From positions 124,001 through 188,000 of IMG/VR virus record IMGVR_UViG_3300028666_000022: a stretch of DNA of 64,000 nt; one strand, 5' to 3'. The notes under the pieces are model-generated. The model had not been told where the DNA came from, made no database searches, and saw nothing but the letters and a program-made list of their open reading frames with translations. A program made the position numbers and the translations under genes. This document shows, piece after piece, positions 1-64,000 of this stretch. Positions within the stretch are counted from its first letter, which is position 1, and every line of letters starts with the position of its first letter.

Positions 1-166
1 CATCATCAACAATACCGTTTTCATATTCCTTAAATAAATCATCTTTTACATTACTAGCATATTTACTAGCATATCCAAATTTAATTGAACCTTCACTAAG
101 ACTAATATTAGTCTTGATCGCATAATTGATGATTTCAATTGCTTTATCTATTCTTTCACTTGTCAT
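1..166 (-). CDS. Hypothetical protein, runs off the left edge (MTSERIDKAIEIINYAIK...)
   Basis: Read manually: ATG at 166, open to position 1; follows the promoter at 205-235. Confidence 0.75.
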   Translation of the reverse strand, partial: MTSERIDKAIEIINYAIKTNISLSEGSIKFGYASKYASNVKDDLFKEYENGIVDD

Positions 167-204
167 AAATATTGTTTTTAATTAATGTTATTAAATATTT
201 TCAA

Positions 205-235
205 CAAACTTATTATAAATTATAATTAGTTGCAA
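205..235 (-). promoter_or_regulatory. Bacteroidota-type sigma70 promoter (TTG-N20-TAAGTTTG)
   Basis: Plus-strand CAAACTTA at 205-212 and CAA at 233-235, 20-nt spacer; matches the Bacteroidota -33 TTG / -7 TAnnTTTG consensus. Confidence 0.7.
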
Positions 236-262
236 GGGTTTTAAAAAATATATTGAATTTTT

Positions 263-571
263 CTAAATAAAAACATTACCATTTTCTTTCAAAAACTTAA
301 TACTTTCTTCAATTTTTTTACATTCTTCTTTAAAACTAGCCTCATTTTCAAGGCTTAAGTTAAACCATTCACCTTCTTTTCTAAGATGAGTATATCTCCG
401 ATGTAATGTTCTTTCTACTTTATCTGCAAAATCACATTCATATACCTCAATAAATTTTAATTCTGATGAATTTCCGGTCTGAAGTTGTTTCAGCCTTTTT
501 TTAGGATTAGTAGAAACACCAATTTTATAGTAACCATCTTCTTGGGATTGAATCAAATAAACGAATTTCAT
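263..571 (-). CDS. GIY-YIG nuclease, T5orf172/MUG113-like
   Basis: FVYLI...YKIG.S.NP.KRLKQLQTGN...GEWF motifs. Confidence 0.85.
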   Translation of the reverse strand: MKFVYLIQSQEDGYYKIGVSTNPKKRLKQLQTGNSSELKFIEVYECDFADKVERTLHRRYTHLRKEGEWFNLSLENEASFKEECKKIEESIKFLKENGNVFI

Positions 572-948
572 TTCTTTTTAATCCAAATTTTACCATAAAA
601 TAATTGAAATGTTAGGGTAAAACATAGAAATAAGATTAATGGATCAATATATAGATTATATATTGGTTTATAAAATATAGCACCGAGACAAAGACATACT
701 ATCATCATAGTTTTGCTGAAATGCCATAAATTAGTTAACCAACAAAAAATAGTAGATGATCCTAAGAATTTTTCACCTTGTTTATAATCACCATTTTTCC
801 ACATATTTTGCCAAGAAAATGGATTAATACATTTAATTATTTTGGGGTTTTTAATTTTACTAAAAACAGAAACATTCCATCTGGAATTAATAATATCCAT
901 AATAGAATTAAAAAATCCCGCTAAAACAAATAGTATTGCTGTTATCAT
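568..948 (-). CDS. Membrane protein
   Basis: Several hydrophobic segments; ATGA overlaps with both neighbours. Confidence 0.7.
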   Translation of the reverse strand: MITAILFVLAGFFNSIMDIINSRWNVSVFSKIKNPKIIKCINPFSWQNMWKNGDYKQGEKFLGSSTIFCWLTNLWHFSKTMMIVCLCLGAIFYKPIYNLYIDPLILFLCFTLTFQLFYGKIWIKKK

Positions 949-1178
949 TTCTTTTTAAATTTATTGATTAAGAATTTTGTTGGTATAATTATCCAAGCAT
1001 ATATAAGACTTACTAAACCAAACATTATTAAATAAGCAAGAAAGGGTGTTGATAACCAGAAGAATAAATCATTATCTGTTACTGCACATATTAAAAATAG
1101 TATAATACAAGCAAATAACGAAATAATTATTTTAAGTCCACCATCTTTTTCAAAAAGAAAATTAATTATATTTTTCAT
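945..1178 (-). CDS. Small two-TM membrane protein
   Basis: Two hydrophobic helices and a basic C-terminus. Confidence 0.65.
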   Translation of the reverse strand: MKNIINFLFEKDGGLKIIISLFACIILFLICAVTDNDLFFWLSTPFLAYLIMFGLVSLIYAWIIIPTKFLINKFKKK

Positions 1179-1186
1179 TTTATTTA

Positions 1187-1804
1187 TTATTTTAGAATTC
1201 CTAATATTTTTAAATATGCGTAACCTGTTGTGTAACTGTCACTTAAATCGTAGTTAATATCTTTAGGTTCTTTAGTATCTTTTTTATAAAACCATTCAAT
1301 TTGTGGTTCGAGTTTAGCAACTTTTTCCCAAATGTATCTTTTTTTGTCTTTTCTATATTTTTCAGGAAAACTAAGTGTTTCTATTTTCTCACCCTTTTTG
1401 TTATATGATGTTTTAACCAATTCAGTTAGAAAAAGTTTTCTTCCTTCATATATTCCAAGTTTATATGGAAATAAACCAAACACTTCATGAAGCACATATC
1501 TTGCCATTCCATTAAAACCAAGTAATAATGCAGTAGTATTAATGTTTACTGGAGTATTTTGTAATGGTGCTTCAACAACAATGTGAATTATTTCACCATT
1601 TAATTCATTTTCAATTCTATTTTTAAAATCAATACAATAGTTTTTAAATACATCGCATTTGTGAAGATCTCTGCAGTCCGTGGATATATTATCATCATTT
1701 TTTAAAGCCAGATGTTTAAGTTCAATAAGTTTACCTTTGTCATTCCATAAAGCACAACCTACATTAGTAGTAGAAATATCTAGTGACCAAATATATTTTT
1801 CCAT
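1187..1804 (-). CDS. RuvC-like Holliday junction resolvase
   Basis: RNase H-fold acidic motifs SLDISTTNVG, VVEAP, DLSDS. Confidence 0.75.
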   Translation of the reverse strand: MEKYIWSLDISTTNVGCALWNDKGKLIELKHLALKNDDNISTDCRDLHKCDVFKNYCIDFKNRIENELNGEIIHIVVEAPLQNTPVNINTTALLLGFNGMARYVLHEVFGLFPYKLGIYEGRKLFLTELVKTSYNKKGEKIETLSFPEKYRKDKKRYIWEKVAKLEPQIEWFYKKDTKEPKDINYDLSDSYTTGYAYLKILGILK

Positions 1805-1814
1805 AAATCAAATT

Positions 1815-2126
1815 TTAACATAAATCTTCAACATAATTTTTAATTTCTTCCATTGTTGCACCAGCTTCAATCATTTCTAAAATATCTGATTTAACTATAT
1901 CATAATATTCTTCACTTTTAGCTGAATCAATTTCAGAACAAATAGTTTCAATATTATAATTAGTGTAACTCATTCTACTATTGGTGGCGTGACAAAGTAC
2001 TGAACTATAATCACTCTCAAGTCTGTTGTAATCTTTTAATTTCCAAATTTGCCATTTAATGTACTCTAACCAATACCATTCTACTGGATGTGTTAAATCA
2101 AACCAAAATCTTTTTAATTTTTTCAT
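1815..2126 (-). CDS. Hypothetical protein
   Basis: ORF track; abuts its neighbours. Confidence 0.65.
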   Translation of the reverse strand: MKKLKRFWFDLTHPVEWYWLEYIKWQIWKLKDYNRLESDYSSVLCHATNSRMSYTNYNIETICSEIDSAKSEEYYDIVKSDILEMIEAGATMEEIKNYVEDLC

Positions 2127-2326
2127 TATTGTTTTTCTTTTACCTCATCAATTAATTTTTGAGTACCTTTGGGATCATATAAATATAGTTTTATTAGATC
2201 TTCGATGATGCCACCAATTTTTATGCTTTTACCTCTGCAAAGAGTTTTGAATTTATAATGTAATCCACCATCGATTATTATCGATTTAGATTTTGGCACA
2301 TTATTTTTTGTTGTAATATTTTCCAT
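2126..2326 (-). CDS. Ribbon-helix-helix-like DNA-binding protein
   Basis: KSIIID strand followed by two helices (LHYKFKTLC, IGGIIEDLIKLY). Confidence 0.65.
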   Translation of the reverse strand: MENITTKNNVPKSKSIIIDGGLHYKFKTLCRGKSIKIGGIIEDLIKLYLYDPKGTQKLIDEVKEKQ

Positions 2327-2376
2327 TTAATTTAAATTATTAATATATTAATTATTATGTTTTTATTCAATTTTAA

Positions 2377-2385
2377 TATAAATAC
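2377..2385 (-). promoter_or_regulatory. Putative late promoter GTATTTATA
   Basis: Recurrent intergenic motif, upstream of 2326. Confidence 0.55.
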
Positions 2386-2458
2386 TAAAAATTTATAAAA
2401 AAATATAAAATATTATGAAATAATCATAATTAATTAAATTAATCTCAAATATTTGTTT

Positions 2459-3202
2459 TTAAAAATCTAATGCAAAAACAATTGTTCTTGAAATTGTTGC
2501 ATCTTTAGAGATTGGATCGTTTAATTTAGCAATACCAATTAAATTTTTATTGGTATCATATAATCCTATTTCGGTGATAAAGACTTGAGATAAGTTATCC
2601 CATGTAGCATTTGTACTTGAATTAAATTGATTTAATGGTAAATTAATAGCAAGATCAGTAGTATATGCAATAGCTTCAATATCGGTAGAAACATTGCCAA
2701 AAAAATATTCTTCATCACCAAAACATAATTTATCATCATCAACACTTAATTTACTTGGATAATTTAAATAATTTAAGTTATAAGATGTCATTGAATCATA
2801 TTTATATAATGGTACGCCAAAAACAGATGATGTAATATTTGCTGGTGTTAAAGTAAATGTATTTCCTGTAGTATATCCGCTTACTTTATTTGTTACATCA
2901 AACATTTTCCAATTACTTGAAATTGGTTTAACGTCAGTAAGTTTACTATATGTTGAATTATTGATTAATTGAACTAAAATAAATATTTTATTTGCAGTAA
3001 ATCCAGTGCTACCATTTGGTGATAAGAATTTAAAATCATTTTTATTATCAAAATGAAGATTAACTTCTTTATTAACTATTGTATCAAGAAGAATTGAATT
3101 AATATAATTACAGTGTATTGCTTCACTATAACCACATCCATTAGTACTACCAGAATTAGGTACTAAAAGATAAGAAAAATATACTGTGAAACCGTTTGCC
3201 AT
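2459..3202 (-). CDS. Tail/baseplate structural protein (tail-collar-fibre-like C-terminal motif)
   Basis: Ends ITEIGLYDTNKNLIGIAKL...LDF; structural operon context. Confidence 0.6.
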   Translation of the reverse strand: MANGFTVYFSYLLVPNSGSTNGCGYSEAIHCNYINSILLDTIVNKEVNLHFDNKNDFKFLSPNGSTGFTANKIFILVQLINNSTYSKLTDVKPISSNWKMFDVTNKVSGYTTGNTFTLTPANITSSVFGVPLYKYDSMTSYNLNYLNYPSKLSVDDDKLCFGDEEYFFGNVSTDIEAIAYTTDLAINLPLNQFNSSTNATWDNLSQVFITEIGLYDTNKNLIGIAKLNDPISKDATISRTIVFALDF

Positions 3203-3215
3203 TAATAATTTTTAT

Positions 3216-3224
3216 TATAAATAG
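3216..3224 (-). promoter_or_regulatory. Putative late promoter variant CTATTTATA
   Basis: 13 nt upstream of the ATG at 3202. Confidence 0.45.
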
Positions 3225-4016
3225 TTAAAAATTCATTATTGAATTATTTCTATCGATATATGTTATACCATATTGATTTATTCCGCATGTTGTTAATGGA
3301 ACATTAGTGTCTAACCAATCTTCATTTGAATTTAAATTAATTTGAAAATCAGACATACTTGGATTTTTATCATAAGTATATTGAAAATATGTTTCAATAA
3401 ATCCAGGTTTTAATATTAATTGTCCCCCAATACTTGGTGATGGTCCAACAACATTTTCAACAATATTTGTATGAATTTCATCACTTAACGAATTGAATTT
3501 AAATGTAGTAATATTACAACTACAGCACGAAGAACAACATCCACATGAACAACAAGAACACGAGCAACAGCATGTACAACTACAACATCCACAAACATTA
3601 ATACTATTAATTGAATAATTAACAACTTTTTGAGAAGTTAATGGTGCATTATCTAATGTTTTAAGCCATAAATATAATGTTGAAATATTTTGATTTGGAT
3701 AACCACAATAGTGATTATTAATATTTGTTCCATTTACATTAAAAATAAGATTTTCGTCTTGAGTATTACCAATAACAATTGAACTTGTTGGTGTTTGTGT
3801 TGTTGTAGTAGTTGTAACCAATGGATCAACTGTTAATTCTTGTTGAAATGAACAACCATTTGAGTCTGTAATAATTAACGTATAAAAACCATTGGGTACA
3901 TCATCAAATTCATATGCACCAATAGCATCATGAACATTAACTGGAATTAAACTAGGTGTTAATTCTGCAGTAAAAGGTGCTACTCCACTAACTATCGTAT
4001 ATTTTATTGTTGACAT
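3225..4016 (-). CDS. Virion-associated protein: Ig/SprB-like N-domain, poly-Thr linker, internal poly-Cys tract
   Basis: SGVAPF...GFYTLIITDSNGC; VTTTTTTQTPT; 16 Cys in 26 aa at 3516-3593. Confidence 0.65.
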   Translation of the reverse strand: MSTIKYTIVSGVAPFTAELTPSLIPVNVHDAIGAYEFDDVPNGFYTLIITDSNGCSFQQELTVDPLVTTTTTTQTPTSSIVIGNTQDENLIFNVNGTNINNHYCGYPNQNISTLYLWLKTLDNAPLTSQKVVNYSINSINVCGCCSCTCCCSCSCCSCGCCSSCCSCNITTFKFNSLSDEIHTNIVENVVGPSPSIGGQLILKPGFIETYFQYTYDKNPSMSDFQINLNSNEDWLDTNVPLTTCGINQYGITYIDRNNSIMNF

Positions 4017-4041
4017 TTCATTTATATTTTATATAATATTT

Positions 4042-5271
4042 TTAACAACAACTGCCACATCCACAACAGCAACTATTGGAGGAAATAGTATTAAATTCAC
4101 TAACAGTAGTATTTGTTCCCAAAATAAAATTACCACCAATTTTACAAGCAATCGTAAACATACTAACAGTAGCACAATTTGTATAATTATAACCACAATT
4201 TGATAAATTACTATTTGCTATGGCATAAAATCTTAATGAATTAATATTTGTAGTATTAATATCAATATAATCATAATTGTGACATAAACAATTGCTAGTT
4301 GTTTGTGCTTGAAGAACCGTATTTATTGTGTTACAACAATTAGTATCACCAACAGTACAAACATATGAACAAGATGAGATTGATTGAGGTAAATTAACAA
4401 GACTACTTGATTGAGCACAGTCAACAAAACAAATTCTAAAACTTTGTCCAGAAGTTAAAGCAGGGGTTGTACTTATTGTTCCATATTTACAACCACATAC
4501 TAAAGGATTTGTAGTTAAATCAACGGGAACAAAATTTACGATAATTGGTGTTAATGTCGTTGTGGTAGTTGTTGTTGTAGGAACATTACTTTCATTTGTT
4601 TTTAATGTATTATTTAATATTGTTTCATTAAAACCAAACGGTATTGCACAAAATAATGTTAATACTGAACAACCACTTGTTGCAGTTGGTGTCGAACAAC
4701 ATGTACAGCAACTAGAAAATGAAGTAGATATGCTATAACGCAACAAATCTCCTTCACATAATGTAATCTGTGGTATTGTTTGAAAGTTATTATTTATATC
4801 ATATTTTACACTTATCCAATTATTGGTTCCATTTGCTTTACATGAAACACTAACATTACTATATAGTCCATTATTAGAATCACCCAAAGTACATGAATTA
4901 AAACATAAATTAACACATTCACCCATTGATAATGCTGGTGATATGTTTAAACAATCAGTAACACAGCAATTATTTGAACCAGCAGGTGAATTTGGTACAC
5001 CAGCTAAGTTAATTGTTTTTGTTGCTAATGTAGTTGTTCCTACTGTCACTGGTGTTGTAAATCCAGTACTAATTGAATTTCCAATATTATCTCTAACACT
5101 TAAACTATATGTAGTATTAGGAAATAATCCTCCAAATATATTACATGAACAACAAGTACTACCTGAATGCTCAATTATTTTTTGTTGCAAAACAGTATTA
5201 CAACCATTTAAACAAATTTGAGCAATGAATGGTTCAAAATTACCACCTATTTTAAATTTTAAATCACCCAT
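4042..5271 (-). CDS. Cys/Thr-rich virion-associated protein ending SCCCGCGSCC
   Basis: FN3-like N-terminus (LFPNTTYSLSVRD), PTTTTTTTTLTP linker, domain shared with 7506-9479. Confidence 0.65.
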   Translation of the reverse strand: MGDLKFKIGGNFEPFIAQICLNGCNTVLQQKIIEHSGSTCCSCNIFGGLFPNTTYSLSVRDNIGNSISTGFTTPVTVGTTTLATKTINLAGVPNSPAGSNNCCVTDCLNISPALSMGECVNLCFNSCTLGDSNNGLYSNVSVSCKANGTNNWISVKYDINNNFQTIPQITLCEGDLLRYSISTSFSSCCTCCSTPTATSGCSVLTLFCAIPFGFNETILNNTLKTNESNVPTTTTTTTTLTPIIVNFVPVDLTTNPLVCGCKYGTISTTPALTSGQSFRICFVDCAQSSSLVNLPQSISSCSYVCTVGDTNCCNTINTVLQAQTTSNCLCHNYDYIDINTTNINSLRFYAIANSNLSNCGYNYTNCATVSMFTIACKIGGNFILGTNTTVSEFNTISSNSCCCGCGSCC

Positions 5272-5273
5272 AA

Positions 5274-7451
5274 TTATACTATATTAATATTTTTGCTTAC
5301 AGTAAACATTATAATATTATTCAATCTTTCTCTAATTGAAACAACATAATTACCAGTACCATTAACATACAATTTTTTCGGTGCTCCAACAGTGCTAACC
5401 GTTTCCCAATTTAATGCTGAAGATGTTGATGGATGTATATTAAATTCTATCGTACCAACAATAGGATTAAAATTATTTGTAATAGTAAGTAAATAATTAC
5501 TTATTGTCACATATTTACCACCACTATCAGAATTTTGATTTAATGTAAATAAAGAATATAGTGGGTTACCAACAGCAACATAATCTCTTGAAAGCATAAA
5601 ATCAAATAAACCTCCAGTATCTCTAGTAACGATAGTATATGGTAAAGTAAACGTTAAGTCATTAAATATCGCTTCACCCAAATTAAATGATTGCCATTGA
5701 ATTGTAAAATCTGGAGCACCATAAGATTTAATTCCTATTGATGGTGTACCATATGTTATTCCAATATCACTTTGAAGTATTTTAATATTCGTTGGTCTAA
5801 TTTGAGTAATATTAAAATCTGGAATTAATCCACTTGGGGTAATTTGAGCATCATATAAATATAATGGACCGGTTGGGTTTGATATTGTAACACCACTTGT
5901 AACAACACAATTTGGTGATCCTAAATCATATAATTTTACTATATAATTACCAGTATTTAAATTATTAACTAATGTATTTCCAGTAATTGGTTGATAATAT
6001 AACCTATTAGTTCCACTAAGAACTTCAAGTATTAATTGTCCACTATTATTTTGTATATTATATATATTTATTTTACCATCAGTACCATTAATAATACTTG
6101 GTGAACTACCGCTAACATTATAAGTAACTAAACACCTGTTGCATCCAATTATGATATTATCATTAATTCCAACATTATAATTAGGTAGCGTCCATGATCT
6201 ATTTGATTTGTATGACATTGCAAATAATATTTCTTGATCTTCAATTACAAATATTTTTAAATCGTTAAAAATTTTACCAACAATATTACCCTGTAAATCA
6301 CCTAAATTATAATATGTGGTATTTAATGATCTTGTTACTCCAGTTAATGTTTTAACATCACCAATAGCTTTTAATGTTAAACCTAATTTTTTATTTGGTG
6401 ATTTATGCCACATTATAGTGGGAAGATTTAATGTAGGGGTATTTTTATATAATTCTTCTGCATATGTATTAGATGGTGAAGAATTTGTATAATGAATAAT
6501 TCCTAGTTTTTTTAAAACAGGAGCTTGGTTTTGAATGTATGAAACAAATCCACCATAAACATTACTTTTATATTCACCAAAATTTTTATTTGTTGTTTGA
6601 ACACCAATAATATTATCAGTATATACTATTGACATATTCCAAAAAGGAAATGTTATTGTAGGACATTGACTATTTTGAAGAAATGCAATAACTTCTTCAT
6701 TAATATAATCAGTAGAACTATTATTAAAAATTGATGTTCCAGTATAATTTATATAATTATAATAAACCAAAGCACCTGCAACAACATTACTTGAACCACC
6801 AATTAATTTACTAAAATCAGGTAAATTTCTATCTACTTGAATAATCAAATTATTATTACTTAATGTACCCGATGCAATATCTTGAATTTTATAAATTAAA
6901 TATGGTGTTGGATAATTAACATTAACACTATATCCTGTTGTATTAATACTATATGGATTTGTCCATTTAATTAATAATAGATCACCTATTTGCGGTTCAT
7001 TAACATTACCTTGATATGTTGGTGCTTTAAATAATTTTAGTAAAGTACCTCCACTCAGAGTATTTAATCTAATCATTACATCTGGTTGTTTAACATGATC
7101 ACTATCAGTAATAAATGTAGTTGTACCGCTATTTATTGAAAAAAATCCTATTGGTTGTACCGTATTTTGAATAATTGTTGGTGTTGATGGAACATTATTT
7201 ATTAAATTATATGAATCACCTGAATTATTTTTTGTAATAAACGATAAGATATTTGGATTTTTGTCTGCAGGTCTTAATATTAAAGAATTAAATGGATTAA
7301 AATTTGTTTCATTATTAAAATTATAATCAATTTCACTATCACCAATTGCAAAATATTTAAAATTTAAATTACCTTTAGATATTAATTCTCTACCCTTTGA
7401 AGTTAATTTTATATTTAAAACTATTGGATCTTTTTTATCAATAAATGCCAT
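5274..7451 (-). CDS. Tail/baseplate structural protein with appended Ig-like domains
   Basis: N-terminal LTSKGRELISKG..F.YFAIGDSE motif; beta-rich C-terminal half. Confidence 0.6.
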   Translation of the reverse strand: MAFIDKKDPIVLNIKLTSKGRELISKGNLNFKYFAIGDSEIDYNFNNETNFNPFNSLILRPADKNPNILSFITKNNSGDSYNLINNVPSTPTIIQNTVQPIGFFSINSGTTTFITDSDHVKQPDVMIRLNTLSGGTLLKLFKAPTYQGNVNEPQIGDLLLIKWTNPYSINTTGYSVNVNYPTPYLIYKIQDIASGTLSNNNLIIQVDRNLPDFSKLIGGSSNVVAGALVYYNYINYTGTSIFNNSSTDYINEEVIAFLQNSQCPTITFPFWNMSIVYTDNIIGVQTTNKNFGEYKSNVYGGFVSYIQNQAPVLKKLGIIHYTNSSPSNTYAEELYKNTPTLNLPTIMWHKSPNKKLGLTLKAIGDVKTLTGVTRSLNTTYYNLGDLQGNIVGKIFNDLKIFVIEDQEILFAMSYKSNRSWTLPNYNVGINDNIIIGCNRCLVTYNVSGSSPSIINGTDGKINIYNIQNNSGQLILEVLSGTNRLYYQPITGNTLVNNLNTGNYIVKLYDLGSPNCVVTSGVTISNPTGPLYLYDAQITPSGLIPDFNITQIRPTNIKILQSDIGITYGTPSIGIKSYGAPDFTIQWQSFNLGEAIFNDLTFTLPYTIVTRDTGGLFDFMLSRDYVAVGNPLYSLFTLNQNSDSGGKYVTISNYLLTITNNFNPIVGTIEFNIHPSTSSALNWETVSTVGAPKKLYVNGTGNYVVSIRERLNNIIMFTVSKNINIV

Positions 7452-7467
7452 TTAATTAATATTTTAT

Positions 7468-7476
7468 TATAAATAC
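7468..7476 (-). promoter_or_regulatory. Putative late promoter GTATTTATA
   Basis: 16 nt upstream of the ATG at 7451. Confidence 0.6.
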
Positions 7477-7505
7477 AAAAAAATATTTTTTAATTATTCA
7501 TATAA

Positions 7506-9479
7506 TTAACAACAAGAACAACTACAAGAACAAGAGCAACTACAAGAACAAGAGCAACTACAAGAACAAGAGCAACTACAAGAACAAGAGCAACTACAAG
7601 AACAAGAGCAAGAATTACTTAAAGCATTATGCGTTGAATCGCAATGTTTATTTACATCTATACTTGGTATTATTCCAATGCTTGAATTAATTCCAATAAT
7701 ATCAATAATTGAACAAGCACATGATGTTCCATTATTTGCATTTAATTTATAACATAGAGTATCACCATTATTTATGTTAAACTGGATAATACCACTGTTT
7801 GGATTAATACTACTATCAACAAAACATTTGGTTAAATAAGTAGATCCTAATGATGGTTTACAACTAATTGTAACACAAGCAGTAGTATTATTACCACAAC
7901 AAGTACTACCACAACTAATTAAACAATATGAAAGACAAGTATTAATATATTCACCAATTGGTACTGGAATATTAGTGTTAATGTAACCATTAGTTAATGA
8001 AATTGATGCATTTTGATTACAAAAACTAAGTGTTATTGGCACTGCTGGATTTATATTAGAAGCACAATCACTTTTTAAGGAAACATTAAGTATTGGATTT
8101 ACACCAATTGACGATGTTAAATTAGTAATACATAATTTTTCACTAGAAGAATTACCGGGATTTGGAGAAACTAATGTTGACGTATAACATAAAGAATCAC
8201 CATTTCTTGCAATTATTGTTGCTGATTGTGGTTGTGACATTAAATTATTAACAGTAGAAACAGGAACAAATGCATTACAACCACAAACACTATTTGAATT
8301 ACATGTAAATATAATATTTGATGTGCCGCCAATGGTTGTAGTAACTGCAGATAAATTAATTGTAACACATTCTCCAACTGGAATTACGGGTGAAAAATTA
8401 AACACACCACCAATTGTACATGTTTTATTTGTAGACAAATATGTGTTTACTGTTCTATTTACTGATACATTTACATCTAATTGTGGCTTATTTGATATAA
8501 CATTTACCGAACATTTCGTTAAATTAATACTTGGGTTAGTTGTATTTAATCCATCAACTGAAGTAATACTAAAATTAGCGTTTGAATTTGACGCATAACT
8601 AACTGCATTAGTATTTACTGCATAACAAACAATATCACCATAACATAATGTAAGTGAACCGTTTCTCGGTGAAATTCCATTAGTATTTGTAATATTAACA
8701 AAATTAATAAAACAATTACAACCATTTGGTTTACAACTAAAACCAATTGAAGAACTACCATTACCAGTAACCAATGCATTAGCAACATAATTTATCTGAA
8801 TTTTTTGATCAGGAGCTAATACAGTTGGATTTATTTCAAAACAACCCGTTTCATAATTAGAAGTAGTATTAGTGACTGAAGTAATTTTCTTTATACTAAC
8901 CACTTTTGGTGTTAGAGTAACTGTAGTACTTGGTAATAAAATAAACATTGAAACTATTTTTGAATATTCGCACACAACATAATCTTTTTCAACTATATAA
9001 TCTCTAATCATTACATTATATATTTCATTTGGATCTAAATTTAAGAAAGTTGCACTATTTTGCCAAACAAAATTATTTGAATCACCCGTTGAGGGATAAA
9101 CCTTATATTGCATTATACCATTTGCACTACCAGCATTAGTTACTCTAACCCCACTAAGAAATTTATATATTAAAAAATTTGTATTTAATGTACAAAAATA
9201 ATTACTGCAATTAGGTTCACTATATGTTGAACCACTAATTAATATTTTCTTATGTATATCACTTTCAATATTAATGTGATTTAGAAAATCATTAATCCTA
9301 TTATTATATTCATTTATTGATATTGATTGTAATTGTTCTGTTGTTAATGTCGAATAAGTATTGGAATTAAATGTAAATGAATTTAATAAATTACATTGAA
9401 CAGTATTACCAGTATATGTTCCAAGTCCACAACTAATAACACAACTCATATTTAAATTATATTTTCTGGCAGTTCCCAT
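7506..9479 (-). CDS. Cys-rich virion-associated protein with three repeated beta-domains and a (Ser-Cys)17-Cys tail
   Basis: Repeats of P...G/D....I...C...GD..CY; C-terminal SC tract. Confidence 0.7.
   Translation of the reverse strand: MGTARKYNLNMSCVISCGLGTYTGNTVQCNLLNSFTFNSNTYSTLTTEQLQSISINEYNNRINDFLNHINIESDIHKKILISGSTYSEPNCSNYFCTLNTNFLIYKFLSGVRVTNAGSANGIMQYKVYPSTGDSNNFVWQNSATFLNLDPNEIYNVMIRDYIVEKDYVVCEYSKIVSMFILLPSTTVTLTPKVVSIKKITSVTNTTSNYETGCFEINPTVLAPDQKIQINYVANALVTGNGSSSIGFSCKPNGCNCFINFVNITNTNGISPRNGSLTLCYGDIVCYAVNTNAVSYASNSNANFSITSVDGLNTTNPSINLTKCSVNVISNKPQLDVNVSVNRTVNTYLSTNKTCTIGGVFNFSPVIPVGECVTINLSAVTTTIGGTSNIIFTCNSNSVCGCNAFVPVSTVNNLMSQPQSATIIARNGDSLCYTSTLVSPNPGNSSSEKLCITNLTSSIGVNPILNVSLKSDCASNINPAVPITLSFCNQNASISLTNGYINTNIPVPIGEYINTCLSYCLISCGSTCCGNNTTACVTISCKPSLGSTYLTKCFVDSSINPNSGIIQFNINNGDTLCYKLNANNGTSCACSIIDIIGINSSIGIIPSIDVNKHCDSTHNALSNSCSCSCSCSCSCSCSCSCSCSCSCSCSCSCSCSCC
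7521..7610. repeat. Perfect 18-bp tandem repeat x5 (ACTACAAGAACAAGAGCA) encoding CSCSCS
   Basis: Five exact copies read directly, with a partial copy at 7509-7520. Confidence 0.95.
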
Positions 9480-9481
9480 TT

Positions 9482-10399
9482 TTAAAAAATTATATTTTGA
9501 AAATTATTTTCAGTTTCTTTAATTTCTTTCACATAATTATATGAACAATATTCTTTACTACATTTCAATTCTTTATTAAATGGTGATATTTGATGCTGTG
9601 TTTTTAGAAAATAATACCCATTATTTATAACTGCACCTGCATTATGATAAATATTTGTATTTTCCCATTTTTTTATCACGTCTGTTGCCCAACAAAAATC
9701 AAGTTTTTTCATAATTTTTGTTTTATGACCAAAATACCAAGCATTCCATAAAACAGCCCACATATCTGCAGTCCATGCTTGAATTGGATGTTCTGGATTA
9801 TATTTGTGTGATGAATTAACCATAAATACATATAAGTTTTCTGAATCTTTTTCAACTTTTCTCCAAAAATCAGCATTTATGTTTTTCATTAAATATTGTG
9901 CACCACCTGCATTTTCATCATTTTCCTCAACAAGATTTGAATTAATTCCAACAATTTCACACATTTTATGAAATAATTCTTCACTTTTACTTTTAATATA
10001 TTGACTACTAATATATGATCTAGTATCACTTAAATACCATGTATTACTTTTTTCTAAATCTGCAAATTTCATTTTTTTAGTAAAAATTACATCTGGATCA
10101 ATATAAAAAAATATTTCATTTTCTGCATTTGGATATTTTTCAAAAAATTTAGCCAAAATGTGTGGTCTTAATGTTGATGAATATTGTGGATTAATTCTCT
10201 CATCATTAAAAATATAAAAACTACATTTACTATTAGTTTTTGTCATTATATTTGTCAACACACTACTTTTTTGTATTGAATTTTTACCTATAACATAAAT
10301 AACATCTTCATCTAGTCCAAGTTTTTTAAAATTGTTTATTTGGACAAGCATTTGCCATAAAAAATAATTACTGTCAGGTAATGCAATTAAAAATTTCAT
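9482..10399 (-). CDS. GT-A glycosyltransferase resembling peptidyl-Ser galactosyltransferase / Hyp arabinosyltransferase (GT96/GT95-like)
   Basis: NYFLWQ N-terminal motif, DPD (DxD), WTADMWA, IYHN; motif order resembles plant SERGT1/HPAT as recalled. Confidence 0.6.
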   Translation of the reverse strand: MKFLIALPDSNYFLWQMLVQINNFKKLGLDEDVIYVIGKNSIQKSSVLTNIMTKTNSKCSFYIFNDERINPQYSSTLRPHILAKFFEKYPNAENEIFFYIDPDVIFTKKMKFADLEKSNTWYLSDTRSYISSQYIKSKSEELFHKMCEIVGINSNLVEENDENAGGAQYLMKNINADFWRKVEKDSENLYVFMVNSSHKYNPEHPIQAWTADMWAVLWNAWYFGHKTKIMKKLDFCWATDVIKKWENTNIYHNAGAVINNGYYFLKTQHQISPFNKELKCSKEYCSYNYVKEIKETENNFQNIIF

Positions 10400-10402
10400 A
10401 TG

Positions 10403-13400
10403 TTATGGTGTTGATATTGTTGTGGTTATTATTGGTGGAACAATTATTGATATTTCACCATTTGGTGTAACATCTGAAACTGTTGGTGTTAATTGTGTTA
10501 ATGAACTAACTATTCCACTTGGTGAACCAATTAATTTTAATGCTTTGTTTTCTATAGTAATTTGAATACTATCTCCATTTGTCATTGAAATTATTGTATT
10601 ATTTACAATATTTAAAATATTTGCAGTAGTTTCTGAATTATTCATACTATAAATAACTACACTATTCTTTTTTATTGTAATAAACGAATCTGATTCATTT
10701 CCAGTACCACCAGTAATATATAATTTACTAATAAAATTCAAGCTAATATCTACATTATATCCCGGTAATATTGCTGGTGATACAACTAAATCATATGTAC
10801 TTTGACCATAATATCCTGTTTGTATATTTGTTGATATTGCTTGTTGTGCTGTTTCTGATTCAATAAATGTTAATATTGCACTAAATGGAAATGCTGTAGT
10901 TGTTGTAGTGTTTGTTGGATATGAAATAGTAATGCCACTAACAATAAAATTTTTACATAAATTTTTAACACAAACAAAATCATTTGTCCATTCAACTTCT
11001 TGTGATAATGGTCTTTTCAAGAAAACACTACCATCATTTCCCATATAATTTAATTGAGAATCAAAACTATATTTTACTCCACTACCTAATGTATTTGTGT
11101 TAATAAATCCCATATTAACACCTCTTTTATATGTGAATTTTTGTTTAGTAAAAACAGTATTTCTAACTAATAAACCACTTTTTCTTAATATTATCGTAGA
11201 AGAAAGTAATTCATCAACAAACTTCTGAAAAAATGCATTATATTTATTTAAAAATGGATATAAATTTTCAAAAGTATAACCATTAGAATGTAATGGATTA
11301 TTAACAGGTAGTTTACTTCTTTTTAAATAATCACTATAAACTTTTAATAATGTTGGATACCAACCTCCTTTAGAATCTGTAACAACTTTTCTGTTTCGAG
11401 CATTAATTAATTTTCTTTGTATTAATTCAATAAATTCAAGAAAAGATAATTTACTTATATCACCAACACCAAAATCATTACCTATTATTGGATTAAAGAA
11501 ATCATTACCACCTATAAGATAATAAACACTAATAACACTATTGAATCTCAATCCTCGTGGCAAATATATTTCATATGGATTATTTAAATTAAGACTATAA
11601 TCTGTTTGAGGTTCTAATGCAATACCATCAATTAATATTTTTACTTCTGAAGCATTTTTTACTTTATAATTTAACTTATAAACAAATTTATTTGCTGAAT
11701 TATTAAAATAAATTTTACTACTATTAAAACTATCAATTCTTAAAACCTCACTTCTTGCAGCAATACTTGTATTACCAGTGACAGTAATATATGCTACTTG
11801 TACGTAAGGATCTTCAGATAAATATGCAATAACATCAGAATTTTGAATTATTAATTCACTACTATTATTTGGATTAACAATATAGTCAGCAATAAATTGA
11901 TTTGTTCCTTTAGTTAAGGCAACACCATTTATTGTTAATTGAACATCTCCATTTGGTAAAGCGGGTAATGGAACAATCGTACCATTAAGATTTGGTTTTA
12001 CTCTAGTTGCAACATATTTTACTGTAACACCTGAAATTGCTGGTGTTAACCCATTATTATATAAATAAGTAGCTTCAACAACATCTCTATTACCATTAGC
12101 ATTTACTGCAGTTCCATTTATTTTAAACGTACTACCAGTAATACCATAATCACTCTCAAAATTAGTTATTCCTGTTGCTCCTGTTCTTGGGGTATTTAAT
12201 AAAATTCCATTAAATCTAACTTCAATATCACCGTCTGGAGTAAATGGAAGCGTAAATTTATTTGCACTAGTATTATATCCTAACGATAGGTTAACATAAG
12301 TATATGGAAGAGTATAACCACTTGAATTTGCTGGAAAATCAATGTCTTTAATATATGAGAACACATCATATTCAATTCCTCTGGCTAAATCTAATGATAC
12401 CTCAGTTTCTTTTGTATTTAAAACTAATCTACTATCTCCTTGATAATATTGCTGTGTTGAATAATAACTTCTAGTTGTTGCTCCTGTTTGAATCCAAGAT
12501 TTTTTATTATCAACAGTTTGCATTAAATTAAATCCAGCCAAACGAAAAGCATCCATATATGCTTGTCCACTATCAGTATCACCAGAAACTTGGAAAAAAT
12601 AATTACTTGTTTCTAATGGTGCAACAGGATAACCATCAGTATCATACGGTAATGAATTCGAAGGAAAATCTGCTTGTGTTAATGTTACTTCTCTAGGATC
12701 TATTTTTCCTTCAACAGTATAAACATATTCATTAATACTAATAAATGGTTCTGGAATACCAATCAACATAAATATTGATTTAATTGCTTCTCTTGTTCCT
12801 TTTGATTTCCAAAAATAATTGGTATTCATTAATATTCTTCGCCATAATTCAATGTTCACCTCTGCAGGAAGTAAATCAGTATGTAAATTTCTTTCAAGAT
12901 TATCAATTGTAAAAAAACTATCAACTAATTCAGCTTCATTCACTAATGAAAAATAATCCCAACCAAACGTCCTAGCTAAATTACTTACTAATTGATCTGG
13001 AATATTATTAACTTTATCATAAGTAATAGTATTAATATATACCAACGAATCAATAAATTCTCGCATTAAATCAAACTCTCTACCATAAATTCTTAAAAGT
13101 TTGGTCATTTTACCATCTTCTGTAAGATCATACGTCTTTAATGATAAGGGAGTTAAAAATCTTGCAATTAAATCAGTTTTTATACTATCATACTTTGAAC
13201 CAATGGTTAATGCAGTATCTAAAAATTTTTGATATGGTGAAGCACTAATATCTATATTATATCCATCAGTCGTTGTCCATAATACTGTTGCATTTGCGTA
13301 AACTATATTTCCATCGTCTAACAGAGTAGGTTCACTCATTTTAAATTGAAAACCTTGAATATCTACTCTTTCTGAAACAATATACTGTTCATATTTTTCT

Positions 13401-14149
13401 AAATTTGCCCTAAATTCTTCGAAAATAAAATTATTGGGTTTCATGTGATAATCAAAATATCCAGTAGTTGTATTACCAGTATTAAATGGGAATGGATTAC
13501 CTGAAGTTTTTATGGTAATATGATTTACTCCTGAAGTATCACCTGTAAACCCAACTACATTATATGAATTATTTGCATCGTATTTTGACCATATTACATA
13601 TTTTTCAAGAGATAAATTAATGTTTTTAATCTCTTGATTATTAGGAACACTTACATTACCTTGATTAAATATTAATCCAAATTTATTTTTAATAAATTCA
13701 GAAGGAACATCAAATGTTGATATATCTGTAAGTGGATCATAAACAAAATTATAAAAACTAATATTACCACCTCTATTTACCTTTGAACTAATATATAAAC
13801 TTCCGGGATATGCTAATATTATATTCTGTATCGAAACTCTTAAAAGTTCATAAGCCGAACCAAATCTAACAAAAGTATTTAAATCAGACTTATCGAGATT
13901 TAAAACAACATTGGTTGAAAAATCATGAAGCATTGAAGACTGACTAGAATTAACTCCTAGAGTGTCTAATGTTACTGGCCTAACGAAGGAAGAAAGCGAA
14001 TTTGAGTAGTCGACATTTTTTTTTCCATCAAAGTTTGAGGTGATACTAAAACTTCCTAAAGTAAAGATAGTCTCAGAAGTAGTATTGTTGAAATTTTCAC
14101 CATTTAAGTTCTGGTCAAGATTATTATTAATTACCTTTACTTTTGCCAC
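10403..14149 (-). CDS. Large baseplate wedge/tail structural protein (P2 gpI-like segment), GTG start
   Basis: LARTFGW...WKSKGTREAI motif; repeated V..NG..L....DY Ig-like units; C-terminal Thr linker plus beta-domain. Confidence 0.65.
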   Translation of the reverse strand: MAKVKVINNNLDQNLNGENFNNTTSETIFTLGSFSITSNFDGKKNVDYSNSLSSFVRPVTLDTLGVNSSQSSMLHDFSTNVVLNLDKSDLNTFVRFGSAYELLRVSIQNIILAYPGSLYISSKVNRGGNISFYNFVYDPLTDISTFDVPSEFIKNKFGLIFNQGNVSVPNNQEIKNINLSLEKYVIWSKYDANNSYNVVGFTGDTSGVNHITIKTSGNPFPFNTGNTTTGYFDYHMKPNNFIFEEFRANLEKYEQYIVSERVDIQGFQFKMSEPTLLDDGNIVYANATVLWTTTDGYNIDISASPYQKFLDTALTIGSKYDSIKTDLIARFLTPLSLKTYDLTEDGKMTKLLRIYGREFDLMREFIDSLVYINTITYDKVNNIPDQLVSNLARTFGWDYFSLVNEAELVDSFFTIDNLERNLHTDLLPAEVNIELWRRILMNTNYFWKSKGTREAIKSIFMLIGIPEPFISINEYVYTVEGKIDPREVTLTQADFPSNSLPYDTDGYPVAPLETSNYFFQVSGDTDSGQAYMDAFRLAGFNLMQTVDNKKSWIQTGATTRSYYSTQQYYQGDSRLVLNTKETEVSLDLARGIEYDVFSYIKDIDFPANSSGYTLPYTYVNLSLGYNTSANKFTLPFTPDGDIEVRFNGILLNTPRTGATGITNFESDYGITGSTFKINGTAVNANGNRDVVEATYLYNNGLTPAISGVTVKYVATRVKPNLNGTIVPLPALPNGDVQLTINGVALTKGTNQFIADYIVNPNNSSELIIQNSDVIAYLSEDPYVQVAYITVTGNTSIAARSEVLRIDSFNSSKIYFNNSANKFVYKLNYKVKNASEVKILIDGIALEPQTDYSLNLNNPYEIYLPRGLRFNSVISVYYLIGGNDFFNPIIGNDFGVGDISKLSFLEFIELIQRKLINARNRKVVTDSKGGWYPTLLKVYSDYLKRSKLPVNNPLHSNGYTFENLYPFLNKYNAFFQKFVDELLSSTIILRKSGLLVRNTVFTKQKFTYKRGVNMGFINTNTLGSGVKYSFDSQLNYMGNDGSVFLKRPLSQEVEWTNDFVCVKNLCKNFIVSGITISYPTNTTTTTAFPFSAILTFIESETAQQAISTNIQTGYYGQSTYDLVVSPAILPGYNVDISLNFISKLYITGGTGNESDSFITIKKNSVVIYSMNNSETTANILNIVNNTIISMTNGDSIQITIENKALKLIGSPSGIVSSLTQLTPTVSDVTPNGEISIIVPPIITTTISTP

Positions 14150-14164
14150 AAATTTTGATTTTTA

Positions 14165-14173
14165 TATAAATAC
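14165..14173 (-). promoter_or_regulatory. Putative late promoter GTATTTATA
   Basis: 15 nt upstream of the GTG at 14149. Confidence 0.6.
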
Positions 14174-14180
14174 AACAAAA

Positions 14181-14215
14181 AATAAAACCCAAAAGATTAT
14201 GATTTTTCTTTTGGG
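14181..14215 (-). terminator. Intrinsic terminator
   Basis: Stem CCCAAAAGA (14188-14196) / TCTTTTGGG (14207-14215), followed by a T-rich run on the minus strand. Confidence 0.6.
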
Positions 14216-14244
14216 CTTAAAATGTTGTAAGTTATAATATATTT

Positions 14245-15141
14245 TTAAAAATTAGTTATGGTGTTAAAATCCTCGCTTGTATCAATATTAGATCGATTTG
14301 ATTTCACTTCAAAGAGAGGTACTCCACCAATACTATCCTTAATTTCGTATAAATCTGCTTGTTGCACGATGGAATGATTCTTATCATACCAGCTAACGAT
14401 TCCTTTAGTAACATCTTTAATTTGATCACCCCCTACAATTGTCATAATACTTTCTAAATTAACATCTGTTAGTTCAACTTCAATAGAAAGTGGAGTAAAA
14501 AATGTATTCGATATGATAATCGTTTGTCCCGGATTACCAATAAAAGGTGTTATATTTGGTTTTGTATTACTAGCCGATGAAGGAGTTAATTCTAAAAACA
14601 TTAAAGAACCTGAATCATCATAAGTATACCTAATTGAGCGTTGCGAACTAGAACCTTGGTTACTAGAGATCGGTGTTACTTTATTATTTGAAGTGACATA
14701 TCTGATAACGTTACGCATTTTAGTACCATCAATATTAATATATTCGATACGGTATCCTTGAAGACCATTATTTGAGCGTAATGCAGATGGTAAAGAATTA
14801 ACGTCTACAACTATGCCCTTCATATTTGGAAGTGAACTAAGCACCGAGCAATCGTTAACCACACAATAAAAAAACTTAGGTTTAATATAAATTGTATAAA
14901 AACCAATTTGATTAAAAACAGTAGCAGGTAACTTAAGAGTATAAAGGCCCTCTAAAATATTTTCATTACCGCTAATTTGTTCAGTAGGTGGTAAATAATT
15001 ATATGATAATACCTCACCTGCGTTTAAAGGAAGAATAGTATTATTAAGTGTTTCTCTATTGGGAGTATAACTATAATAGATGCTAATATCGTTAATGCTA
15101 ACATCCGAAGGTCTGTTTACTCCTATTGTGCCGATTGACAT
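14245..15141 (-). CDS. Probable baseplate-region structural protein
   Basis: Position in the baseplate operon; beta-rich composition. Confidence 0.55.
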   Translation of the reverse strand: MSIGTIGVNRPSDVSINDISIYYSYTPNRETLNNTILPLNAGEVLSYNYLPPTEQISGNENILEGLYTLKLPATVFNQIGFYTIYIKPKFFYCVVNDCSVLSSLPNMKGIVVDVNSLPSALRSNNGLQGYRIEYINIDGTKMRNVIRYVTSNNKVTPISSNQGSSSQRSIRYTYDDSGSLMFLELTPSSASNTKPNITPFIGNPGQTIIISNTFFTPLSIEVELTDVNLESIMTIVGGDQIKDVTKGIVSWYDKNHSIVQQADLYEIKDSIGGVPLFEVKSNRSNIDTSEDFNTITNF

Positions 15142-16124
15142 AATACTAATTTTAATAATTCTTCTTTAGTTATTGAACATTTGGTTCTTTTTGTCATATT
15201 ATCTTTCCAAGGTATGAATTCTAAATTATTTATTGAACCAATCATTTGAGGATCTATTTTATTGAAAAAACCTTCTGAAATTGAATATTTATGATCTAAA
15301 TTATATGCTCCAGCTTTACCAGAAACCCCTCTTTTTTCATAATTTTCTAATGTTTGTATTGGTTGTTTATTTGTTATTTTTATAACCACTTTTCTATACT
15401 TCTCATATTCTGATATTGTTTTTAAATATTCTTTATATGTTGTAACACCCCAACGTTTAATTAAACCAACTGAAACACCCTCACTTCTATTACGCATTAA
15501 TTTATTTTCAACTAAAAATTTTCTTATCACACCACTACCTAAAGATAATATTTTTTCAATTGTTTCAACACTTTCATATTCATTAACATATAGATTTATT
15601 ATATCTTCCTTTTGTTTTTCATTTAAACTCACCATTTTACCATCACTATTCCCTTTTCTTAAAATATTTAAACTTCTTAATAAATTTTTTATTGGTGTAT
15701 TACTACAATTAAAATAATCACCAATTTTACGAGTATTTAAATTTTCAATCAAATACATGTTTTTTATTTTTAAAATATCTTCTTCAGAAAACATAATTTT
15801 AAGATCATCTCTATTTTTAATAAAAACATTATTTTTTATCAAAATTTTAGTTATGAATTTTTTAGAATGATGTGATATAGTTTCAATTTGTGTAACACTA
15901 TTTCCTTTTTGATATAATAAAATAATTTCATTAATTTCGTTATCACTATATTCATCTAATTGTTTTCTTTTATCTCTATTTTCTATCCAAACATTATTCT
16001 CAATTAAAATTTTCTTAATGTTTTTTTTATCCATCTTCATCTTATTTCTAATTACAAATACTGACATTCCAGAATTATATAATAAAATAATTTCTGAAAT
16101 TATTGATTCACCATAGTCTTTCAT
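15123..16124 (-). CDS. Free-standing HNH-like homing endonuclease with repeated HTH units
   Basis: Four II.LY..G.S...I HTH-like repeats; C-terminal LDHKYS...NNLEFIPWKDN..K. Confidence 0.7.
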   Translation of the reverse strand: MKDYGESIISEIILLYNSGMSVFVIRNKMKMDKKNIKKILIENNVWIENRDKRKQLDEYSDNEINEIILLYQKGNSVTQIETISHHSKKFITKILIKNNVFIKNRDDLKIMFSEEDILKIKNMYLIENLNTRKIGDYFNCSNTPIKNLLRSLNILRKGNSDGKMVSLNEKQKEDIINLYVNEYESVETIEKILSLGSGVIRKFLVENKLMRNRSEGVSVGLIKRWGVTTYKEYLKTISEYEKYRKVVIKITNKQPIQTLENYEKRGVSGKAGAYNLDHKYSISEGFFNKIDPQMIGSINNLEFIPWKDNMTKRTKCSITKEELLKLVLCQSAQ

Positions 16125-16150
16125 TTTTCAATTTATTAATAATAATTATT

Positions 16151-16840
16151 TTACGTATTTTTTACAATATTAAAGAATTTACCTGCAGCATAGGTTTCAA
16201 TATCAACCAAACTTTTCATATATTCGAGTTTATAATTTTTATCAAATGCCGATAATTCTTGTCTAGTTATAAATACATCATTAATGATTTTTGGATTACT
16301 AATGATATTATCTTTATTAGGATCTTTAAATATTGGAGCATTAATAAAATCAGGACTATTAGTGCCTTGTGGAGTATAACTAAAACAAGTACAATTATTT
16401 ACACCACAAGAATTAAATTTATCAATATATTTGATACCACCAATATAATAAACAACACATTGTGAAACACTTGAATTCTGATAATCAACACCATCATTAA
16501 CTATTGATGAACCACAAGAACAATCACAACTAGTTCCACTATTACTAATACGAGCAATATATTGATTATTAAAATCAGATGTTATAGTATATTTACGTAA
16601 TTCACTTAATCTACTTGTAGAAGTTCCAGTCACTGTTGGCAATAAAGTCCAAACAGTATTATTAGTAGTTATACCTGTGTAAGCATCAAAAAAACCAATG
16701 TCTTGTGATTCAGAAGTTAATAGAATATTAATATGGTAAATAGCTTTCAAATCAGGTATTATTGTTCTACAATTACCTGTACATGTAGAAGTAATACCTG
16801 TTGTAACTATTTGTTTTATCTTTTTTTTAATTAATTCCAT
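16151..16840 (-). CDS. Probable structural protein with a Cys insert (TSCDCSCGSS)
   Basis: Baseplate operon context. Confidence 0.55.
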   Translation of the reverse strand: MELIKKKIKQIVTTGITSTCTGNCRTIIPDLKAIYHINILLTSESQDIGFFDAYTGITTNNTVWTLLPTVTGTSTSRLSELRKYTITSDFNNQYIARISNSGTSCDCSCGSSIVNDGVDYQNSSVSQCVVYYIGGIKYIDKFNSCGVNNCTCFSYTPQGTNSPDFINAPIFKDPNKDNIISNPKIINDVFITRQELSAFDKNYKLEYMKSLVDIETYAAGKFFNIVKNT

Positions 16841-16870
16841 TAAAAAGTATATAATTTAAAAAACATTTTA

Positions 16871-18718
16871 TTAACTAACACTTTTACGCAACAAAATCTT
16901 AATATCTTTCGAAGGTTCCTTGATTTCAAACATACTATCCTCTGTTGCATAAATTGTATTATTAATTATGTTAATCTCACCAGTACTTGAATTTAGTATT
17001 TGTTGAGAAATAACATTATTTGAATACGTACCACCAACCTTATTAAAAACTTTGATATTAATAACATTAATTACTCCATTTACAGCATTTATTTCACTTT
17101 GAAGTTGTGCTAAGAATATATTGGTGTCCATTTCATATTTATTTATATCAAAATAATTAGTAACAACAGTAATAATACTATTTGCTATCTGATTATCTGA
17201 TATGTTTTGAACATAAACATCAATTTCAAAACCTAAATTAATTATTTTACCGTCTTTAATTTCAATAAAATCATTCATCATTCTATATCCGCTCAGATAT
17301 TCAGTAATATTATTTTTTAATAATGTATTACTAGTATTTGATAATTTACCATCTGCCCCAATACCTAATATACTTATAACTACTTTATTGTTTAACTTAA
17401 ATGCATTTGCTCTAAATGGTGAACCAAACTTACCCGGCATTTTATAAACCTGAAGCAAATAATCAGTTAATGTTACTGCCCTTCCTTGACTACTAAAATT
17501 ATAACTAATTAGGTTTCTAATCTGTTCTATACTCAAACCATCATTTCCGCCAATTGCTGGGATCGGATTAACTGCACGGAGACTTTTTTGGACAGCCGTA
17601 TTCAAATCCTGTCTCGATCCATTGACCCGTAGATTAGCATTTCCTATTTGAGTAAGAATATTAGCTCCAATATTAGAATTACTTCCACCACCAGTTCTAT
17701 ATCTTACAAATAATGTATAATTAGGTTTTAGTTTTTCTCCTAAAGCAGTGTTATTTAAAAAATTATCGAGAAATGCTCTATTTGTTACTCCTTCTTTAAT
17801 GAATCCATTTTTAAATGCATTAACATCAGAATCACCAGAACCAAAAGTTAAAACACAAAATCCATTATCAGTATATTCTTTAATAAATTTTTTAGTTATG
17901 TCCATCCATATAGCAGCTTTAGTACCACCTGAAGTAACTGAACTATTTAGGTTTTCAACAAATATCCTCTGTTGTGCTAAATAATCTACTTCATAATAAA
18001 TATTATTTGCTGTATAAAAATCTGAAACTGAAGGGTTACTTGAAAAATTTGTACCTTCTAATAGTATTACATTTTCTATTTCAATAACATCTGGATCTGG
18101 TAATGTTATTGAAAAAAATGGAACAACATCATTAGTGCTTATTACTCTTTTATATATATTTGTGCTACCATTTATAACAATTTCTCTTTTAGTAATAGTA
18201 TAACTTACAACAATACCATTTGAATCTAAATTTGGTATAATAGAACGATTTGGATCACCTAAATTACTAACTGGAGATGAAAAGTCTATTGTTTCTGTAG
18301 TTTCAAAAATTTTACCACCTCCGATTGCTTGAAAACCCGGTGGAATTTGAGGAAAATAACTAGGATCTGGACGATCTCCAAGAACCGGAACGCTTACGGA
18401 TATGTCTAATAATGTTACAGACGGCCTACGTGCTGGTATATTAAACCCCAAATTTTTAGCTATATTTCTTAAACTACTGATTTGCTGACTGTTAGCAAGT
18501 TGAGTTTCATTAAAAACTCGATCTGTATTTATTGATAAATTATTGGTAACACCAGCATTTAAATCAATTAATAAGGTTCCAATTGAAGAATCGCTAAAAT
18601 CCCCCAAAACTTCTGGATATGAGGTCTTTATATAATTAATTAAATCAGTTTTTATGTCCGAAAACGTTAACGAATTATAACGAACTATATTTGTAATATT
18701 TGTATTATTATTTGCCAT
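16871..18718 (-). CDS. Baseplate wedge subunit (T4 gp6 / baseplate J-like)
   Basis: F.DIKTDLINYIK...DFSDSSIG..LIDL; YRTGGG..SN; GG.D..SIEQIR; RAVTLTDY. Confidence 0.85.
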   Translation of the reverse strand: MANNNTNITNIVRYNSLTFSDIKTDLINYIKTSYPEVLGDFSDSSIGTLLIDLNAGVTNNLSINTDRVFNETQLANSQQISSLRNIAKNLGFNIPARRPSVTLLDISVSVPVLGDRPDPSYFPQIPPGFQAIGGGKIFETTETIDFSSPVSNLGDPNRSIIPNLDSNGIVVSYTITKREIVINGSTNIYKRVISTNDVVPFFSITLPDPDVIEIENVILLEGTNFSSNPSVSDFYTANNIYYEVDYLAQQRIFVENLNSSVTSGGTKAAIWMDITKKFIKEYTDNGFCVLTFGSGDSDVNAFKNGFIKEGVTNRAFLDNFLNNTALGEKLKPNYTLFVRYRTGGGSNSNIGANILTQIGNANLRVNGSRQDLNTAVQKSLRAVNPIPAIGGNDGLSIEQIRNLISYNFSSQGRAVTLTDYLLQVYKMPGKFGSPFRANAFKLNNKVVISILGIGADGKLSNTSNTLLKNNITEYLSGYRMMNDFIEIKDGKIINLGFEIDVYVQNISDNQIANSIITVVTNYFDINKYEMDTNIFLAQLQSEINAVNGVINVINIKVFNKVGGTYSNNVISQQILNSSTGEINIINNTIYATEDSMFEIKEPSKDIKILLRKSVS

Positions 18719-18723
18719 TTTAT

Positions 18724-20424
18724 TTAGTTTAGTTTAATTTGTTCATCTAAAATCTTTTCAATATTATCATAATCAAAATAGGGTATTCTAATTAATTTAA
18801 TGTTATTATCTCTAGCAAATTTATTTTTTATTTCATCATTGATTTGTCTTTGTTTAAATCCCTTTTCTCCACCAAAATGTTCAACTATTTCATAATGTTG
18901 TTTGCCATCAAATTCGATTAATATATTTTGTTCAGGTAAATAAAAATCAAATAATAATAAATTTATATTTTTACACCCTTCAAACATTTTTTCTTTCTCA
19001 TATAATATATTATTTTTTTCTAAAAATTTTCTAATTTTTCTTTCACCCTTACTTTCAGTACATTTTTTACAACCAGATTTACCGTTTATGTGCGTATGAG
19101 GTGTTTGTTCAAATTCTCCATGTATTGGACAGATAATTTTTATTTTAGTGCTATGATTAACATAAATTACTTTAGAATAATCATATTTAAAATCATGTAC
19201 AATATTTGCTTTTTCTATAAATTCTTCTGTTGTTAATATATTTGATGTCGCACTTTTTTCAATACCACATTTTATACAACCACTCGAAAAAACATGTCTA
19301 CTGGGTGGTTGCATAAACTCACCATGTATTGGACAAACTATTTTAACTTTGGTGTTACCATCCACATATTCAACCAAACTATAATCATATTTAAAATTAT
19401 GGAGAATATTAGCTTTCTCAATAAAATAATCTTTATCCAAATATTGATTACCACATTTAGGACACCCCGATTTTTGAGATATGTGAACTGTTGGTGTTTG
19501 TTTAAAAATACCATGTCCCTGTTTATTACACATTATCTCAACATTAATTTGACTACCAATATATTTTACTTTAGAATAATCATATTTATCACCATGTATA
19601 ATTTTGGCTCTCTCAATAAACTCTTTAGTTGTTATATATTTATCACTACATTTTGGACAATTATGTTTATAGTGAGAAGCAGGTGTTTGTTCAAAAACAT
19701 CATGTTCAGGACAAATTATTTTTACTTTTGTATCACAATTCACATATTCAACCAAACTATAATTATATTTATTATTGTGAATTTCATTTGCTTTTTTTAT
19801 AAATTCTTTTGTTGTTAATTTTGTTTCAGTACATTTTGGACAATTATTACTATGATAGATATGATTATTGGGGGTTTGTAAAAATTCTCCATGTTCTCTA
19901 CAAATAATCTTAACTTTAGTACCGCCATTTACATAATCAACTAAATTATAATCGTATTCATCACCATGTATTTTTTTCGCATCAACAATAAACTGTTCTT
20001 TTGATTTAACAAATTTTAAACGACAAACTTCTGTACCGCACTGAGGGCAGTTATGATTACTAAGATGGTTCATTGGAGTTTGCATAAACTCTCCATGAAT
20101 CGAACATACAATCTTAAGTTTAGTCCTACAATTAACATATTTACTTAAACTATAATCATATTTATCACCATGAATTTTTTGCGCTTTTTCAATAAAATTT
20201 TCAGTAGTTAATGTATTTTTTAATTTCATTGCTTCACGACCACATTCATAACAACCACATTCTGAATGTGTTTGTGGTGTTTGTAAAAATTCTCCATGTA
20301 TTGGGCAAATTATTAAAACCTTAGTTACATAATCAACATATTTCACCTTAGAATAATCATACTTATTACCATGAAAATTTCTTGCTTTTTCAATAAACTC
20401 TTCAGTTGTTAAAAATTTACCCAT
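18724..20424 (-). CDS. Homing-type endonuclease: 7 zinc-binding repeats plus C-terminal Vsr/PD-(D/E)XK domain
   Basis: 7 x EFI.KA..IH..KYDYS...Y....KV.IICP.HG.F.QTP..H....C..C; SKGE...FDFYLP..NILIEFDG.QH. Confidence 0.85.
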   Translation of the reverse strand: MGKFLTTEEFIEKARNFHGNKYDYSKVKYVDYVTKVLIICPIHGEFLQTPQTHSECGCYECGREAMKLKNTLTTENFIEKAQKIHGDKYDYSLSKYVNCRTKLKIVCSIHGEFMQTPMNHLSNHNCPQCGTEVCRLKFVKSKEQFIVDAKKIHGDEYDYNLVDYVNGGTKVKIICREHGEFLQTPNNHIYHSNNCPKCTETKLTTKEFIKKANEIHNNKYNYSLVEYVNCDTKVKIICPEHDVFEQTPASHYKHNCPKCSDKYITTKEFIERAKIIHGDKYDYSKVKYIGSQINVEIMCNKQGHGIFKQTPTVHISQKSGCPKCGNQYLDKDYFIEKANILHNFKYDYSLVEYVDGNTKVKIVCPIHGEFMQPPSRHVFSSGCIKCGIEKSATSNILTTEEFIEKANIVHDFKYDYSKVIYVNHSTKIKIICPIHGEFEQTPHTHINGKSGCKKCTESKGERKIRKFLEKNNILYEKEKMFEGCKNINLLLFDFYLPEQNILIEFDGKQHYEIVEHFGGEKGFKQRQINDEIKNKFARDNNIKLIRIPYFDYDNIEKILDEQIKLN

Positions 20425-20458
20425 TTTTATTTATTTTTAGATAATATTATTTTTCAGT

Positions 20459-20857
20459 TTAAAAACTTAAATCCAGACTTCCATTTTCAAAGAAATTATC
20501 TTGACTATATTGAAATAGTATATTTACATTTATTTGTGTTTCTGGAATAGGATTACCATTATCATCAATATTCCAATTAAATGTTACTTTAGTAATTTTT
20601 AATGCTGGTATATAAAGAGACACAGTATTTTTTATTTCTTCTTCAATATCACTAGCAGAATTTTGATCGTTCATTTCAAACACATATTTCAAAAGACCCG
20701 TTCCAAATTGCGGCATCATATATCTTTCTCCACGCTGCGTTAATAATAATAGTAATAAATCAGAGGTTAGTGCATCTTTACTAACTTGATTGGTTGAAAA
20801 ATATGTGTTAGTATCAGGACTATCAGTTAAAGGAAACTTTATATTATATGAAATCAT
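20459..20857 (-). CDS. Baseplate gp25/gpW-like protein
   Basis: LLLLLTQRGER.MMPQFGT.L..YVFE motif. Confidence 0.85.
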   Translation of the reverse strand: MISYNIKFPLTDSPDTNTYFSTNQVSKDALTSDLLLLLLTQRGERYMMPQFGTGLLKYVFEMNDQNSASDIEEEIKNTVSLYIPALKITKVTFNWNIDDNGNPIPETQINVNILFQYSQDNFFENGSLDLSF

Positions 20858-20870
20858 TATTAATATTTTT

Positions 20871-20879
20871 TATAAATAC
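20871..20879 (-). promoter_or_regulatory. Putative late promoter GTATTTATA at the head of the baseplate operon
   Basis: 13 nt upstream of the gp25-like ATG, directly after a terminator. Confidence 0.65.
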
Positions 20880-20880
20880 T

Positions 20881-20916
20881 AAAAATAAAAAAAGTCCCGA
20901 AACTAATCGAGACTTT
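20881..20916 (-). terminator. Intrinsic terminator closing the small-ORF block
   Basis: Minus strand AAAGTCTCGA-loop-TCGGGACTTT followed by a T-run. Confidence 0.75.
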
Positions 20917-20955
20917 AAAAAATAATAGAATATGAAAAAAGTAAAACAAAATCTC

Positions 20956-21180
20956 CTATATTTCAGCCCACAATTGAACATTATTCAAATCACCACCAGT
21001 TCTAAATTCTCCCCATTTTTCGTCAAATTCACCCGAATCACACATTTCTTCATTCATATTATCTTCATGAAATTCATTATATTTATCATTTGGTATTACG
21101 TACCAATGACAATCTTCATCTTGAACTGCTTTTACTTTCTGTAATGTCGTGCTCACATTATCTATTTTTAAATTATCCAT
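20956..21180 (-). CDS. Hypothetical acidic protein
   Basis: ORF track; QDEDCHWYVIP motif. Confidence 0.65.
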   Translation of the reverse strand: MDNLKIDNVSTTLQKVKAVQDEDCHWYVIPNDKYNEFHEDNMNEEMCDSGEFDEKWGEFRTGGDLNNVQLWAEI

Positions 21181-21467
21181 TCACCATCAACTCTAACCAC
21201 TTTACTTCTTTCAAGAGGAAAAACTTCATCAGTATCTCCATCAACTAAATTTTGAATCCAATGAATTCTACCAATTAATTTTTCTTCTGTTACCTTTTTT
21301 CTATTTACTCTTTTGGTTTGAGTTTCTAGTTTTTCGGTAAACCATTGTTTATCATCAGAAATAAGTAAATATTCTTTAGTTAATTCAAGTATTTCATTTT
21401 CCAATGTTTTAATACTTTCTTTTTTAACTTCAATTTTCGATTTAATTAATTCTCTTTCTGTTTTCAT
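21168..21467 (-). CDS. Hypothetical protein (start revised to MKTERE)
   Basis: The upstream GTG extension overlaps a separate lipoprotein ORF. Confidence 0.65.
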   Translation of the reverse strand: MKTERELIKSKIEVKKESIKTLENEILELTKEYLLISDDKQWFTEKLETQTKRVNRKKVTEEKLIGRIHWIQNLVDGDTDEVFPLERSKVVRVDGEWII

Positions 21468-21468
21468 A

Positions 21469-21603
21469 TTATTTAATTTTTTCGGGATAACTAAACGGAT
21501 AATTAATCGGTATATTAGATTTTTGAGGTACTGTGGTACGACAAGAACAACACACAAATATTATTGCTATTAATACAACTAAAACATATTTAATATTTAA
21601 CAT
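21469..21603 (-). CDS. Small predicted lipoprotein, 44 aa (absent from ORF track)
   Basis: MLNIKYVLVVLIAIIFVCCS-CRTTVPQKSNIPINYPFSYPEKIK: basic residue, hydrophobic core, lipobox-like Cys. Confidence 0.6.
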   Translation of the reverse strand: MLNIKYVLVVLIAIIFVCCSCRTTVPQKSNIPINYPFSYPEKIK

Positions 21604-21850
21604 CTTTATTTTTAAATATCTCACTTAATTCTATATCAAAACATTCGCAAATATTCTGCATTTCAAAAACAAAATATCCTTCTTTCATTATGCAATCTAA
21701 TCCATCATCATCAAATATAGATGAACCAAGTAATTTATTCCATTCATCAATATGTTGTATTTCGACATACATAAACACTTCACTATCATAATACCAATGA
21801 TATTCAATATCATTTTCTTTTACAAACTTATATAAATCAATTGCTTTCAT
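21590..21850 (-). CDS. Hypothetical protein
   Basis: ORF track. Confidence 0.7.
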   Translation of the reverse strand: MKAIDLYKFVKENDIEYHWYYDSEVFMYVEIQHIDEWNKLLGSSIFDDDGLDCIMKEGYFVFEMQNICECFDIELSEIFKNKDVKY

Positions 21851-21862
21851 AATATTATTATT

Positions 21863-22081
21863 TTATTCAAAAAAAGTAAAACCATCAGGATCTATTCCCA
21901 AATATTTGCACATAAAAATACTTGATGTACTACCACCTTTATTTGTGTGTGACAATAAATATTCTTTAACCAATACCCAATTTAAACTAGATTTTCGCCT
22001 ATTTTTAGGCATATTTTGTTCAATATTTCTCATCACACCAAGTAAAAATTTTGGTTCATTAGCATCAATTATTTGTTCCAT
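21863..22081 (-). CDS. Hypothetical protein
   Basis: ORF track; NWVLV...GSTSS..C..LGIDPD. Confidence 0.7.
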   Translation of the reverse strand: MEQIIDANEPKFLLGVMRNIEQNMPKNRRKSSLNWVLVKEYLLSHTNKGGSTSSIFMCKYLGIDPDGFTFFE

Positions 22082-22220
22082 TTTCTTTATTTAAACTTAA
22101 TAACATCTTTGTTAAATTTTCGTTTTGTTCTCTAAGTAATTTATTTTCTGCTCTTAATTCAGCCAAATCAACTGCAGCTTGAATAATTCTTTCAAGTATA
22201 TTTTCTTCTTGTTTTGTCAT
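22065..22220 (-). CDS. Small coiled-coil protein, 51 aa (absent from track)
   Basis: MTKQEENILERIIQAAVDLAELRAENKLLREQNENL..., fills an intergenic gap. Confidence 0.6.
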   Translation of the reverse strand: MTKQEENILERIIQAAVDLAELRAENKLLREQNENLTKMLLSLNKENGTNN

Positions 22221-22221
22221 T

Positions 22222-22404
22222 TCATTTTGAATTTAAAAACAATAGCATTTGCCAAATATTAATGTTATCATACTCCCGATAATTTCTTTCTTTATCAGTA
22301 AAATATTTCACTGAACAAACAGCACCATCAATATGATAATAATCAATATAAACATTTTCATTACTACCATTTCCCTTTAAATATTTTTCCAACAACTCTT
22401 CCAT
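22222..22404 (-). CDS. Hypothetical protein
   Basis: ORF track. Confidence 0.65.
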   Translation of the reverse strand: MEELLEKYLKGNGSNENVYIDYYHIDGAVCSVKYFTDKERNYREYDNINIWQMLLFLNSK

Positions 22405-22422
22405 AACATTAAATCATTTTAA

Positions 22423-22740
22423 TTATTTTTTATTTATTAACATTTTCTTTATTAAAACCCAATCACATTTTTCGGTAAAATACGATTTTTCTTCATCAAT
22501 TGCAGATATTAAGCCCCCGCCAGAATATTTTAATCCATGAATATTAGGATAAATTTTTGATTTAAACCTTTTATATTCATATATTAAAACATATGATTCT
22601 AAGAAAATTTTATATTCATTATTAATATTTATTGGAAACCAAGCAAATTTTCTAATTTCTTTTTTATCTCCAATATTAATTAATGTTTGTTTTTTAATTA
22701 ACATTGGTTTATATGATTGTTTATTTATTTTCCAAATCAT
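22423..22740 (-). CDS. Hypothetical protein
   Basis: ORF track; RKFAWFPI motif. Confidence 0.6.
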   Translation of the reverse strand: MIWKINKQSYKPMLIKKQTLINIGDKKEIRKFAWFPININNEYKIFLESYVLIYEYKRFKSKIYPNIHGLKYSGGGLISAIDEEKSYFTEKCDWVLIKKMLINKK

Positions 22741-22755
22741 TTTAAAAACATTAAA

Positions 22756-23079
22756 TTATTTTAATTCATCTTCTATTATTTCATTTATCATTATAAGTTC
22801 TTCGTTAGATTGCAACATATTGTGTAAATATGAATCTAAATCATAATCAACAGAACAATCTAATTCAGATAATATACTTTCAGCATATCCTAAATTTTTT
22901 TCAAATCTTTTATGTCTTTCAATAACATAAGGTTCATTATCCACAATATAATCGTTTAATAATTCACGAGCATCTTCACATCTTGAACCTTCACACATAA
23001 ATGTAGAAGTATGATGTTTACATCCTAAAATATTTATTTCGCATAAATCGCACATTAAATTTTCAGTATAATTATTCAT
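22756..23079 (-). CDS. Hypothetical protein with Cys-rich N-terminus
   Basis: CDLC...C...CEGSRC. Confidence 0.65.
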   Translation of the reverse strand: MNNYTENLMCDLCEINILGCKHHTSTFMCEGSRCEDARELLNDYIVDNEPYVIERHKRFEKNLGYAESILSELDCSVDYDLDSYLHNMLQSNEELIMINEIIEDELK

Positions 23080-23085
23080 AGTATT

Positions 23086-23328
23086 TTATTTACGTATATG
23101 TAATTCACACATTCCATGTTGTTGTTCGAAAATCATTCCTTTATTATTATCACTACAAATATGTTCCACAATACAAACATACATTCCAGTACTTTCAGAA
23201 ACCTTACCTTTATTAATACTATTCCAAGGATGTTTGAATAACTCTATTTGATTTTTACAATTACAACAACAATCACCATCATGCCAAGCTTTGGCATCAA
23301 AGCATTTAACATATTTTTCAGATTTCAT
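23086..23328 (-). CDS. Small Cys-rich hypothetical protein
   Basis: CCCNC...C...HGMCELH. Confidence 0.65.
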   Translation of the reverse strand: MKSEKYVKCFDAKAWHDGDCCCNCKNQIELFKHPWNSINKGKVSESTGMYVCIVEHICSDNNKGMIFEQQHGMCELHIRK

Positions 23329-23329
23329 A

Positions 23330-23521
23330 TTATCTCATTGTTTTATAAATATTCATACTACCTATAACAATACAAACTATATTTGCAACTAAATAAATAA
23401 TTGTAGATACACTAACATAATAATGCGTTATTTTATCAATATTTATAGCTAATCCTATTGATCCTATAAATAATAAAATTAATCCCCAAATAAAAATTCT
23501 TGTTTCTTTATTCATAATCAT
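23330..23521 (-). CDS. Small two-TM membrane protein
   Basis: Two hydrophobic helices. Confidence 0.6.
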   Translation of the reverse strand: MIMNKETRIFIWGLILLFIGSIGLAINIDKITHYYVSVSTIIYLVANIVCIVIGSMNIYKTMR

Positions 23522-23738
23522 CTAATTTTAGAATACCCTCAATACTAGAATTATCTAATCTATCACCATTACTCTCAAGTTCTAATACAACAATTCTTTT
23601 TACTGATAAATCACATTTAATTCTATTAACTCCTATAGCAATTACATAACCACTTTCGGAATAATTTTTAATTTTAGTTTTACACAAATAATATTCACTA
23701 TCAACTAAAGTTATGTCTTCAATTTTTTTTAATTTCAT
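23508..23738 (-). CDS. Hypothetical protein
   Basis: ORF track. Confidence 0.6.
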   Translation of the reverse strand: MKLKKIEDITLVDSEYYLCKTKIKNYSESGYVIAIGVNRIKCDLSVKRIVVLELESNGDRLDNSSIEGILKLDDYE

Positions 23739-23740
23739 AA

Positions 23741-23887
23741 TTAATTTGTTTTATGTGGACATTTAATTGGATTATCAGAATATTCCATACAACAACGCGC
23801 TCCAAATCCTTTTAATGATCTTTTTACTTGTTTACATCTACACCAAGCACCAGAATCATTAAATTTACAATTAATTTTTAATAACAT
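23741..23887 (-). CDS. Small Cys-rich protein, 48 aa (absent from track)
   Basis: MLLKINCKFNDSGAWCRCKQVKRSLKGFGARCCMEYSDNPIKCPHKTN. Confidence 0.55.
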   Translation of the reverse strand: MLLKINCKFNDSGAWCRCKQVKRSLKGFGARCCMEYSDNPIKCPHKTN

Positions 23888-23894
23888 AATTGAT

Positions 23895-24053
23895 TTAAAT
23901 TAAATTTTCAACAAATATAATCATCTCATCTAAAATTCTATTAGAACCTTCCATATATGGAGTAATTTCAACACTATTTAAATTACAATAATCATCATTT
24001 AATATTTTCTTACGTTTAAGTTCAAATAAAATATTTTCAACATTATTTTCCAT
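23895..24053 (-). CDS. Hypothetical protein, 52 aa (absent from track)
   Basis: MENNVENILFELKRKK..., fills an intergenic gap. Confidence 0.5.
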   Translation of the reverse strand: MENNVENILFELKRKKILNDDYCNLNSVEITPYMEGSNRILDEMIIFVENLI

Positions 24054-24085
24054 ATAAATTATTTTAAGATTTAATAATAAAAGAA

Positions 24086-24141
24086 TTCTAGCTCAATAAT
24101 TAAGAATAATGATCTACATTTCTAATTATATTGAGCTAGAA
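24086..24141. terminator. Long hairpin downstream of 24150-24617 (terminator or processing site)
   Basis: 13-bp perfect stem TTCTAGCTCAATA / TATTGAGCTAGAA, extendable with a bulge. Confidence 0.5.
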
Positions 24142-24149
24142 CCACAGAT

Positions 24150-24617
24150 TTAATCAACATTAAAACTTTTCTTTTTACTTTTTTTATCTTTAGTTTGAGC
24201 TTTTGAAACATCCTCATTTTGTTTCTTTAAATCAAACAAAGATTTAATACTTTCATGAAGGCTAATAATCGGGGCATGACCATATTTTTCTAATACACCT
24301 CTATATGTACTAAAGTTTGGTTTTTCCACTGAAACCACATCAGTATCTGAAACTGTTACTCCGGCAAGACATTCATTTATTGCCATTTTTTGCTGTTCTA
24401 CTGTTAGTTGTTCTAGGATTTCTTCATTAAAAACAACAACTATGTTGAAATTACATAGTGTTTCAACCATTTCATTCAACTTAACTATCTTATATAGTTG
24501 TTTTTGTTTATTACAAGATAGAACTTCAAATTCAATCCATTGTGGAATCGATGTACTGTTCCTTACTTCTTCAAAAGTTTTTACTACATCTTCACTTGCT
24601 TTTTCAAACTTACTCAT
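24150..24617 (-). CDS. Phage metallopeptidase-like protein, probably inactive
   Basis: EQLT.EQQ.MAINECL.GV...KPNF..Y.GVLEKYG; the HELxH-equivalent lacks His residues. Confidence 0.5.
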   Translation of the reverse strand: MSKFEKASEDVVKTFEEVRNSTSIPQWIEFEVLSCNKQKQLYKIVKLNEMVETLCNFNIVVVFNEEILEQLTVEQQKMAINECLAGVTVSDTDVVSVEKPNFSTYRGVLEKYGHAPIISLHESIKSLFDLKKQNEDVSKAQTKDKKSKKKSFNVD

Positions 24618-24647
24618 TTTATTTTATTTTAAATTGTTAATACTAAA

Positions 24648-24794
24648 CTATTTTTTATTATATACTAAATTCCACTCATAATACATATCAGAAAACCATT
24701 CTTCTAGTGTAGAATTACATTTAGCTATTTGTTGCAACGATGTTAAGTAATATTTTTTACTTCTTTCGTTAATAATATATTCAGAAAATGTCAT
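24648..24794 (-). CDS. Hypothetical protein, 48 aa (absent from track)
   Basis: MTFSEYIINERSKKYY..., fills an intergenic gap. Confidence 0.5.
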   Translation of the reverse strand: MTFSEYIINERSKKYYLTSLQQIAKCNSTLEEWFSDMYYEWNLVYNKK

Positions 24795-24799
24795 AATAA

Positions 24800-25072
24800 T
24801 TAGCCTTCAATTTCCTCAATGTCTATTGCCATCCAATGTTTTTTCATTTCATCTGTTAGTTCTTCACAAAAACAAATGTTTAGTTCATCTAATTTTATTG
24901 GGTTATTTGTTGGTAAGTAAACATCATTTAGAGTTACACTAGGTTCTCCAAAATCATTAATATTTGTTTCCATTCGAGCCAGAAACTTTTCTTTTGCTTC
25001 TTCTGGCGAATTTGCTTCAACGTCAACAAACATCATTCCAATGAATTGTGCTAATACTTCGTATTTTTTCAT
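24800..25072 (-). CDS. Hypothetical protein
   Basis: MKKYEV...VEANSPEEAKEK, a common small phage motif. Confidence 0.7.
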   Translation of the reverse strand: MKKYEVLAQFIGMMFVDVEANSPEEAKEKFLARMETNINDFGEPSVTLNDVYLPTNNPIKLDELNICFCEELTDEMKKHWMAIDIEEIEG

Positions 25073-25098
25073 AAATTTTATTTTTAGTTAGGGAACAT

Positions 25099-25335
25099 TT
25101 AAAAAGTCCACCGTATTGTTAAATACTTCTTTTCTGTTGTATACCAAATTAAAACAATCGGAATTATTGGAATCCAAACAATTATTGGAAGTAATATAAT
25201 CATTCCAGTAATACTATAACTATCTTTCATTTTACAATAAGTGATTTCATGTTTAAACCAATTTTTGTAAGTCATCCAGCAAACATATTCTTGAACAATT
25301 GCTATAATTAATATTACAATTTCTAATGTTGTCAT
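25099..25335 (-). CDS. Small membrane protein
   Basis: Two hydrophobic segments. Confidence 0.6.
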   Translation of the reverse strand: MTTLEIVILIIAIVQEYVCWMTYKNWFKHEITYCKMKDSYSITGMIILLPIIVWIPIIPIVLIWYTTEKKYLTIRWTF

Positions 25336-25346
25336 AATTTTTAATT

Positions 25347-25634
25347 TTAAATTTGAACATTATATATGCCATAATTTAATGAATAATCACCATTACTATT
25401 ATTAGTAGTATGTGTTATCCAAGGTTGTTGCCAATATGGAGGTGAATTAGTATATGGTTTATAAGGTTCAATAACAATTGGATTTGTCCAATTTATTATA
25501 GTTTGTGTTTCGAGTTTAAATTCTTTCCATAAACCATCAGGTAATAATATTTCTATTGCTTCAAAAAATTCTTTAAGATTTACTGATTCTTCAACCTTAA
25601 TTAATTTTGCTGTTGTATCTAGCTGGATTTTCAT
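25347..25634 (-). CDS. Hypothetical protein
   Basis: ORF track; Pro/Tyr/Trp-rich tail. Confidence 0.7.
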   Translation of the reverse strand: MKIQLDTTAKLIKVEESVNLKEFFEAIEILLPDGLWKEFKLETQTIINWTNPIVIEPYKPYTNSPPYWQQPWITHTTNNSNGDYSLNYGIYNVQI

Positions 25635-25876
25635 AAATTTATTAATTTAATGTTATTATCTTTATAAAACATTTCATTAAATTCTCTCAATAATTCCATT
25701 TCTAAATCATCTCTTTCTTTTAATGATTTGATTGCTAATTCAAAACGTTCTGGTGTTAGTTCATCTAAAGATGAAATATAAAACCTTTGTGTAGGTATAG
25801 TAAACACACTATAACCATTATTACATCTATCGATGGTGATACCATTTACAATATATTTTAAGATTTCTTCTTTCAT
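25631..25876 (-). CDS. Hypothetical protein
   Basis: ORF track; ATGA overlap. Confidence 0.7.
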   Translation of the reverse strand: MKEEILKYIVNGITIDRCNNGYSVFTIPTQRFYISSLDELTPERFELAIKSLKERDDLEMELLREFNEMFYKDNNIKLINL

Positions 25877-25889
25877 AATTTATTTAGTT

Positions 25890-26114
25890 TTATGTGCTTC
25901 TTCCAATTAATAAATAATTCATATTACCAGTTTTATTTGGTTCAATAGTACCGCCATATGAATCCAAATCACTATCTTTTGGTAATTTAAATTTACCCTT
26001 TTTAATATTACTAAATCTTAAATATTCTAATCCATATTCATAACCATTAACCAAAACAATAGCATCTTGATCTTCTTTTTCAAGTCGTTTAATTAATTCT
26101 TTAATTGTATTCAT
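25890..26114 (-). CDS. Hypothetical protein (start revised to MNTIKELI)
   Basis: T.KELI..L...D.DA.VLV.GYE.G motif; the longer track start overlaps a promoter. Confidence 0.65.
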   Translation of the reverse strand: MNTIKELIKRLEKEDQDAIVLVNGYEYGLEYLRFSNIKKGKFKLPKDSDLDSYGGTIEPNKTGNMNYLLIGRST

Positions 26115-26139
26115 AATAAAAATTAGATTTATTTCACCA

Positions 26140-26170
26140 CAAACATACAAATTATTTTAATCTCTTACAA
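26140..26170 (-). promoter_or_regulatory. Bacteroidota-type promoter (TTG-N20-TATGTTTG)
   Basis: CAAACATA at 26140-26147 and CAA at 26168-26170. Confidence 0.6.
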
Positions 26171-26606
26171 CATATTTTGATTTTATTTCTTCAATTTTTA
26201 AAAATAAATCTCCAAATGCTTGATTTTCTGATTTTAATTCATTTCCAAATTTATTTTCTAATTCTTGAACAAAAGAATACATATCTTCAATGCTGAGTTT
26301 AACCATATCTTCGATTTCAATTAAAGTGGCTAATTGTTTGTTGGCAATATTAACACTATCTTTTTGTCGTATTACTTCCATCTTTTGTTCGTATTCAGAT
26401 TGTAATTCAGAAGCTTCTTTTTCTAATTCAACGTTTTCTGGTTGAATTTTAGGAAAATTTACTTTACCATCATTATATTTATTTTTTATTTTTTCATCAA
26501 CTAACTTGTTGATTTCATTAATCTCTTCTATTTTCTTAGCCGCGTCAGAATTAAATTCACCTGTTTCAACAGCATTCTTTAAACTATTTAAAAAATCTAA
26601 AGCCAT
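26157..26606 (-). CDS. Hypothetical coiled-coil protein
   Basis: ORF track. Confidence 0.7.
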   Translation of the reverse strand: MALDFLNSLKNAVETGEFNSDAAKKIEEINEINKLVDEKIKNKYNDGKVNFPKIQPENVELEKEASELQSEYEQKMEVIRQKDSVNIANKQLATLIEIEDMVKLSIEDMYSFVQELENKFGNELKSENQAFGDLFLKIEEIKSKYVVRD

Positions 26607-26618
26607 AAATTTTTCTTG

Positions 26619-27107
26619 TTAAATATTATTATTTTTTAATTTTATATCAGTACCATATACACTACCACACACATAGCCAAAAACAAATTCTTGTAAATTA
26701 AATATTTTTGATTTATTAATTATATTAATGAGTTTTATTCTATATTCTTCTGATTGAAGACTAAGTGTATCTGCAATATCTAAATCCCCACCATCTAACA
26801 TTGTTAGCATTAGAAAATCCCAATTAATTTCATTTTTCATTTTCTTATATTTACCAAAATGAACATGATACCATTTTTTAGGAAAACTATCATTAGCTTT
26901 TTTTATAGAATTTAAATTACAATAATCTCTTATTGTACTTTCTAAATAACTTTCTTTCCAAGGTCTTCCAATTGATATGTAGAAACATAAAAATTGTATT
27001 TCTAAATAATTAGCACCTCTTGCTTTCCAAAAATAAGAAAACCATTTAGTTCTAAATTTTATTTTAAACCAAAACACCCAAGGATAATCATTTTGTCTTT
27101 TTTTCAT
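26619..27107 (-). CDS. Hypothetical protein
   Basis: ORF track; preceded by a promoter. Confidence 0.6.
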   Translation of the reverse strand: MKKRQNDYPWVFWFKIKFRTKWFSYFWKARGANYLEIQFLCFYISIGRPWKESYLESTIRDYCNLNSIKKANDSFPKKWYHVHFGKYKKMKNEINWDFLMLTMLDGGDLDIADTLSLQSEEYRIKLINIINKSKIFNLQEFVFGYVCGSVYGTDIKLKNNNI

Positions 27108-27123
27108 ATTTTTTATTTTAAAA

Positions 27124-27154
27124 CAAAAATAAGAAAAAATATTACAACTTGCAA
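27124..27154 (-). promoter_or_regulatory. Bacteroidota-type promoter (TTG-N20-TATTTTTG) heading the small-ORF block
   Basis: CAAAAATA at 27124-27131 and CAA at 27152-27154. Confidence 0.7.
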
Positions 27155-27206
27155 TACATTTCCTTATTTAAATTCTCTATATTTAATTATTTTTCTCCAG
27201 AACGAT

Positions 27207-28121
27207 CTAAATTGTCCCCATATTTTCCATCTCAATCCCATTGAATTTAATGACTTCATGAGTATTATTATAAACTATTCTCTTTGAATATTCATTGATT
27301 TTAAATCCAATCAATTCTCCATATTCATTTTTAACTGATACTTCAGATATATTTAAAATATCTTTGAATATATCAGAATCATCTGAAAGGTTTGTTGTTT
27401 TGAATTTTAATGGTATAAAAAATTCTAATTGTCTATATTCAAACCCTATTTTTTTAACATGAAGAAATTCGGTTAGTTGTTCAATTTTATTTACAACTTC
27501 TTCTTTTTCTCTAAAGATTTTAATTGGGAATTCAAATTGTTTTGATTTTTTAACCATATCTTGAACTTCATATTCAAAATCAACATCTTCTTTGTTTGTT
27601 TTTTCAACAACATCAAATACTTTGCCCAATCCTACTTCAATTGGTATGTTATTGAATATGTATAATAATTCATAATCATCATCCTTAGTTCGTCTCTCTT
27701 CTTTCTCTAATTCTAGTACCTCACTAATACATTTTCCGGCGTATCTATGACCCTCGTCAAAAAAACCATAGTGCTCATATCGCCTCCCATATTGATCTTT
27801 CATTCCATAACTAGTATGATATTTATCTGCAGCAACAGCCATTTTATGTGGTGATGCAGTTTTTATAAATTTCTCGCTCTTCTTTAAAATATCGTAATAT
27901 AATTCAGTATATTTATCATTTTTTTTGCCTGCATAGAATTCTTCTAATAACTGATTTCTATGTCGCATTCTCTGAATTCTTTTATCACCCTCTTTTAAAT
28001 CAAAAGGATTAGCCTTAAGTATCTCAACCTCAGTATTATATAAAGCAATTGAAATATTGATTAATATAGAGTGAATTTTTAAGTAAATCCAGAGAAATAT
28101 GTTTTGAAAGATTTTTTTCAT
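27207..28121 (-). CDS. Hypothetical protein
   Basis: 304-aa ORF. Confidence 0.75.
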   Translation of the reverse strand: MKKIFQNIFLWIYLKIHSILINISIALYNTEVEILKANPFDLKEGDKRIQRMRHRNQLLEEFYAGKKNDKYTELYYDILKKSEKFIKTASPHKMAVAADKYHTSYGMKDQYGRRYEHYGFFDEGHRYAGKCISEVLELEKEERRTKDDDYELLYIFNNIPIEVGLGKVFDVVEKTNKEDVDFEYEVQDMVKKSKQFEFPIKIFREKEEVVNKIEQLTEFLHVKKIGFEYRQLEFFIPLKFKTTNLSDDSDIFKDILNISEVSVKNEYGELIGFKINEYSKRIVYNNTHEVIKFNGIEMENMGTI

Positions 28122-29075
28122 TTATAAATTATTTGTTATTATTCTTTTATTTAATTTAACTGCATTATATAGTCTAATGTAACTATCTTCAGTTAAATTT
28201 CTAATACCAAAATTAGCTTTAAAATTATTATAATTAATTGTTTCTAATCTTTCTTCCATTTTTCGAAGAATCCAATCTGCTCTACGTTTTCTAAACCCAT
28301 TTAATTTATTTACTATATAATTATTATTTTTCTTAAAATAATTAGAAATATTTTTTATAAATTTATATCCAAAAATAGTATTAAATAATTTTTTTGTTTT
28401 ATTCCTAAAATAATTTTCGTGAAAAACTTTTCTTTTTTTACTAACAAAAATATCATTCTTGTTTTTTATTGTTTCAAGATATTTCACACCAATTTCTTTG
28501 AATTCATCATCAAAACCTTCATCTTCATCACGTTTGGTTGAAGCCAAATTAAAATATTTAGATATTTCTAAACTATGTTTATCAATTAAATGTTTATTCG
28601 GAATCTCAGACATGATTTTAGCACTGTTTCTTTTTCCTCTTAAAAAATTAATAGCCCATTTTTCGTCTTTAGTTAATTCCGGTGATTCAATATTAATTTT
28701 TATTTCTTTGTTATAACCATAGAAAAATTTAAGTATTTCAACAATTAAATTAAGAAAAACATGATTATTTGATTTTTTTAATTTCTGTTTTTTCTTAGAA
28801 TGAAATAAATTAAATACGTTATATTTCATTCGGATTTGTTCTACTTGCTCATCAAAATTACAAATAATATTATTTCTCCTATTCGATTGTAAATCACACA
28901 TTTTATCAACCAATAAACTTTCATAAATAATTTTAGAATATTTTATTACTAAATCATTAGAATTTTTTTCATTATAATTAACATAATTAATAATCGGTTT
29001 TAAATTATTTCTTAATTTAAAAAATTCATAATTATTCTTTTTGTAGAAGAATAACTTATTAAATAAGGTTTTCAT
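28122..29075 (-). CDS. Hypothetical basic, Lys/Asn-rich protein
   Basis: 317-aa ORF abutting the next gene. Confidence 0.6.
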   Translation of the reverse strand: MKTLFNKLFFYKKNNYEFFKLRNNLKPIINYVNYNEKNSNDLVIKYSKIIYESLLVDKMCDLQSNRRNNIICNFDEQVEQIRMKYNVFNLFHSKKKQKLKKSNNHVFLNLIVEILKFFYGYNKEIKINIESPELTKDEKWAINFLRGKRNSAKIMSEIPNKHLIDKHSLEISKYFNLASTKRDEDEGFDDEFKEIGVKYLETIKNKNDIFVSKKRKVFHENYFRNKTKKLFNTIFGYKFIKNISNYFKKNNNYIVNKLNGFRKRRADWILRKMEERLETINYNNFKANFGIRNLTEDSYIRLYNAVKLNKRIITNNL

Positions 29076-29100
29076 GTTTTTTTTTTTGATAATATTATTT

Positions 29101-30486
29101 TTAAACTTCCACTAATTTATTAACAACAACATTTTTATAAAACTCAGCACGTTTTTGTGTAACATTGGCTAAATTATGTGATTCTTTGAAATCTTCATAC
29201 AACTGTTCACCTAATTTTTTTCTAAGATCTGCATCTAAAATAAGTTTTTTGAGGTATTTAATCCAATACTTCTTAGGATTTTTTTCTTTTTCTGCAGGAA
29301 TCAGAATACAGTTTTCCATATGTCTACCATGAACCGAATATGGGATCATATTTGTGCAAACGATTGGTAATTTTCTTGTCCAAACTTCTGCTTGCTTTAA
29401 ATTCGATTTCATGGAGTTGAAGAAATTTTTATCGAGCGGAGCGATAACAATATCACACTCATCTAATATTGTTGCATAAATATTTGCTTTTTGTGTCCAA
29501 CGTCTACCATAATTACCCTCATTTTCATATTTTACACCTCTTTCAAAATTCATTAACCATTGTAAATAATCTTTATTTTTTATCATTCTATGGTTATCTG
29601 TTAATATTTTCTCATATTGAAAATAAACACTTTCTTCTGATCTAATGTCTCTTTGGCTAGTACTAAATACTTTACCTCTATATTTATCTTTCAATTCCAT
29701 TGATATTGGTAACATATCAACATTACCTCTAGTTTTATTGATTATTTTAACCAAATCTGGTGTCCATAATCCTTTTTTCTGAAGTTCAGCACCAAACTCT
29801 TGATTGAATGTTACTTCGGTTGTATTTCCATCACAATCCCACCCTCCAAGAATAAGTGAAAATTTATCTTTAATATCAGGATCATTTGATAATACATTCA
29901 TTACTCCTTCAAGTTGTTGTAAATCACCTAAATGTGAAGATCCACCTTGATAACAGATTCTTACTTTACCATCAGGATCTGGTTTCCAATTATTTTGGAA
30001 TTGTTTCATCCAAGTTGGATCTACTGCGTTAAAAAATACACCAACATTATCTTTTCCAGTTACTTTCCTAATTTCATCTGCAAAAGCATCTGTTGTTGTT
30101 GTAACATAATCAGCTATCTTAAGATTTTCAATAATATTTAAATGCATTTTATTTTCTACACTTAAAGAATAAAATGGATGATTCTTATGTAATAACCAAT
30201 AATCATCAATATCAACAATTAATACCACACCAGCTTTTCTTAATTCATTTGCTAATTGAACCATTTGTTTAGTATCTTGCAATATTTGACGATGATAATG
30301 TATAATATTAAATGATTTTAAATAATCCAATGTATTAGGATCGTTAAAATCTATTTGTTGATTAAATTCAACATAAAAATCATCTGAATGATCACGTTCT
30401 AATTGTATTGCGGGAGATTGTGAACGAAAATATGATACCCCAGCCCCGTCTAAAGTGTAGAATAATATTCTAATTTTTTCTTTCAT
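29101..30486 (-). CDS. GT-B glycosyltransferase (GT4-like phage type)
   Basis: GVSYFR..P; VDIDDYW; ADYVTTTT; GGSSH..D; DIVIAPL..N.FN.MKSNLK..E. Confidence 0.8.
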   Translation of the reverse strand: MKEKIRILFYTLDGAGVSYFRSQSPAIQLERDHSDDFYVEFNQQIDFNDPNTLDYLKSFNIIHYHRQILQDTKQMVQLANELRKAGVVLIVDIDDYWLLHKNHPFYSLSVENKMHLNIIENLKIADYVTTTTDAFADEIRKVTGKDNVGVFFNAVDPTWMKQFQNNWKPDPDGKVRICYQGGSSHLGDLQQLEGVMNVLSNDPDIKDKFSLILGGWDCDGNTTEVTFNQEFGAELQKKGLWTPDLVKIINKTRGNVDMLPISMELKDKYRGKVFSTSQRDIRSEESVYFQYEKILTDNHRMIKNKDYLQWLMNFERGVKYENEGNYGRRWTQKANIYATILDECDIVIAPLDKNFFNSMKSNLKQAEVWTRKLPIVCTNMIPYSVHGRHMENCILIPAEKEKNPKKYWIKYLKKLILDADLRKKLGEQLYEDFKESHNLANVTQKRAEFYKNVVVNKLVEV

Positions 30487-30520
30487 GTATTATAATATTT
30501 TATAAATTAATATAATTTAT

Positions 30521-30529
30521 TATAAATAC
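30521..30529 (-). promoter_or_regulatory. Putative late promoter GTATTTATA
   Basis: Upstream of the GT-B gene, just after a terminator. Confidence 0.55.
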
Positions 30530-30572
30530 AGCAATTTTTCAAAAAAACACTAAAAATTAAAAAAATTTTAAT

Positions 30573-30599
30573 AAAAAAGCCAACTATTTTTAGCTGGCT
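30573..30599 (-). terminator. Intrinsic terminator
   Basis: Minus strand AGCCAGCTA-AAAA-TAGTTGGCT followed by a T-run. Confidence 0.7.
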
Positions 30600-30627
30600 G
30601 TATAAGACATTGATTAATAATAATATT

Positions 30628-30774
30628 CTATCTATAATTTTCAGTTAAATTACCATTTTCATCATGAGTACCAAGCTCAATTAAGAATTTTCTAGCACTT
30701 TCTTTACTGGATAATACTTTTTTTAAATATTCATGTAATAAATTTATTTCAATATTTTCTTGTTCTTTTGTCAT
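30628..30774 (-). CDS. Hypothetical protein, 48 aa (absent from track)
   Basis: MTKEQENIE...SKESARKFLIELGTHDENGNLTENYR. Confidence 0.55.
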   Translation of the reverse strand: MTKEQENIEINLLHEYLKKVLSSKESARKFLIELGTHDENGNLTENYR

Positions 30775-30786
30775 AAAAATATATTT

Positions 30787-31131
30787 TTAATTCTCAATAT
30801 TTCTTTTTTTCTTTCCACCAGCAGATTTTCTTTCTGATTCTTCAGTTGTTTCATGTTCGGCAATTGGTTGAGGAATAACTGGTTTATTTGCATTCATTCT
30901 ATTATTAAGTTCAGTACTTGTTATTTCAACAACACTAACCAATTTTTTAACTCTTAGTTTATGAACTGAAAGAGGTAATGAAGATATTTTTAAATAAACA
31001 GTTTCACCGGGTTTAACCTTAATTGTTTTTTTATTCATTTCATCAACATAATCAATATTTAATATTGTATTATATTGTAAATCTCTTTTGTTGGCAAGAT
31101 TAGTTATGTTTGTTATTTTGTATGTGTTCAT
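30787..31131 (-). CDS. Hypothetical late protein
   Basis: ORF track; GTATTTATA at 31145-31153. Confidence 0.7.
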   Translation of the reverse strand: MNTYKITNITNLANKRDLQYNTILNIDYVDEMNKKTIKVKPGETVYLKISSLPLSVHKLRVKKLVSVVEITSTELNNRMNANKPVIPQPIAEHETTEESERKSAGGKKKRNIEN

Positions 31132-31144
31132 TTTTATAATTTAT

Positions 31145-31153
31145 TATAAATAC
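31145..31153 (-). promoter_or_regulatory. Putative late promoter GTATTTATA
   Basis: 13 nt upstream of the ATG at 31131. Confidence 0.6.
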
Positions 31154-31165
31154 GTTGAAAAATAA

Positions 31166-31999
31166 TTATTTTAAGCCCTGTATTAAACTATCACCATATT
31201 TAATTCCATCAAAACCATGACTTTGTGCTTTTTCAACAATTGCCTTATTCTTAAGGTTAAGCACAGGCACATTATATTTTTCACTAAGGCTTTCAAAATT
31301 AACATGAGGAAACCAAACTTTAGCTAATACTTCTGTTGGTATTTGACTATCTTTATAATGAAGACCTAAATCATCAGTATCTAAAAGATTATCAAAATTA
31401 ATTTCATATTTATCATAACCTTCCATTGGTTTTAACATAAAAAAATTACCTATTACTGAATTTTCTTTAATTGGTTCTTTTCTGTATCCTATTATTGTTT
31501 TTTCGTTATTGCTTGGTTTTTCTGTTTGTATTGAATCATTATCTTCTTCTAAAGATTTTAAAAATTCATTATAACTAACACCGGAATTAATATCATTATT
31601 TGCATTTAAAGCATCTTGTCCTTCAACTTCTTCTAATTTTTGTTGTTCCTCATATTCATGAATATCTTGAATTTTATTCAAAATCCTACAAGCATCATTA
31701 AAACTAAGATTAACTTTAATTGCCTTAAGCGGAACATTATCGTTAATAGCTTTTACTAACTTGTGATGACCATCAATTACTTCATCATCTTTTGTTAACC
31801 AAATAGGATTTATGTCATTAAATTCAGCATTACCCACATCATCAGAAAAAACAAATGGTTGAGATACTTTTATTTTTTCAAATTCTTCGGGTTCAATCTG
31901 AGTGTAATTATAACCAATATTTTCTTCATCTAGTTTACTTGTCAATAAACCAATAGGTGCATTAAGTTGTGGTAAATAATGTGGTGATGCTTTACTCAT
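31166..31999 (-). CDS. ParB/sulfiredoxin-like domain protein with a second C-terminal domain
   Basis: PIWLTKDDEVIDGHHK; C-terminal HGFDGIKY. Confidence 0.65.
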   Translation of the reverse strand: MSKASPHYLPQLNAPIGLLTSKLDEENIGYNYTQIEPEEFEKIKVSQPFVFSDDVGNAEFNDINPIWLTKDDEVIDGHHKLVKAINDNVPLKAIKVNLSFNDACRILNKIQDIHEYEEQQKLEEVEGQDALNANNDINSGVSYNEFLKSLEEDNDSIQTEKPSNNEKTIIGYRKEPIKENSVIGNFFMLKPMEGYDKYEINFDNLLDTDDLGLHYKDSQIPTEVLAKVWFPHVNFESLSEKYNVPVLNLKNKAIVEKAQSHGFDGIKYGDSLIQGLK

Positions 32000-32012
32000 T
32001 TATTGTGTTTTA

Positions 32013-32021
32013 TATAAATAC
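32013..32021 (-). promoter_or_regulatory. Putative late promoter GTATTTATA
   Basis: 13 nt upstream of the ATG at 31999. Confidence 0.6.
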
Positions 32022-32042
32022 AAAGATAGTATTTTAAAATTT

Positions 32043-32079
32043 AAAAAACTTGCTTTAGGTTAAAATTCTAAAGCAAGTT
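32043..32079 (-). terminator. Intrinsic terminator
   Basis: 12-bp perfect stem AACTTGCTTTAG / CTAAAGCAAGTT plus a T-run on the minus strand. Confidence 0.8.
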
Positions 32080-32092
32080 CTAATTATTATTT

Positions 32093-34144
32093 TTAATATT
32101 TAAATATTAAAGGTACTTGAATATCATTAATACTTGTATTACCAACCATCCAACCTAAATTTGGATTATTAAAAAATACTGATTGTAATGAATTATATGT
32201 TACCGGTAAATTTAATGTTTGTCTGGTCCAATTTTGACCACCATCATTAGTGTTCAATATGATAAAATTATTAGTATTATCATAACCAACAGCCCAACCA
32301 TTATGTTTATCAGTAAAATTAACTGATGATAAGTATCCATCTAATGAAATCAAATTCTGTATCCAATTATTACCACCATCTACTGTTTTAAAAATAAGAA
32401 TATTTCCATTATCATTAGTACCAACAATCCAACCAATGTTTTCATTAATAAAACTACATGATTGTAAATTGCCATCAATTAATGGTAAGGTTTGTTGAAT
32501 CCAATTATTACCACCATCTACTGTTTTTATTACAACTATTTTACTATCAGAAAAACCAACAGCCCATCCAATATTAGAATTTATAAATTGTAATGAATAT
32601 AATGTATTTCCAGTAACTGGTATTGTTTGTTCAATCCAATTTTGACCACCATCAGTTGTTTTCAACATAATGTTACTACCATTATTTTTATTTCCTACTG
32701 TCCAACCAACATTTCCATCGATAAACTGTATTGAAAATAATAAACCTGTTGTTGTTGGTGTTGTTTGTTCTATCCAATTTTGACCACCATCAGTTGTTTT
32801 TAATATTATACAATTAATATTTGCAACATTACTATAACCAACAGCCCATCCAACATTAGAATCAAGAAAAAATAATGATGTTAATATAATTGGATTAATT
32901 GGTGAATTTTGACGATTCCAACTTTCTCCACCATCTATTGTTTTTAATATTGTTGCATTGTTATTATAATCTGAACCAACTGTCCAACCAATATTATTAT
33001 TAATAAATTTAATACAATTTAATACTCCACTTATTTTTGGCTGAGAAGGTAATAACCAATTATTTCCTCCATTAATTGTATTCATTAATAATGTTTCATT
33101 TGTTGTTAAATTTTCACCACCAATCCAAACATTATTATTGTTTACTGGAAACACTTGTTTTAAATTAGAAGTAGTTATCGGTGAAGTTTCTTGTATCCAA
33201 TTTTGACCACCATTTGTTGTTTTCAATATTAAACCACCATTACCAACAATCCATCCATTATTAATATCAATAAATTTTATTGAATTTAAAATACCAATAC
33301 TTATCGGTGAAGTTTCTTGTATCCAATTTTGACCACCATTTGTTGTTTTTAAAATTATTGCATTATTACTGTTATTTTCTCCAACAGCCCAACCATTATT
33401 TAAATCAATAAAATAAATTGAGTTTAATGTACCACCACTAACTAGTAATGTTTGTTTTATCCAATTTTGACCACCATCTGTTGTTTTTAATATTAATTCA
33501 TTATTACTTTTATCTTTACCAACTGCCCAACCTACTGTAGAACTAATAAATCGTACTGAATTTAATGTACCAACAGTTGATGGTATTGTTTGTTGTTGCC
33601 AACTTATTCCACTATCGGTGCTATTATAAATAATTCCGTTTCCAAGATTATCAACCCCAACACTCCAGCCATTATCACCATCAATGAAATAAACCGAATT
33701 TAATGTTGTGTTAGTTAGTGATTGTGACACTGAATTCCAACCACTAACACTTCCATCATTAGTATATAATATAATTGCTTCATTATTTATGTTTTTTCCA
33801 ACAGCCCAACCATTATTAATATCAATAAATTGTATTGAATTTAATGTAGCTGCAATAGAAATTGATGATAATGTATGTATCCAATTTTGTCCACCATCTA
33901 TTGTTTTCATTAATATTATGAAACCTGATGAATCATTACCAACTAACCAACCATTATTTTCATCAATAAAATTGATTGAATTAATTATTCCATTTATTGT
34001 TGGTAGATTTTTTTGAACCCAATTCTTTTTCAACAATTCGTTTTCTGTTTTTGTTGTATTTTTAGTTGTAATGATGTTTTTTGTTACTACACCATTTTCT
34101 GTAATAACAATATTTTTTGTTATTGTCGTGCTTTTTTCTATCAT
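32093..34144 (-). CDS. YCF48/BNR (Asp-box) repeat beta-propeller protein, about 14 blades
   Basis: Repeated LNSI.F.D.N.GW.VG....ILKTTDGGQNW. Confidence 0.85.
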   Translation of the reverse strand: MIEKSTTITKNIVITENGVVTKNIITTKNTTKTENELLKKNWVQKNLPTINGIINSINFIDENNGWLVGNDSSGFIILMKTIDGGQNWIHTLSSISIAATLNSIQFIDINNGWAVGKNINNEAIILYTNDGSVSGWNSVSQSLTNTTLNSVYFIDGDNGWSVGVDNLGNGIIYNSTDSGISWQQQTIPSTVGTLNSVRFISSTVGWAVGKDKSNNELILKTTDGGQNWIKQTLLVSGGTLNSIYFIDLNNGWAVGENNSNNAIILKTTNGGQNWIQETSPISIGILNSIKFIDINNGWIVGNGGLILKTTNGGQNWIQETSPITTSNLKQVFPVNNNNVWIGGENLTTNETLLMNTINGGNNWLLPSQPKISGVLNCIKFINNNIGWTVGSDYNNNATILKTIDGGESWNRQNSPINPIILTSLFFLDSNVGWAVGYSNVANINCIILKTTDGGQNWIEQTTPTTTGLLFSIQFIDGNVGWTVGNKNNGSNIMLKTTDGGQNWIEQTIPVTGNTLYSLQFINSNIGWAVGFSDSKIVVIKTVDGGNNWIQQTLPLIDGNLQSCSFINENIGWIVGTNDNGNILIFKTVDGGNNWIQNLISLDGYLSSVNFTDKHNGWAVGYDNTNNFIILNTNDGGQNWTRQTLNLPVTYNSLQSVFFNNPNLGWMVGNTSINDIQVPLIFKY

Positions 34145-34174
34145 TTTTTATTTTTTATTAAATTAAAATTATTT

Positions 34175-34693
34175 TTAAATATTTTTAGGTGTAATTCCCA
34201 TTTCATAGGGTGATTTTCCATTTTTAAATAAAAAGTTTAAGTAATACCATTGTTTAGGTGTTAATTTTTTATTCTTAATTGCAGCATTATATATTGTTTT
34301 AAAGAAATTATCATTAGTATATTTTGAATTTACATTATTCCATAGTTGTTTAATATAGTTTAAACTAACTTGTTTATCACCAACATCTACCATCTCTTTA
34401 TTAAGATCTTCTGTTAAAACAGCCATATCAGTTAATGTCATCAATAAATCTTTTTTTAATTTTTCATCGTGTGAAAAATCTTCATAATTATTTTGAAGAA
34501 ATTCAAGCACAGATGCTTTTGATGGATCTTGATAACTAACATTACCGTTTTGATTATTCCATTCATTATATTTTTTAATAAAAAAATCAATATTAACAAT
34601 TTTGTTATTAACTAAATATTTGCCATCAGCAATCTCACGATATTCTTCATTAAGAAAATTCTCGATTTCTTCAATAATTATTCTCTTAAGCAT
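34175..34693 (-). CDS. Probable head-associated protein with an IIEEIENFLNE leader
   Basis: Leader motif identical to an internal junction of the upstream polyprotein. Confidence 0.6.
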   Translation of the reverse strand: MLKRIIIEEIENFLNEEYREIADGKYLVNNKIVNIDFFIKKYNEWNNQNGNVSYQDPSKASVLEFLQNNYEDFSHDEKLKKDLLMTLTDMAVLTEDLNKEMVDVGDKQVSLNYIKQLWNNVNSKYTNDNFFKTIYNAAIKNKKLTPKQWYYLNFLFKNGKSPYEMGITPKNI

Positions 34694-37600
34694 AAAATGT
34701 TTTATTTTTTATTTGACTTACTTCAAGATCGTCAATAATATTTTTATTATTCATATATAATTCTTCTATTTTTAATGGTGTATTTTTAAATAATCGTATT
34801 TCTTTTTCATCTTCACCTATATTAATATCCATGTTTAATGCTACTGTATTTTCCCAATCAATATTTTCTTCTTTTATTGAAGATTTAATTAAAACCCTAT
34901 TATTTCCACTTTGTCCCCAATGTGCTTCTGCTGCATTTTCTTCCCAAGACCAATAAATACCTAAATGTTTTCCTTCTTTCATTAAATGAATAACCCAACC
35001 ATTTTCAACAGTCATCATCCTCCAAATATCAATTCTATTATCTGGTTTTATTTTACTTCTTATATTTCGAACAACATCATAATACCTATCACTTAATTCA
35101 TTCATCAACCAATCTTGAAATTCTTTACTATTTTCATCTATTTCATCATTCCATTCAATATTATTTTCATATTTAAATCTATTGACAAATGGTTCATAAT
35201 TATTGTTCTGTTTTAAAATTTTAAGATATTCTGGAGTAATAACATCATTAGTATTTAATGAATGAACTGATTTTTCATTAAGAAAATTCTCGATTTCATT
35301 AACTATAGTTTCATTTAATTTACTTTCCTCTTTACCATAATATGTTATTTTATCATTAATGAATTCAATATTCGGATTTTTAATCTTTGCTTTATCTAAA
35401 AATTTTTGATAAAAGGGTGCAGCTTCATCTCTGGTTGGAAGTTTATTCCATGATTGTAAATTTAAGGATTTATCATATGTATTTCTACGTGAATCTGGTA
35501 TCATCGTTTCGTTCGATTCACCCAATAAAAACTTGTTTGTTTTCCCATACCTTTGTACAGTAACAAATTCAGTAGGTAAGGAACTATACCAATCTAAAGG
35601 AATTCTTTTTAGTATACCAATTTTATATAAACCATTAATTAAATTATCGTGCACTACCGAATTTTTTTCTTCAACAAATAAATTTCCTTCTCTATCAATT
35701 AATCCCCTTACACTAGGAGCAATATTATTTAATGATTTTGGATTTTTAATTATATTAATGTCTTTTTTATAATCTGTATCTATTTTAATTATCTCTTCTT
35801 GATTTTCTTTATTCATTTCTTTATTATATTTATTATTAAATTCACCATTAGTGTTTTGTATATTAAATTCTTTTTCAGCATAAGTATCACCTACACCTTC
35901 ATCTTCTATTTGTTTTTCATATTCAGGAAAATCCTCTTCTTTTAATGATTTAATGTTAAAATTTTTAACATCACCCTGATTACAAGCAATGCTAGTATTA
36001 CCTAATCCACCAAGCCTACATTTCTTCTTAACATCAACACTGCTACTACCAGCCATTGAGGATAATACTCTTTCGTTTACATTATATTCATGACCATTAT
36101 TTGAAATAATATTATCATTGCCACTTGGTACATTATTATCAGTAAGAACAGAAGTATCATTTTGATCATACAATGGAAAATCATCCCTTCCAATTCCATC
36201 ATCAGTTGAGAATTTTGAAGTACCATCTTCGTCAATATTTGAATTTTTTATTTTATTATAAAAATTTATTAAATCATTTTCTCTTAAAACAGGAATTTTA
36301 TTAAATCTTAAATTTTTATATGCTTGTAATTTATGATTCCCATCAATATGATTATTATTTCTTAATATAATAAATGGTCTTTTACCATTTTTAATAACAT
36401 CTTCCCATGCAAGAATTACTTCATTATTCAATTTTTGATTTTCTTTATATTTTTCAATGTTTTTAATATCTTCAATTTTAACTAATGGTTCTGCTGCTTT
36501 TCTCATTTCATATCTAACATCAAAATCAGTAATTATATTTTTTAAAAATTCTTGAACATTTTTTGAATTAAATACTTGTTCCCTTAATTTATTTAAATTA
36601 TCATTATTTATTTCTTTTGTTTCATCAATTTCAACTTCTTCTGGTTGCTTATTTGATTTAGCATAATAATTACCAAATCCAACATCAAAAAATCCTATAC
36701 TTCCATCTTTTTTATAACCAAGATTTTCTGGATTCAAATAATCCATACTTTCAACACCATGTTTTTTTGCTTCTTCAGCAATTTTTAATAAACCATTAAA
36801 ATATTCAGCATCTTCAGGATTTTTAGATAAATATTTATTAATTTTATCTTTATTTACATTATTACCATATCCATCAATATAAAAATCAATAACATCACTT
36901 AGTTTAACACCTAATATTTTTTCAAATGCAAAATTTAACTTATTTCTAATTTTAATAAAATAATCACCATTAGTTTTTAATTTTTCTAAAATAATCACAT
37001 ATAATTCATCTGCATTTGATTTAGATTTAATTGAAAATACGTTATATGGTTCAGCTATATATTTCAATTGTTTACCAATAAGACCTAAATTTTCAACAGC
37101 TTCACTTTTATCTGAAGTCACTTTTAATATTTTATCATTACCAATATCATAAGCAGCACCAAAATTACCACTACCAATAAATTTAGGTTGATTTAATTTA
37201 TATATTTCAGCTACTTTATTAGCTATTGTATCAGCATTTTCTCTACTAACACTCTCATCCAATAATTCTTCACCTTCAGGTAACATGATATTATTTTGTT
37301 GAGGAATTTGAATATCATTAGCTCTATATCCACCAATATCAAAATAAGTAAGAACACCATTTTTATAACCTAAATTTTCAACATTGCTATAATCATTTGA
37401 TTTAATTGCTAATTCATCTAATTCTTTTTTTATTTCAAATAAATCTTGAATAAATTTATATGCTTTTTCTCTATCTGCTTGTACTATATTTGCTTCGGGT
37501 TTATTTGTTAATATTTGTTTACTTGATTCAATAAATTCATCATATTTCTTTTTCTTTAGTAAAATCATTAAACCAACAAAATCATCGTTTTCTGAAGCAG

Positions 37601-38957
37601 ATAATTCATTTATTATTTTAATATATTTTTTAAACTCATCTATGGGCTTATTAATAATATTATCTTCAATAAGTGCATAAACAGCTAAATTTTTTTCACT
37701 ATCAATTAGTTTATATATTGAATATATATCAACTAATGATTTTGGTTTAGCTCTTTGTATTTTTAATCCTGCATCCACTTCACTAACATCAGTAGTTAAT
37801 TTCAATATTTTATTACCATTTATTGAATATGCAAATCCATAACTACCACCTCCAAGATATTGTGGTTGTCCTAAATTCATTTTTTCAGAAAACATAGTGG
37901 CAATATTATTTGCATATTCATTATCTAATCTCATTGGTTCAACAACAGGAGTATCTTCTTCATTTAGTTCAACCATTTCTTTTTCTAATGGTTCTCTATC
38001 GTAGAATTTACCTCTAATTAAATAATCTTGTAACTCTAATAAATTATTATAAAATTTCTTTTTATTATCAACATGATTTAATACTTCATTAATATTATTT
38101 ACACAATCATGAAAATTATCCAATAAATAAGGAGCACTTGGTAATACTCTGGTTGGATATTTATCTCTATTTAACACAAATGAAATGAAATCTTCATTAA
38201 TAACACCATTACCATCAGAAACACTATATGGCATTAATCCCCACATATTATGTCTAACTTCACCAGTATTACCTATATCTGAAAGAATATCATCATTACC
38301 ATCTTGAAAATTATAAAGTTCATAAATTTTCTGTGATTGTTTTTTCTGTGGATTATAATAGGTGTCATAAACCTCATCACTAAGACCATAATCAGTTAAA
38401 ACAATTGTAGGTTGACCATCATGAAGCACTTCGCCATATGAACTTGGCCTTCCAAAATCTCCAACTTCAGCAGAATGATTATCAATAAAATTAGTTAAAT
38501 CTTGTACAAATTCATTGTTCGCTAATTCTTCTTCAATTTCACTATCTTGTCCAAAAATCTTCCTACCACCATTCATTTGAGATTTATAATTTCTGAGATA
38601 ATAAAATAAATCATTTAAACTTCTAATACCAGTTAATTCTTTAATTCTTCTTTCAGTAACTTTTTTTGCTTTCTCAGCAATTAACCAAGTATCATCGTCT
38701 GCAAATTCAAATATTTTAGTTAAAATAAAATCATTATTACCATTAGCATTCACACTAGCTTCTTCAGCATTTTGTGCAACACCCTTAGTATTTTTAGCTA
38801 ATTTAAAAACTTTAGTTCCATCAATATCATAAACAATTCTACCTGAACCACTACCGATTCTAGTTAAGTTTTGATTCGCATAATCAATTTTACCTTTAAA
38901 GGATTTTATATTAAGAAATTCTTTTAGAAAATTTTGTAAAAAATCGTTGTAAGACAT
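34686..38957 (-). CDS. Polyvalent protein: three protein-kinase-like domains, a ParB-like domain and an ADP-ribosyltransferase-like domain
   Basis: GxGxxG + K.(F/L)K + D(Y/I/V)G three times; IDGNHK; IWR...YWSW...EKE (R-S-E). Confidence 0.75.
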   Translation of the reverse strand: MSYNDFLQNFLKEFLNIKSFKGKIDYANQNLTRIGSGSGRIVYDIDGTKVFKLAKNTKGVAQNAEEASVNANGNNDFILTKIFEFADDDTWLIAEKAKKVTERRIKELTGIRSLNDLFYYLRNYKSQMNGGRKIFGQDSEIEEELANNEFVQDLTNFIDNHSAEVGDFGRPSSYGEVLHDGQPTIVLTDYGLSDEVYDTYYNPQKKQSQKIYELYNFQDGNDDILSDIGNTGEVRHNMWGLMPYSVSDGNGVINEDFISFVLNRDKYPTRVLPSAPYLLDNFHDCVNNINEVLNHVDNKKKFYNNLLELQDYLIRGKFYDREPLEKEMVELNEEDTPVVEPMRLDNEYANNIATMFSEKMNLGQPQYLGGGSYGFAYSINGNKILKLTTDVSEVDAGLKIQRAKPKSLVDIYSIYKLIDSEKNLAVYALIEDNIINKPIDEFKKYIKIINELSASENDDFVGLMILLKKKKYDEFIESSKQILTNKPEANIVQADREKAYKFIQDLFEIKKELDELAIKSNDYSNVENLGYKNGVLTYFDIGGYRANDIQIPQQNNIMLPEGEELLDESVSRENADTIANKVAEIYKLNQPKFIGSGNFGAAYDIGNDKILKVTSDKSEAVENLGLIGKQLKYIAEPYNVFSIKSKSNADELYVIILEKLKTNGDYFIKIRNKLNFAFEKILGVKLSDVIDFYIDGYGNNVNKDKINKYLSKNPEDAEYFNGLLKIAEEAKKHGVESMDYLNPENLGYKKDGSIGFFDVGFGNYYAKSNKQPEEVEIDETKEINNDNLNKLREQVFNSKNVQEFLKNIITDFDVRYEMRKAAEPLVKIEDIKNIEKYKENQKLNNEVILAWEDVIKNGKRPFIILRNNNHIDGNHKLQAYKNLRFNKIPVLRENDLINFYNKIKNSNIDEDGTSKFSTDDGIGRDDFPLYDQNDTSVLTDNNVPSGNDNIISNNGHEYNVNERVLSSMAGSSSVDVKKKCRLGGLGNTSIACNQGDVKNFNIKSLKEEDFPEYEKQIEDEGVGDTYAEKEFNIQNTNGEFNNKYNKEMNKENQEEIIKIDTDYKKDINIIKNPKSLNNIAPSVRGLIDREGNLFVEEKNSVVHDNLINGLYKIGILKRIPLDWYSSLPTEFVTVQRYGKTNKFLLGESNETMIPDSRRNTYDKSLNLQSWNKLPTRDEAAPFYQKFLDKAKIKNPNIEFINDKITYYGKEESKLNETIVNEIENFLNEKSVHSLNTNDVITPEYLKILKQNNNYEPFVNRFKYENNIEWNDEIDENSKEFQDWLMNELSDRYYDVVRNIRSKIKPDNRIDIWRMMTVENGWVIHLMKEGKHLGIYWSWEENAAEAHWGQSGNNRVLIKSSIKEENIDWENTVALNMDINIGEDEKEIRLFKNTPLKIEELYMNNKNIIDDLEVSQIKNKTFYA

Positions 38958-38995
38958 TAGAAATAATATTTAATTATATGAATTAATTATTTTAA

Positions 38996-39004
38996 TATAA
39001 ATAC
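38996..39004 (-). promoter_or_regulatory. Putative late promoter GTATTTATA
   Basis: Upstream of the polyvalent protein. Confidence 0.55.
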
Positions 39005-39061
39005 AAAAAAATTTGTTTAAAATTATTTTAATTAGAATAGTATTATAATGAAAAAGACACC

Positions 39062-39757
39062 CTAAGATGCCTTTTTATTTTTTGCTTGAATTTCTCTTAT
39101 CGTTTCATATACCAGAGTTTTTACCATCTCTTTATTCTCATGAAGTACTTCTTTTATTCTCTCAACAGCATACATTTCTATTATTGTACTTTTAATTGCT
39201 TCTTCTATAACTGGTCCAAAATTTTCTGATAAATATGTATTAACAATTTTCTTCACATTCTCAACTAAATATCCTTCATTAATTTGAGATGTTTGTTCTT
39301 GTAAATTCTGTTTATTATTTTGAGTTGTACCGGGTTTAATGTGACTTTCTATTGAATCTGCAAGTGTTTGTTTTTTTCTTTTTTCAAATTCAGCATATAG
39401 TAACTCATCTCTTTCTGGAGACATATCAATATTACTTTCATGTAAATTAGGTTGTTTATTAATAACAGGTTGTGTTTTACGTGATTGAACCACTTCTGTT
39501 TCTGAAACATTATGTTGAAATTTTTCACCATTCTTTGCTGCTGTCTTATTTTCAACCAATTTAATTAAATTAGATGCTGGTGTTGATTTACCTGTATGTA
39601 ATGAAGTTAATAATCCATTTAAAAATTCATCTCTTGGTTTACCATTACTCACAGTAACACTTTCACCTAATTTAGATGAAACCAAATTTTTACTATTTTT
39701 ACGAGTATCAATTTCAGTTTTTAACTTATTTAAATCAACCGATTTTAACGATGCCAT
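39062..39757 (-). CDS. Hypothetical late protein, possibly head-associated
   Basis: LGES, LHES, LQEQ, INEG and LVEN sites; late motif upstream. Confidence 0.6.
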   Translation of the reverse strand: MASLKSVDLNKLKTEIDTRKNSKNLVSSKLGESVTVSNGKPRDEFLNGLLTSLHTGKSTPASNLIKLVENKTAAKNGEKFQHNVSETEVVQSRKTQPVINKQPNLHESNIDMSPERDELLYAEFEKRKKQTLADSIESHIKPGTTQNNKQNLQEQTSQINEGYLVENVKKIVNTYLSENFGPVIEEAIKSTIIEMYAVERIKEVLHENKEMVKTLVYETIREIQAKNKKAS

Positions 39758-39787
39758 AACTATAATTTATAAATTTTTATTATTTTT

Positions 39788-39796
39788 TATAAATAC
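39788..39796 (-). promoter_or_regulatory. Putative late promoter GTATTTATA
   Basis: Upstream of 39757. Confidence 0.55.
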
Positions 39797-39800
39797 TATA

Positions 39801-40685
39801 TTATTTGAAAAAAGTACCTTTATTTGGATTTTTTTGATTAGTTTCTTTTATTGCACTATTTTCCATTTTTTTAAAAAAACTAGTATCAACCTTTTGATTA
39901 GGCTTAATATACTTTATATATAAATCTTTTAAATTACCTACTATTGATTCTGGTGGTAACTTAGTTTTAATATTCTCATCTTTTAATACTAAATCACCAT
40001 TTTCATCTGTAACAACCAATAGTTTTTCTGGAGATTTCTTTTTAATTCCTTTAGCAATTGCCCATAAATGTTCAATCTCGTCAGCAGTAGCTTCTCTTTG
40101 TTTTTTACCTGCATTTGAAAAATATCTGAACTTTTCTTTTTGTCCAGCAAATGCCGATGTTGGTTCAGGTAATTTTTGTTTAATTACATCAGGCTTTTCT
40201 ATTGAATCAATACCAGTTGCTTGTGTTTGTGGTTTACCTGTACTAATCTGAACTGCAGCAACAATATCTCTCATTTGAGAATCATTTGGATTATAACCTT
40301 CTGGCATTTTTGATTCATCAGTACTAAAATACTTACCAGTAGGAAGAAATGATGTTATTTTATCAACTCTAAATAATCTCCATCCATGTTTTGTCCTACC
40401 TTTAGGATCACTATATTTTTTATTACTATCTGAAGCACCAGCCTCTTGCCACGCTCTTAATAATAAATAATCACCACCTTCTTTGGTCGTTTTTCCTAAC
40501 GTGTAACCACGAATTGTCCTGTATCCTTTTTTTAGTGTATTATCTCCGGCGTAGTATATATAAACAATTTTATGTTTATTAATTGCATCAACAACAGTAT
40601 TTTCATCAACCCCTTCTTTTAAAAGTTGACGAAAATGATTCACATTATCAAAAAATTGTTTAACTTCGTTAAGCATTATATTCAT
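39801..40685 (-). CDS. WYL-domain protein
   Basis: AINKHKIVYIYY...R.I..Y.LG...LLRAWQ...GWRLFRVDKI. Confidence 0.8.
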   Translation of the reverse strand: MNIMLNEVKQFFDNVNHFRQLLKEGVDENTVVDAINKHKIVYIYYAGDNTLKKGYRTIRGYTLGKTTKEGGDYLLLRAWQEAGASDSNKKYSDPKGRTKHGWRLFRVDKITSFLPTGKYFSTDESKMPEGYNPNDSQMRDIVAAVQISTGKPQTQATGIDSIEKPDVIKQKLPEPTSAFAGQKEKFRYFSNAGKKQREATADEIEHLWAIAKGIKKKSPEKLLVVTDENGDLVLKDENIKTKLPPESIVGNLKDLYIKYIKPNQKVDTSFFKKMENSAIKETNQKNPNKGTFFK

Positions 40686-42546
40686 ATATTAAACTACCAC
40701 AATCATAAATATTTAAACAATGTTTTTTATGCTCATCATTATAATATTTAATTCTTTTACCAACACTAAAATACCACATATGTGGTTCTGTTACTTTAAC
40801 CAATTTAAAATTATTTAAAGAAATATTTTTTTCTGAATAATATCTTCTATCAAAAGAAATAATTATTTTTGTTTGTGAATATTTTTTAATTAAAAAATCA
40901 ATTAAATTATTTTCTACATCTAAAATTAAATTATTTAATTTATTACAAAAATTAATAATATTTAAACCATTATTAAATTCATTAATAGACATAACATAAA
41001 CCAATTCATTATTATAATATAAACCTAATTGAATATTACTTTTATTATATTCATTAATACTATTTTCAATAATAAAATTTTTAGCAACATTTTCATCTAG
41101 TTCAATAATTTTACAATCACTAAAATTTATTGTATGATTATAGCGATTTAATTTAGATTTTATTATCGATTTAACCACTTCTTTTTTATGTAACCATTCA
41201 TCTTCAAAAACATGCAATAATTGAATTTCTTGTTTTTCACATTCGATGGTTTTATTTAAATGATATTTAATATCTTTAAATTTAGTTGAATGCCAAAATA
41301 AACCATTGTATTCGATTGCTAATTTATTATCTGGAATAAGAACATCTAATTCTAATTTATTTAATATTAAAATATCGTTTTCAAGAATACTAATATTATT
41401 TTCAACTAAAAATTCTTTTATTTCTTTTTCTGAAATAGATGATGAATCATTAACTGAGTAACATTGAGTACAAATTTTATTGTTTGTATTATGAATTCTA
41501 TCGTAAAAAAGATCTTTATCAATTTCAAACTGAGAATGTTTGCTACAATAATTATCAATGATTATTGTATTATCGGTTAATTTTATATTTGAAATGTCTA
41601 AATTAATTAATTTAGCAATATCTTTTTTATACTTTTCTTGTTTTGTGTTTTTTATTTTTTTGTTAATCTCTTTATTTTGTGATGGATTTTCACAGCCATA
41701 TCTTTCTAAATTTGTTTTCTTTGATTTATTTTTTATTTCTTTATTTTGTTGTGGATTTTCAAATCCAAATTTAATTATGTTTGTTTGCTTAGTTTTTTCT
41801 TTTATTTCTTCATTTTGCGTGGGAGATTTAACACCATATCGTTCTATGTTTGTACCATCCTTTTTTTTCTTACTTTCATTACTTTGTGTAGAATATTCAA
41901 CTCCATATTTTTTTAAACATGTTTGTTTTGATTTTTCTTTTATTTCTTCATTTTGTAATCCATATTCAGTACCATATTTTTTTAGATTCGTTTGTTTAAC
42001 TTGCTCTTTATTTGAATCAAGCATTAGATTACATTTAACACCAAAATTATCTATGTTTTTCTGTTCAATTTTTTCTCTAATTTCACTATTTTGACTAGGA
42101 TATTCAACACCATATTTTTCGATACATGTTTCTCTTGACTTTTTATTTACCTTTTCGTTTAGTAAACTACATTCAGTTCCATATTTTTCTAAACTAGTTT
42201 TTACTGTTTTTTTTCTAATTTCCTTATTTTGTTGTGGATTTTCACAGCCATATTTTATTATGCATGTTTTTTTTCTTTTTTCTTTGGTTGATTTAGAATT
42301 ATATCTACATTTTTTTGAACAAGTTTGTTTATAACCAGCAGAAAAACCTAAGAATTTAACAATATTAATTTCACAACAATTACATTTTGGTGGTAAATCA
42401 ATATTGTTAATATAATTATATAACATTTGACTCCAATCAATATTTTTAAAATTTTTATTAAACTCTATAATTTCACGATATTTCTCATTTGAGAATTTTT
42501 TAATGAAAATTCTTTTACCATAAAATTTATCAATTTCATTTAACAT
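40669..42546 (-). CDS. Homing-type endonuclease: KYG repeats plus Vsr/Hef-like nuclease domain
   Basis: About 9 x K.T..(K)YG.E...Q..EI..K; ELD..IP..KLAIEYNG..WHS...HVFEDEW. Confidence 0.8.
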   Translation of the reverse strand: MLNEIDKFYGKRIFIKKFSNEKYREIIEFNKNFKNIDWSQMLYNYINNIDLPPKCNCCEINIVKFLGFSAGYKQTCSKKCRYNSKSTKEKRKKTCIIKYGCENPQQNKEIRKKTVKTSLEKYGTECSLLNEKVNKKSRETCIEKYGVEYPSQNSEIREKIEQKNIDNFGVKCNLMLDSNKEQVKQTNLKKYGTEYGLQNEEIKEKSKQTCLKKYGVEYSTQSNESKKKKDGTNIERYGVKSPTQNEEIKEKTKQTNIIKFGFENPQQNKEIKNKSKKTNLERYGCENPSQNKEINKKIKNTKQEKYKKDIAKLINLDISNIKLTDNTIIIDNYCSKHSQFEIDKDLFYDRIHNTNNKICTQCYSVNDSSSISEKEIKEFLVENNISILENDILILNKLELDVLIPDNKLAIEYNGLFWHSTKFKDIKYHLNKTIECEKQEIQLLHVFEDEWLHKKEVVKSIIKSKLNRYNHTINFSDCKIIELDENVAKNFIIENSINEYNKSNIQLGLYYNNELVYVMSINEFNNGLNIINFCNKLNNLILDVENNLIDFLIKKYSQTKIIISFDRRYYSEKNISLNNFKLVKVTEPHMWYFSVGKRIKYYNDEHKKHCLNIYDCGSLIYEYNA

Positions 42547-42575
42547 AATATTTACATTATTTAATACAATTATTT

Positions 42576-42815
42576 TTAAGCCGTACCCTGATTATATTCT
42601 TTATTATAGCTAAATTTGTTTTTAGCTAATAAAGTTTTACGTGCTTTTATGTCATCTAAACTTCCAGTATCCCCGTTATTAGTGTCTTTCCCGTAGTTAT
42701 CACCATCTGATTTTACATCTTTAGACCCCGGATTGTATTCATTATTATATGAATATCTATTTTTAGCAAGTTCCTGTTGTCTAAATGGTAAGTTAATTTC
42801 TTCTAATTTGCTCAT
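42576..42815 (-). CDS. Small late protein with a duplicated LAKN.(Y/F)SYN.EYN motif
   Basis: ORF track; late motif upstream. Confidence 0.7.
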   Translation of the reverse strand: MSKLEEINLPFRQQELAKNRYSYNNEYNPGSKDVKSDGDNYGKDTNNGDTGSLDDIKARKTLLAKNKFSYNKEYNQGTA

Positions 42816-42849
42816 TATTTTTTATTTTATTTACTTCAAATTATTTTAT

Positions 42850-42858
42850 TATAAATAC
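42850..42858 (-). promoter_or_regulatory. Putative late promoter GTATTTATA
   Basis: Upstream of 42815. Confidence 0.55.
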
Positions 42859-42876
42859 AAAAAATATTAATAATTA

Positions 42877-43668
42877 CTAATACTCTTTGAAAACTAAATT
42901 AATATAATCTATCAAATTCGGAACAGTATCAAGATATTCCATTTCTGATACTGAGAACCACCCGTAACTGTCATGTTCTTCATTTAATATAATATCTGTT
43001 GGTTCACCTTCATATCTACAAGCGAATATATGTTCAACGCTTCCGGGATTCCTTTGAATAATCACTTTTTCAACAAATTTATTAATTTCTAAGCCAGTTT
43101 CTTCTTTGATTTCTCTTTCACATGCTTCTTCAGGTTCTTCATTTTTTTCAATAGTACCACCAGCTAAAGCCCATTGGTTACTTCCCCACAAATCTTTAAC
43201 ATCTGCTCTTTTTAATAATAAAATTTTGTTATCGTCATTAACAATTACAGCAATTGCATGTTTTTTTAAACTATCATAATCATTAATATCGTATTTTTTA
43301 TCTTCGTTTAATTCTGGTGCTTGAAATGCTTTATTTCCTAAATTAACATCGACATTTATATCTTGTTTAACTTCTTTTGATGTCTTCACTGCATTTCTAT
43401 CTGATCCTAATGTTTGTTCAATAAATGCTTTCATTAAATTACCACCAGCAAGAGCATATTGTATTTTATCATCTGTTTGTGGATTAAAATAATCGAAGAA
43501 ATTCTTTAACCTTTTCATTGCTTGATATGATATTTGACCATTTTTAAGCATGAATTTGGCTCTTTTTGTACCTTCACTATTAGAGTGTGATATTAGTACT
43601 CCATTAATATATTTTAATATATCTGAGGGTATTTGATACTGTTTATCATATAATTCTTGATTTGCCAT
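42877..43668 (-). CDS. NUDIX hydrolase fused to an N-terminal domain
   Basis: Nudix box GGTIEKNEEPEEACEREIKEETGL; LNE at the domain junction. Confidence 0.9.
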   Translation of the reverse strand: MANQELYDKQYQIPSDILKYINGVLISHSNSEGTKRAKFMLKNGQISYQAMKRLKNFFDYFNPQTDDKIQYALAGGNLMKAFIEQTLGSDRNAVKTSKEVKQDINVDVNLGNKAFQAPELNEDKKYDINDYDSLKKHAIAVIVNDDNKILLLKRADVKDLWGSNQWALAGGTIEKNEEPEEACEREIKEETGLEINKFVEKVIIQRNPGSVEHIFACRYEGEPTDIILNEEHDSYGWFSVSEMEYLDTVPNLIDYINLVFKEY

Positions 43669-43670
43669 GA

Positions 43671-44294
43671 TTATTTTCTCTCCAACAAATTAATTAACTT
43701 ATCAATATCTTTTTTTTCTAATTTATTAATTAAACCAGCAATTTTCTCAATTTTTTTACTTTTAATGCCACCATCTTCACTCTTTTTACTCATTTCATCT
43801 TCGCTTTTTTTCTGAATAACTTTATCTTCAGCAACCTTACCTTCATCAATTGTTTTAGGTTCTTCAAATGCTTTTTCAATGTGAGGTGCAATTGTTTTAA
43901 TTATTTTCTTTGCCCATTCAATATCATTTTTTTCACATTCATCTGAATGTTTATCATTTTCTGAAGCTAATCTATAATCACTTTTTAACTTATTTGGATT
44001 TTTATAATAGTATTTCAAAGTCTCTAAATGCTTCTCGTGCATAAGTTCAGATAAATCATTTAGTAAGTCTGATTTATTTATATCTTCTTTACCCTCATAA
44101 AATCCCATTCCTGAAAACCCCATTCTACCTAAGAAATCAAACCGATAGGGCTGTGTACCTATTTTTTGATTATAATCTGTTGTATTTGATGCTTGAGTTT
44201 CTAAATTTGCTCCACTAGTGGGAACATCATTTTTTCCAATTAATTCACCATTAGAATCAATAATTTCATCTAATTCTTTTTTCTTATAAATCAT
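43671..44294 (-). CDS. Hypothetical late protein
   Basis: ORF track; ELDE and IDEG sites; late motif upstream. Confidence 0.7.
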   Translation of the reverse strand: MIYKKKELDEIIDSNGELIGKNDVPTSGANLETQASNTTDYNQKIGTQPYRFDFLGRMGFSGMGFYEGKEDINKSDLLNDLSELMHEKHLETLKYYYKNPNKLKSDYRLASENDKHSDECEKNDIEWAKKIIKTIAPHIEKAFEEPKTIDEGKVAEDKVIQKKSEDEMSKKSEDGGIKSKKIEKIAGLINKLEKKDIDKLINLLERK

Positions 44295-44309
44295 AATAAC
44301 ATATTTTTA

Positions 44310-44318
44310 TATAAATAC
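44310..44318 (-). promoter_or_regulatory. Putative late promoter GTATTTATA
   Basis: 15 nt upstream of the ATG at 44294. Confidence 0.6.
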
Positions 44319-44348
44319 TAAAAAATATGAGATGATTAAAAATATGAT

Positions 44349-44525
44349 TTAAATAATCTTTTTTTGATTACATTTAGCTTCAGGATTTTTATTACCACCA
44401 CCATATTTACAATCATCACAAGAAATAGTTGTATTATAACCACAATCGTGATCATGCTCCAAACCAAATCCCCACTGAATGAATCCTTTACAATTACCTT
44501 TAATATTATTATAATTCTTCTTCAT
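44349..44525 (-). CDS. Small Cys-rich protein, 58 aa (absent from track)
   Basis: MKKNYNNIKGNCKG...DCGYNTTISCDDCKYGGGNKNPEAKC. Confidence 0.55.
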   Translation of the reverse strand: MKKNYNNIKGNCKGFIQWGFGLEHDHDCGYNTTISCDDCKYGGGNKNPEAKCNQKKII

Positions 44526-44970
44526 TTATTTTTGATTTAAGTTCGTTACCAGTAATTGATTTATATAAATTTTGAAATTCGTGAACATAAAAATGTTTCA
44601 TTAAATCCTTATTCCAAATACAAATAATATCACTTGGTATTGTATTGGGTTTTTCCGACTCTCTCAAATAAAGATAATCTCCTGAAAAAACTAAACATAA
44701 CTTACCCTTTTCAAATCTTGATATATCATAAGTAAATTCATGAAAACCATCTTTTTTAACACCAAATAAATTATGCCATTCTTCTGTTAATTCTATTGGT
44801 TCAACAACATCTAAACTTAGTGTGCATTCACCTAAATTATACCAATCACTTTCGTTCCACTGAAAATTATCATTAAAATTAGATAATTTACCATCATCAT
44901 TTCTATAACTCCATATAGAAACATTATGGTGAAACCAATTACCAATTTTTATTTCATTAACATCTATCAT
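44509..44970 (-). CDS. Conserved-type phage hypothetical protein
   Basis: IKIGNW...EPIELTEEW...YVHEFQNLY..ITG.EL, a pattern I associate with Bacteroidota phages. Confidence 0.65.
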   Translation of the reverse strand: MIDVNEIKIGNWFHHNVSIWSYRNDDGKLSNFNDNFQWNESDWYNLGECTLSLDVVEPIELTEEWHNLFGVKKDGFHEFTYDISRFEKGKLCLVFSGDYLYLRESEKPNTIPSDIICIWNKDLMKHFYVHEFQNLYKSITGNELKSKINEEEL

Positions 44971-44996
44971 AATATTATTTATTTAAAATTTATTAT

Positions 44997-47900
44997 TTAC
45001 ATACTATCTTCATCAACCTCTTCTTGTTCTGTCTCTATTTGAGCATCATAATTTTTAACATATTCATCAAATGCAGCACTAGCAGTATCAACTTCCATAA
45101 ACAGTCTTTCCATTGTAACATCAGAAGGAAGCTTAAAATCAATTTTAAATTGTTCAAAATATTTATCACGTTTTTCAACCATTGATTTTAATTCTTTATC
45201 CTTTTCTGTTTCTACTGCCAAAGTAATTTCAAGATTTTTAATCTTTTCTTCTTGTTCAGCTCTTTTTCTATCGAGTTCTAATTCAATCTCGCTTTTAGGT
45301 ACGTCAATATTTTCTCTAATGATTTCCATGAAAACACCATTATATCTTCCTAAATTATATTGACTACCATCTTTAATTAAAACTAAATCATTAGTACAAT
45401 ATTTTTCATTAATTGATTTAATTCTAGGCTTATTACTTTTTGACATTAAATCATTTAAATATTTTAAAGCACCTTCATATATTTCAAAATATACTTTACT
45501 CTCTTCATGCATTTTAAATCCATTCCAAACTAATCTTGGATCATAACCAGTTTTATTCCAAAAATCAACTTCTTTTTCTTCTAAATGCATTGATTCTTCA
45601 ATTGTATCACTATCAAAATTTTTAAGTTCTAATTGATCATTACTATACATATTTCGAGTTAATTCTTCGACCACTCTTTTATTTCCAAATTCATCCTTAG
45701 TTTTCTTCTTCACTATTTTTGATAGCATATTTTTCTGGATTTCTTCATCAAATCCAAGTAATATTGGTTCAACTCTTTTATTAAATGCATCCAAATATTT
45801 AACAACATTATAGTCTCCAATCATATTAGGATTTTCAAGTAAATCATTAGCACTAATTAATGTAGATGCAAATCTTTCAAGTCCAGTATTTTTATCTTTT
45901 ATTCTACTTGAACTACCATGTGATTTTAAATAACCAGTATTAACGTGATAAACAACACTATCTAATTCTGGTTCTTGTGGCATGTAATTAGCAACTAGTT
46001 TTGTCTTTTCCTCAACACTAAGTTTTTCTTCTGATTTACTAAATGTTAATTCTGATTTATGTTTTTCAAACAATTCGCAAGCAATTGCATTTCTTTTTTC
46101 AAGTAATAATTCCATATATGCTTGCATACCTTTATCTCTACCATTCTTATCTTTACCTCTTTTCTTATAAACCGCTAAAGTACTTTTTATTCTATTTTTA
46201 GTTGCAATTTTCTTCAATGGTATACGTTTATAAAAAATATCTTCAGCATAATCATAATAATATTGAACAAATTCAGCACCCTTACCATGAAGAATTAAAT
46301 TCAAGCCCTTATCAATAAATTCCTCCACATATTCAGGCATTACTTTTGATTTAATTGTATTGCCAGTGAGTTTAATTTTTTCTTTCATTTCACCAGTTTT
46401 TTTATCCTTAACTAAAGATAATGTAGCATAATTAATTCTTGAAAGATTTAAACAGGAAATATATTCTCCATCATTGTCAACACTCATGAAATTGCCTTTC
46501 ATCTCTTCATTATTATATTTTTCAATTAAAGCACTAATTCCAATCTTATCTTTATAATGCCACATGTTTTCAATTAAATCTTCTGTAGTTTCAATGATTT
46601 GACCAAAATCAGTAATTCTAATATTTGTTTTATTTGGTATTTGAAAATTTATACCATCAGTAACTGCTAATAGAGCAACACAATTATATTTACTGAACCA
46701 TGAAATTGCATGTCTTAATTCTAAACGACCTGAACAAGTTATTCGAGCAGCACAAACATTGTCTGACCAGTTAAATGATTTATTACTACCTAATGCACCA
46801 AATAATGAGTTATTAAGAATTTTTATTGGTAATTGTTTAACCTTAAATAATAATCTATCTATTTCAGTTATTTGTTTATTAATATGATCATTATCTTCTG
46901 CAGTTATATTATCATTCAATAATTTCTCATGTATATTTGGATCAATTTCTTTTAATAATGCAATTTCCTCTTGATTTAATTTATCGTTAATTGCAAGTTT
47001 CTTATATATATTACGTGTTGTTGTAAGATACAATAACATTTTTTCAATAACACCAGTAATATCAAACATCGGAAATATACCCCAAGTTAATTGAAGCATT
47101 GGATAAAGTGAAGCATAGTCAATTTTCACAATTCTAGTGCTATAACCAACTTTATAACATCTAGCTAAACCACCTGAAAATTGTTCACTTATGTCTGGAT
47201 GTGGAATAGCTAAATCATTTTCATAACTCCATGCAGTTAAAAGTAAATTCCAAATTGCTGCAGTACCCATAGTACAAACCCTTTGAAATGTAGTTGGTAC
47301 TATTTTAGCTAACATGAATGCTGATTGATTATATAATTCATCAACTTGTTCAGTTTCCCAAAGGTCATCAAGTAAATATTGTTTTACTAATCTTTTACCT
47401 CCAATAAATTTAGACATTTTACTCAGTAAGGCATTTTCTTTAAACCAAGTAATGAAATTTGGATTTTCGTCTAAATATTTTTTCCTTAAAATACTATATT
47501 GTTCCTCAGTTATTTTAGTTTTATTTGTTTGAAGAGCATATAATTTTTTACTTACTTCTTGGTAATCATCTGGAACTATAATGTATTCATTTTTATCGTT
47601 AATAACAAATATTTTATTTTCATTATAATATCTACCAATTGCACCATCTTCACCGGGAATATATGTTCTATTAGGTTTAGCTATTTTTTCATGTTTAGCT
47701 ATATATTTTAATTTATTTTCCTTAATATCACTATTAATTGCTGCAGTTTTCTTTACAGCATGTAATATATCAATAACTGAAAATCCCCACATTTCTGTAG
47801 CAGTAAATTTATCGGCCATATTACCATATTTAACACTTACATTTGGTCTTCTCTTTAAATCTACTCCTTCTTTAAGTGTTGTTGGAACTTGTGATAAATC

Positions 47901-48704
47901 AACATTTAATAATTTTGCTCGACCTAATATGAATTCAAAGTCAAAATCTTCTGAATTATACCCTGAAATGATTGCTGGTCTAATATAATTAATTAATTTA
48001 AAAAAATTCTGAATTAATTTACCCTCTGATTCATCATCATTTGATTTTTCTACTTCAAGTATTGTCTCAAAACCTCTATTATCTCTAACTCCAATTGCAA
48101 AAACTCTTGACATTTGATACCTCAAACCAGTTGTTTCAATATCAAACGTTAATTTATGTATGTTTTTATATTCTTCAAATCCCTTAAATAATCTCGATTG
48201 TGTTGAAATAAAAAATTGCTCAGTTGTCCTTGGAGAATAAAACATTTCTCTATATAAGTAAATTGGATCTCCCTTCTTATCTTTTATTTCATTACCAAAA
48301 TCATCCCTTTCTTTTTCGTATGGAAAGATTTTACCATCTTTTAAAAAATTCATTATGGCATTATAGGACTTACTACTAGTCAATTTGAAACAATAACCAT
48401 TTTTCAACCTCTTATGTCCACCAGTTTTTAATGGTGTAATCGTTATACCATATTGAATTAATTTATTTTCGTATATTTCGGGATTTTTTGCATATAATTT
48501 TAAATTAAATAATGATAAATCCTTCATATACATAAAAGGAGTATATTTAATTTTTTCAATTCTCTTTTCTTTATTTGGTTCATGTATAACACAACTAGCC
48601 ATATTTGTATCTGGATCTGTTTCTACATTTACAAGATATTTTAAATCTTCATTATAACCATCAAGGAAAGATTTAATTTCAGATAATGTATTAAGTTTAT
48701 TCAT
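44997..48704 (-). CDS. polB: Family B DNA polymerase with 3'-5' exonuclease
   Basis: ExoI FDIETTG, ExoII YNSEDFD, ExoIII YLLDD; motif A DYASLYP, motif B KILNNSLFG, motif C VTDG. Confidence 0.95.
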   Translation of the reverse strand: MNKLNTLSEIKSFLDGYNEDLKYLVNVETDPDTNMASCVIHEPNKEKRIEKIKYTPFMYMKDLSLFNLKLYAKNPEIYENKLIQYGITITPLKTGGHKRLKNGYCFKLTSSKSYNAIMNFLKDGKIFPYEKERDDFGNEIKDKKGDPIYLYREMFYSPRTTEQFFISTQSRLFKGFEEYKNIHKLTFDIETTGLRYQMSRVFAIGVRDNRGFETILEVEKSNDDESEGKLIQNFFKLINYIRPAIISGYNSEDFDFEFILGRAKLLNVDLSQVPTTLKEGVDLKRRPNVSVKYGNMADKFTATEMWGFSVIDILHAVKKTAAINSDIKENKLKYIAKHEKIAKPNRTYIPGEDGAIGRYYNENKIFVINDKNEYIIVPDDYQEVSKKLYALQTNKTKITEEQYSILRKKYLDENPNFITWFKENALLSKMSKFIGGKRLVKQYLLDDLWETEQVDELYNQSAFMLAKIVPTTFQRVCTMGTAAIWNLLLTAWSYENDLAIPHPDISEQFSGGLARCYKVGYSTRIVKIDYASLYPMLQLTWGIFPMFDITGVIEKMLLYLTTTRNIYKKLAINDKLNQEEIALLKEIDPNIHEKLLNDNITAEDNDHINKQITEIDRLLFKVKQLPIKILNNSLFGALGSNKSFNWSDNVCAARITCSGRLELRHAISWFSKYNCVALLAVTDGINFQIPNKTNIRITDFGQIIETTEDLIENMWHYKDKIGISALIEKYNNEEMKGNFMSVDNDGEYISCLNLSRINYATLSLVKDKKTGEMKEKIKLTGNTIKSKVMPEYVEEFIDKGLNLILHGKGAEFVQYYYDYAEDIFYKRIPLKKIATKNRIKSTLAVYKKRGKDKNGRDKGMQAYMELLLEKRNAIACELFEKHKSELTFSKSEEKLSVEEKTKLVANYMPQEPELDSVVYHVNTGYLKSHGSSSRIKDKNTGLERFASTLISANDLLENPNMIGDYNVVKYLDAFNKRVEPILLGFDEEIQKNMLSKIVKKKTKDEFGNKRVVEELTRNMYSNDQLELKNFDSDTIEESMHLEEKEVDFWNKTGYDPRLVWNGFKMHEESKVYFEIYEGALKYLNDLMSKSNKPRIKSINEKYCTNDLVLIKDGSQYNLGRYNGVFMEIIRENIDVPKSEIELELDRKRAEQEEKIKNLEITLAVETEKDKELKSMVEKRDKYFEQFKIDFKLPSDVTMERLFMEVDTASAAFDEYVKNYDAQIETEQEEVDEDSM

Positions 48705-48750
48705 GTTTATATTTTTAAGTTAAAAAATTTTGTTAATATTAAATCGATAC

Positions 48751-49476
48751 TTATTTTAAATTTTCATTTTTCATGTAAGGAAGTCCAAGTAATTCTGTTG
48801 TAGAAATAAAATTATTAAACCATTTTGAGAACATAAAAGGTAGTATCCTATGATCATTAAACCCATACAAACCACAACTAAAGAAATCATGAACTTCAAT
48901 AATTACAGTACAATTAGTATTTGTTATTGCAACGTCTAATGTAAATGCAATTGGTTGTGATTCATACATGTTAATCATTGATTTTATTATATTCACGTTA
49001 GGAAAAATATCGAATTCACCTGAATAGTTCTGTAAACCAACTAATTTACCTTCATAAACAAAACATCTCCATTCGCTTTGAATATCAATTAAATCAGATA
49101 TTTGATAATTTCCTTCTGGTGCTGATTTACATATTTTAGTAAATGATTTTATTCTATCATTCGATTTTACAAACTTTTCTCCAACAATATCTTTTTCTGT
49201 CCCATTAATTACATTTCTTCCAGTCCATTTAAAATCCATTAATTCTAATGGTACATTCTTAGGTTTTGGAATTAAATCATAATGATCATTCAAATATTTA
49301 CTAACAAATTCAACACTTCCAATTGGAATACAATTAGGGATAGTTGCTTCATTCGTAAATAAAACTTCAAATGACTTATCATTCCTCAACCAATTTTGAT
49401 ATTCAATGCTTTCAAGCAAAGCAAAACTAAAATCATGTTTTACTTTACCATTTATTGTTTGAATCAAAAATTTCAT
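48751..49476 (-). CDS. ATP-grasp protein, R2K/DUF4343-like (start revised to MKFLIQ)
   Basis: PIGSVEFV; FVKS; SEWRCFV; TLDV...IIEV.DFFSCGLYG. Confidence 0.75.
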   Translation of the reverse strand: MKFLIQTINGKVKHDFSFALLESIEYQNWLRNDKSFEVLFTNEATIPNCIPIGSVEFVSKYLNDHYDLIPKPKNVPLELMDFKWTGRNVINGTEKDIVGEKFVKSNDRIKSFTKICKSAPEGNYQISDLIDIQSEWRCFVYEGKLVGLQNYSGEFDIFPNVNIIKSMINMYESQPIAFTLDVAITNTNCTVIIEVHDFFSCGLYGFNDHRILPFMFSKWFNNFISTTELLGLPYMKNENLK

Positions 49477-49484
49477 AAAGGTAA

Positions 49485-49886
49485 TTAAAATATAATTATT
49501 AATGTGATTAAAATAAATAATAATACTAATATTACTATTGTTTGTATAAACAAATAAAATATAAACCAATTAAGATAATATCTTGGCTTATTTAAAGAAA
49601 TAAAATTAAATAATCTTTTCCACCAACTATTTGAATCATCTGAATGTGAATACACTTCTTTTCGATCAGTAGTTAAATAACTTGGAGTCAATGGTTTATT
49701 AAAACACATTAAATTTAACCATATTCTACCTAAAAATAAAACTCTTAATCTTTCTTTAAACGATAATCTCCAACAAGAAATAACTTCACCATTAGGACTA
49801 TCTAATTTTAATGCTGGTAATGGCTGATATTCTGGTTGATCTTTTGCAAAAACAACATTCTGATGTTTAAATTCAACTGGTTTCAT
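49485..49886 (-). CDS. Conserved-type phage hypothetical protein
   Basis: FAKDQPEYQPLPA...SCWRLS..ER...LF.GRIWL. Confidence 0.7.
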   Translation of the reverse strand: MKPVEFKHQNVVFAKDQPEYQPLPALKLDSPNGEVISCWRLSFKERLRVLFLGRIWLNLMCFNKPLTPSYLTTDRKEVYSHSDDSNSWWKRLFNFISLNKPRYYLNWFIFYLFIQTIVILVLLFILITLIIIF

Positions 49887-49896
49887 AAATAATTAT

Positions 49897-50253
49897 TTAA
49901 ATAAATTTATATTTTAAAGTCTTTGTTTTTTCGTTAAAAGTATACACAATATCACCAACTACACATTCATTATTTTTTAAAATAAGCATGGGATTCTCTA
50001 TTGCGATGCCTAAAAACCAAAGACATGTTAAAATATTATTTCCAACTATTTTATAACTATCTTTAGTTTTTTTTATTTCATAATCCAAATATATTAAATC
50101 TCCCTTATTTTTCATGTATGATTCTAATAAAAGAATCAAAACACCATTTAATTCTTTCTTAAACTCTTCTGTTGAAATATCAGTCTCATACATTAATGAA
50201 TTTATCAATACATCTTGTATTGGATTTTCATCCCATTCGTAACTATATGCCAT
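49897..50253 (-). CDS. Hypothetical protein
   Basis: ORF track. Confidence 0.7.
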   Translation of the reverse strand: MAYSYEWDENPIQDVLINSLMYETDISTEEFKKELNGVLILLLESYMKNKGDLIYLDYEIKKTKDSYKIVGNNILTCLWFLGIAIENPMLILKNNECVVGDIVYTFNEKTKTLKYKFI

Positions 50254-50254
50254 T

Positions 50255-51268
50255 TTATTTAGTATTAGTTAAAATATATTCGTTTATTTCATTACATAAT
50301 AATTCAATATTTTTATCTACATCTTTTAAAAATTCTCTCTCATTAATATAAATCATTTTACATCCAAAGTTTTCAACTAAAAATTTTTGTTTTTTTAAAT
50401 CTTTTTCAATATTCTTTTTACTATAATGTCTAGGTTCATTCCATTCAATACATATATTATATTTTTCTATATATCCATCTATCCAATATCTTACAAATTT
50501 CTTTTCTCCACCATTTAAACCATGTTGAATTTGTAAATTTAATTTTTCTGAAAGCATATCTAAATAAATTATTGAATTAACATTATATGATGGGACATAT
50601 TTCACATAAATTTCACCATATTTTTTAATCGTTGTTTGTTGTGCTTTTTCTCTAATCTCTTTATTTTGCATAGGATTTTCAGTTCCATATTTTTCTAAAT
50701 TTGTTTGTTTAACCTTTTCTTTACATTCATCAGTTTGACTATAGTTTTCAGTTCCATATTTATTTATGGAATTTATTTTTATGTTTTCTTTAAACTCATT
50801 AGTTTTTGAATAATGATCAACACCATATTTTTCCAAATTTTTATTTTTTGTTTTTTCTCTAATTTCCTTATTTGAAATATGATATTCACAACCATACTTA
50901 TTTAAATCTGTTTGTTTTGTCTTTTCTCTAATTTCTTTATTTTGCATAGGATATTCATTACCATATTTATTTAAATTTGTTTTTTTATATTTATTTACAG
51001 AACATTTATCTGAACAACCATAAAATAATTTACCATTTTTTGTATTTTTATTATAAACTTTATATGTTAAAAATTTTTCCTTACTACAAATATCACATTT
51101 AACATGTACTAATACATGACTTCCCATTTTTAGATCAGTAACTTTAACTAAAAAAATATCATACATTTTTGTAAAAACATATCCTTTATCAATAAAATAT
51201 TTTTTATTACCTGAAACCCATTTCATTTCTACAAATTCATCTGAAATCACACTAATTAAATTAAACAC
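50255..51268 (-). CDS. Homing-type endonuclease: Zn ribbon, KYG repeats, PD-(D/E)XK domain
   Basis: KCDIC...GCSDKC; KYG repeats; YWIDGY...ICIEWNE..H. Confidence 0.75.
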   Translation of the reverse strand: MFNLISVISDEFVEMKWVSGNKKYFIDKGYVFTKMYDIFLVKVTDLKMGSHVLVHVKCDICSKEKFLTYKVYNKNTKNGKLFYGCSDKCSVNKYKKTNLNKYGNEYPMQNKEIREKTKQTDLNKYGCEYHISNKEIREKTKNKNLEKYGVDHYSKTNEFKENIKINSINKYGTENYSQTDECKEKVKQTNLEKYGTENPMQNKEIREKAQQTTIKKYGEIYVKYVPSYNVNSIIYLDMLSEKLNLQIQHGLNGGEKKFVRYWIDGYIEKYNICIEWNEPRHYSKKNIEKDLKKQKFLVENFGCKMIYINEREFLKDVDKNIELLCNEINEYILTNTK

Positions 51269-51274
51269 ATAATA

Positions 51275-51439
51275 TTATTTTTTTATTTCTAATTTATCTT
51301 CCATATCTTTTTCCATAAAAAATCTTAATCTTTTAGATAAATTATGTCCATTATCATCACAAAATTTTTTGTAATTTTTTAATAATACAACAGACATTTT
51401 AATTGTAAGACTTTCAATAAATATTTTTTCTTTTTTCAT
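51275..51439 (-). CDS. Ribbon-helix-helix protein, 54 aa (absent from track)
   Basis: MKKEKIFIESLTIKMSVVLLKNYKKFCDDNGHNLSKRLRFFMEKDMEDKLEIKK; GTATTTAT at 51460-51467 upstream. Confidence 0.7.
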   Translation of the reverse strand: MKKEKIFIESLTIKMSVVLLKNYKKFCDDNGHNLSKRLRFFMEKDMEDKLEIKK

Positions 51440-51468
51440 ATTATTATTTATTATTATAGATAAATACT

Positions 51469-53271
51469 TTAATTTTTAGTTTTCTTATGTTTTTGCATTA
51501 TTATTTTAATTAAATCATTAATAATACTTTCATTAATATTTGATTCATATTTCTCACCATCAATTACTTGTGAGATTTCTTGACGTTTTTGCTCACATAA
51601 ATTTATTACATATTCATCAATAGTATTTTTAAAAATAAAAAGATATGCATTAACAGCATTTTTTTGCCCAATTCTCAACAACCTGTCAATTATTTGATCC
51701 AATATTGTCGGAGTCCAAGGTATTGTTAATATACCAATCTTTGATGCTTCAGTAAGTGTTAGACCTTCTTTTGTAACTTGTTCAGATCCTAAAAAAATTT
51801 TTATTTTTCCGTTTTCATCTTGAAAATCTTTAACTATTTCAGCTCTTTCAACATCACTAACGTCACCAGTGTGTAATGCTGATACTTGTGGATATTGTTT
51901 ATTTAATTCAATTAAACTTTTTTTATAAAAATCAACAGCAACAAATTTTTCTCCACACTCTAAAATTGAATCAATTAATTCTTTAACATTATTTACTTTT
52001 AAATGTGATGTATATTCTCTTAATTTTCCCATTATAGATAATGGGTTATTTATGTTTTTATTGAAAAATTCATTAGCAATACCTTCCTCAATTTTTTCAT
52101 AAACATCATACTCAGATGGTGACATTTCAAGTATAATTTTTTGATATGTTTTTTCTGGAAGATCTTTTAATATTTCATTTTTTTTCTTACGATATATGAA
52201 TGGAGATATTTTATGAAATAATTCATCAAATTTAGTCAAAGTAAAATCAGTTTCCCAACCATAACCATCTAAATTGTACTTAAGTCCACAGTAATATTCA
52301 TAAAAAAATTTCTTTGTTGGAAAATCTAACGGTGAAATTTGATTTAAAACAGTGTATAATTCCGCCGATTTCGAGGGACATGGTGTTCCAGACATAAACA
52401 CCTTACATACTTTTTCATTTCTAAATATATTTTTTTTAAAGATTTTTTTGAAGTTAGAAAAAGTGTGACTTTTATTATTTTTCAAGCGGTGGGACTCATC
52501 GCAGATTAAACAATCAATTTTTCCAATATCTAATTTATTAAATTTAAATAAAACTTTATTATGGTCAGACGAGTTAAAATATTCATAATTAACAATAATA
52601 TATCTACATTCCGATAGTGAATATTTATTTTTTTTACCAATAATATAAGCTTTTGAATATGAGAACTTTAGAATTTCATTATAAAAATTATATTTTAATG
52701 AATTAGGAACAATAACAAAAACCTTTTCAAATTTATTCATTTCAGCTAATGCAATAGAAATGAGACTTTTACCAACGCCCATGTCAAGTGCAAGTAAAGC
52801 ATTTTTTACTTCATTAAGAAACATCGTACTTATAATTTGGTGAGGGTAAAGTATAACCTCCGGTTTTAAATTTGCATGTACTCTTTTACTATATTGCTCA
52901 TAATTTTTTTCTAGTTCTTCTTTATATTTAACCCATTTTTCTTTATTCTGATTAAGAATGACAATAGCATTTCGTTTTTCTTCTTCAGAAGCTTCAATTT
53001 TTTTAATTTGGGAAACGAATATTTTACGACTATCGTCACTACCAAAGTCAAAATAAATTCTATTTGATCCTTTAAAAGATTTAATTAACGTAAGTAATGA
53101 AGAAGTATTTAATTCCCAAGCAAGAACTACATTATTCCATTTCCTAGTTTCTTCAGGTAAATTTTTTATTTTTTCAACCAACCCAACATTATATGGAAAT
53201 CTCACATAATAAGCTTGTCTTTTTGAAATTCTTTCACAATGGACAACAAATAATGATGATAAATTTTGCAT
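51469..53271 (-). CDS. SNF2-family (SF2) helicase/ATPase with a HARP-like N-terminus
   Basis: LDMGVGKS, DESH, SGTP, GLTLT.A, Q..DR..RIGQ. Confidence 0.9.
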   Translation of the reverse strand: MQNLSSLFVVHCERISKRQAYYVRFPYNVGLVEKIKNLPEETRKWNNVVLAWELNTSSLLTLIKSFKGSNRIYFDFGSDDSRKIFVSQIKKIEASEEEKRNAIVILNQNKEKWVKYKEELEKNYEQYSKRVHANLKPEVILYPHQIISTMFLNEVKNALLALDMGVGKSLISIALAEMNKFEKVFVIVPNSLKYNFYNEILKFSYSKAYIIGKKNKYSLSECRYIIVNYEYFNSSDHNKVLFKFNKLDIGKIDCLICDESHRLKNNKSHTFSNFKKIFKKNIFRNEKVCKVFMSGTPCPSKSAELYTVLNQISPLDFPTKKFFYEYYCGLKYNLDGYGWETDFTLTKFDELFHKISPFIYRKKKNEILKDLPEKTYQKIILEMSPSEYDVYEKIEEGIANEFFNKNINNPLSIMGKLREYTSHLKVNNVKELIDSILECGEKFVAVDFYKKSLIELNKQYPQVSALHTGDVSDVERAEIVKDFQDENGKIKIFLGSEQVTKEGLTLTEASKIGILTIPWTPTILDQIIDRLLRIGQKNAVNAYLFIFKNTIDEYVINLCEQKRQEISQVIDGEKYESNINESIINDLIKIIMQKHKKTKN

Positions 53272-53299
53272 TAAAATTATTTTAATCTCATTTATATTG

Positions 53300-53330
53300 C
53301 AAATATATTTTATATAAATGAGATTAGCAA
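53300..53330 (-). promoter_or_regulatory. Bacteroidota-type promoter (TTG-N20-TATATTTG) overlapping a 15-bp inverted repeat
   Basis: CAAATATA at 53300-53307, CAA at 53328-53330; IR arms 53283-53297 and 53312-53326. Confidence 0.7.
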
Positions 53331-53358
53331 TAAAAAATAAAAATAGTGGAAAAGTTTT

Positions 53359-53754
53359 TTAAATCACGCTTGTTTTTGTAATACTATCAGAAATAATTAT
53401 ATTGATAGTATCGTCAATTGGAAGAGTTAATTTAAGGTTACAAGAATCATTATTTAAAAAATCAATTTTAAATTCACCTTGAAATCTACCTGTTTTACGA
53501 GTTTGATGTAATTTAAATTTATAGACAAGAGTATATGAAAATTCGATTAGGTTTTGTGGTCTTAATTTTTCTATTTTTAATTCTGCTGGTACATTTGCAA
53601 TTCTAAATAAACCACTATCTGCATCAATCATTGAGAACGTAACTGCAACATCATCAAACATATTAGCAGTGATATTATATTGTTCTAATATTTTCTGAAT
53701 AAGAGGATATTGTAGTTCAGGAAAATTACTATCTTTTTTTATAAAAAAATTCAT
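53359..53754 (-). CDS. BppU N-terminal-like baseplate/fibre adaptor protein
   Basis: FFIKK....P.L...VTFSM...Y.F....T...G.F.GEF.I.F. Confidence 0.55.
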   Translation of the reverse strand: MNFFIKKDSNFPELQYPLIQKILEQYNITANMFDDVAVTFSMIDADSGLFRIANVPAELKIEKLRPQNLIEFSYTLVYKFKLHQTRKTGRFQGEFKIDFLNNDSCNLKLTLPIDDTINIIISDSITKTSVI

Positions 53755-53768
53755 TTAAACTAGTTTAA

Positions 53769-53777
53769 TATAAATAC
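53769..53777 (-). promoter_or_regulatory. Putative late promoter GTATTTATA
   Basis: 14 nt upstream of the ATG at 53754. Confidence 0.6.
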
Positions 53778-53881
53778 TAAAAAAATATTATGAAAATAAT
53801 CATACCTTCAATAATTACATATAGTATAATTAATATTATAAACAATGTTTTAATTTTTATTTTTTCGAATAACATTAGATT

Positions 53882-54100
53882 TTATTTATAAGTATATACA
53901 AACCTATTATCAAAAACAAAAGTAAATGATTGATCACCATTAGGAAAACCAACTTTCCAAATTGTACCAACTTTTAATATTTGTTTAATTTTTCATACTG
54001 CTGCACTTGGATCTTTAAAACTAATTGTTGTACCAACATATATTTCACTATCTGAAACTTCATCCGCCATAATAAGTGGTTCATTATTACTATCTCCCAT
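53882..54100 (-). pseudogene. 72-codon gene interrupted by one in-frame TGA at a likely Trp position (pseudogene or readthrough)
   Basis: MGDSNNEPLIMADEVSDSEIYVGTTISFKDPSAAV*KIKQILKVGTIWKVGFPNGDQSFTFVFDNRFVYTYK; TGA at 53993-53995; TATTTATA at 54114-54121. Confidence 0.6.
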
Positions 54101-54132
54101 AACTAAATCTTTTTATAAATATTATTATTTTA

Positions 54133-55023
54133 TTATAATTCAGTAGAACAAAAAACACCAGTATTTGTAATAGTCATTCTCCATCTACAACCATTTGGTG
54201 ATTTTAATATTACACCACTACCCAAATTATTAATTTCAACATCACTACACCAAGAAATTAATTTTGGAACTATAATAGTATCCGTATAAGTATTTCCTGT
54301 TACAACTATGTTATTTCCTCCAATAATCCCCGAATTTGTATTACCAGAATAAAGAACATTATTATTTCCACCAATAACCAGAGCATTGTTTGATGATACA
54401 ACATTACCATAACCAAGAGCAAATGAAAAATCAGATTCTGCTTCACCATTATTTGCAGCCATTGAATATTGGCCTAATGCAATACCACCTGTCATTGCAA
54501 CTGAACAATTACCTCCTGCATATCCAGCACTCATTGCAACAGAATAATCACCATTAGTAACACCACCAGCCATTGCTACTGAATTATTACCACAAGAATA
54601 AGAATTATAACCAATTGCAACTGAATTATTACCGCAAGCTTGACCACATGATGTTGCAACTGAATAACAACCAAACGTACAACCTCCAGCCATTCCAACT
54701 GAATTACATGAACAAGCAAAACCAGTTGCCATTCCAACTGAATTATCACATATTGCTTGACCAGAAGCCATCGCTACTGAATAATTACCATTAACATTAC
54801 CTCCAGCCATTGCAACTGAATTACAACCAGCAGCAGTACTACCAATATTAAATTTTAAATTATCATTATTTGAGTAATATACTAAACCCGTATTACCTGT
54901 TAATGTACCATTATTATTAAATATAATTTCAGTATCAGTAGATTTAATATTTGTTTTACCTGTTATTACAACAGATTCAATACCGTCATTATCTTTTAAA
55001 GATATATTTTGAATTATTATCAT
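54133..55023 (-). CDS. Fibre/adhesin protein with YadA-head-like repeats
   Basis: NSVAM.GG...G repeats; C-terminal GVILKSPNGCRW. Confidence 0.75.
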   Translation of the reverse strand: MIIIQNISLKDNDGIESVVITGKTNIKSTDTEIIFNNNGTLTGNTGLVYYSNNDNLKFNIGSTAAGCNSVAMAGGNVNGNYSVAMASGQAICDNSVGMATGFACSCNSVGMAGGCTFGCYSVATSCGQACGNNSVAIGYNSYSCGNNSVAMAGGVTNGDYSVAMSAGYAGGNCSVAMTGGIALGQYSMAANNGEAESDFSFALGYGNVVSSNNALVIGGNNNVLYSGNTNSGIIGGNNIVVTGNTYTDTIIVPKLISWCSDVEINNLGSGVILKSPNGCRWRMTITNTGVFCSTEL

Positions 55024-55062
55024 TTGTTTAATTTTAATTATATTGTTTTCTTGTGAATAATA

Positions 55063-57150
55063 TTATATTAATGTCGTACTTAACACTCCAATATCACTTA
55101 CGGTTATCTTATACCTACATCCACTTGTTGATCTTAATATTACACCACATAAATTTGTTGTCACCTCAATATTTTTATTCCAAACAATTAAATTAGGAAC
55201 TGCAACAGTATTACAATATGCATTAATTGACATAGTATAACCACTTCCACCAATAATTACTGAATTTATATTACCTGAACAAAGTAAATTATCGTGCCCC
55301 CCAATAATAACACCATTAATTGATTTAGTAACATTTCCAATTCCAACACTAAACGAACAATCACCACATGTAGTACTACCATTTATTGCAACAGAGCCAA
55401 CACCACATGCAATACCACATGTCATTGCCACTGAATTAGTACCAATTGCAGTACTATTTAAAGTAATACCCATTGAATTTTGACCACAAGCATTACCACC
55501 AGCCATTGCAACAGAATTTTGACCAAACGTATTACCACCAGCCATTGCAACAGAATTAGTACCACATGCTAACCCTCCAGCCATTGCTACTGAAGACATT
55601 GCGTGTGTTTCACCATTAACCATTGCAACAGATTGCATATACATTGCTTGACCACCAACCATTGCAACAGAATAATCACCACAAGCAACACCACCAGCCA
55701 TTGCTATTGAGTTACACGCATAAGTTAAACTATTAACACCAATTGCAATTGAACCATCACCAGAAACAGTAATACCACCTCCCATTGCAATTGAATTTTG
55801 ACTACATGCAATTGAATTACTACCTAAAGCAAACGTATTACTACCCATAGTAATACCACCAATAATAGCAACTGAAGTATTACCCGATGTAATACTACCA
55901 TAACCCATAGCAAATGAATTAATATCACAAGTAGTCCCACCAATCATTGCTACAGAATTAAAAGAATTTGCTATACTAACACCCATAGCAACTGAATATT
56001 GACCGTAAGCACAACTTAAACCCATAGCTACTGAATTATCACCAAAAGCTTGACCACCATTCATTGCTACAGAACTAATACCACACGCTATCGAAAAACT
56101 AGTATTATTAATATCAAAACCAACAGCAAATGAATTAATTCCATATGCTTGGCCACTACCCATTGCTATTGAACCTTGACCCTGTGCACAACTACCAGAA
56201 TTTACTTGTAAAGCATCGATACTTTTACAATATTTTAAATTAGTATTACCAGTCAATGTTCCACTATTATTAAATATAATCTCAGTATTACTCGAACAAA
56301 TGCTAGTACCTCCTGAACTACCTGAAGTTAATTCTATTTTTTTTGTTAATGGATTACGACATAATACATTACCACTACCTGCTTCAACATTCCAAATTGC
56401 TAAATTAGGAACAATAACAGTATTTAAATATGTGTTTCCGGTAGCATTAATATTATTACCACCAATAATACCTGAAGTAGTATTACCAGATGAAATAACA
56501 TTATTACAACCACCAATAATTACACTATTTTTTGAACGAACAATATTATTAAATCCAATTGCAATTGAATTACAATTACATGTCATACCATTAATCATAG
56601 CAACAGAACAAATACCACAAGCAGTACCACCAATCATTGCTAATGAATTACAACAACAAGTAGTTGCGTTACCCATCGCAATTGAACATACACCATAAGT
56701 GAGACTATCTATTGCAGCAAACGAATAAATGCCATACGATCCAGCACTACCAATCATTGCAACTGAATTACATCCATTTGATGAAGCACCTGCAATACCC
56801 ACCGAATGTTGGGCAAAAGCGCAACTTCCTAAACCTATTTGTAACCCATCAATACTTGAACAATATAATAAATTTGTATTACCCGTAATTACATTATTTT
56901 TATTAAAAATTATTTCATTATTTGTTGAACAAATACTACTACCCCCTGAACTATTTTGTAAAGTAATGTTACCATTAGAATCTGATGTAGCTATTTTACC
57001 TGAACCATGATTAGGTAAGATTGATAATGTTCCACCACTCATTATTTTTAATTGTCCAATAATTAAAGTGCATCCAGATAAATTTAAAACATCAGTTGAA
57101 CACTGTCCAAATTTATTATTATTTAAATATAATTTAGTATTTACACTCAT
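55063..57150 (-). CDS. Fibre/adhesin protein with two YadA-head-like repeat modules, Cys-rich
   Basis: Two EIIFN...TGNT-(SVAM)n-IIGG.NN modules; C-terminal GVILRSTSGCRY. Confidence 0.75.
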   Translation of the reverse strand: MSVNTKLYLNNNKFGQCSTDVLNLSGCTLIIGQLKIMSGGTLSILPNHGSGKIATSDSNGNITLQNSSGGSSICSTNNEIIFNKNNVITGNTNLLYCSSIDGLQIGLGSCAFAQHSVGIAGASSNGCNSVAMIGSAGSYGIYSFAAIDSLTYGVCSIAMGNATTCCCNSLAMIGGTACGICSVAMINGMTCNCNSIAIGFNNIVRSKNSVIIGGCNNVISSGNTTSGIIGGNNINATGNTYLNTVIVPNLAIWNVEAGSGNVLCRNPLTKKIELTSGSSGGTSICSSNTEIIFNNSGTLTGNTNLKYCKSIDALQVNSGSCAQGQGSIAMGSGQAYGINSFAVGFDINNTSFSIACGISSVAMNGGQAFGDNSVAMGLSCAYGQYSVAMGVSIANSFNSVAMIGGTTCDINSFAMGYGSITSGNTSVAIIGGITMGSNTFALGSNSIACSQNSIAMGGGITVSGDGSIAIGVNSLTYACNSIAMAGGVACGDYSVAMVGGQAMYMQSVAMVNGETHAMSSVAMAGGLACGTNSVAMAGGNTFGQNSVAMAGGNACGQNSMGITLNSTAIGTNSVAMTCGIACGVGSVAINGSTTCGDCSFSVGIGNVTKSINGVIIGGHDNLLCSGNINSVIIGGSGYTMSINAYCNTVAVPNLIVWNKNIEVTTNLCGVILRSTSGCRYKITVSDIGVLSTTLI

Positions 57151-57219
57151 AAAACATTTGTTTTAAATATTACTTTTATAATTTTTTATAAAAAACTCAT
57201 TACTAAGTAATTATTTTAA

Positions 57220-57228
57220 TATAAATAC
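57220..57228 (-). promoter_or_regulatory. Putative late promoter GTATTTATA
   Basis: Upstream of 57150. Confidence 0.5.
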
Positions 57229-57323
57229 TAAAAAAATCGTAGTTGATCAATTATTATAAAAATAAAACCACTTAAAATTAATTAACTGGTTCTACAAAAA
57301 ATAAATATATGACGAAAAGAAAA

Positions 57324-58232
57324 TTATTTTTGCCTATTTACTGCATCTATTATTTCATCTATGTTAAAAAGATTAACTGTGTCATAGGGAAATTGCTGTA
57401 TTTGTCCACTTATATCATCTGTTAAATATGTATATTTATCAAAATTATTTATAATATTTGCATTTGGTAATATATTAATATTTTCGGGGTAGCCAAAAAC
57501 TGATGGTGAATTACCAATCCAACATACTGTACTTTGTAAACCTAAACCAGCAGCCACGTGCATGGCGAAAGAATCAATAAATAACCTTTTTGTACTCAAT
57601 CCAAATACTCCATATAATTCTCTTAGTGGTAAATTTAATAATTCAGTACCTTGTAATGCTGGTTGTTCTGGAGTTCGTATATGTAAAATGCGATATGTTT
57701 TACTAAAATAATTTACTAATTGTTGAGCTATTTCTATTGGCATATCTCTATACCAAGATTTTTTAGAATATTGCGAACCATTACCAGCACCTCCGTTACT
57801 TTGTAGTAATAAAATAGGTCTTCCATCTGGTTTTATTTTGTCTTTTGCTATTTCTAATTCACGTGGATTAATATAAATATCTGGTTTATATCCATCATAT
57901 TTAACATTAAATAATTTACACCATGTTTCAGTAAGATGTTCTTTTCTTAGAATATGATTAGTTTCATTATATGGATCATGTTTCATTATTATGGTATCTT
58001 CTTTCAAAAAATCTTTCATATATCTACCTTCACCATGTAAATAAAAACGAAATACATTAGGATTATAAAAAAACGGAGCATCCCAGCTACAAATCACTAC
58101 AACATGATAATCTAAATATTGTTTTTTTATTGCTCTAATAACGGCTGTGGACATGCAATTCTTACCCTGACCACCAGCTACTTCTAGTATTATATACTTA
58201 TTTGAATCTTTTATTCTGTTATCAACTATCAT
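57324..58232 (-). CDS. GT9-like (heptosyltransferase-fold) glycosyltransferase
   Basis: GG.GK...STAVIRAIKKQY; LLQSNGG; IDSFAMHVAAGL. Confidence 0.75.
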   Translation of the reverse strand: MIVDNRIKDSNKYIILEVAGGQGKNCMSTAVIRAIKKQYLDYHVVVICSWDAPFFYNPNVFRFYLHGEGRYMKDFLKEDTIIMKHDPYNETNHILRKEHLTETWCKLFNVKYDGYKPDIYINPRELEIAKDKIKPDGRPILLLQSNGGAGNGSQYSKKSWYRDMPIEIAQQLVNYFSKTYRILHIRTPEQPALQGTELLNLPLRELYGVFGLSTKRLFIDSFAMHVAAGLGLQSTVCWIGNSPSVFGYPENINILPNANIINNFDKYTYLTDDISGQIQQFPYDTVNLFNIDEIIDAVNRQK

Positions 58233-58237
58233 AAAAT

Positions 58238-59194
58238 TTAATTTTTAATATTATTATTTACATCATCTTTATATTTCCAAATATAACCTCCTGCAGTTTT
58301 TGCTCTACTTCTTAAACAATTAGATATTAAACCGCAAGATAAGTTATTGATTCTTTCTGCTTCAGCAATAGATAAATATTCACCTAAATAAACATTATTT
58401 ATCGTATATTTACATATTGCTCTTATATAATATTTTTCTTCATGTTCATATTTTTCAATATTTTCGGGTATTTCATTCTTATAATACCAATAAAAATTAC
58501 CTGCTTGTTTTCTTTTTTTGTTTAAACATTTATTTATATTTGGTTGAGGAATATCTATTATTTTAGATGCCTCCTCTTGACTTTTAAATTCTCTAATAAA
58601 TTCACCATTTAATGAATATTGAACTATCGGTATATTACTTTTACGTGTTTCCTTAAATTTAAATGAATTTGCTTTTTCTTTAGAAAAGAAAAAATACATA
58701 TTTTTGTATGAATTTCTTCGTTTTTGATCTATTACTCTTGATATTGCAGGTATATTAGTATCATAAAAATCAGCAACTTCTGTAATTGATGTAAATTCTT
58801 TTAAATATTCACCAGTTTCTGAATATTGAAAAACTCTTTTTTTTGAGGAATTTCTACAACCTCCATCACCTCCATTAGTCAAATTAGTTAAGTTAACACC
58901 TTGATCTTTATATTTTTTAATGTAGAAAATTTCTAATAATTCATGTTCATATTTATTATTTTCTTTGTTAAAAACATAATTACACTCATCAATAATTTTC
59001 ATTTCAGGCTTTAATCCAGAAACAAGTATTTTATTTATAATATTATTTTTATGTGGATTTTTTTCTCTTTTTTTACCATATACATTAATATGTTGATTAT
59101 ACCTTCTTTTTAAATTTTCAGTAAAACCCACATAAAAAACCTCATTATTTCTAGGATCGACTAAAGTATAAATATAAACTTTCTTATCTGACAT
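58238..59194 (-). CDS. GIY-YIG homing endonuclease with three NUMOD1-like repeats
   Basis: YIYTL.DPR...FYVG; LTNLTNGGDG; (Q/K)Y...G..I.EF.S..EA repeats. Confidence 0.85.
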   Translation of the reverse strand: MSDKKVYIYTLVDPRNNEVFYVGFTENLKRRYNQHINVYGKKREKNPHKNNIINKILVSGLKPEMKIIDECNYVFNKENNKYEHELLEIFYIKKYKDQGVNLTNLTNGGDGGCRNSSKKRVFQYSETGEYLKEFTSITEVADFYDTNIPAISRVIDQKRRNSYKNMYFFFSKEKANSFKFKETRKSNIPIVQYSLNGEFIREFKSQEEASKIIDIPQPNINKCLNKKRKQAGNFYWYYKNEIPENIEKYEHEEKYYIRAICKYTINNVYLGEYLSIAEAERINNLSCGLISNCLRSRAKTAGGYIWKYKDDVNNNIKN

Positions 59195-59214
59195 TATAAT
59201 TTTTTATATTTTTT

Positions 59215-59223
59215 TATAAATAC
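59215..59223 (-). promoter_or_regulatory. Putative late promoter GTATTTATA
   Basis: 20 nt upstream of the ATG at 59194. Confidence 0.55.
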
Positions 59224-59306
59224 TATAAAAAACGACAAAATCACAATAAATATGAAAAAAATTTAAAATATTTTCATTAAAAAGATAAGGATAGAGTATT
59301 TAAATT

Positions 59307-59822
59307 TTAATTAACTACACCTAAATTTACCCAAGAGCTAATACTAGTACTATAAGTAAATTCAAGTTCACCATAGTTGGTATTAATTAAGGCACAAGAA
59401 GATCCATCAATGCAAACATTACCGCAGATTTTAATATTATTAACTAAAGCACAACCAGAAACATCTTTAATTCTATATGCCTGACCATTAGCTGGTGTAC
59501 TAGGAAGAGTAATTGTACGAGAAGCTGAAGGAGAATTTACAAGAACAATATATTGTTTAGGTGTTAAAGTAACATTGGTGGTTACAGCACTAATATTATA
59601 AGCAACACCCTTAACAACTAAAGCACCATCAGTAATATCTGAACCATACCAAAATTCAACATTGTTAATATTTACAGTAAGACCAACATATCTCAATGAT
59701 TGAGGTATTGAAGTATTAACAGCAGTAATACCAGTATATGGTTGGTTTGAAGAATTTAAATATTTACTATCAATTGGGTTTCCAACATTTATTTTCAAGT
59801 TATCATTTAAGGTAATTGACAT
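59307..59822 (-). CDS. Short fibre-like structural protein (paralog of 60924-62393)
   Basis: Shared N-terminal LNDNL.IN.G.P.DSKYLN and C-terminal LPS.P..GQ...D.SGCALV.NI. Confidence 0.7.
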   Translation of the reverse strand: MSITLNDNLKINVGNPIDSKYLNSSNQPYTGITAVNTSIPQSLRYVGLTVNINNVEFWYGSDITDGALVVKGVAYNISAVTTNVTLTPKQYIVLVNSPSASRTITLPSTPANGQAYRIKDVSGCALVNNIKICGNVCIDGSSCALINTNYGELEFTYSTSISSWVNLGVVN

Positions 59823-59898
59823 GATATATTATGTATTATAGATATTATCTTATTTTTAATATTATTTAATTACTATTATTTTATAAATTTTCATATTT

Positions 59899-60900
59899 TT
59901 AACTTAATGCCATTGCTGAAATCGATGCAGTTTGTTTATTTGAAATATAAACTTTATAACTACAACCACACCAACATGCAGTAGTAGCACTAATTGTATC
60001 TGGTGCAGGAAATAAATTACAAGCAGGACTTACACCACCACCAATAGTACCATTATTTAGTGCATTAACACACCAACAAACTTTTGTTGTAGTTGTTGCT
60101 GGAACTGCAAACCATAGATAATCATTACTTCCACTATTAAAATTAATACTAATAGAACTAGAACTACTAGCCAATACTTTAGTTCCACCAATAACCATAG
60201 CACATGTAGCAGTAGGTCTATTTGCACCAGCAGCACCCGGACAAGTACAAACACCATAATAATATGGTAATAAACCAGTTACAGTATAAGTACTCGAACC
60301 AAATTGAGTATTACAACTATTTTTAGCACTACCACACCAAATTTGATTATCACCACAAAAACTAAATCCTCTAGTAGTTATTGTTGCAGATTCTGGTGAT
60401 GTTACTGGACAATTTGTAGCTAATATAGAACTAGTTGTAACATCAACAATACATAAAGTATTTGCAGCTACATTACTTGTATTAGTAAATCCAAATGTAA
60501 ATGATTTTGAACCACTAATAATTGTACCAACTTCTATTGGTGTACTAACATTAGTACTAAAGCTACTAAATGCAGGTAATAAATACGGTACTAATATTTC
60601 TTTAAGTAATTCATTAGTACTTTTACCAGTTAAAACAGTACCAGCGGTAATTCCACCAACAGTTGCTGTAGCGGGTGAACTTAAATTATATATTGTTTGA
60701 CCAGTTACAGTAACAATTTTACTATCAACATATTGTTTATCAATTATTTGAGTATTTCCCGTGAATGTTGGATGTACTGCATATTTTAAAATTCCTGTTG
60801 ACGCAATTATAGTATTTCCAGACAAATTTACTGTTTGACCAGTACTTTGATATACTTTATCATTATTAATATTTATCTTAGTGTTAAATGTGATTGCCAT
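59899..60900 (-). CDS. Fibre-like structural protein (paralog of 62422-64000)
   Basis: Shared YNL.SPAT.TVGGIT.GT.LTGK and DY.WFAVP...LNNG.IGG. Confidence 0.7.
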   Translation of the reverse strand: MAITFNTKININNDKVYQSTGQTVNLSGNTIIASTGILKYAVHPTFTGNTQIIDKQYVDSKIVTVTGQTIYNLSSPATATVGGITAGTVLTGKSTNELLKEILVPYLLPAFSSFSTNVSTPIEVGTIISGSKSFTFGFTNTSNVAANTLCIVDVTTSSILATNCPVTSPESATITTRGFSFCGDNQIWCGSAKNSCNTQFGSSTYTVTGLLPYYYGVCTCPGAAGANRPTATCAMVIGGTKVLASSSSSISINFNSGSNDYLWFAVPATTTTKVCWCVNALNNGTIGGGVSPACNLFPAPDTISATTACWCGCSYKVYISNKQTASISAMALS

Positions 60901-60923
60901 AATATTAAATTTATTATTTTTAC

Positions 60924-62393
60924 TTAATTAATAAATGCTATTGCACTCCAAAAATTACCATTATTTATAACTGAAATTGATCCATAATTAGTATTGATCG
61001 GAAAACATGTATTACCATTAATACATTTCCCATTTCCATTAATAATTATATTATGCACTAATGCACAACCACTAATATCAGAAACACTAATTTTTTGACC
61101 AAGTTTAGGTACTGAAGGTAAATAAATTGTTGACCCACTTTGAGCACCAATATAATTATTATTTGTTGATGCAGTATATGAAATAGATCCAATTAAACAT
61201 ACATCAACAACATTTGATTTAGTTTTACTATATCCTGTTACATAATTTACGTCTACAAGTGAATATGTACTAAAATTTGTACTGTAATCATTACCATATT
61301 TTAAATTATATTTTGATACACCACCATCAAAAATAGTATTTCCTGTTAATATTCCACCTAAACTAATATTTTTTCCTGTTTTATTTAAACCATTTGTAGC
61401 ACCTGTTATATATTTTAATTCAATAGTACCAATTCTAGTATTAGTATTACCAGTATATGTTGTAAATGATGTTTTATCTAATTTTGTACCTAATACTGTA
61501 TTTAATGTACCACCACTAATATTTACATTTAATTGTGTGCCATTCCAAGTTAATGAATTACCTGCAATAGTGCCATTCACAGATACTGTATGTGTTCCAT
61601 TTAATAATGTTACTGTAATACCTGTCCCACTAATTATATTAGGAATTTTATTAAATAATACAAAATTTAATGAACTAACTCCAATAGTTATTGGATCTGG
61701 TGTTGTTAATACCCATGCAGTATTACCATTAGTATTTCCAGTAAATATCCACATATAACTACCTGATAAAACACCACTAATAAAATCGCTTGCACGATTC
61801 CATGTACTCGCTGATGCTATATATACACCATTATTTACACTACTTATTTGATCTTTAACTAAAACTCTATCACCATTAATTACAGTAATTCCATCAATAG
61901 TAATTAAACCAGTTAACGCTATATTTCCTGTTGTTGCTACTCTAACTTCCATTTTCGGTTTTAATCCAATAGCAATTGTATCAACATATTCTTTATCAAC
62001 TAAAGATCGATTAACATAATTTCCAGATAAATCATTTGTATATTGAATTCCCTTAAAATTTGTATCTCCACTAATACTAAATGTTTTATTATTGACATTA
62101 ATTAATGTATTTTTTATTAATGTGCCACCCAATTGAATACTTGTTCCTGATATATTTATACCATTTGTTGCATTAACTAACGATTTACTAATTAAATTAA
62201 TATCTGCAACACCATTTTTATACCAATATTCTATACCACCAATATTTACGGTTAAACCAGTATATCTATATGATATTGGAACACCCAAATTTACTGCAGA
62301 TGTAGATATCCAAGGCGTAGTAACATTTAAATATTTACTGTCAACTGGTTTACCAGTATTAATCGCTAAATTATCATTAAGTATTATTGACAT
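60924..62393 (-). CDS. Tail fibre-like protein
   Basis: VRVATTGNI.LTGL.TIDG....GDRVLVKDQ....NGVY domain; DKEYVD motif. Confidence 0.75.
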   Translation of the reverse strand: MSIILNDNLAINTGKPVDSKYLNVTTPWISTSAVNLGVPISYRYTGLTVNIGGIEYWYKNGVADINLISKSLVNATNGINISGTSIQLGGTLIKNTLINVNNKTFSISGDTNFKGIQYTNDLSGNYVNRSLVDKEYVDTIAIGLKPKMEVRVATTGNIALTGLITIDGITVINGDRVLVKDQISSVNNGVYIASASTWNRASDFISGVLSGSYMWIFTGNTNGNTAWVLTTPDPITIGVSSLNFVLFNKIPNIISGTGITVTLLNGTHTVSVNGTIAGNSLTWNGTQLNVNISGGTLNTVLGTKLDKTSFTTYTGNTNTRIGTIELKYITGATNGLNKTGKNISLGGILTGNTIFDGGVSKYNLKYGNDYSTNFSTYSLVDVNYVTGYSKTKSNVVDVCLIGSISYTASTNNNYIGAQSGSTIYLPSVPKLGQKISVSDISGCALVHNIIINGNGKCINGNTCFPINTNYGSISVINNGNFWSAIAFIN

Positions 62394-62421
62394 CTCTTTA
62401 TTTTATTTTCATATTTTTATT

Positions 62422-64000
62422 TTAGCTTACACACATTGGTACACCACATGCTGTTCCAGTTGTAGTACAACTAACATATACCATATAATTACAACCAGTC
62501 CAACAACCTTGTGCTGATGTTACAGCAACAATACAATCCGTTGCAAATAAATTCCCAATACCACCAATACAACCATTATTTAAACTACTAACATACCAAC
62601 AAGTTTTAACTGACGTACCATTTGGAACTGCAAACCATATATAATCACTTGGTGAACTGTTAAATATTATTGGTAGTGTACCACTAGCTGAAGCAATACA
62701 TTTATTTCCTGCAGCAATATCAGAACTACCAAGTACCTGTGATGTACATTTTCCCCAATACCAAGGCAATATACCAGAAATTGATGATGAAGCAAAACTT
62801 GTTGTTCCAGAAGACAATGGAGAACAATAATTACTACCACCACTTCCTTTTGGTTGAATACCAGAATTATATGTTGTATCTACTGACCATGTTTGACTTC
62901 CACCAGAAACAACATAATTATTAGCTGTTTTAACTACGCTTGAACCACTACAAACATATAAACCCGCTACTTGAGAGCCAGTAAAACAATATTTATTTGC
63001 AGTTCCACTTCTAAATGGAGAAGTACTACAATATTGTGGACTAATAGATCCTCTATTAAAACATCCAGTAATATTTAAACTAGATATTGAACATCCGATT
63101 TCAAATGTACCTGAAGGAGATAATAAAATTGATGTACTTGGTGCAGTTAATGTACCAAATAATTCTGGTGCTAAAATATCTTGAAATAATTGAAATACTG
63201 TTTTTCCTGTTAATGCAGTACCAATAGTAATTCCACCAACAGTACATGTTGCTGGTGAATTTAGATTATATTTTGCATCATGAACTACAATAGTATTACC
63301 TACTTGGGATAATGCAGTACTACCACTACCCAATAATGAATTAAATCGTAAACAATTGTTTACTTTAGAATCAAATAAACCAATACCAGTTCCAATATTA
63401 ACAGCATTTGTCGTACCTGACGTAGTACCAGTGCTTGTTTGTGTTGCGCCAGAAATAAAAACAAAATTATCATCATAAGAAACACGTATAAGATCATTTG
63501 TTTTTGACATTATGGTTCTTAAATGAAGTTGTTGATTTGTTTTATTTACATAAACTGGTCCACCAATATTATATGTTGTTCCAGTAGTTAAACTACCACT
63601 AACATTTAAAACAACATTACCACCATTATTATATGCTCCTGTTGACCATGTAATACCACTATACATTGCACCAACAGCAGGAAACGCATTTAGAAATGTA
63701 CCAACAGTTTTTGTTATGTCACCATCAACCAAAATCCAACCAACTTGATTTGTTAATCCAGTATAAGTATTATATATCCATGATTTAACTGGAGTTGGTA
63801 TTGTTCTAACATAACCTCTTCTTAATGGTCCATTATAAATTGGAGAACCAATCCTAATTATACCATTAATATCTCTATAATAATAATTATAAACCGAATC
63901 ATATTCACCATTGTAAGCAGGATTAATAGTATTTGATATTATTAATTTTTGTATTCCAGTGCTTCCACTAAAATATCCAACATTTGTTGCACCAGTAACT
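62422..64000 (-). CDS. Fibre-like structural protein, 5' end beyond the window
   Basis: Frame stays open from 63732 to 64000 (...VTGATNVGYFSG...). Confidence 0.75.
   Translation of the reverse strand, partial: VTGATNVGYFSGSTGIQKLIISNTINPAYNGEYDSVYNYYYRDINGIIRIGSPIYNGPLRRGYVRTIPTPVKSWIYNTYTGLTNQVGWILVDGDITKTVGTFLNAFPAVGAMYSGITWSTGAYNNGGNVVLNVSGSLTTGTTYNIGGPVYVNKTNQQLHLRTIMSKTNDLIRVSYDDNFVFISGATQTSTGTTSGTTNAVNIGTGIGLFDSKVNNCLRFNSLLGSGSTALSQVGNTIVVHDAKYNLNSPATCTVGGITIGTALTGKTVFQLFQDILAPELFGTLTAPSTSILLSPSGTFEIGCSISSLNITGCFNRGSISPQYCSTSPFRSGTANKYCFTGSQVAGLYVCSGSSVVKTANNYVVSGGSQTWSVDTTYNSGIQPKGSGGSNYCSPLSSGTTSFASSSISGILPWYWGKCTSQVLGSSDIAAGNKCIASASGTLPIIFNSSPSDYIWFAVPNGTSVKTCWYVSSLNNGCIGGIGNLFATDCIVAVTSAQGCWTGCNYMVYVSCTTTGTACGVPMCVS

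Follow-up and report, generated by a model that had tools for sequence, protein, structure and literature searches.

Lineage-specific cysteine-rich tracts in tail-neighbourhood proteins of an uncultured jumbo phage

Why would several fibre-like genes of a single phage each encode a short peptide packed with cysteine? The question is raised by a window of 64,000 nucleotides (the whole stretch of DNA analysed) from the complete 339,898-bp genome of a jumbo phage with 25% GC and terminal repeats, recovered from metagenomes of waterlogged peat and of the rhizosphere (root-zone soil). Cysteine accounts for 1.5% of the residues across the 462 ORFs of the genome, and three neighbouring proteins with 7.2–9.3% Cys are the Cys-richest large proteins among them. 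The features concerned are as follows:

3225..4016, minus strand: gene for a 263-aa protein (P0001) with two beta-sandwich (Ig-like, adhesin-like) domains and a poly-Thr linker (ORF, AlphaFold)
3516..3593, minus strand: 26-aa Cys/Ser/Gly tract, an in-frame insert in a loop of the second beta-sandwich of that protein (translation, alignment)
4042..5271, minus strand: gene for a 409-aa Cys-rich fibre-like protein (P0035; ORF, 9.3% Cys) with an N-terminal Ig-like domain, a poly-Thr linker and a Cys-rich C-terminal part
4045..4074, minus strand: C-terminal 10-aa tail of the 409-aa protein with 6 Cys, Cys-Cys standing directly before the stop codon (translation)
4693..4716, minus strand: internal 8-aa motif with 4 Cys, residues 186–193 of the 409-aa protein (alignment)
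7506..9479, minus strand: gene for a fibre-like protein of 657 aa, rich in Cys, that has repeated beta modules and a Cys framework conserved among homologs (ORF, alignment)
7509..7610, minus strand: C-terminal tail of the 657-aa protein with ~17 Ser-Cys pairs and a final Cys-Cys, encoded by an 18-nt tandem repeat
9482..10399, minus strand: gene for a conserved 305-aa neighbour, a possible GT-A-fold protein glycosyltransferase, given for context and carrying no tract (phrog_4417, function unknown)
16151..16840, minus strand: gene for a 229-aa protein with extra Cys, adjoining a baseplate wedge gene (ORF)
16511..16549, minus strand: 13-aa insertion in the 229-aa protein with a Cys/Ser/Gly motif and 3 Cys (BLASTP alignments)

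AlphaFold modelled the 263-aa protein as two all-beta domains with a mean pLDDT of 82.5, for which Foldseek returned MSCRAMM adhesins, integrin and pilins, all at low TM. A suspected affinity of the N-terminal domains to SprB repeats was not confirmed by Pfam, where CarboxypepD_reg and SdrD_B matched below threshold only, and a tblastn search against GenBank phages gave no match. The 33 homologs, at 40–60% identity, are mostly 233–234 aa long. The tract contains 16 Cys, 7 Ser, 2 Gly and 1 Thr, its cysteines encoded by 13 TGT and 3 TGC codons; minus-strand translation and Tandem Repeats Finder (TRF) bore out its initial annotation as 26 residues with 16 Cys, mixed codons and no exact repeat. 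Even at a score of 30, TRF reported no repeat in 3516–3593 or in 4042–4080, and the self-similarity of the tract DNA reached only 60–72%, in a 9-nt register. The tract is missing in all 33 homologs, including 22 of the 22 aligned; relatives have zero to four residues at the site and one (P0028) an unrelated insert of ~85 aa. It is placed between strands 130–138 and 171–177, where residues 144–153 and 158–161 have a pLDDT below 50, and an ESM Atlas search with the tract alone gave no usable match.

The 409-aa protein is a weak paralog of the 657-aa one (E = 1e-4), and the alignments indicate that both families are Cys-rich in general and only the tails are new. Across 62 representatives of the 409-aa family, drawn from 1.84 billion proteins, the Cys content was 1.2–8.4%; none matched the 10-aa tail or exceeded five Cys per 12-aa window, and many have a Gly-rich tail at the C-terminal end instead. 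Columns 188–192, within the internal motif, hold Cys in none of the six syntenic homologs. In the 657-aa family, ~20 Cys columns are conserved in five to six of the six homologs, whose Cys content is 3.8–6.7%; these homologs lack the Ser-Cys tail and end a few residues past the conserved segment that precedes it. TRF described the DNA of this tail as an 18-nt period in 5.6 copies (as assembled here) with 98% match at 7511–7611, and the tail is a fresh slippage product. Given that the unit is a multiple of three, slippage would alter the length of the tail with no on/off switching. Ser/Thr-rich spacers stand directly before the tails.

In alignments of the 229-aa protein, the homologs in L240 and L241 are interrupted by a gap of 13 residues that coincides with its insertion, and in the aligned part the phage protein has 7 Cys vs. 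zero to two in these homologs. A fifth case was found outside the window: the last 13 residues of a 294-aa protein, whose gene lies close to that of the tail sheath, form a tail with 8 Cys. None of the 118 homologs listed has this tail, most having zero or one Cys in total, and some carry Ser/Gly/Thr tails or extra domains at the site. The model has a low-pLDDT tail attached to a confident beta-sandwich core, for which no PDB match was found (Foldseek E > 0.1; VIA Z < 5). Translation also confirmed the Cys-rich tail of the 409-aa protein ending in Cys-Cys, the terminal Cys-Cys of the 657-aa protein and the small Cys/Ser/Gly motif of the 229-aa protein, all noted initially; the idea that the shared Cys-Cys terminus is a motif of its own was abandoned, as it merely follows from Cys-dense tails placed at the very end.

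In total, the five tracts comprise three C-terminal tails and two loop insertions, 7–34 residues long in proteins of 229–657 aa, and their 90 pooled residues include about 51 Cys, 30 Ser, 6 Gly, 2 Thr and 1 Asp. At least six Cys within some 12-aa window were found in four proteins, compared with 0.13 expected from within-protein shuffles, and three proteins end in Cys-Cys where 0.10 are expected; the pattern is far beyond chance, which is excluded as its source. The homologs scanned numbered 33, 62, 6, 2 and 118 for the 263-, 409-, 657-, 229- and 294-aa proteins, respectively, and tracts were found in none. By this comparison, all five tracts are lineage-specific. Matches of their neighbours to PHROGs put the tract-bearing genes next to those of the baseplate wedge and close to that of the tail sheath; ORF 16871–18718, which adjoins the gene of the 229-aa protein, matches the baseplate wedge family phrog_219. 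The tract-bearing proteins themselves belong to no family in Pfam, PHROGs or NCBIfam, and none matches an annotated structural family; gene neighbourhood and fold make them candidate components of the virion.

The presence of the tracts in five proteins, at different positions and without counterparts in homologs, supports separate origins. Copying between tracts was rejected, with the pairwise local alignment scores of the tract DNAs equalling a null of 500 synonymous re-codings, and the rest of the genome contained neither a significant match to any tract nor a second copy; with the DNAs no more alike than re-codings and no match elsewhere, a copy-and-paste origin can be set aside. A diversity-generating retroelement was likewise rejected, as the genome has no reverse transcriptase (PF00078) and no second tract copy. 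The initial annotation had proposed that the tracts arose several times and not by one slippage accident: the first part stands, with five proteins affected, homologs lacking the tracts and DNAs unlike one another, while the second fails for the 657-aa tail and its 18-nt tandem repeat.

Our best explanation, held as possible rather than probable, is that the tracts display clusters of thiols, which would bind metals or link adjacent proteins of the virion to one another. Five proteins of the tail and baseplate neighbourhood would each have gained a short Cys/Ser/Gly-rich peptide, and the variability of the sites in relatives implies that these are presumably exposed. Unstructured on their own and free of bulky or charged residues, the tags would chelate soft metal ions in thiolate clusters of the metallothionein type, form reversible disulfides, or do both. 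As several proteins of one gene neighbourhood gained tags in the same lineage, it is most economical to assume contact of the tags with one another or with a metal that they share; by bridging, they would cross-link or latch peripheral parts of the virion. Where modelled, the tracts are predicted to be floppy, as a loop in the 263-aa protein and a tail in the 294-aa protein, both on confident beta-sandwich cores. The variable positions in homologs and the low confidence of loop and tail in these two AlphaFold models agree with the earlier view that the tracts are not buried conserved sites. As to whether they replace Gly/Ser/Thr loops, a check proposed initially, the sites do vary, and Gly-rich tails occur in relatives of the 409-aa protein and Ser/Gly/Thr tails in some homologs of the 294-aa protein.

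Recurrence and composition together suggest selection for thiol clusters, and we infer that the thiols are functional, with metal or disulfide bridging as the possible mode of action. The peat and rhizosphere habitat and the two radical SAM genes of the genome, both far from the tracts, fit a low-oxygen setting in which free thiols persist. Pfam searches with the isolated tracts at E ≤ 10 gave no family and no metal-binding match, and the genome encodes no Erv1, DsbA or thioredoxin, with glutaredoxin matches below threshold only. A phage without thiol oxidoreductase or metallochaperone offers nothing that points to dedicated thiol chemistry, and this counts against the thiol-cluster reading. 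Support of Cys-rich late proteins by a phage tRNA-Cys was considered and rejected, the phage tRNAs being a tRNA-Arg and two tRNA-Gly. In a bolder form, to which we attach little probability, the five tags would make up a co-evolved network at the periphery of the baseplate, working as a latch gated by redox state or metal. Disulfide or metal-thiolate bridges would hold fibres or decoration proteins while the latch is closed, under oxic or metal-loaded conditions, and it would open under the reduced conditions of an active anaerobic host. If so, infectivity would follow the oxic–anoxic swings of the wetland root zone.

The main rival, somewhat unlikely in our judgement and nevertheless to be taken seriously, is tolerated low-complexity drift, by which rapidly evolving fibre proteins would gain TGY- or WSY-rich sequence in permissive loops and at permissive termini through slippage and AT-biased point mutation (Gly GGT to TGT; Ser AGT or TCT to TGT), with Cys having no specific role. 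The 98%-perfect repeat of the Ser-Cys tail, a recent slippage product, indicates that such sequence can come about in this genome by mutation alone. Part of the pattern could be mutational, since one G-to-T substitution, of the kind that an AT-rich genome favours, turns GGT into TGT. Other inserts and tails at these sites in relatives (the ~85 aa of P0028, Gly-rich tails, Ser/Gly/Thr tails or domains) point the same way, as does base composition: the region has 25–27% GC and is more AT-rich than the neighbourhoods of five of six relatives (26% to 33%). However, relative L004, with 26% GC, lacks the tracts in its homologs of the 263- and 409-aa proteins, and drift would have to explain why a single rare residue type was gained separately five times in this lineage, but not once in over 200 homologs, in a genome of ordinary Cys content.

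The sequence of the tracts also speaks against drift. They contain no Tyr, Phe, Trp or Arg, and no aromatic or basic residue at all, though each of these four is one substitution away from TGT, and the frame in which the TGY-rich DNA is translated is that of Cys in five of five tracts, never that of Val or Leu. TGC, the rarer Cys codon, encodes 10 of 48 tract Cys vs. 10% genome-wide, and the GC content of the tracts is 36–44% vs. 25% for the genome; both features favour retention over drift. When the 12-aa windows of the proteome were ordered from the lowest complexity upwards, Cys tracts took ranks 1, 3 and 9, and other low-complexity tracts are few, which indicates that the genome is not generally prone to simple-sequence expansion.

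Post-translational modification is a less likely alternative and, on balance, improbable. Here the tracts would be substrates for S- or O-glycosylation by phage glycosyltransferases, or for conversion by host enzymes to thiazole/oxazole, lanthionine or thioether. The cores of TOMM and other RiPP peptides (streptolysin S, microcin B17, heterocycloanthracins) are runs of Cys, Ser, Thr and Gly that the tracts resemble in composition, as they do S-glycosylated peptides; the Ser/Thr-rich spacers before the tails and three GT2 genes elsewhere in the genome may be added to this. The fibre gene block also includes the GT-A-like 305-aa neighbour, whose ESM Atlas model has a TM of 0.94 to a Bacteroidota cluster carrying Glyco_transf_7C and 0.75 to HPAT, with no match to the Pfam HPAT model. 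But a gene of 304–305 aa is kept at the same position in six of six fetched relatives, all without tracts, and the link to glycosyltransferases proposed initially was therefore given up. TOMM cores are part of small leader-bearing peptides, whereas the tracts form part of large, folded proteins, and the genome is without cyclodehydratase, dehydrogenase or lanthionine synthetase: YcaO (PF02624) was missing from the complete genome at E ≤ 1, with control genomes matching, though a host could supply such an enzyme, and LanC (PF05147) was missing too. The radical SAM proteins are a KamA-family aminomutase (TIGR00238, 320 bits) and a distant RlmN/Cfr-like protein, the best-scoring families listed for either being no peptide maturases; no SPASM-type maturase was found in the genome, and peptide-maturase models matched the KamA protein marginally (E about 7e-4, bits far below the cut-off).

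A role at the level of nucleic acid, as a 3′-end RNA element or recombination hotspot with the peptide as a by-product, is very improbable: three of the five tracts coincide precisely with the 3′ end of a gene and every tract is low-complexity DNA with a purine/pyrimidine skew, but two tracts are internal, they share no sequence beyond composition, the reading frame is kept and always that of Cys, and no inverted-repeat partner exceeds 72–76% complementarity. An artefact of assembly or sequencing can be dismissed, for although low-complexity DNA is error-prone and contigs of four runs stop at ~7548 and resume at ~7582, inside the 18-nt repeat, an identical 263-aa protein is found on 7 contigs (the five listed coming from five different assemblies), contigs from two further runs span 3400–4857 and 3427–4212 with no differences and no gaps, and in-frame homology resumes on either side of each tract. 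The tracts of the 263-aa protein and the 409-aa tail were reproduced exactly in independent assemblies, and outside the 18-nt repeat no tract had indels among the contigs compared.

Metallothioneins and the tails of metallochaperones (such as the C-terminal tail of SlyD) are Cys-rich metal binders, often with the Cys-rich part at a terminus. Like metallothioneins, the tracts are dense in CC, CxC and CxxC with Ser and Gly between, lack aromatics and are probably unstructured without metal. Unlike those small, free proteins, they are grafted on large beta-sandwich proteins of virion type, and their Cys density of 57–62% is about twice that of metallothioneins or Cys-rich metal-binding tails; no tract matches a Pfam metallothionein. 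In phages, lambda gpL has an Fe-S cluster, and to our knowledge metal ions or cross-links that stabilise tail parts always occupy conserved, structured sites. The Ferrojan Horse hypothesis (bioRxiv 10.1101/674382) builds on the His-x-His iron sites at the fibre tip of T4 gp37. The tracts share with gp37 short periodic metal-ligand residues in a distal tail, the CxC of the Ser-Cys tail paralleling HxH in a putative ligand role. In contrast, they use Cys instead of His and have no homology to gp37 or gpL, whose sites are structured and conserved and lie buried along the axis of the fibre, whereas the tracts are lineage-specific and predicted to be disordered. The 657-aa tail, with its 18-nt unit in 5.6 copies, is akin to slipped-strand variable repeats; the other four tracts have no repeats. 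The tracts occupy the same length-variable positions as the hypervariable loops and exchangeable C-terminal modules of phage receptor-binding and decoration proteins, which are diversified binding loops or folded modules, unlike a homogeneous thiol-rich peptide.

A search of the full-text literature found no natural precedent for poly-Cys tags on phage tail-region proteins. What the genome offers are probably unstructured poly-Cys peptides on peripheral tail-region proteins, gained repeatedly by one uncultured jumbo phage, and their absence from more than 200 related proteins hints that the particle may carry a cross-link or sensor based on thiols or metal. If functional, they would give virions a new use for thiols, whether to capture metal, to sense redox state or for covalent stapling once outside the cell, and would be a natural counterpart of the Cys tags engineered into phages. 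If neutral, they would be a clean case of how far composition drift can reach at permissive sites of fibre proteins.

We surveyed IMG/VR with two patterns, seven consecutive TGY codons and seven TGY at alternate positions, which would miss four of the five tracts described here. Among the 281 matches listed, 18 were in an open frame of at least 150 aa, most resembling out-of-frame repeats. Inversion of the poly-Thr linkers was rejected as a source of the tracts, the best antisense match being 16 nt (E = 0.45) and the arms 72–76% complementary. The reverse complement of the ACA, ACT and ACC codons of the linkers does read as Cys, Ser and Gly.

Our firm descriptive conclusion is that a single phage lineage has gained, on five independent occasions, a thiol-rich and probably unstructured peptide in a protein of its tail and baseplate neighbourhood, each at a variable loop or terminus. 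Four tracts lie within the window and one elsewhere on the contig (G000:C1, of which L009 is a stretch):

3225–4016, 263-aa protein, 26-residue tract at 3516–3593
4042–5271, 409-aa protein, 10-residue C-terminal tail with 6 Cys
7506–9479, 657-aa protein, C-terminal run of ~17 Ser-Cys pairs, then Cys-Cys
16151–16840, 229-aa protein, small Cys/Ser/Gly motif
G000:C1:265113–265997 (L009:9113–9997), plus strand, 294-aa protein outside the window, three genes from the tail sheath gene

The window covers bases 124,001–188,000 of one 339,898-bp contig. IMG/VR puts this contig, which has direct terminal repeats, in the class of complete viruses; GC is 25% across the whole genome. Within positions 1–20,000, all substantial ORFs are on the minus strand. 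Near-identical sequence was found only in rhizosphere and peat metagenome runs, and a Bacteroidota host is weakly hinted at. Genes of the window include the following:

16871–18718, baseplate wedge protein matching wedge families, ~27% identical to wedge proteins from myoviruses of Flavobacterium and Microcystis
20459–20857, gp25-like wedge subunit
54133–55023 and 55063–57150, minus strand, two YadA-head repeat proteins (Pfam PF05658) with raised Cys (4.4 and 5.0%)

Every feature described in the initial annotation was present in the four window proteins. The tract at 3516–3593 consists of 16 Cys, 7 Ser, 2 Gly and 1 Thr, with the Cys encoded by 13 TGT and 3 TGC codons and the Ser codons mixed. 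Among 462 ORFs called over the whole genome for Cys counts, Cys amounts to 1.5% overall, and three neighbouring proteins with 7.2, 9.3 and 7.9% are the Cys-richest above 100 aa. At least 6 Cys per 12-residue window were seen in four proteins (0.13 expected when each protein is shuffled), and a Cys-Cys terminus in three, including the 409- and 657-aa proteins (0.10 expected). The same scan uncovered the fifth tract, missing from the initial list, in which a spacer rich in Ser and Thr leads into a 13-residue tail containing 8 Cys. The YadA-head repeat proteins, which look like trimeric-adhesin-type fibre proteins, contain no poly-Cys tract.

The central result comes from comparison with homologs, none of those examined carrying the tracts. 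The 33 homologs of the 263-aa protein (40–60% identity, nearly all 233–234 aa) have one or two Cys in total, and the alignment shows the tract to be an in-frame insertion where relatives hold 0–4 residues. A homolog in one relative (P0028, L004:10001–10960) carries an unrelated, Cys-free insert of ~85 residues at exactly this loop, which marks it as an insertion hotspot. For the 294-aa protein we recovered 283 homologs. The Cys-rich tail was found in none of the 118 listed; most of these have 0–1 Cys in total, and they typically stop ~22 residues short, with a conserved motif as their end. A word search gave four homologs of the 409-aa protein, and a full scan of 1.84 billion representatives raised the family to 62 members. 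This family is generally Cys-rich (1.2–8.4%), but no member exceeds 5 Cys per 12-residue window or has a Cys tail, many having Gly-rich C-terminal tails instead. The 657- and 409-aa proteins are distant paralogs. About 20 Cys columns of the former are conserved in five or six of its six syntenic homologs, which stop shortly past the conserved segment preceding the tail. A 776-aa homolog from the 26% GC relative (L004:4106–6436) has short internal clusters of at most 5 Cys per 12 residues, indicating milder Cys clustering elsewhere in the clade. Two homologs were recovered for the 229-aa protein; both lack the 13 residues that hold its motif, and the aligned part has 7 Cys in the window protein versus 0–2 in these. 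Tract-free neighbours (1248, 725, 305 and 247 aa) have Cys counts as low as those of their homologs, and the change is therefore local rather than proteome-wide.

The tracts are very unlikely to be assembly artefacts: the identical 263-aa protein was found on seven contigs, the five listed representing five different assemblies, and Logan contigs from two other runs cover 3400–4857 and 3427–4212 with zero differences and zero gaps. Pairwise local DNA alignments of the five tracts gave the same scores as random synonymous recodings of these peptides, and a sensitive whole-genome search of either strand revealed no significant second copy, in support of the claim that such tracts arose several times. 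The description as non-repetitive holds for the 263- and 409-aa proteins, in whose tracts Tandem Repeats Finder detected no tandem repeat, and fails for the Ser-Cys tail, which contains a period-18 repeat at 7511–7611 (5.6 copies in this assembly, 98% match) inside which other runs' contigs break. Poly-Thr linkers of 5–8 Thr join domains of three proteins:

3780–3830, minus strand coding, 263-aa protein
4545–4580, minus strand coding, 409-aa protein
10890–10910, minus strand coding, 1248-aa protein

The linkers of the 263- and 409-aa proteins are conserved in every homolog aligned. Read as the reverse complement, the linker codons give Cys/Ser/Gly, though without significant similarity to the tracts. 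A diversity-generating retroelement was excluded because the genome lacks a reverse transcriptase.

An AlphaFold model of the 263-aa protein (mean pLDDT 82.5), built from a 23-sequence alignment, shows two beta-sandwich domains of high confidence joined by a low-confidence poly-Thr linker, and places the tract in a low-confidence loop flanked by strands 130–138 and 171–177. The best fold matches, with low TM-scores, were tandem Ig-like bacterial adhesins, integrin legs and pilins. The 294-aa model has a confident beta-sandwich core (residues ~50–245) with no recognisable fold match and a disordered tail (residues 275–294, pLDDT <50).

We tentatively read the tracts as functional thiol tags, at somewhat less than an even chance. 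Function is favoured by the recurrence of one rare residue type, gained five times in this lineage and never among the homologs examined, by the lack of Tyr, Phe, Trp and Arg, each one step from TGT, by the over-use of TGC and raised GC in the tracts despite the strong AT bias of the genome, and by the scarcity of other low-complexity tracts. The main rival, tolerated drift, we regard as somewhat less likely. In its favour, the Ser-Cys tail demonstrates slippage at work in this genome, and Gly-rich tails like those of relatives could become Cys through single G-to-T changes under AT pressure. That the tracts are substrates for modification is improbable, and the phage encodes no supporting enzyme. 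Among enzymes that could act on the tracts, YcaO, LanC-like, Erv1/ALR, thioredoxin and DsbA had no match in the complete genome while control genomes did match, and glutaredoxin matches were below threshold.

Analogues for the thiol chemistry are metallothioneins and metallochaperone tails rich in Cys. If the tracts are functional tags, metal-thiolate clustering and/or reversible disulfide formation would be the likeliest chemistry. Since the tags turn up together in several proteins from the same neighbourhood of genes, the simplest account would have them link up with one another or bind a common metal. Full-text literature searches turned up nothing relevant on natural poly-Cys or metallothionein-like virion tags. 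The closest concept is iron in tail fibres under the Ferrojan Horse hypothesis (bioRxiv 10.1101/674382). The tracts touch on known themes of metal or cross-link use in tails and hypervariable fibre tips, and poly-Cys tags are directly testable.

Other enzyme genes of the phage, the last of them putative, include the following:

G000:C1:67–1341, minus strand, radical SAM gene, KamA-family aminomutase (320 bits to TIGR00238)
G000:C1:81016–82026, minus strand, radical SAM gene, distant RlmN/Cfr-like
G000:C1:221192–221593, 225736–226107 and 240063–240431, GT2-family glycosyltransferase domains in ORFs of 499, 639 and 280 aa
9482–10399, minus strand, conserved 305-aa gene (phrog_4417) within the fibre gene block

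The radical SAM genes encode oxygen-sensitive enzymes and fit an anaerobic host; the RlmN/Cfr-like gene adjoins a 60-aa ORF with 7 Cys (G000:C1:80777–80959). The phage is rich in glycosyltransferases. Glycosyltransferase assignment of the 305-aa protein had no HMM support; its ESM Atlas model is similar to GT-A protein glycosyltransferases, with TM-scores of 0.94 against a cluster bearing Glyco_transf_7C and 0.75 against HPAT. In combination with the neighbours' poly-Thr linkers, this suggests that the linkers may be O-glycosylated. In each of the six relatives fetched, a gene of 304–305 aa sits at this position, and none of them has the tracts, so the proposed link between tracts and glycosyltransferase content was not borne out.

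Three further genes were observed among the structural genes:

15123–16124, minus strand, 333-aa ORF with four repeated helix-turn-helix-like modules, among baseplate-region genes
18724–20424, minus strand, 566-aa protein between baseplate genes
L009:6912–7400 (G000:C1:262912–263400), minus strand, 162-aa ORF with a lipoprotein-type signal peptide and lipobox Cys, among tail genes

The 333-aa ORF has no counterpart in two relatives with conserved synteny (L240, L241) and could be a mobile gene of the homing-endonuclease type that inserted here; the 162-aa ORF may encode a protein anchored in the membrane, for instance a superinfection-exclusion factor. The 566-aa protein comprises about eight zinc-ribbon-like repeats of ~48 residues, all of which contain Cys pairs and an HGEF motif, and a distinct C-terminal domain; a gene matching DUF723/DUF4379 is present in the phage genome (L010) and in a relative (L008).

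What the first reader, a model, noticed from the sequence alone, without database searches (positions are those of the whole stretch)
7506..7616. (Ser-Cys)17-Cys C-terminal tail built from a perfect 18-bp tandem repeat
Seen: five exact copies of an 18-mer (7521-7610) give 18 Cys in the last 35 residues. Exact DNA identity implies recent slippage, so tail length is probably variable among relatives. Inference: a strictly alternating SC tract would put all thiols on one face of an extended strand. It could be a tunable acceptor array for the adjacent glycosyltransferase, a metal/mineral-binding tail (metallothionein/phytochelatin-like) or a disulfide cross-linking zipper.
Basis: partly seen in the sequence, partly recalled or inferred. 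Interest (0 to 1): 0.75.

Follow-up and report, generated by a model that had tools for sequence, protein, structure and literature searches.

The report
Length-variable Ser-Cys tail on phage fibre protein
A giant soil phage has put a real 35-residue tail of alternating serine and cysteine, whose length varies, on the end of a tail-fibre-module protein; this is one of four such cysteine tracts found only in this phage, and its function is untested.

Summary
ORF 7506-9479 (-) encodes 657 aa ending in (SC)17C, built from five exact 18-bp units. The window lies in a 339,898-bp, 25% GC jumbo myophage from a rhizosphere metagenome. The gene sits in the baseplate/tail-fibre module and encodes a string of Cys-rich beta-sandwich domains.

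No homolog (32-51% identity) has the tail. Public assemblies of the otherwise identical phage carry two alleles, (SC)17C and (SC)8C, differing by exactly three units. k-mer depths support five units in the deepest run and a lower mean in two others.

The same genome has three more poly-Cys tracts in virion-module proteins. These are not DNA repeats, and orthologs lack them.

The neighbouring 305-aa gene does have a GT-A glycosyltransferase fold, but it is conserved where the tail is absent. No YcaO, LanC, SPASM maturase or thiol oxidoreductase is encoded.

Best reading, at low confidence: an exposed thiol patch, tunable by slippage, that cross-links through disulfides or metal. Rivals are metal or mineral adhesion and a tolerated slippage product.

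Side discovery: in many unrelated phages, alternating (Asn/Ala-Cys)n tracts, mostly C-terminal and some on fibre proteins, lie just upstream of a radical SAM/SPASM cassette. This phage lacks that cassette.

The parts
7506..9479 (-). Gene for a 657-aa Cys-rich (7.9% Cys; 5.5% without the tail) virion-module protein. It has a conserved N-terminal region, one beta domain, three paralogous beta-sandwich modules (about residues 186-325, 326-470, 471-622), then the tail.
7509..7613 (-). Coding sequence of the (SC)17C tail, residues 623-657. AlphaFold2 pLDDT is 35-44, so it is predicted disordered or at best a weak hairpin.
7519..7611 (.). Perfect 18-bp tandem run with five exact units at 7521-7610. 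The locus is length-polymorphic; the short allele lacks 54 bp (three units).
9482..10399 (-). 305-aa GT-A-fold glycosyltransferase-like protein (phrog_4417) with an invariant D-P-D motif. It is conserved immediately upstream of the orthologous gene in all relatives.
4045..4074 (-). C-terminal tail SCCCGCGSCC of the 409-aa neighbour (gene 4042-5271, 9.3% Cys). It shares the beta-sandwich module type. The tract is not a DNA repeat and orthologs lack it.
3516..3593 (-). Internal tract CGCCSCTCCCSCSCCSCGCCSSCCSC (16 Cys in 26 residues) of the 263-aa protein (gene 3225-4016). It sits at a hypervariable insertion site. It is not a DNA repeat and orthologs lack it.
5274..7451 (-). 725-aa gene 54 bp downstream of the tail. 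It is a syntenic member of the module, is Cys-poor (0.6%), and has no family match.
10403..14149 (-). 1248-aa syntenic module protein upstream of the glycosyltransferase-like gene. No family match.
16871..18718 (-). gp6-like baseplate wedge subunit, which places the cluster in the baseplate/tail-fibre module.
20459..20857 (-). gp25-like baseplate wedge subunit.

Best explanation
The tail is a genuine, recently expanded (Ser-Cys)n appendage at the C-terminus of a Cys-rich protein made of a string of beta-sandwich domains. The gene lies in the baseplate/tail-fibre module of an uncultured 340-kb myophage. Slippage or unequal recombination of an 18-bp unit that encodes (SC)3 sets its length; (SC)17C and (SC)8C alleles are on record. 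It is one of four tracts made only of Cys plus Ser, Gly or Thr that this phage lineage alone carries, all at C-termini or a variable loop of these proteins. Inferred mechanism: the tract stays reduced, and probably metal-loaded, in the host cytoplasm. Once the virion is released it acts as an exposed multivalent thiol patch that cross-links. It could form an intrachain CxC 'cystine ladder' hairpin or interchain disulfides, or thiolate-metal-thiolate bridges. Either would staple the ends of fibre subunits or neighbouring Cys-tagged proteins. Shown: sequence, reality of the repeat, length alleles, lineage specificity, genomic context. Inferred: exposure of the tail, thiol chemistry, cross-linking.
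For: The repeat and its copy number are real, and two length alleles exist. Four poly-Cys tracts occur in G000, against none in relative G001 and only the ortholog's own tracts in G002. All orthologs lack the tracts. The three other tracts use mixed codons, so they are not fresh slippage products. Their spacers are only S, G and T; none is one of the bulky or charged single-step neighbours of TGT (F, Y, W, R). I read that as selection on the peptide. Homologs append extra domains at this same C-terminus, and the internal tract sits where one ortholog has an insert of about 85 aa, so these sites tolerate additions. The gene lies downstream of gp25-like and gp6-like baseplate genes. Covalent Cys networks between baseplate and fibres have precedent in phage Pam3 (PMC9942802), Milano (PMC10811340) and Jabs (10.64898/2026.07.24.740622). 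Independent (x-Cys)n C-terminal tails on other phage fibre proteins show that such tails recur on fibres.
Against: There is no experimental or structural evidence for any thiol chemistry here. The tail is modelled at pLDDT 35-44. The oligomeric state is unknown; the trimer test gave no verdict. The phage encodes no thioredoxin, glutaredoxin, DsbA or Erv1-type enzyme. Relatives do without the tail, so it is dispensable for assembly. If the C-terminus is the distal tip, the tail may sit far from the other tagged proteins, which would favour adhesion over internal stapling. Perfect repeat identity means that most of the length is evolutionarily very young.
Confidence: 0.3

Rival explanations
1. 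The tail is a metallothionein- or phytochelatin-like metal-thiolate tail used for adhesion. The thiolates would bind Zn, Cu, Fe or Cd, or metal-sulfide and mineral surfaces, or thiol- or metal-bearing host surface structures, at the free end of the fibre protein. More repeats would give higher avidity.
For: Cys density is 51%, in CxC and CC motifs, with only small hydrophilic spacers and no aromatic residues or His. This matches the compositional definition of metallothioneins (established knowledge). The tract sits at a C-terminus where homologs append extra domains. Three proteins of the same fibre module are tagged. The source is a rhizosphere metagenome, and a peat run also holds part of the sequence. 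A natural poly-Cys-tailed protein that binds Fe, Ni and Zn is known (PMC2954182).
Against: No metal-handling gene or other context points to metals. The tract is an appendage on a 657-aa protein, not a small free metallothionein. Nothing was tested. It is not shown that the C-terminus is the distal end of the fibre.
Confidence: 0.25
2. The long tail is a functionless by-product. A short ancestral Cys-rich end was expanded by replication slippage and is simply tolerated, because a disordered C-terminal extension does little harm.
For: The units are perfectly identical, so the expansion is very recent. Two length alleles coexist with otherwise identical flanks. All relatives lack the tail. Hexanucleotide TG-rich microsatellites are common in viral contigs.
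Against: Four independent tracts occur in one genome, three of them among seven adjacent structural genes and none in relative G001. The other tracts have diversified codons and a restricted spacer alphabet. Among the sampled IMG/VR loci with CxC-coding DNA, only one listed ORF of 150 aa or more carried such a tract at its C-terminus (L232); one more (L298) turned up in loci fetched by that scan. Eighteen unpaired thiols on a virion surface are unlikely to be neutral.
Confidence: 0.2
3. The tail is a substrate for post-translational modification. Option (a): O- or S-glycosylation by the adjacent GT-A enzyme. Option (b): RiPP-like cross-linking or heterocyclisation by an enzyme not recognised here, for example a host enzyme, analogous to the radical SAM/SPASM cassette next to (Asn/Ala-Cys)n tracts in other phages.
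For: The GT-A fold of the neighbour is supported. Atlas neighbours include HPAT-type peptide glycosyltransferases and PqqD-HPAT fusions. Homologs sit inside tail modules of cultured phages. For option (b), 26 of 27 radical SAM/SPASM loci carry an alternating x-Cys tract just upstream.
Against: The glycosyltransferase is conserved next to tail-less orthologs. G000 has no homolog of the three cassette proteins and no YcaO or LanC. Its two radical SAM proteins are KamA-family and RlmN/Cfr-like. The spacer is Ser, not Asn or Ala.
Confidence: 0.15
4. The repeat is an artefact of assembly, or acts at the DNA or RNA level (terminator, or a Cys-tRNA-sensing attenuator for the downstream gene) rather than as peptide.
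For: Assemblies disagree on copy number. Poly-Cys leader ORFs act as attenuators in mycobacteria (bioRxiv 10.1101/834739). The next gene starts 54 bp downstream.
Against: k-mer depth matches five units, and two assemblies agree on each allele. There is no terminator-like site, and RNA folding is no better than shuffles (z = -0.87). The tract is in frame at the end of a 620-aa conserved ORF, and one of the other tracts is internal.
Confidence: 0.04

Closest known systems
(Asn/Ala-Cys)n tracts next to a radical SAM/SPASM + 2OG-oxygenase-like + ~275-aa cassette, in fibre-like or small phage proteins
   Same: Strictly alternating x-Cys tract at or near the extreme C-terminus. In L232 the carrier is a tail-fibre protein by PHROG hits, and in L298 it is a gene of the tail module. 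Some tails end in CC. The tail is lineage-specific while the fibre body is unrelated.
   Different: Spacers are Asn, Ala, Asp or Gln, not Ser. There are 4-8 Cys, not 18, and no DNA tandem repeat was noted. The tract is always followed by the maturase cassette, which G000 lacks.
Covalent disulfide networks in phage virions (Pam3 fibre-to-wedge Cys-rich regions, PMC9942802; Milano sheath, PMC10811340; Jabs, 10.64898/2026.07.24.740622)
   Same: Cys-rich patches on baseplate, fibre and tail proteins that act after assembly, giving redox-dependent stabilisation.
   Different: Those use a few positioned Cys in folded loops. Here the tract is low-complexity, probably disordered, made of 18 Cys, and encoded by a variable tandem repeat. 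No disulfide has been shown here.
Metallothioneins and phytochelatins; poly-Cys/His-tailed metalloprotein Ts-PCHTP (PMC2954182)
   Same: CxC and CC motifs, 30-50% Cys, small hydrophilic spacers, no aromatic residues. Phytochelatins also have every second residue as Cys.
   Different: This is not a small free protein or an enzymatically made peptide. It is a tail on a 657-aa virion-module protein. There is no sequence homology and metal binding is untested.
Cystine-ladder beta-hairpins (theta-defensins, protegrins, tachyplesins; from established knowledge)
   Same: A CxCxC pattern on paired strands puts the Cys on one face and allows parallel cross-strand disulfides. AlphaFold2 draws a hairpin for the tail.
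   Different: Known ladders have 2-3 rungs in peptides of about 18 residues. The hairpin here is modelled at pLDDT below 50.
In-frame tandem-repeat (VNTR) length variation in phage fibre or receptor-binding proteins and bacterial surface proteins (established knowledge)
   Same: Perfect in-frame repeat units, with copy number differing between otherwise identical genomes.
   Different: The (Ser-Cys)n composition has, as far as I could find, no precedent.
Virion glycosylation by phage-encoded glycosyltransferases acting on Ser/Thr-rich C-terminal extensions of mycobacteriophage capsid and tail-tube proteins (recalled from the literature, not retrieved here)
   Same: A glycosyltransferase gene embedded in the structural module, and a hydroxyl-rich C-terminal extension.
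   Different: The enzyme here is conserved irrespective of the tail. The invariant poly-Thr tracts of the neighbouring proteins are better acceptor candidates.

Membership tests
In-frame tandem-repeat (VNTR) length-variable locus | Head-to-tail, near-identical units whose length is a multiple of 3, inside an ORF | tested here: met
   18-bp unit, five exact copies, in frame
In-frame tandem-repeat (VNTR) length-variable locus | Copy number differs between otherwise identical genomes or populations | tested here: met
   657-aa allele in JGI 3300028666 and ENA ERZ27245387; 639-aa allele in ERZ27245386 and ERZ27245396; flanks are 100% identical. k-mer depth ratios are 4.4/3.3 in X1, against 1.3-1.5 in X2 and 1.8-2.0 in X4. 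Caveat: the short allele equals the minimal path through a k=29/39 de Bruijn loop, so assembler collapse is not fully excluded.
Metallothionein | High Cys content in CxC/CC/CxxC motifs, without aromatic residues or His | tested here: met
   18 Cys in 35 residues, spacers all Ser; the other tracts use only S, G and T as spacers
Metallothionein | Small free protein (under about 10 kDa) homologous to a known metallothionein family | tested here: not met
   The tract is a tail on a 657-aa protein; no Pfam or NCBIfam match
Metallothionein | Stoichiometric metal-thiolate clusters | not testable with these tools
   Needs ICP-MS or spectroscopy on the expressed tail
Thiazole/oxazole-modified (TOMM) or lanthipeptide-type RiPP core | A YcaO cyclodehydratase, or LanB/LanC/LanM, encoded with the substrate | tested here: not met
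   No YcaO (PF02624) or LanC-like (PF05147) match in the complete 340-kb genome; the YcaO control genomes rang, while the LanC-like control rang only below the family's cut-off
(x-Cys)n tract + radical SAM/SPASM cassette of phages (defined here) | Alternating x-Cys tract at or near the C-terminus of a fibre-module protein | tested here: met
   (SC)17C at the C-terminus, gene in the baseplate/fibre module
(x-Cys)n tract + radical SAM/SPASM cassette of phages (defined here) | Downstream cassette: ~275-aa protein, 2OG-oxygenase-like protein, radical SAM/SPASM maturase | tested here: not met
   tblastn of all cassette proteins against G000, G001 and G002 gave no hit at E <= 0.01; G000's radical SAM proteins are KamA-family and RlmN/Cfr-like
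Phage virion disulfide network (Pam3-like) | Cys-rich regions on baseplate or fibre proteins | tested here: met
   7.9%, 9.3% and 7.2% Cys in three module proteins, against 0.2-1.6% in most neighbours (one, 16151-16840, has 3.9%)
Phage virion disulfide network (Pam3-like) | Demonstrated inter-subunit disulfides (structure, MS, DTT sensitivity) | not testable with these tools
   The phage is uncultured; the tail is modelled at pLDDT 35-44
Acceptor tail of a structural-module glycosyltransferase | Adjacent gene is a glycosyltransferase | tested here: met
   AlphaFold2 pLDDT 89.8; all 50 top Foldseek PDB hits are GT-A enzymes (E down to 7e-7); invariant DPD motif. No Pfam sequence match.
Acceptor tail of a structural-module glycosyltransferase | Enzyme and acceptor tail co-occur across relatives | tested here: not met
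   The enzyme is present and 60-78% identical in 10 relatives whose orthologs lack the tail

The most novel reading that the evidence does not exclude
Alternating (x-Cys)n C-terminal tails are an undescribed, recurrent class of appendage on phage fibre proteins. In many lineages a dedicated radical SAM/SPASM + 2OG-oxygenase cassette matures them into cross-linked structures. The (SC)n tail here would be a cassette-free version, tunable by slippage, that reaches a comparable cross-linked or metal-bound state spontaneously. The four Cys tags of this phage would then form one co-adapted thiol-chemistry system on the virion.
Probability: 0.2. Interest if true: 0.85.

Novelty: new variant of a known kind. 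Interest (0 to 1): 0.6.

Why it matters
If the tail is functional, it would be the first natural case of a phage adding a tunable poly-thiol tag to its host-recognition apparatus. That bears on how virions are stabilised, or stick to surfaces, in soils and wetlands. It would also give a ready-made genetically encoded thiol or metal handle for phage engineering. The length polymorphism makes it a natural experiment on dosage. The side discovery may matter more: (Asn/Ala-Cys)n tracts are tightly linked to a radical SAM/SPASM cassette across phages with 30-68% GC. That points to RiPP-style enzymatic maturation of structural virion proteins, which I could not find described.

Tried and rejected
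- **phmmer of the 40-aa tail against 1.84 billion representatives:** 0 hits. This is uninformative, probably because the query is short and of low complexity; it says nothing about rarity.
- **ESM Atlas look-ups:** the 657-aa and 294-aa proteins gave poor models and no usable hits.
- **PDB sequence searches:** the 657-, 725- and 1248-aa proteins and the 305-aa profile gave nothing significant.
- **Pfam, PHROG and NCBIfam:** no match for the Cys-tagged proteins.
- **tblastn of the protein against cultured phages:** no match.
- **Complex prediction, three copies of residues 1-190:** no verdict, score 0.00. This is not evidence for or against oligomerisation.
- **RNA runs:** none was listed, so transcription is untested.
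- **TOMM or lanthipeptide reading:** rejected, because the genome has no YcaO or LanC.
- **Phage-encoded redox help:** rejected, because there is no thioredoxin, glutaredoxin or DsbA. The Erv1 search is uninformative because its controls did not ring.
- **Terminator or RNA structure at the repeat:** rejected.
- **Alternative genetic code:** not needed. Genes are dense and open under table 11.
- **Eukaryote-style S-palmitoylation or prenylation of -CC ends:** considered and dismissed, because this is a tailed phage with baseplate genes.
Full report
**Observation**

The minus-strand ORF 7506-9479 encodes 657 aa. Its last 35 residues are (SC)17C, so 18 of the last 35 residues are Cys. The DNA holds five exact copies of an 18-mer at 7521-7610, inside a perfectly periodic run at 7519-7611. 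TRF scores the array at 5.6 copies and 98% matches.

The unit reads TCT TGT TCT TGT AGT TGC. The (SC)3 peptide was therefore already encoded by diverged codons before the 18-bp unit was amplified. Of the six frames, only the SC frame continues a long conserved ORF.

**Context**

- The window is positions 124,001-188,000 of a 339,898-bp IMG/VR virus record with direct terminal repeats. Its GC content is 25%.
- The record is contig Ga0265336_10000007, and the runs that hold it are labelled rhizosphere metagenome.
- PHROG matches identify a tailed phage: gp25-like and gp6-like baseplate wedge subunits, family-B DNA polymerase, a helicase and homing endonucleases.
- Downstream of the baseplate genes lies a gene series that is syntenic in eleven related contigs: about 300 aa, 1000-1250 aa, 305 aa, about 620 aa (the gene in question), about 740 aa, about 400 aa, about 240 aa and 251 aa.
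- AlphaFold2 on an 11-sequence alignment gives mean pLDDT 76.6. It shows a poorly modelled N-terminal region, one beta domain and three beta-sandwich modules. The tail has pLDDT 35-44.
- The three modules are paralogous and share an SCKPNG...GD.LCY signature. The 409-aa neighbour has the same module.
- Foldseek finds only generic strings of Ig/Fn3-like domains, such as integrin legs, the PrgB adhesin and GhpA.

**Is the tail conserved?**

No. Ten database homologs (34-47% identity) and eleven IMG/VR loci (32-51%) end a few residues before the tail starts, or carry extra folded domains there. The 36-mer made of two units occurs in no other viral or metagenome contig of the collections.

**Is the length variable?**

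Exact look-ups found the same phage in several samples of one project.

- The 657-aa allele is in the JGI contig and in ENA ERZ27245387.
- A 639-aa allele is in ENA ERZ27245386 (a 339,750-bp contig) and ERZ27245396.
- The two alleles differ by exactly 54 bp, or three units. The short one encodes (SC)8C. Flanks are 100% identical over 3-10 kb.

Logan unitig depths give a test that does not depend on the assembler. I computed the expected 31-mer multiplicities as 4, 3 and 3.5 for the long allele and 1, 0 and 0.5 for the short one.

| Run | Observed ratio to flank | Expected, long allele | Expected, short allele |
|---|---|---|---|
| X1 | 4.4 and 3.3 | 4 and 3 | 1 and 0 |
| X2 | 1.3-1.5 | 3 | 0 |
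| X4 | 1.8-2.0 | 3.5 | 0.5 |

The deep sample therefore carries five units or slightly more. The two shallow samples fit a roughly even mixture of the two alleles.

One caveat remains. The short allele's 39-nt run equals the minimal path through a k=29/39 de Bruijn loop, so collapse by the assembler cannot be fully excluded without spanning reads. I put real polymorphism at about 70-75%.

**Not an isolated oddity**

A scan of all ORFs in the genome found four proteins with poly-Cys tracts:

- this tail;
- SCCCGCGSCC at the C-terminus of the 409-aa neighbour;
- CGCCSCTCCCSCSCCSCGCCSSCCSC inside the 263-aa neighbour;
- SCGSTSCCSCCCCC at the C-terminus of a 294-aa protein at genome position 265 kb.

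The last three use mixed codons and are not DNA repeats. Orthologs lack every one of them. The internal tract sits exactly where another ortholog has an insert of about 85 aa.

Related complete genome G001 has no such tract. G002 has tracts only in the ortholog of this protein. In this genome's three other tracts the spacers are only Ser, Gly and Thr. Phe, Tyr, Trp and Arg, which are equally close to TGT by mutation, never occur. I take this as evidence for selection on the peptide.

**The neighbouring 'glycosyltransferase'**

The 305-aa protein (phrog_4417) has no Pfam match but folds confidently, at pLDDT 89.8. All 50 best PDB matches are GT-A glycosyltransferases, including WbbM, LgtC, the UGGT catalytic domain, GTA/GTB and glycogenin, with E-values down to 7e-7. 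Atlas neighbours include HPAT-type enzymes. D101-P-D103 is invariant.

The protein is 60-78% identical across relatives whose fibre protein has no tail. It also occurs in 77 cultured phages, for example directly after the major tail protein gene of Enterococcus phage phiFL1A. It is therefore probably an enzyme that modifies virion proteins, but the SC tail is not its defining substrate. The invariant poly-Thr tracts of the 263- and 409-aa proteins are better acceptor candidates.

**Enzymes that could process a Ser/Cys tract**

The complete genome has no YcaO or LanC, and no thioredoxin, glutaredoxin or DsbA. Its two radical SAM proteins are a KamA-family aminomutase and an RlmN/Cfr-like protein.

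**A related class elsewhere**

I scanned IMG/VR for DNA encoding CxCxCxCxCC followed by a stop. Most hits were microsatellites in short ORFs. Two unrelated phage proteins stood out. One, 205 aa with PHROG tail-fibre matches, ends in ...YNCNCACNCNCC. The other, 342 aa and lying in the tail module, ends in ...FNCACNCDCTCC.

Both are followed by the same three genes:

- a protein of about 275 aa;
- a 2OG-Fe(II)-oxygenase-like protein;
- a radical SAM/SPASM peptide-maturase-like enzyme. Its SPASM domain scores above the curated cut-off, and its nearest subfamilies are PapB, CcpM and anSME.

Searching with that maturase returned 31 loci with 30-68% GC. Of the 27 with enough upstream sequence, 26 carry an alternating (Asn/Ala/Asp-Cys)n tract within about 3 kb upstream, and 24 of these are at or near a C-terminus. 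I found no paper describing this. The present phage has no homolog of the cassette.

**Interpretation**

The data show a real Ser-Cys tail that is specific to this lineage and polymorphic in length, on a protein of the fibre module. It is part of a genome-specific set of Cys tags. What the thiols do is inference.

- I favour cross-linking after release, by disulfide or metal bridges (0.30). This rests on the co-occurrence of several tags in one virion module and on solved precedents in Pam3, Milano and Jabs.
- Next comes metallothionein-like metal or mineral adhesion (0.25).
- Then a tolerated slippage product (0.20).
- Then enzymatic modification (0.15).
- The artefact or RNA-level readings are unlikely (0.04).

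**Novelty**

This is a new variant of known themes: tandem-repeat length variation in fibre proteins, and Cys-mediated virion chemistry. The composition has no precedent that I could find. The link between (x-Cys)n tracts and radical SAM/SPASM genes deserves its own follow-up.

Noticed in passing
L232:6339-9723; L298:9087-12900; L392-L422 (IMG/VR loci): Genes ending in alternating (Asn/Ala/Asp-Cys)n tracts, some of them tail-fibre proteins and many encoding only 92-138 aa (e.g. NCNCACNCNCC*, NCNCNCNC*, CYSNCNCNCNCDCNCGNCSNCK*), are followed by a conserved cassette: a ~275-aa protein, a 2OG-Fe(II)-oxygenase-like protein and a radical SAM/SPASM maturase-like enzyme. 26 of 27 loci with upstream sequence show the tract, across 30-68% GC. 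This looks like RiPP-style maturation of phage structural proteins. No paper was found.
   Followed up: partly
window 9482-10399 (-); L176 (Enterococcus phage phiFL1A gp51): phrog_4417, annotated 'unknown function', has a GT-A glycosyltransferase fold with an invariant DPD motif. It sits inside tail structural modules of at least 77 cultured phages (Lactobacillus, Enterococcus, Staphylococcus, Clostridium, Chryseobacterium). It is a candidate virion-protein glycosyltransferase.
   Followed up: partly
window 3798-3815 and 4555-4578 (-): A T6 tract in the 263-aa protein is invariant across its orthologs, and a T8 tract in the 409-aa protein is conserved in four of six. They look like inter-domain linkers and are plausible O-glycosylation sites for the neighbouring GT-A enzyme.
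   Followed up: no
window 3516-3593, 4045-4074; genome 265113-265997 (L016:7114-7998): Three further poly-Cys tracts (16 of 26, 6 of 10 and 8 of 14 residues Cys) that are not encoded by DNA repeats. Orthologs in relatives lack them. The 294-aa carrier at 265 kb has no family match.
   Followed up: yes
L008:5989-8319 (G002 ortholog): The ortholog in a 327-kb relative has its own two short Cys clusters at other positions (TCCICCINTSTCGC near residue 43, TCCYCSCSDVGSCC near residue 474). This protein family has therefore gained Cys tracts repeatedly.
   Followed up: partly
window 7506-7640 (-), frame +1 relative to the gene: Across the repeat a second minus-strand frame is also open. It encodes a purely hydrophobic L/V/A stretch (VILALVLVVALVLVV...) that runs past the SC stop codon. 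It is reachable only by frameshifting, and no slippery site was examined.
   Followed up: no
window 55063-57150 (-), TRF array 55475-55594: A 695-aa protein built from about 13-aa repeats (NSVAMxGGxACGx) that resemble YadA/Hep_Hag head repeats, with a Cys in most repeats. The 296-aa neighbour (54133-55023) is similar. They are probably further fibre or adhesin proteins, in a block of higher GC (0.29-0.33).
   Followed up: no
window 18724-20424, 15123-16124, 40669-42546, 50255-51268: HNH or homing-endonuclease-like genes interrupt the baseplate module (one lies between the gp25-like and gp6-like genes) and other regions. The 69/138-bp tandem arrays at 41650-41956 and 50615-51009 lie inside two of them.
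   Followed up: no
genome 67-1341 (L014) and about 81 kb (L015:1018-2028): The phage encodes a KamA-family radical SAM aminomutase (320 bits against a cut-off of 199) and an RlmN/Cfr-like radical SAM protein. Neither lies near the fibre module.
   Followed up: partly

Follow-up and report, generated by a model that had tools for sequence, protein, structure and literature searches.

The repeat described here lies within a window of 64,000 nucleotides (the whole stretch of DNA that was analyzed) from an uncultured phage genome of 339,898 bp with a T4-type capsid and 25% GC. It is carried by two overlapping genes on the minus strand, one for a 1423-aa multi-module protein and the next for a 172-aa protein, with the following features.

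34175-34693, minus strand: 172-aa cassette gene, consisting of leader, P2N module and C-terminal part
34178-34408, minus strand: C-terminal part of the 172-aa protein, residues 96-172
34409-34645, minus strand: P2N module, residues 17-95 of the 172-aa protein, a conserved module of ~80 aa
34646-34669, minus strand: repeat copy B, codons 9-16 (EIENFLNE), in the leader of the 172-aa gene
34646-34693, minus strand: leader of the 172-aa gene, 16 residues from Met to the Glu of FLNE, predicted to be unstructured
34686-34693, minus strand: gene overlap of 8 nt (ATGCTTAA), holding the stop of the 1423-aa gene and the start of the 172-aa gene, with frames offset by one base
34686-38957, minus strand: gene of the 1423-aa multi-module (polyvalent-type) protein
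34689-35273, minus strand: predicted ART-fold module, residues 1229-1423 of the 1423-aa protein
35274-35297, minus strand: repeat copy A, codons 1221-1228 (EIENFLNE) of the 1423-aa protein, at the end of the linker before the ART-fold module
35274-35321, minus strand: leader-like linker, 16 residues (1213-1228 of the 1423-aa protein)
35322-35930, minus strand: module X, residues ~1010-1212, upstream of the linker
38919-38957, minus strand: candidate leader of the whole 1423-aa protein, its N-terminal 13 residues, ending in FLKE and conserved in relatives

An exact repeat in two neighboring genes

The preliminary description of this DNA had reported an exact 24-bp repeat encoding EIENFLNE, with one copy in the leader of the 34175-34693 ORF and the other ahead of an ART region, and these observations were confirmed. 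The two copies (34646-34669 and 35274-35297) are 628 nt apart and show 0 mismatches; both are on the minus strand and in frame, and copy B covers residues 9-16 of the 172-aa ORF. The expectation for such a 24-mer repeat in shuffled sequence is 0. No third copy was found in the window even when 3 mismatches were allowed, the whole genome contains just these two, and its six-frame translation holds EIENFLNE twice. Contigs from three further rhizosphere samples span both copies with 0 differences, so the arrangement is not an assembly artifact. The source contig was the sole exact match to the 24-mer among JGI metagenome contigs, and a comparison with deposited phage genomes gave no DNA similarity.

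The codons ATC and GAG, already remarked on as present in both copies, are indeed rare by genome codon usage (5.6% and 9.4%, with CTT at 14.7%). The chance that EIENFLNE, encoded independently at this codon usage, would give the same 24-mer is 4.4e-4. Since three rare codons are common to both copies, the DNA identity points to a recent copy or conversion and not to selection on the peptide alone. In the 8 codons upstream of each 24-mer, DNA identity is ~50%, and at the protein level likeness beyond the 8 codons covers a leader-like stretch of 15-16 residues and goes no further. The linker and the stand-alone leader have equal length and 10 of 16 residues in common, with Lys replacing Met in the linker. 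Both close with F-L-N-E, which fits the pattern [LI]-x-Glu, and the linker contains three [LIV]-x-E sites.

Exact nucleotide identity that includes rare codons would also suit a 24-mer kept as DNA or RNA, for example because a homing or site-specific enzyme recognizes it or because it has a regulatory function, and the genome does carry homing endonuclease genes and an intein. However, the 24-mer occurs just twice in 340 kb and is absent from relatives and other metagenome contigs, no endonuclease lies within the 604 nt between the copies, and relatives retain the peptide pattern and not the DNA. We regard such a nucleic-acid element as extremely improbable.

In the structural model of the 172-aa protein, the leader has a pLDDT below 50 and the module behind it is confident. 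This leader is close to those of relatives such as P0006 and P0123. Residues 96-172 gave no relatives and no fold match. Pfam, NCBIfam and PHROGs returned no informative family for the protein, and its fold search gave nothing above Z 5.0; the small winged-helix-like rows of that search, none of them above this value, were discarded as not meaningful. P2N itself ends in a conserved [LIV]-L-x-E, and in 22 relatives it forms an internal or terminal part of a giant multi-module protein.

These fusions raise the possibility that both genes yield one product, either because the 172-aa ORF is read through by a +1 slip in the A-run before the stop or because a recent frameshift has split a single gene, the second leader then being an internal linker. 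The two frames are one base apart, and the 172-aa frame is open from six codons before its ATG, directly after an A6 run. Nevertheless, the ART module has the native C-terminus of its family (FYA, then stop), as in stand-alone relatives, and the 172-aa ORF starts, like the stand-alone P0006 and P0123, with a complete leader that includes the initiating Met. Moreover, the same sequence without indels occurs in four samples, and A-runs are commonplace at 25% GC. A single fused product is thus, in our view, highly unlikely.

The homology blocks of the 1423-aa protein are residues 1-779, ~780-905, 908-1007, 1010-1223 and 1229-1423, the second of these being an insert unique to this genome. A word-based search with residues 1040-1228 gave no relatives, but a later BLAST against fetched loci did. 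Relatives carry module X followed by a short linker with [LIVM]-x-E sites and then by a nucleotidyltransferase-like module or P2N; more generally, other modules follow the same blocks. The modules of the protein drew blanks in Pfam, NCBIfam and PDB sequence searches, and phrog_4301 (unknown function) was the only match. Three Gly-rich loop motifs were seen by eye, and no match in Pfam, NCBIfam, PHROGs or PDB sequences confirmed a kinase-like or ParB-like identity for the other modules. A language-model atlas returned only unnamed viral clusters, plus DUF4765 at a score reachable by chance.

The last module is consistent with an ART fold of the R-S-E (cholera-toxin-like) group, a prediction with moderate scores that agrees with the ART region proposed earlier. 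Its model without the leader has a pLDDT of 94. In Foldseek against the PDB, the best ~40 matches were all ART/PARP domains, but with E values of 0.07-0.4 and TM scores of ~0.2. VIA-align with residues 75-192 gave IcmQ (Z 7.0), TreX (5.7), PltA (5.3) and LT (4.9), with many further ARTs at Z 3.5-4.7; these scores are also moderate. R1313 is invariant (61 of 61 sequences) and preceded by Y, W or F, position 1337 is S/T in 58 of 61, and E1384 and E1386 (E1384-K-E1386) are invariant. All of these residues fall on predicted strands, with the aromatic-Arg pair on the first, the Ser/Thr on the second and the Glu-x-Glu before the fifth. A separate comparison ruled out that the 172-aa protein is a duplicate of the ART module.

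The leader family in relatives and in this genome

The ART module has 166 relatives, most of them stand-alone proteins of ~200 aa. Among the 92 non-redundant ones, 84 have [LIVMF]-x-E immediately before the domain start (P3-P1), against a background of 2.2%, and the leaders of the family have a median length of 16 aa (range, 5 to 31). Relatives keep the peptide pattern with different codons and DNA. A long form of the leader, I-I-x-E-E-[IL]-x-x-F-L-N-E, also precedes the unrelated P2N module in P0004, P0006, P0123 and P0124. A degenerate DNA scan of IMG/VR for this form yielded 43 loci; some three quarters of its in-frame matches are no more than 50 codons away from the frame start. In this genome, the three best matches of a leader-profile search in six frames are all N-terminal, and one further bearer is a 143-aa protein at genome positions 4307-4738. 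The leader is therefore found on mutually unrelated proteins: the ART module, the P2N module, the 143-aa protein and, in IMG/VR, at least a dozen other dissimilar cargo sequences.

The long form occurs in 2-4 genes per genome, which is below the expectation for a general tag, and the strict long leader was found 0 or 1 times per genome in five related genomes. Furthermore, the short [LI]-x-E core showed no enrichment at N-termini genome-wide (2.4% versus 2.2%), because it is too common in an AT-rich proteome. The conserved motifs ending in Glu could also be mere domain edges.

Our results partly support the earlier reading of the repeat, as a portable tag and a joint for the addition of cargo domains. 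The idea of a portable tag stands for the leader, which occurs on unrelated modules and at internal junctions, but not for the octapeptide, because neither EIENFLNE nor the 24-mer is common to any relative. As a common tag, EIENFLNE was rejected: its 26 IMG/VR loci are all in unrelated contexts, among them AAA ATPases of giant viruses and small proteins from other phages. The idea of a joint is favored by the module swaps among relatives, whose breaks coincide with the linker. The two copies agree at all 24 nt and share the codon register, so that a deletion of the 628 nt would be an in-frame fusion joining residues 1-1228 to the P2N module. However, neither this deletion joint nor another recombinant form was present in the contigs of four runs, which is weak evidence because contigs drop rare variants, and close relatives showed no intermediate arrangement.

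The repeat might alternatively be a scar and nothing else, left by a rearrangement that juxtaposed the ART module and the 172-aa gene (for example, the duplication at an insertion joint), with a functionless peptide. The exact identity is confined to 24 nt with rare codons in common, and the copies are direct repeats, spaced by 628 nt, on either side of the ART segment. The module order is also opposite to that of G001-type relatives, and the exact peptide is absent from relatives. Such a scar would account for the DNA identity but not for the leader family, which is conserved at the protein level, with other codons, in ~90 non-redundant relatives and on unrelated modules. This conservation is unexpected for a neutral sequence, and we consider the scar unlikely as a full explanation.

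Head genes and a possible capsid-targeting role

The genome encodes a gp23-type capsid protein (PF07068, 1.6e-74) and a gp21-type (S77) prohead protease (PF03420, 48.9 bits) that is interrupted by an intein. A T4-type head and an S77 protease are what a CTS-like tag would need. A gp23-type capsid protein was also found in 7 of 10 leader-bearing viral records tested, including all 3 complete ones. The T4-type gp23 has a 65-residue propeptide ending in FLTE (PMC5694885); in our comparison, the same conserved blocks as in gp23 flank an I-N-E at residue 60 of the phage's own capsid protein. The T4 CTS is a short leader (~10-20 aa) that is cut by gp21 and is the sole sequence common to diverse internal proteins, and Alt, an ART, is packaged through it too (PMC9026906, PMC3012670, PMC8442874, PMC12373910).

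Considering these findings, we lean, with restrained confidence, toward a leader that is a CTS-like tag for capsid targeting and cleavage and at the same time a recombination site, the 24-nt identity being due to a recent copy or conversion. The 24-mer would then encode the final eight of the 16 residues in a leader that acts like the T4 CTS, that is, a short unstructured N-terminal propeptide that would carry its cargo protein into the prohead core. There, the S77 (gp21-type) prohead protease would remove it after the Glu of [LI]-x-Glu, here F-L-N-E. Copy B would be a functional N-terminal leader of a small cassette gene, and copy A a leader of the same kind kept as an inter-module linker, after a stand-alone leader-plus-ART gene had fused to the end of the large protein and lost its Met. 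Cleavage at the linker may free the ART module within the capsid, from which it would be injected together with the DNA. As unrelated cassettes have no sequence in common except their leaders, we propose that leaders are the places where recombination joins, splits and swaps modules. The identity of 24 nt, rare codons included, would be the footprint of a recent copy or gene conversion between neighboring leaders.

The same stretch could instead be an uncleaved amphipathic helix for oligomerization, docking or regulation, in which the Glu is structural. The motif is amphipathic and acidic, its cleavage is a prediction, and the conserved L-x-E at the end of P2N may likewise belong to the last helix of that module. 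On the contrary, the leader sits on folds that have nothing else in common, it is predicted to be disordered on the 172-aa protein, and the model of the ART module is confident without it. The P3-P1 pattern and the length also fit the T4 propeptide rule, and leaders co-occur with gp23-type heads. We judge a structural helix to be improbable.

The preferred reading of a cleavable tag can be extended, in a form that we find possible but doubtful, to a large group of uncultured phages with T4-type capsids. One and the same leader would be a prohead address and cut site as a peptide and a homology handle for cassettes as DNA, and polyvalent proteins would be strings of CTS-bearing genes that the capsid protease cuts apart again. 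If the tag is real, it would provide a sequence rule for finding the injected cargo of many uncultured jumbo phages, which likely comprises anti-defense and host-takeover effectors. It would likewise account for the processing of polyvalent proteins where a phage has no embedded peptidase. In addition, this reading connects the literatures on T4 internal proteins and on polyvalent proteins through a testable mechanism, and the leader could be used as a packaging tag when T4-type capsids of other hosts are engineered.

Comparison with known systems

In polymorphic toxin systems (CDI and Rhs), orphan cassettes keep a piece of the conserved pre-toxin junction, and homologous recombination at this junction would exchange the terminal module in frame. 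Similarly, the downstream cassette described here has only a short junction sequence in common with the main gene. Unlike CDI and Rhs toxins, the modules are phage-encoded putative virion cargo and not secreted bacterial toxins, and they come with no immunity gene; the region of homology measures just 24 nt, and contigs of four runs contained no switching event.

The polyvalent proteins of phages and conjugative elements were described by Iyer et al. in 2017, who proposed embedded metallopeptidase domains for their processing and named no junction motif (PMC5512222). The authors had already raised the recombination of cassettes into the main gene for the kinase-type group, which belongs to phages of Bacteroidetes and Verrucomicrobia (PMC5512222). 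Like these proteins, the 1423-aa protein is a giant string of effector modules, including a predicted ART, whose module set varies among relatives, and small neighboring ORFs encode modules that are fused in relatives. In contrast to the polyvalent proteins of Iyer et al., its junctions carry a putative T4-type prohead-protease site and a CTS-like leader.

In the giant phage SPN3US, the paralogous head proteins gp53 and gp54 have identical N-terminal propeptides, an identity that was read as conservation of a targeting or processing propeptide (PMC5694885). As in that pair, diverged proteins here retain an identical short stretch that holds the protease motif. However, gp53 and gp54 belong to one family (34% identical), whereas the modules downstream of the two copies are unrelated and one copy is internal.

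The closest comparison is with T4 itself, with three differences. The long form I-I-x-E-E-[IL]-x-x-F-L-N-E contrasts with the T4 leader of ~10 aa (PMC8442874), the leader is also found internally as an inter-module linker, and the family comes from uncultured AT-rich environmental jumbo phages. Like the CTS of IPI-III and Alt, the leader is short and N-terminal and ends in [LI]-x-Glu, with a median of 16 aa here. Both systems have a gp23-type capsid protein and a gp21-type (S77) protease, and in both the leader is the sole sequence common to unrelated, fast-evolving cargo, as described for the T4 internal proteins (PMC9026906, PMC3012670, PMC12373910). Finally, as with T4 Alt, one of the cargo modules is a predicted ART.

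Sequence context of the 24-bp repeat

The 24-mer encoding the octapeptide EIENFLNE was located by a window scan at two sites, and it is present at these sites only in the whole source genome (339,898 bp, direct terminal repeats, 25% G+C), which confirms the exact in-frame repeat reported in the preliminary description. No third copy was found in the window with up to three mismatches allowed, the chance expectation also being none. All genes in the repeat region lie on the minus strand.

Features of the repeat region and its surroundings (window coordinates)
32093-34144, minus, 683-aa ORF directly downstream of the 172-aa gene, with at least 10 tandem units of 135-141 nt (~45-47 aa; 60-86% identity)
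34175-34693, minus, 172-aa ORF
34646-34669, minus, 24-mer copy encoding residues 9-16 of the 172-aa ORF
34686-38957, minus, 1423-aa ORF
35274-35297, minus, 24-mer copy encoding residues 1221-1228 of the 1423-aa ORF
39062-39757, 231-aa ORF between the 1423-aa gene and the 294-aa ORF
39801-40685, minus, 294-aa ORF with a leader-like short start, M-N-I-M-L-N-E
40669-42546, minus, 625-aa homing/HNH endonuclease-like gene (phrog_3339, 1e-91), overlapping the 294-aa ORF
44997-48704, family-B-type DNA polymerase gene, beyond the endonuclease-like gene

Given the genome's own codon usage, the probability that the octapeptide encoded independently would yield the same 24-mer is 4.4e-4. Since the copies share codons that are rare in this genome (ATC, GAG and CTT), and the eight codons 5' of each copy agree at only about half of their bases, this identity reflects recent copying or conversion and not peptide selection alone. 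Contigs from three further rhizosphere samples span both copies with zero differences. A neutral scar as the origin of the repeat would account for the DNA identity but leaves the protein-level leader family described below without explanation, and a role of the 24-mer as a nucleic-acid element is unlikely, with two copies only and none in relatives.

A leader family on unrelated modules

The C-terminal module of the 1423-aa protein (residues 1229-1423) has 166 relatives, mostly stand-alone and of ~200 aa. Its model is confidently folded without the leader (pLDDT 94), and its top Foldseek matches are ART/PARP domains throughout, with weak scores. An aligner independent of Foldseek matched module residues 75-192 to IcmQ (Z 7.0), an Rhs ART toxin (5.7), a pertussis-like toxin subunit (5.3), heat-labile enterotoxin (4.9) and many more ARTs. 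Because of these matches, and because the aromatic-Arg, Ser/Thr and Glu-Lys-Glu motif, (near-)invariant among relatives, is placed on the expected strands, the ART label originally given to the region after the upstream copy holds at the level of predicted fold and motif, with putative activity. Elsewhere in this protein, a block at approximately 36240-36620 (residues ~780-905) has no counterpart in any of the compared relatives, in which the alignment jumps from residue 779 directly to ~905; the block is ParB-like by eye and ends in V-L-R-E. A separate 277-aa gene (31166-31999) is weakly ParB-like.

The central result comes from how the stand-alone ART relatives begin. Immediately before the ART domain start, [LIVMF]-x-Glu occurs in 84 of 92 non-redundant sequences with upstream residues, against a background of 2.2% at one fixed position; these 92 carry Leu or Ile at P3 in 81 cases and Asn at P2 in 48. 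These leaders have a median of 16 aa (range, 5 to 31), about half contain two or more [LIVMF]-x-E sites, and many show a long form, I-I-x-E-E-[IL]-x-x-F-[LI]-N-E, shared with the leader of the 172-aa protein. In four metagenomic proteins, this long leader stands before an unrelated module, P2N (residues 17-95 of the 172-aa protein).

A degenerate DNA pattern for the long form, scanned over 2.9 million viral contigs, returned 43 loci. Of the matches that fall in frame, about three quarters begin no more than 50 codons into the frame, many having a Met 3-11 residues ahead of them, and they precede at least a dozen dissimilar sequences, as counted by eye without formal clustering. A six-frame leader-profile search of this genome placed its top three sites at N-termini: those of the 172-aa gene, a 143-aa gene (genome 4307-4738, minus; L058:508-939) and a gene near genome 339.1-339.7 kb. 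The long form also begins a gene at genome 24869-25402, and within the family of the 143-aa gene the leader recurs across several IMG/VR contigs (L065, L066, L091 and L098). The four-residue leader core showed no N-terminal enrichment, the motif being too common. The proposed portable tag is supported as a broad, degenerate leader family on unrelated modules and not as the exact octapeptide, which elsewhere occurs only in unrelated proteins. An uncleaved structural helix fits poorly with a leader found on unrelated folds and predicted to be disordered; in the model of the 172-aa protein, the leader is unstructured and the module behind it confident.

Module junctions and possible recombination

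Family searches with the 172-aa protein gave no match. Its core, P2N, was located in 22 viral contigs, never as a separate gene: it is embedded in, or terminates, giant proteins, or else it terminates nucleotidyltransferase-like proteins. The giant proteins reach more than 2276 aa, with a start resembling that of the 1423-aa protein, and residues 1-16 of the 172-aa protein are not conserved in these fusions.

Residues 1213-1228 of the 1423-aa protein align with the 172-aa leader over 16 positions (10 identical, Lys replacing Met), after which the protein starts like stand-alone ART proteins. Most simply, an ART gene with its own leader would have been fused to the end of the upstream gene, turning the leader into a linker; ART modules fused behind another domain retain the leader's end at the junction. 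As to whether domains swap at this linker, module changes in relatives fall after a module X (ending K-N-P-x-x-[DE]-F...Y-G) and a short linker with [LIVM]-x-E sites, after which three relatives continue with a nucleotidyltransferase-like module, another with P2N and this phage with ART. By sequence comparison, the relatives support a module junction at 1213-1228. Where relatives carry both modules, P2N precedes ART in a single frame, the reverse of the window order. In two of them, the capsid proteins are 81-86% identical to that of this phage and the ART modules only 54%, so this region evolves fast. In L088 (IMG/VR contig 3300031539_000541), a 228-aa frame stops directly after a leader-like I-I-S-E-E-I-I-K-F-I-N-E, as if a downstream module had been removed at the junction.

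Since each 24-mer copy keeps codon register, a recombination event across the pair would remove 628 nt and join residues 1-1228 in frame to P2N, an architecture present in relatives. The deletion joint was not seen in contigs of four runs, which are unable to show rare variants, and searches for relatives found no close relative with an intermediate form. A role of the leader as recombination handle is thus plausible, though unproven. The two products could also be fused by read-through or frameshifting: the 1423-aa stop and the 172-aa start overlap by 8 nt in frames one base apart, an A6 run lies just ahead of that stop (34694-34720, minus), and a +1 slip at that point would fuse the two, since the 172-aa frame is open from six codons upstream of its ATG. 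This is possible but not favored, because the ART module has a native terminus and the 172-aa gene a complete Met-initiated leader.

Inferred capsid targeting and comparison with known systems

In T4, N-terminal targeting sequences of 10-20 residues are found on internal proteins and on the ART Alt; the protease cuts them off after a Glu, and they are the sole sequence common to very diverse injected proteins (PMC9026906, PMC3012670, PMC5694885, PMC12373910, PMC8442874). Multiple sites of the [LIVMF]-x-E kind have been described in giant-phage propeptides (PMC9026906). Genes for both a gp23-type capsid protein and an S77 prohead protease of the gp21 type are present in this genome. Among 10 leader-bearing viral records, 7 have a capsid protein of the gp23 type, and all three complete records are among these 7. 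The propeptide of a T4-species gp23 ends in FLTE at residue 65; in the capsid protein of this phage, the same conserved blocks flank an I-N-E at residue 60, which is retained in relatives. The leader is best read as a T4-style capsid-targeting and cleavage tag, for which we infer the packaging and cleavage steps. The initial interpretation is partly supported: sequence comparisons lend real weight to the ideas of a tag and a module boundary, with a motif that is broader and more degenerate than the octapeptide.

The S77 protease gene (genome 302637-304544; L059:3838-5745, minus; 635 aa) has its domain halves split by ~380 aa matching an intein splicing domain, with a weak LAGLIDADG endonuclease match. 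In the T4-species phage RB59, the prohead core protein gp67 (gene 67, L108:607-849) contains L-I-K-E-E...F-L-I-E followed by an acidic tail, a stretch whose resemblance to the long leader form hints at a common way of core binding.

The fusion route is reminiscent of the recombination of cassettes suggested for polyvalent proteins of the kinase type (PMC5512222). Compared with the T4 capsid targeting sequence, this phage has a T4-style leader of a new sequence family, which differs in that it also links modules within a polyvalent protein.

Follow-up and report, generated by a model that had tools for sequence, protein, structure and literature searches.

The 1423-aa protein encoded at positions 34686..38957 of the window (the whole 64,000-nucleotide stretch of DNA analysed here; minus strand, as for every feature below) is quite probably a polyvalent, i.e. 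multi-effector, host-modifying or anti-defence protein of a jumbo phage with a genome of about 340 kb. Iyer, Burroughs, Anand, de Souza and Aravind described polyvalent proteins in phages and in conjugative elements in 2017 (PMC5512222), and the original prediction that one protein supplies several enzymes of host takeover or anti-defence agrees well with that concept: the single polypeptide carries at least two distinct conflict-type catalytic domains, and mosaic shuffling is seen among the 119 listed homologues. Its constant N-terminal part comprises one atypical and two canonical C-lobe-less kinase-like domains followed by a disordered Cys module, and its variable C-terminal part here comprises a ParB/sulfiredoxin-like domain, a domain termed X and an ADP-ribosyltransferase-like domain of the R-S-E type, with an extra cassette probably supplied by a translationally coupled downstream ORF of 172 aa. 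Most likely it would provide a set of enzymes that modify the host or counter its defences early in infection; the candidate chemistries are phosphate transfer from ATP, ADP-ribosylation dependent on NAD+ and a ParB/Srx activity directed at nucleotides or DNA. The folds, the conserved catalytic residues, the tandem duplication and the exchange of cassettes across at least 160 homologues come from the analysis itself; we infer the enzymatic activities, their targets and the route of delivery, which might be packaging into the capsid followed by injection, whether or not proteolysis separates the domains, or early expression.

The kinase array, module M and the homologue family

The ORF listing and translation give a single open frame that starts with ATG and runs without interruption, as originally predicted, and after nucleotide conversion every predicted motif lies where it had been placed. 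Conservation over 67 homologues for the kinase-like domains and 68 members for the C-terminal family argues that these motifs are not due to chance. AlphaFold domain parsing had been proposed as a check, and models were obtained for kinase-like folds in all three N-terminal domains, a ParB/sulfiredoxin fold and an ADP-ribosyltransferase-like core. The models, built on homologue alignments, together with fold searches showed that domains 1-3 all adopt the protein-kinase-like fold, with the N-lobe β-sheet and αC, the catalytic loop and the DFG element, and that each ends just past the DFG-like Asp, the C-lobe being missing. Within each domain, the positions of the G-loop Gly, β3 Lys, αC Glu, catalytic Asp, Asn and DFG-like Asp show either no variation among the 67 homologues or conservation of at least 90%.

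Domain 1 (aa 1-205; 38343..38957; pLDDT about 80-92) displays G35/G37, K52, E66, D167 and D189, with GSGSGR at aa 35-40 and TDYG at aa 188-191 (nt about 38396-38385). It is atypical because the Mg-binding Asn is replaced (R170/S173); of the predicted trio of kinases, all three have the fold, and domains 2 and 3 have the full catalytic set. A standalone homologue of domain 1, XacN1 ORF170, has the canonical DYSNIKNWG..IIDAG. In a fold search of AFDB Swiss-Prot, query residues 1-192 matched methylthioribose kinase and Bud32/TP53RK, while a profile match recovered the SteC kinase (E 6e-4), which is also the top PDB sequence match; the domain further matches PHROG 4301. It is followed by an extension and linker (aa 206-335; 37953..38342) with a conserved acidic loop, DGNDD..MW..P..V.DG....NE, of low pLDDT at 206-251, and then helices at 255-315.

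Domain 2 (aa 343-556; 37290..37931) is a truncated protein-kinase core and domain 3 (aa 569-775; 36633..37253) its tandem duplicate. Both possess the complete set of G-loop, β3 Lys, αC Glu, catalytic Asp, Mg-binding Asn and DFG Asp: G374, K386, E393, D522, N528 and D540 in domain 2 (GGGSYG 369-374, DYSNVENLG 522-530, FDIGG 539-543), and G597/G600, K612, E619, D739, N745 and D758 in domain 3 (GSGNFG 595-600, DYLNPENLG 739-747, FDVGF 757-761). The Lys, Glu, catalytic Asp, Asn and DFG Asp of these two domains do not vary over 67 sequences whose identity is only about 50%, which makes retained catalysis likely. In fold searches ordinary Ser/Thr protein kinases matched best, and domain 3 aligns with a cluster partly annotated as Phage_T7_kinase at a TM of 0.56; neither domain gave a significant sequence match to the T7 gp0.7, SteC, Bud32/PRPK or ArkI families. 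The structural neighbors of the models are insufficient for assigning a kinase substrate.

Module M (aa 907-1008; 35934..36239) is a strongly conserved, Cys-containing segment that is predicted to be disordered (pLDDT 30-45) and has the pattern [ILVM]xE-DG(S/T)SKFS...G.D.FP.Y..ND.S ... ER..S.M.GSS.V.VKKKCRLGGLGNTS.ACNQGD. About 110 of the 119 homologues have it immediately behind their kinase array. Together with domain X (aa 1020-1224) and the downstream 172-aa cassette ORF, this module had been missed by the original prediction.

At least 160 metagenomic homologues (clusters at 90% identity), restricted to uncultivated jumbo phages, keep the kinase array and module M and swap their C-terminal cassettes, which include a CCA-adding enzyme and 2H/Acb1-like, GNAT, NleE-like and ART-PolyVal domains. 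Among the 119 listed homologues, more than 25 distinct downstream architectures stand behind the shared N-terminal array. Three kinases in one phage chain had been thought unusual; this is instead the commonest arrangement (about 68 of the 119). The kinase-like domains, module M and cassettes X and Y fall outside every curated family.

The C-terminal cassettes

The segment next to the kinase array (aa 780-905; 36243..36620) contains a core at residues 825-897 for which structure models and fold searches recovered the ParB/sulfiredoxin α+β fold, in keeping with the ParB-like domain originally placed at IDGNHK (aa 871-876; nt about 36347-36330). Pfam ParB_N did not match this segment. Lys 876 replaces the usual active-site Arg, and in the motif IDG[NQH]HK this Lys is invariant in all four known sequences; the domain has three close homologues only, each within another giant phage protein. 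Beyond module M lies domain X (35286..35900), an α/β domain preceded by the leader EGVGDxYAEKxF. About 38 homologues contain it, each with 1-3 copies, and it is modelled with a pLDDT of 84-98; an E, an N-P, an R and a G are invariant, and an H, an R and an N are at least 90% conserved. No match to it was found in PDB, AFDB, BFVD, Atlas or Pfam.

Domain Y (aa 1225-1423; 34689..35285), whose family numbers 865 cluster representatives, has a helical N-terminal half followed by residues 1302-1421, which are modelled as an ADP-ribosyltransferase-like core of the R-S-E type. The signature first recognized in the sequence, IWR (1311-1313), YWSW (1335-1338) and EKE (1384-1386; nt 34808-34800), holds up across the family: [WYF]-R1313 is present in 68 of 68 members and lies inside the strand 1308-1317, W1336 is likewise universal, S/T1337 is present in 66 of the 68 (strand 1335-1337), and E1384 and E1386 occur in all 68, with E1386 opening the strand 1386-1389. 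None of the Pfam ART models, including Mod_ADP_RT and ADPrib_exo_Tox, matched the 68 members; domain Y also gave no PDB profile match, and tblastn against 50,697 phage records in GenBank returned nothing. Assignment to ART-PolyVal (PF18760) was rejected: comparison by hhalign with the ART-PolyVal domains of six homologues gave a probability of 0.25%, and Arg stands where this H-type family (YHG[ST]...FS[ST]) has His.

Cassette Z, the 172-aa ORF (34175..34693), begins with an ATG that overlaps the stop codon of the large ORF (ATGCTTAA), an arrangement by which the two are predicted to be translationally coupled. Its leader, IEEIENFLNEE, resembles the beginning of domain Y, and its aa 3-99 share 60-69% identity with segments fused within homologous polyvalent proteins. 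The junction of the two ORFs is identical, without indels, in contigs of three other metagenomes.

Genomic setting, processing and delivery

The gene belongs to a jumbo phage, uncultivated and about 340 kb in size, that is known from rhizosphere (soil) metagenomes, and a sister phage genome of 339,914 bp has it at a comparable place. In both phages it follows DNA polymerase B, an SNF2-like helicase and a NUDIX gene at a distance of 6-8 kb, with replication genes upstream and genes without an assigned role downstream; genes for a T4-like baseplate lie 16-20 kb beyond it. The 64-kb window yielded no gene recognizable as that of a prohead protease, portal or capsid protein, and no linkage of the ORF to MuF, portal or vRNAP was seen. 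The sequence GTATTTATA at 38996..39004, 39 nt upstream of the start codon, is a putative promoter: it has 15 copies in the window against 3.9 +/- 2.0 expected, all 15 on the minus strand and nearly all immediately upstream of ORFs. It also precedes the helicase operon as well as genes of unknown, possibly structural function, and hence is no marker of a timing class.

The acidic linkers had been predicted to hold (I/L/V)-x-E sites, and conserved [ILVM]xE is indeed present at INE253 (253-255; 60/67), LNE331 (331-333; 56/67), LPE559 (67/67), LDE566 (53/67), IDE777 (45/67) and 908, and also immediately ahead of the EDG of module M. Overall the protein has 43 occurrences, a modest excess over the 30.2 +/- 4.7 of shuffled sequences. 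In sequence terms, these linker sites are compatible with processing.

How the protein would reach its targets bears on its function. It is quite possible, if short of probable, that it is an unpackaged, early or middle cytoplasmic multi-enzyme, perhaps a single uncut chain, made beside the replication genes. Its place downstream of the polymerase, its own copy of the motif shared with the helicase operon and the failure to find a peptidase domain in Pfam, PHROG and NCBIfam scans or fold searches are all consistent with this, but that motif defines no timing class, all genes share one strand, the baseplate genes are near, and polyvalent proteins are by published argument typically delivered along with the DNA (PMC5512222). 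T4 packages Alt and its internal proteins, trims them with the prohead protease after (L/I)xE and injects them. The internal proteins serve in anti-defence and are diverse, having in common only a short capsid targeting sequence (CTS), MKTYQEFIAE, at which the protease cuts once. A comparable fate here seems somewhat unlikely: the protein would be made late, directed to the prohead, divided into its individual enzymes by a T4-type protease acting after (I/L)xE, and injected along with the DNA. Such a fate would account for the over-represented [ILVM]xE, which is found at every domain border and conserved among homologues, in linkers that, like module M, are probably accessible because they are predicted to be disordered; moreover, the leaders of Y and Z both end in FLNE, whose E shows conservation of at least 90% even among relatives of 200 aa that stand alone, and the phage has a T4-like baseplate. 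Nevertheless, Glu-rich amphipathic helices yield [ILVM]xE unaided and the protein is Glu-rich, conserved sites at 93, 211 and 656 lie within folded domains, no prohead protease, portal or capsid gene was recognized in the window, and the ORF comes after the polymerase, NUDIX and helicase genes. The N-terminus of the family, MTYxEF..NFLxE, is loosely CTS-like, only weakly resembling the T4 leader; given that the models place the N-terminal helices in the kinase fold with high confidence, and that the XacN1 homologue lacks the MTYxEF start, this likeness may be a coincidence.

Two further readings concern what the domains do. ArkI is an archaeal tRNA 2'-kinase, and the enzymes might act on RNA, especially tRNA, instead of proteins, with an ArkI-like RNA kinase or Bud32-like ATPase and an ART that modifies nucleic acid serving in tRNA repair or protection alongside the CCA and 2H cassettes of homologues. 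We regard this as unlikely: the best fold matches are ordinary protein kinases, substrates are not assignable from structural neighbors, both cassettes are absent from the 1423-aa protein, and the 2H domains of homologues also score as Acb1 (anti-CBASS), so the homologue cassettes need not share a single pathway. That the kinase-like domains are non-catalytic, forming a structural chassis such as an ejection or inner-body protein or a cassette carrier, is very unlikely in view of the invariant catalytic residues of domains 2 and 3, even if the loss of the Mg-binding Asn in domain 1, the missing C-lobe and the combination of a constant N-terminus with variable C-termini, as in the trafficking regions of polymorphic toxins, speak for it.

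The preferred reading remains a polyvalent protein whose domains are predicted to be active. A bolder version, which we consider improbable, holds that the kinase array, the Cys module, the leaders EGVGDxYAEK (before X) and EIENFLNE (before Y and Z) and the [ILVM]xE sites would form a delivery and processing chassis that loads interchangeable cassettes into the capsid and releases them by proteolysis, with Y representing a large new phage clade of R-S-E ARTs and X a new enzyme fold. If so, the chassis would be a phage counterpart of polymorphic toxins, without the usual MPTase. Polyvalent proteins are predicted but barely tested weapons of phage counter-defence, and a single constant chassis with many exchangeable cassettes, including Acb1-like, CCA-adding, GNAT and NleE-like domains and two kinds of ART, amounts to a clean natural experiment and a promising source both of new anti-defence enzymes and of insight into how phages deliver them.

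Comparison with known systems

The kinase-like domains share with T7 gp0.7, SteC, Bud32/PRPK and ArkI a core of about 200 aa with the G-loop, Lys, catalytic Asp and DFG-like Asp, and a reduced or missing C-lobe; Bud32/TP53RK and ArkI are also structural neighbors, but unlike in these families the cores here stand in tandem within a giant protein. Where the ParB N-domain, Noc, KorB, Srx, SerK, Osa and phage P1 DdrB have a conserved Arg, the ParB-like domain has Lys, and unlike its superfamily relatives it is without HTH or dimerization domains. Domain Y is like T4 Alt, ModA and ModB, ADP-ribosyltransferases by which the phage modifies host proteins, in its R-S-E type signature, albeit without sequence similarity.

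The closest parallel is provided by polyvalent proteins, which likewise combine several conflict-related catalytic domains on one chain and have small adjacent ORFs encoding extra cassettes. Their repertoire, which includes kinases without a C-lobe (PMC5512222), overlaps with the present one in Ser/Thr-type kinases lacking the C-terminal subdomain, ARTs and ParB/Srx-like domains and, within the homologues, in GNAT, Pol-β-type NTase and 2H domains. A zincin-like MPTase or other processing peptidase, which is frequent though not universal in polyvalent proteins (PMC5512222), was not found here. In further contrast to typical members, the kinases form a tandem array of three, the ART belongs to an unrecognized R-S-E family and not to ART-PolyVal, the ParB-like domain is not detectably of the DdrB type, the disordered module M and domain X are additional, and the carrier is a 340-kb jumbo phage of the rhizosphere.

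Architecture of the large protein and its homologues

The ORF at 34686..38957 (-) is uninterrupted and encodes a protein of 1423 aa. The original prediction had described it as a polyprotein with three kinases, a ParB-like domain and an ADP-ribosyltransferase (ART); each of the motifs behind this description was recovered in its place, and AlphaFold models, fold searches and conserved catalytic residues bear out the domain calls, the ART as a putative one. Searches of Pfam and NCBIfam and a phmmer search of the PDB with the whole protein returned no matches, and its sole curated-family match is PHROG 4301 (function unknown) at aa 27-207. Among 50,697 phage records, megablast and tblastn recovered only domain 1, the first of the kinase-like array, in the Xanthomonas jumbo phages XacN1 and Xoo-sp13, with the C-terminal domains X (aa 1020-1224) and Y (aa 1225-1423) unmatched. 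A search of 5.8 billion proteins yielded 162 homologues of 800-2400 aa, which delineate a constant part, comprising aa 1-780 (45-64% identity) and aa 907-1008, and variable parts. Of the latter, aa 780-905 recur in very few homologues, whilst about 38 share aa 1020-1224 and about 8 share aa 1225-1423. The interchangeable C-terminal domains, or cassettes, of the homologues include CCA-adding/poly(A) polymerases, 2H phosphoesterases (which also score as anti-CBASS Acb1), GNAT domains, NleE-like methyltransferases and ART-PolyVal domains. Three kinases in one chain had been regarded as unusual; the triple array is instead the commonest arrangement, seen in about 68 of 119 homologues.

Two AlphaFold models were built on homologue alignments, one spanning aa 1-790 (mean pLDDT 81.8) and the other aa 780-1423 (mean pLDDT 76). 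The alignment for the latter was the MAFFT-tested row set A3; an earlier set, A2, stacked non-homologous fragments and was excluded.

Kinase-like array, module M and the C-terminal domains

Domains 2 (aa 343-556) and 3 (aa 569-775) are tandem duplicates of each other (28% identity, E 1e-17). Foldseek searches of the PDB with these domains recovered protein-kinase-like enzymes only (MTR kinase, APH(2''), ULK1, PRPK and IRAK4), and CDK2 aligns over residues 1-152/154 alone, i.e. the N-lobe, catalytic loop and DFG motif; as modelled, both domains lack the substrate-binding C-lobe. The G-loop glycines, the β3 Lys, the αC Glu, the catalytic Asp, the Asn and the DFG-like Asp do not vary among 67 homologues. 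Profile searches of the two domains against PDB sequences gave no meaningful matches, those to PBP2x (E 0.02-0.3) being judged spurious, and a search for standalone kinases of the domain 2 type found none. Domain 1 (aa 1-205) shows the same order of secondary-structure elements as domains 2 and 3 in its AlphaFold model. Its residues 1-192 match MTR kinase and Bud32/TP53RK in AFDB Swiss-Prot, its profile matches the minimal effector kinase SteC (E 6e-4), and it further matches a 215-aa viral cluster (TM 0.84). The standalone homologue of domain 1, ORF170 of Xanthomonas phage XacN1, carries the canonical DYSNIKNWG...IIDAG, which identifies D167 as the catalytic Asp of domain 1 and indicates that both Asn residues are replaced (R170, S173) in the version studied here. 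Because of these replacements, domain 1 is classed from its sequence as an atypical kinase or pseudokinase, for which ATP binding is probably still within reach.

In almost every homologue the array is followed by a segment that we term module M (aa 907-1008), and in some a cassette is inserted between its two halves. It is highly conserved, with the pattern EDG(S/T)SKFS...G.D.FP.Y..ND.S followed by ER..S.M.GSS.V.VKKKCRLGGLGNTS.ACNQGD, despite a pLDDT of only 30-45. Such conservation of a linear motif, its low pLDDT notwithstanding, points to a signal for docking, targeting or processing. As for the ParB-like segment, a Pfam ParB_N match in one homologue (P0270) was discarded as support, since it belongs to a second, adjacent ParB domain outside the homologous segment.

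Both X and Y are modelled at pLDDT >90, though X, a confident fold, locally spans 84-98. Searches of the PDB (Foldseek, VIA wide), AFDB clusters, BFVD and the Atlas gave X no convincing neighbors, and profile searches of Pfam and the PDB gave it no matches; an ESM Atlas feature search was likewise uninformative. X occurs in 1-3 copies in the homologues that possess it, each copy preceded by the leader EGVGDxYAEKxF, and its conserved positions include an invariant E, N-P, R and G along with an H, R and N retained in ≥90%. A relationship of X to Y was rejected. An exhaustive HMMER search defined a Y family of 865 cluster representatives, mostly standalone proteins of about 200 aa. In 68 aligned members [WYF]-R1313, W1336, E1384 and E1386 are invariant and S/T1337 is present in 66; in the model R1313 lies in the strand 1308-1317, W1336 and S1337 in the strand 1335-1337, and E1386 opens the strand 1386-1389. 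This arrangement is the R / S-T / ExE geometry known from cholera-toxin-like ARTs, and Y is a putative ART. Profile searches against PDB sequences gave no meaningful matches for Y, the ESM Atlas feature search offered only weak DRAT/Mod/exotoxin leads, and the top-scoring viral structure is a Phi92_gp246-like protein from the Klebsiella phage Eowyn (E 6e-7). Assignment of Y to ART-PolyVal was rejected (hhalign probability 0.25%); the ART-PolyVal domains of the homologues carry YHG[ST]/FS[ST] motifs.

Five metagenomic proteins of 1600-2300 aa that are devoid of the kinase array (P0162, P0173, P0243, P0253 and P0262) have three Y copies each, and a standalone gene of the Y family (205 aa) immediately precedes a gp25-like baseplate gene on one short metagenomic contig (L006, 723-1814). 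For window positions 34735-34962, rhizosphere samples X2 and X4 contain, beside identical contigs, a divergent one that matches parts of Y only; it shows 9 differences over 80 nt and a replacement of about 100 nt, and stems either from a related phage or from an allelic cassette in the same habitat.

Genomic setting of the gene

The window is AT-rich (GC about 25%), with every gene on the - strand, and is phage DNA encoding a family-B DNA polymerase, an SNF2-like helicase, a NUDIX protein, a baseplate wedge protein and several homing endonucleases. The contig measures 339,898 bp and is therefore that of a jumbo phage; the polymerase is ~22% identical to those of Salinibacter phages, and the phage is distant from any isolate. 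At least 11 rhizosphere metagenome runs have contigs with this stretch of DNA. The 64-kb window contains no tRNA genes. A Shine-Dalgarno-like motif precedes just 2 of its 47 ORFs, and the leaders are A/T-only, typical of SD-independent initiation as in Bacteroidota, which hints at the host. At least four ORFs of the homing-endonuclease type (HNH, LAGLIDADG-like, NUMOD; 18724-20424, 40669-42546, 50255-51268 and 58238-59194, all -) are dispersed among replication and structural genes, one of them 1.7 kb upstream of the gene under study.

Directly downstream, a 172-aa ORF (cassette Z; 34175..34693, -) starts within the last codons of the large ORF (ATGCTTAA). Over residues 3-99 it shares 60-69% identity with segments that other polyvalent proteins carry as internal fusions, and its leader, IEEIENFLNEE, mirrors the start of Y, NEIENFLNEKS. 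The junction shows no differences or indels in contigs of three other rhizosphere samples, indicating that the split is real and not an assembly error. A sister phage of 339,914 bp (L002) has the syntenic order helicase, DNA polymerase, NUDIX, TnpB insertion, polyvalent gene and CCA-adding/poly(A) polymerase gene, with the TnpB/IS605-family gene (8733-9962) directly upstream and the polymerase gene (15511-17136) directly downstream of the polyvalent gene. Most homologues carry the CCA-adding/poly(A) polymerase as a fusion, yet it is a separate gene in this phage. Two genes downstream in the window is a 683-aa ORF (32093-34144, -) with 8 BNR/YCF48-like β-propeller repeats (Pfam PSII_BNR, E 1e-54), unusual in a phage, which may be a glycan-binding or structural protein. 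It is followed by a 277-aa ORF (31166-31999, -) with a weak ParB-like match (phrog_12305, E 2e-4) that, if genuine, would make it a second ParB-like protein close to the large gene.

The 9-mer GTATTTATA occurs 15 times in the window, always on the coding (-) strand, against 3.9 ± 2.0 expected, and with an ORF beginning 12-70 nt downstream of nearly every copy (e.g. 7468-7476, 14165-14173, 31145-31153, 32013-32021, 38996-39004, 39788-39796, 44310-44318 and 53769-53777); it is probably a phage promoter element. A sigma-70 promoter scan of the window remained at background (162 vs 152). The late-promoter box of T4 is TATAAATA. The core of the 9-mer, TATTTATA, is its reverse complement, and for that reason the likeness may be meaningless. 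A terminator-like hairpin with a T-run (30578-30599, -) is located after the 114-aa ORF, which suggests that the large gene and the 172-, 683-, 277- and 114-aa ORFs could be transcribed as one block, although copies of the 9-mer are also present within it.

Delivery, function and relation to polyvalent proteins

Folds, retention of catalytic residues, duplication and cassette shuffling are established by these comparisons. The domains would act as enzymes modifying host (or phage) macromolecules early in infection. A cytoplasmic protein that is not packaged is a possible, if tentative, way in which this could occur. The original prediction had favored late synthesis, packaging, cleavage after (I/L)xE and injection; we consider this full scheme unlikely. 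Conserved [ILVM]xE sites do occur at every linker (253, 331, 559, 566, 777 and 908), with a modest overall excess (43 vs 30.2 ± 4.7), the cassettes bear conserved leaders, and T4 provides a precedent in diverse internal proteins that share the capsid targeting sequence (CTS) MKTYQEFIAE and are cut once. However, such tripeptides arise in Glu-rich helices anyway, replication genes adjoin the large gene, and no protease or head gene was recognized within the window. The N-terminal MTYxEF, for all its likeness to the CTS, probably belongs to the kinase fold, and its candidacy as a T4-type CTS was downgraded, given that the helices are modelled within that fold and XacN1 ORF170 lacks the motif. 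An RNA-directed role, to which the CCA and 2H cassettes of homologues and the structural neighbors ArkI and Bud32 point, is a minority possibility of low probability.

Polyvalent proteins were described as combining a monophyletic group of Ser/Thr-type kinases without the C-terminal subdomain with ART, GNAT, Pol-beta NTase, 2H and ParB domains, together with nearby cassette ORFs (Iyer et al. 2017, PMC5512222). The cassettes of our homologues and their constant N-terminus are alike in this respect, the kinases being likened by description, and by this match the 1423-aa protein probably belongs with the polyvalent proteins. Aside from the PHROG 4301 match, its constant parts, X and Y fall in no curated family; the family is large and uncharacterized, and the system amounts to a natural library of candidate anti-defense cassettes. 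Unlike the published class, it has no MPTase and displays a tandem kinase array, module M, domain X, a predicted new R-S-E ART family and a jumbo-phage host.
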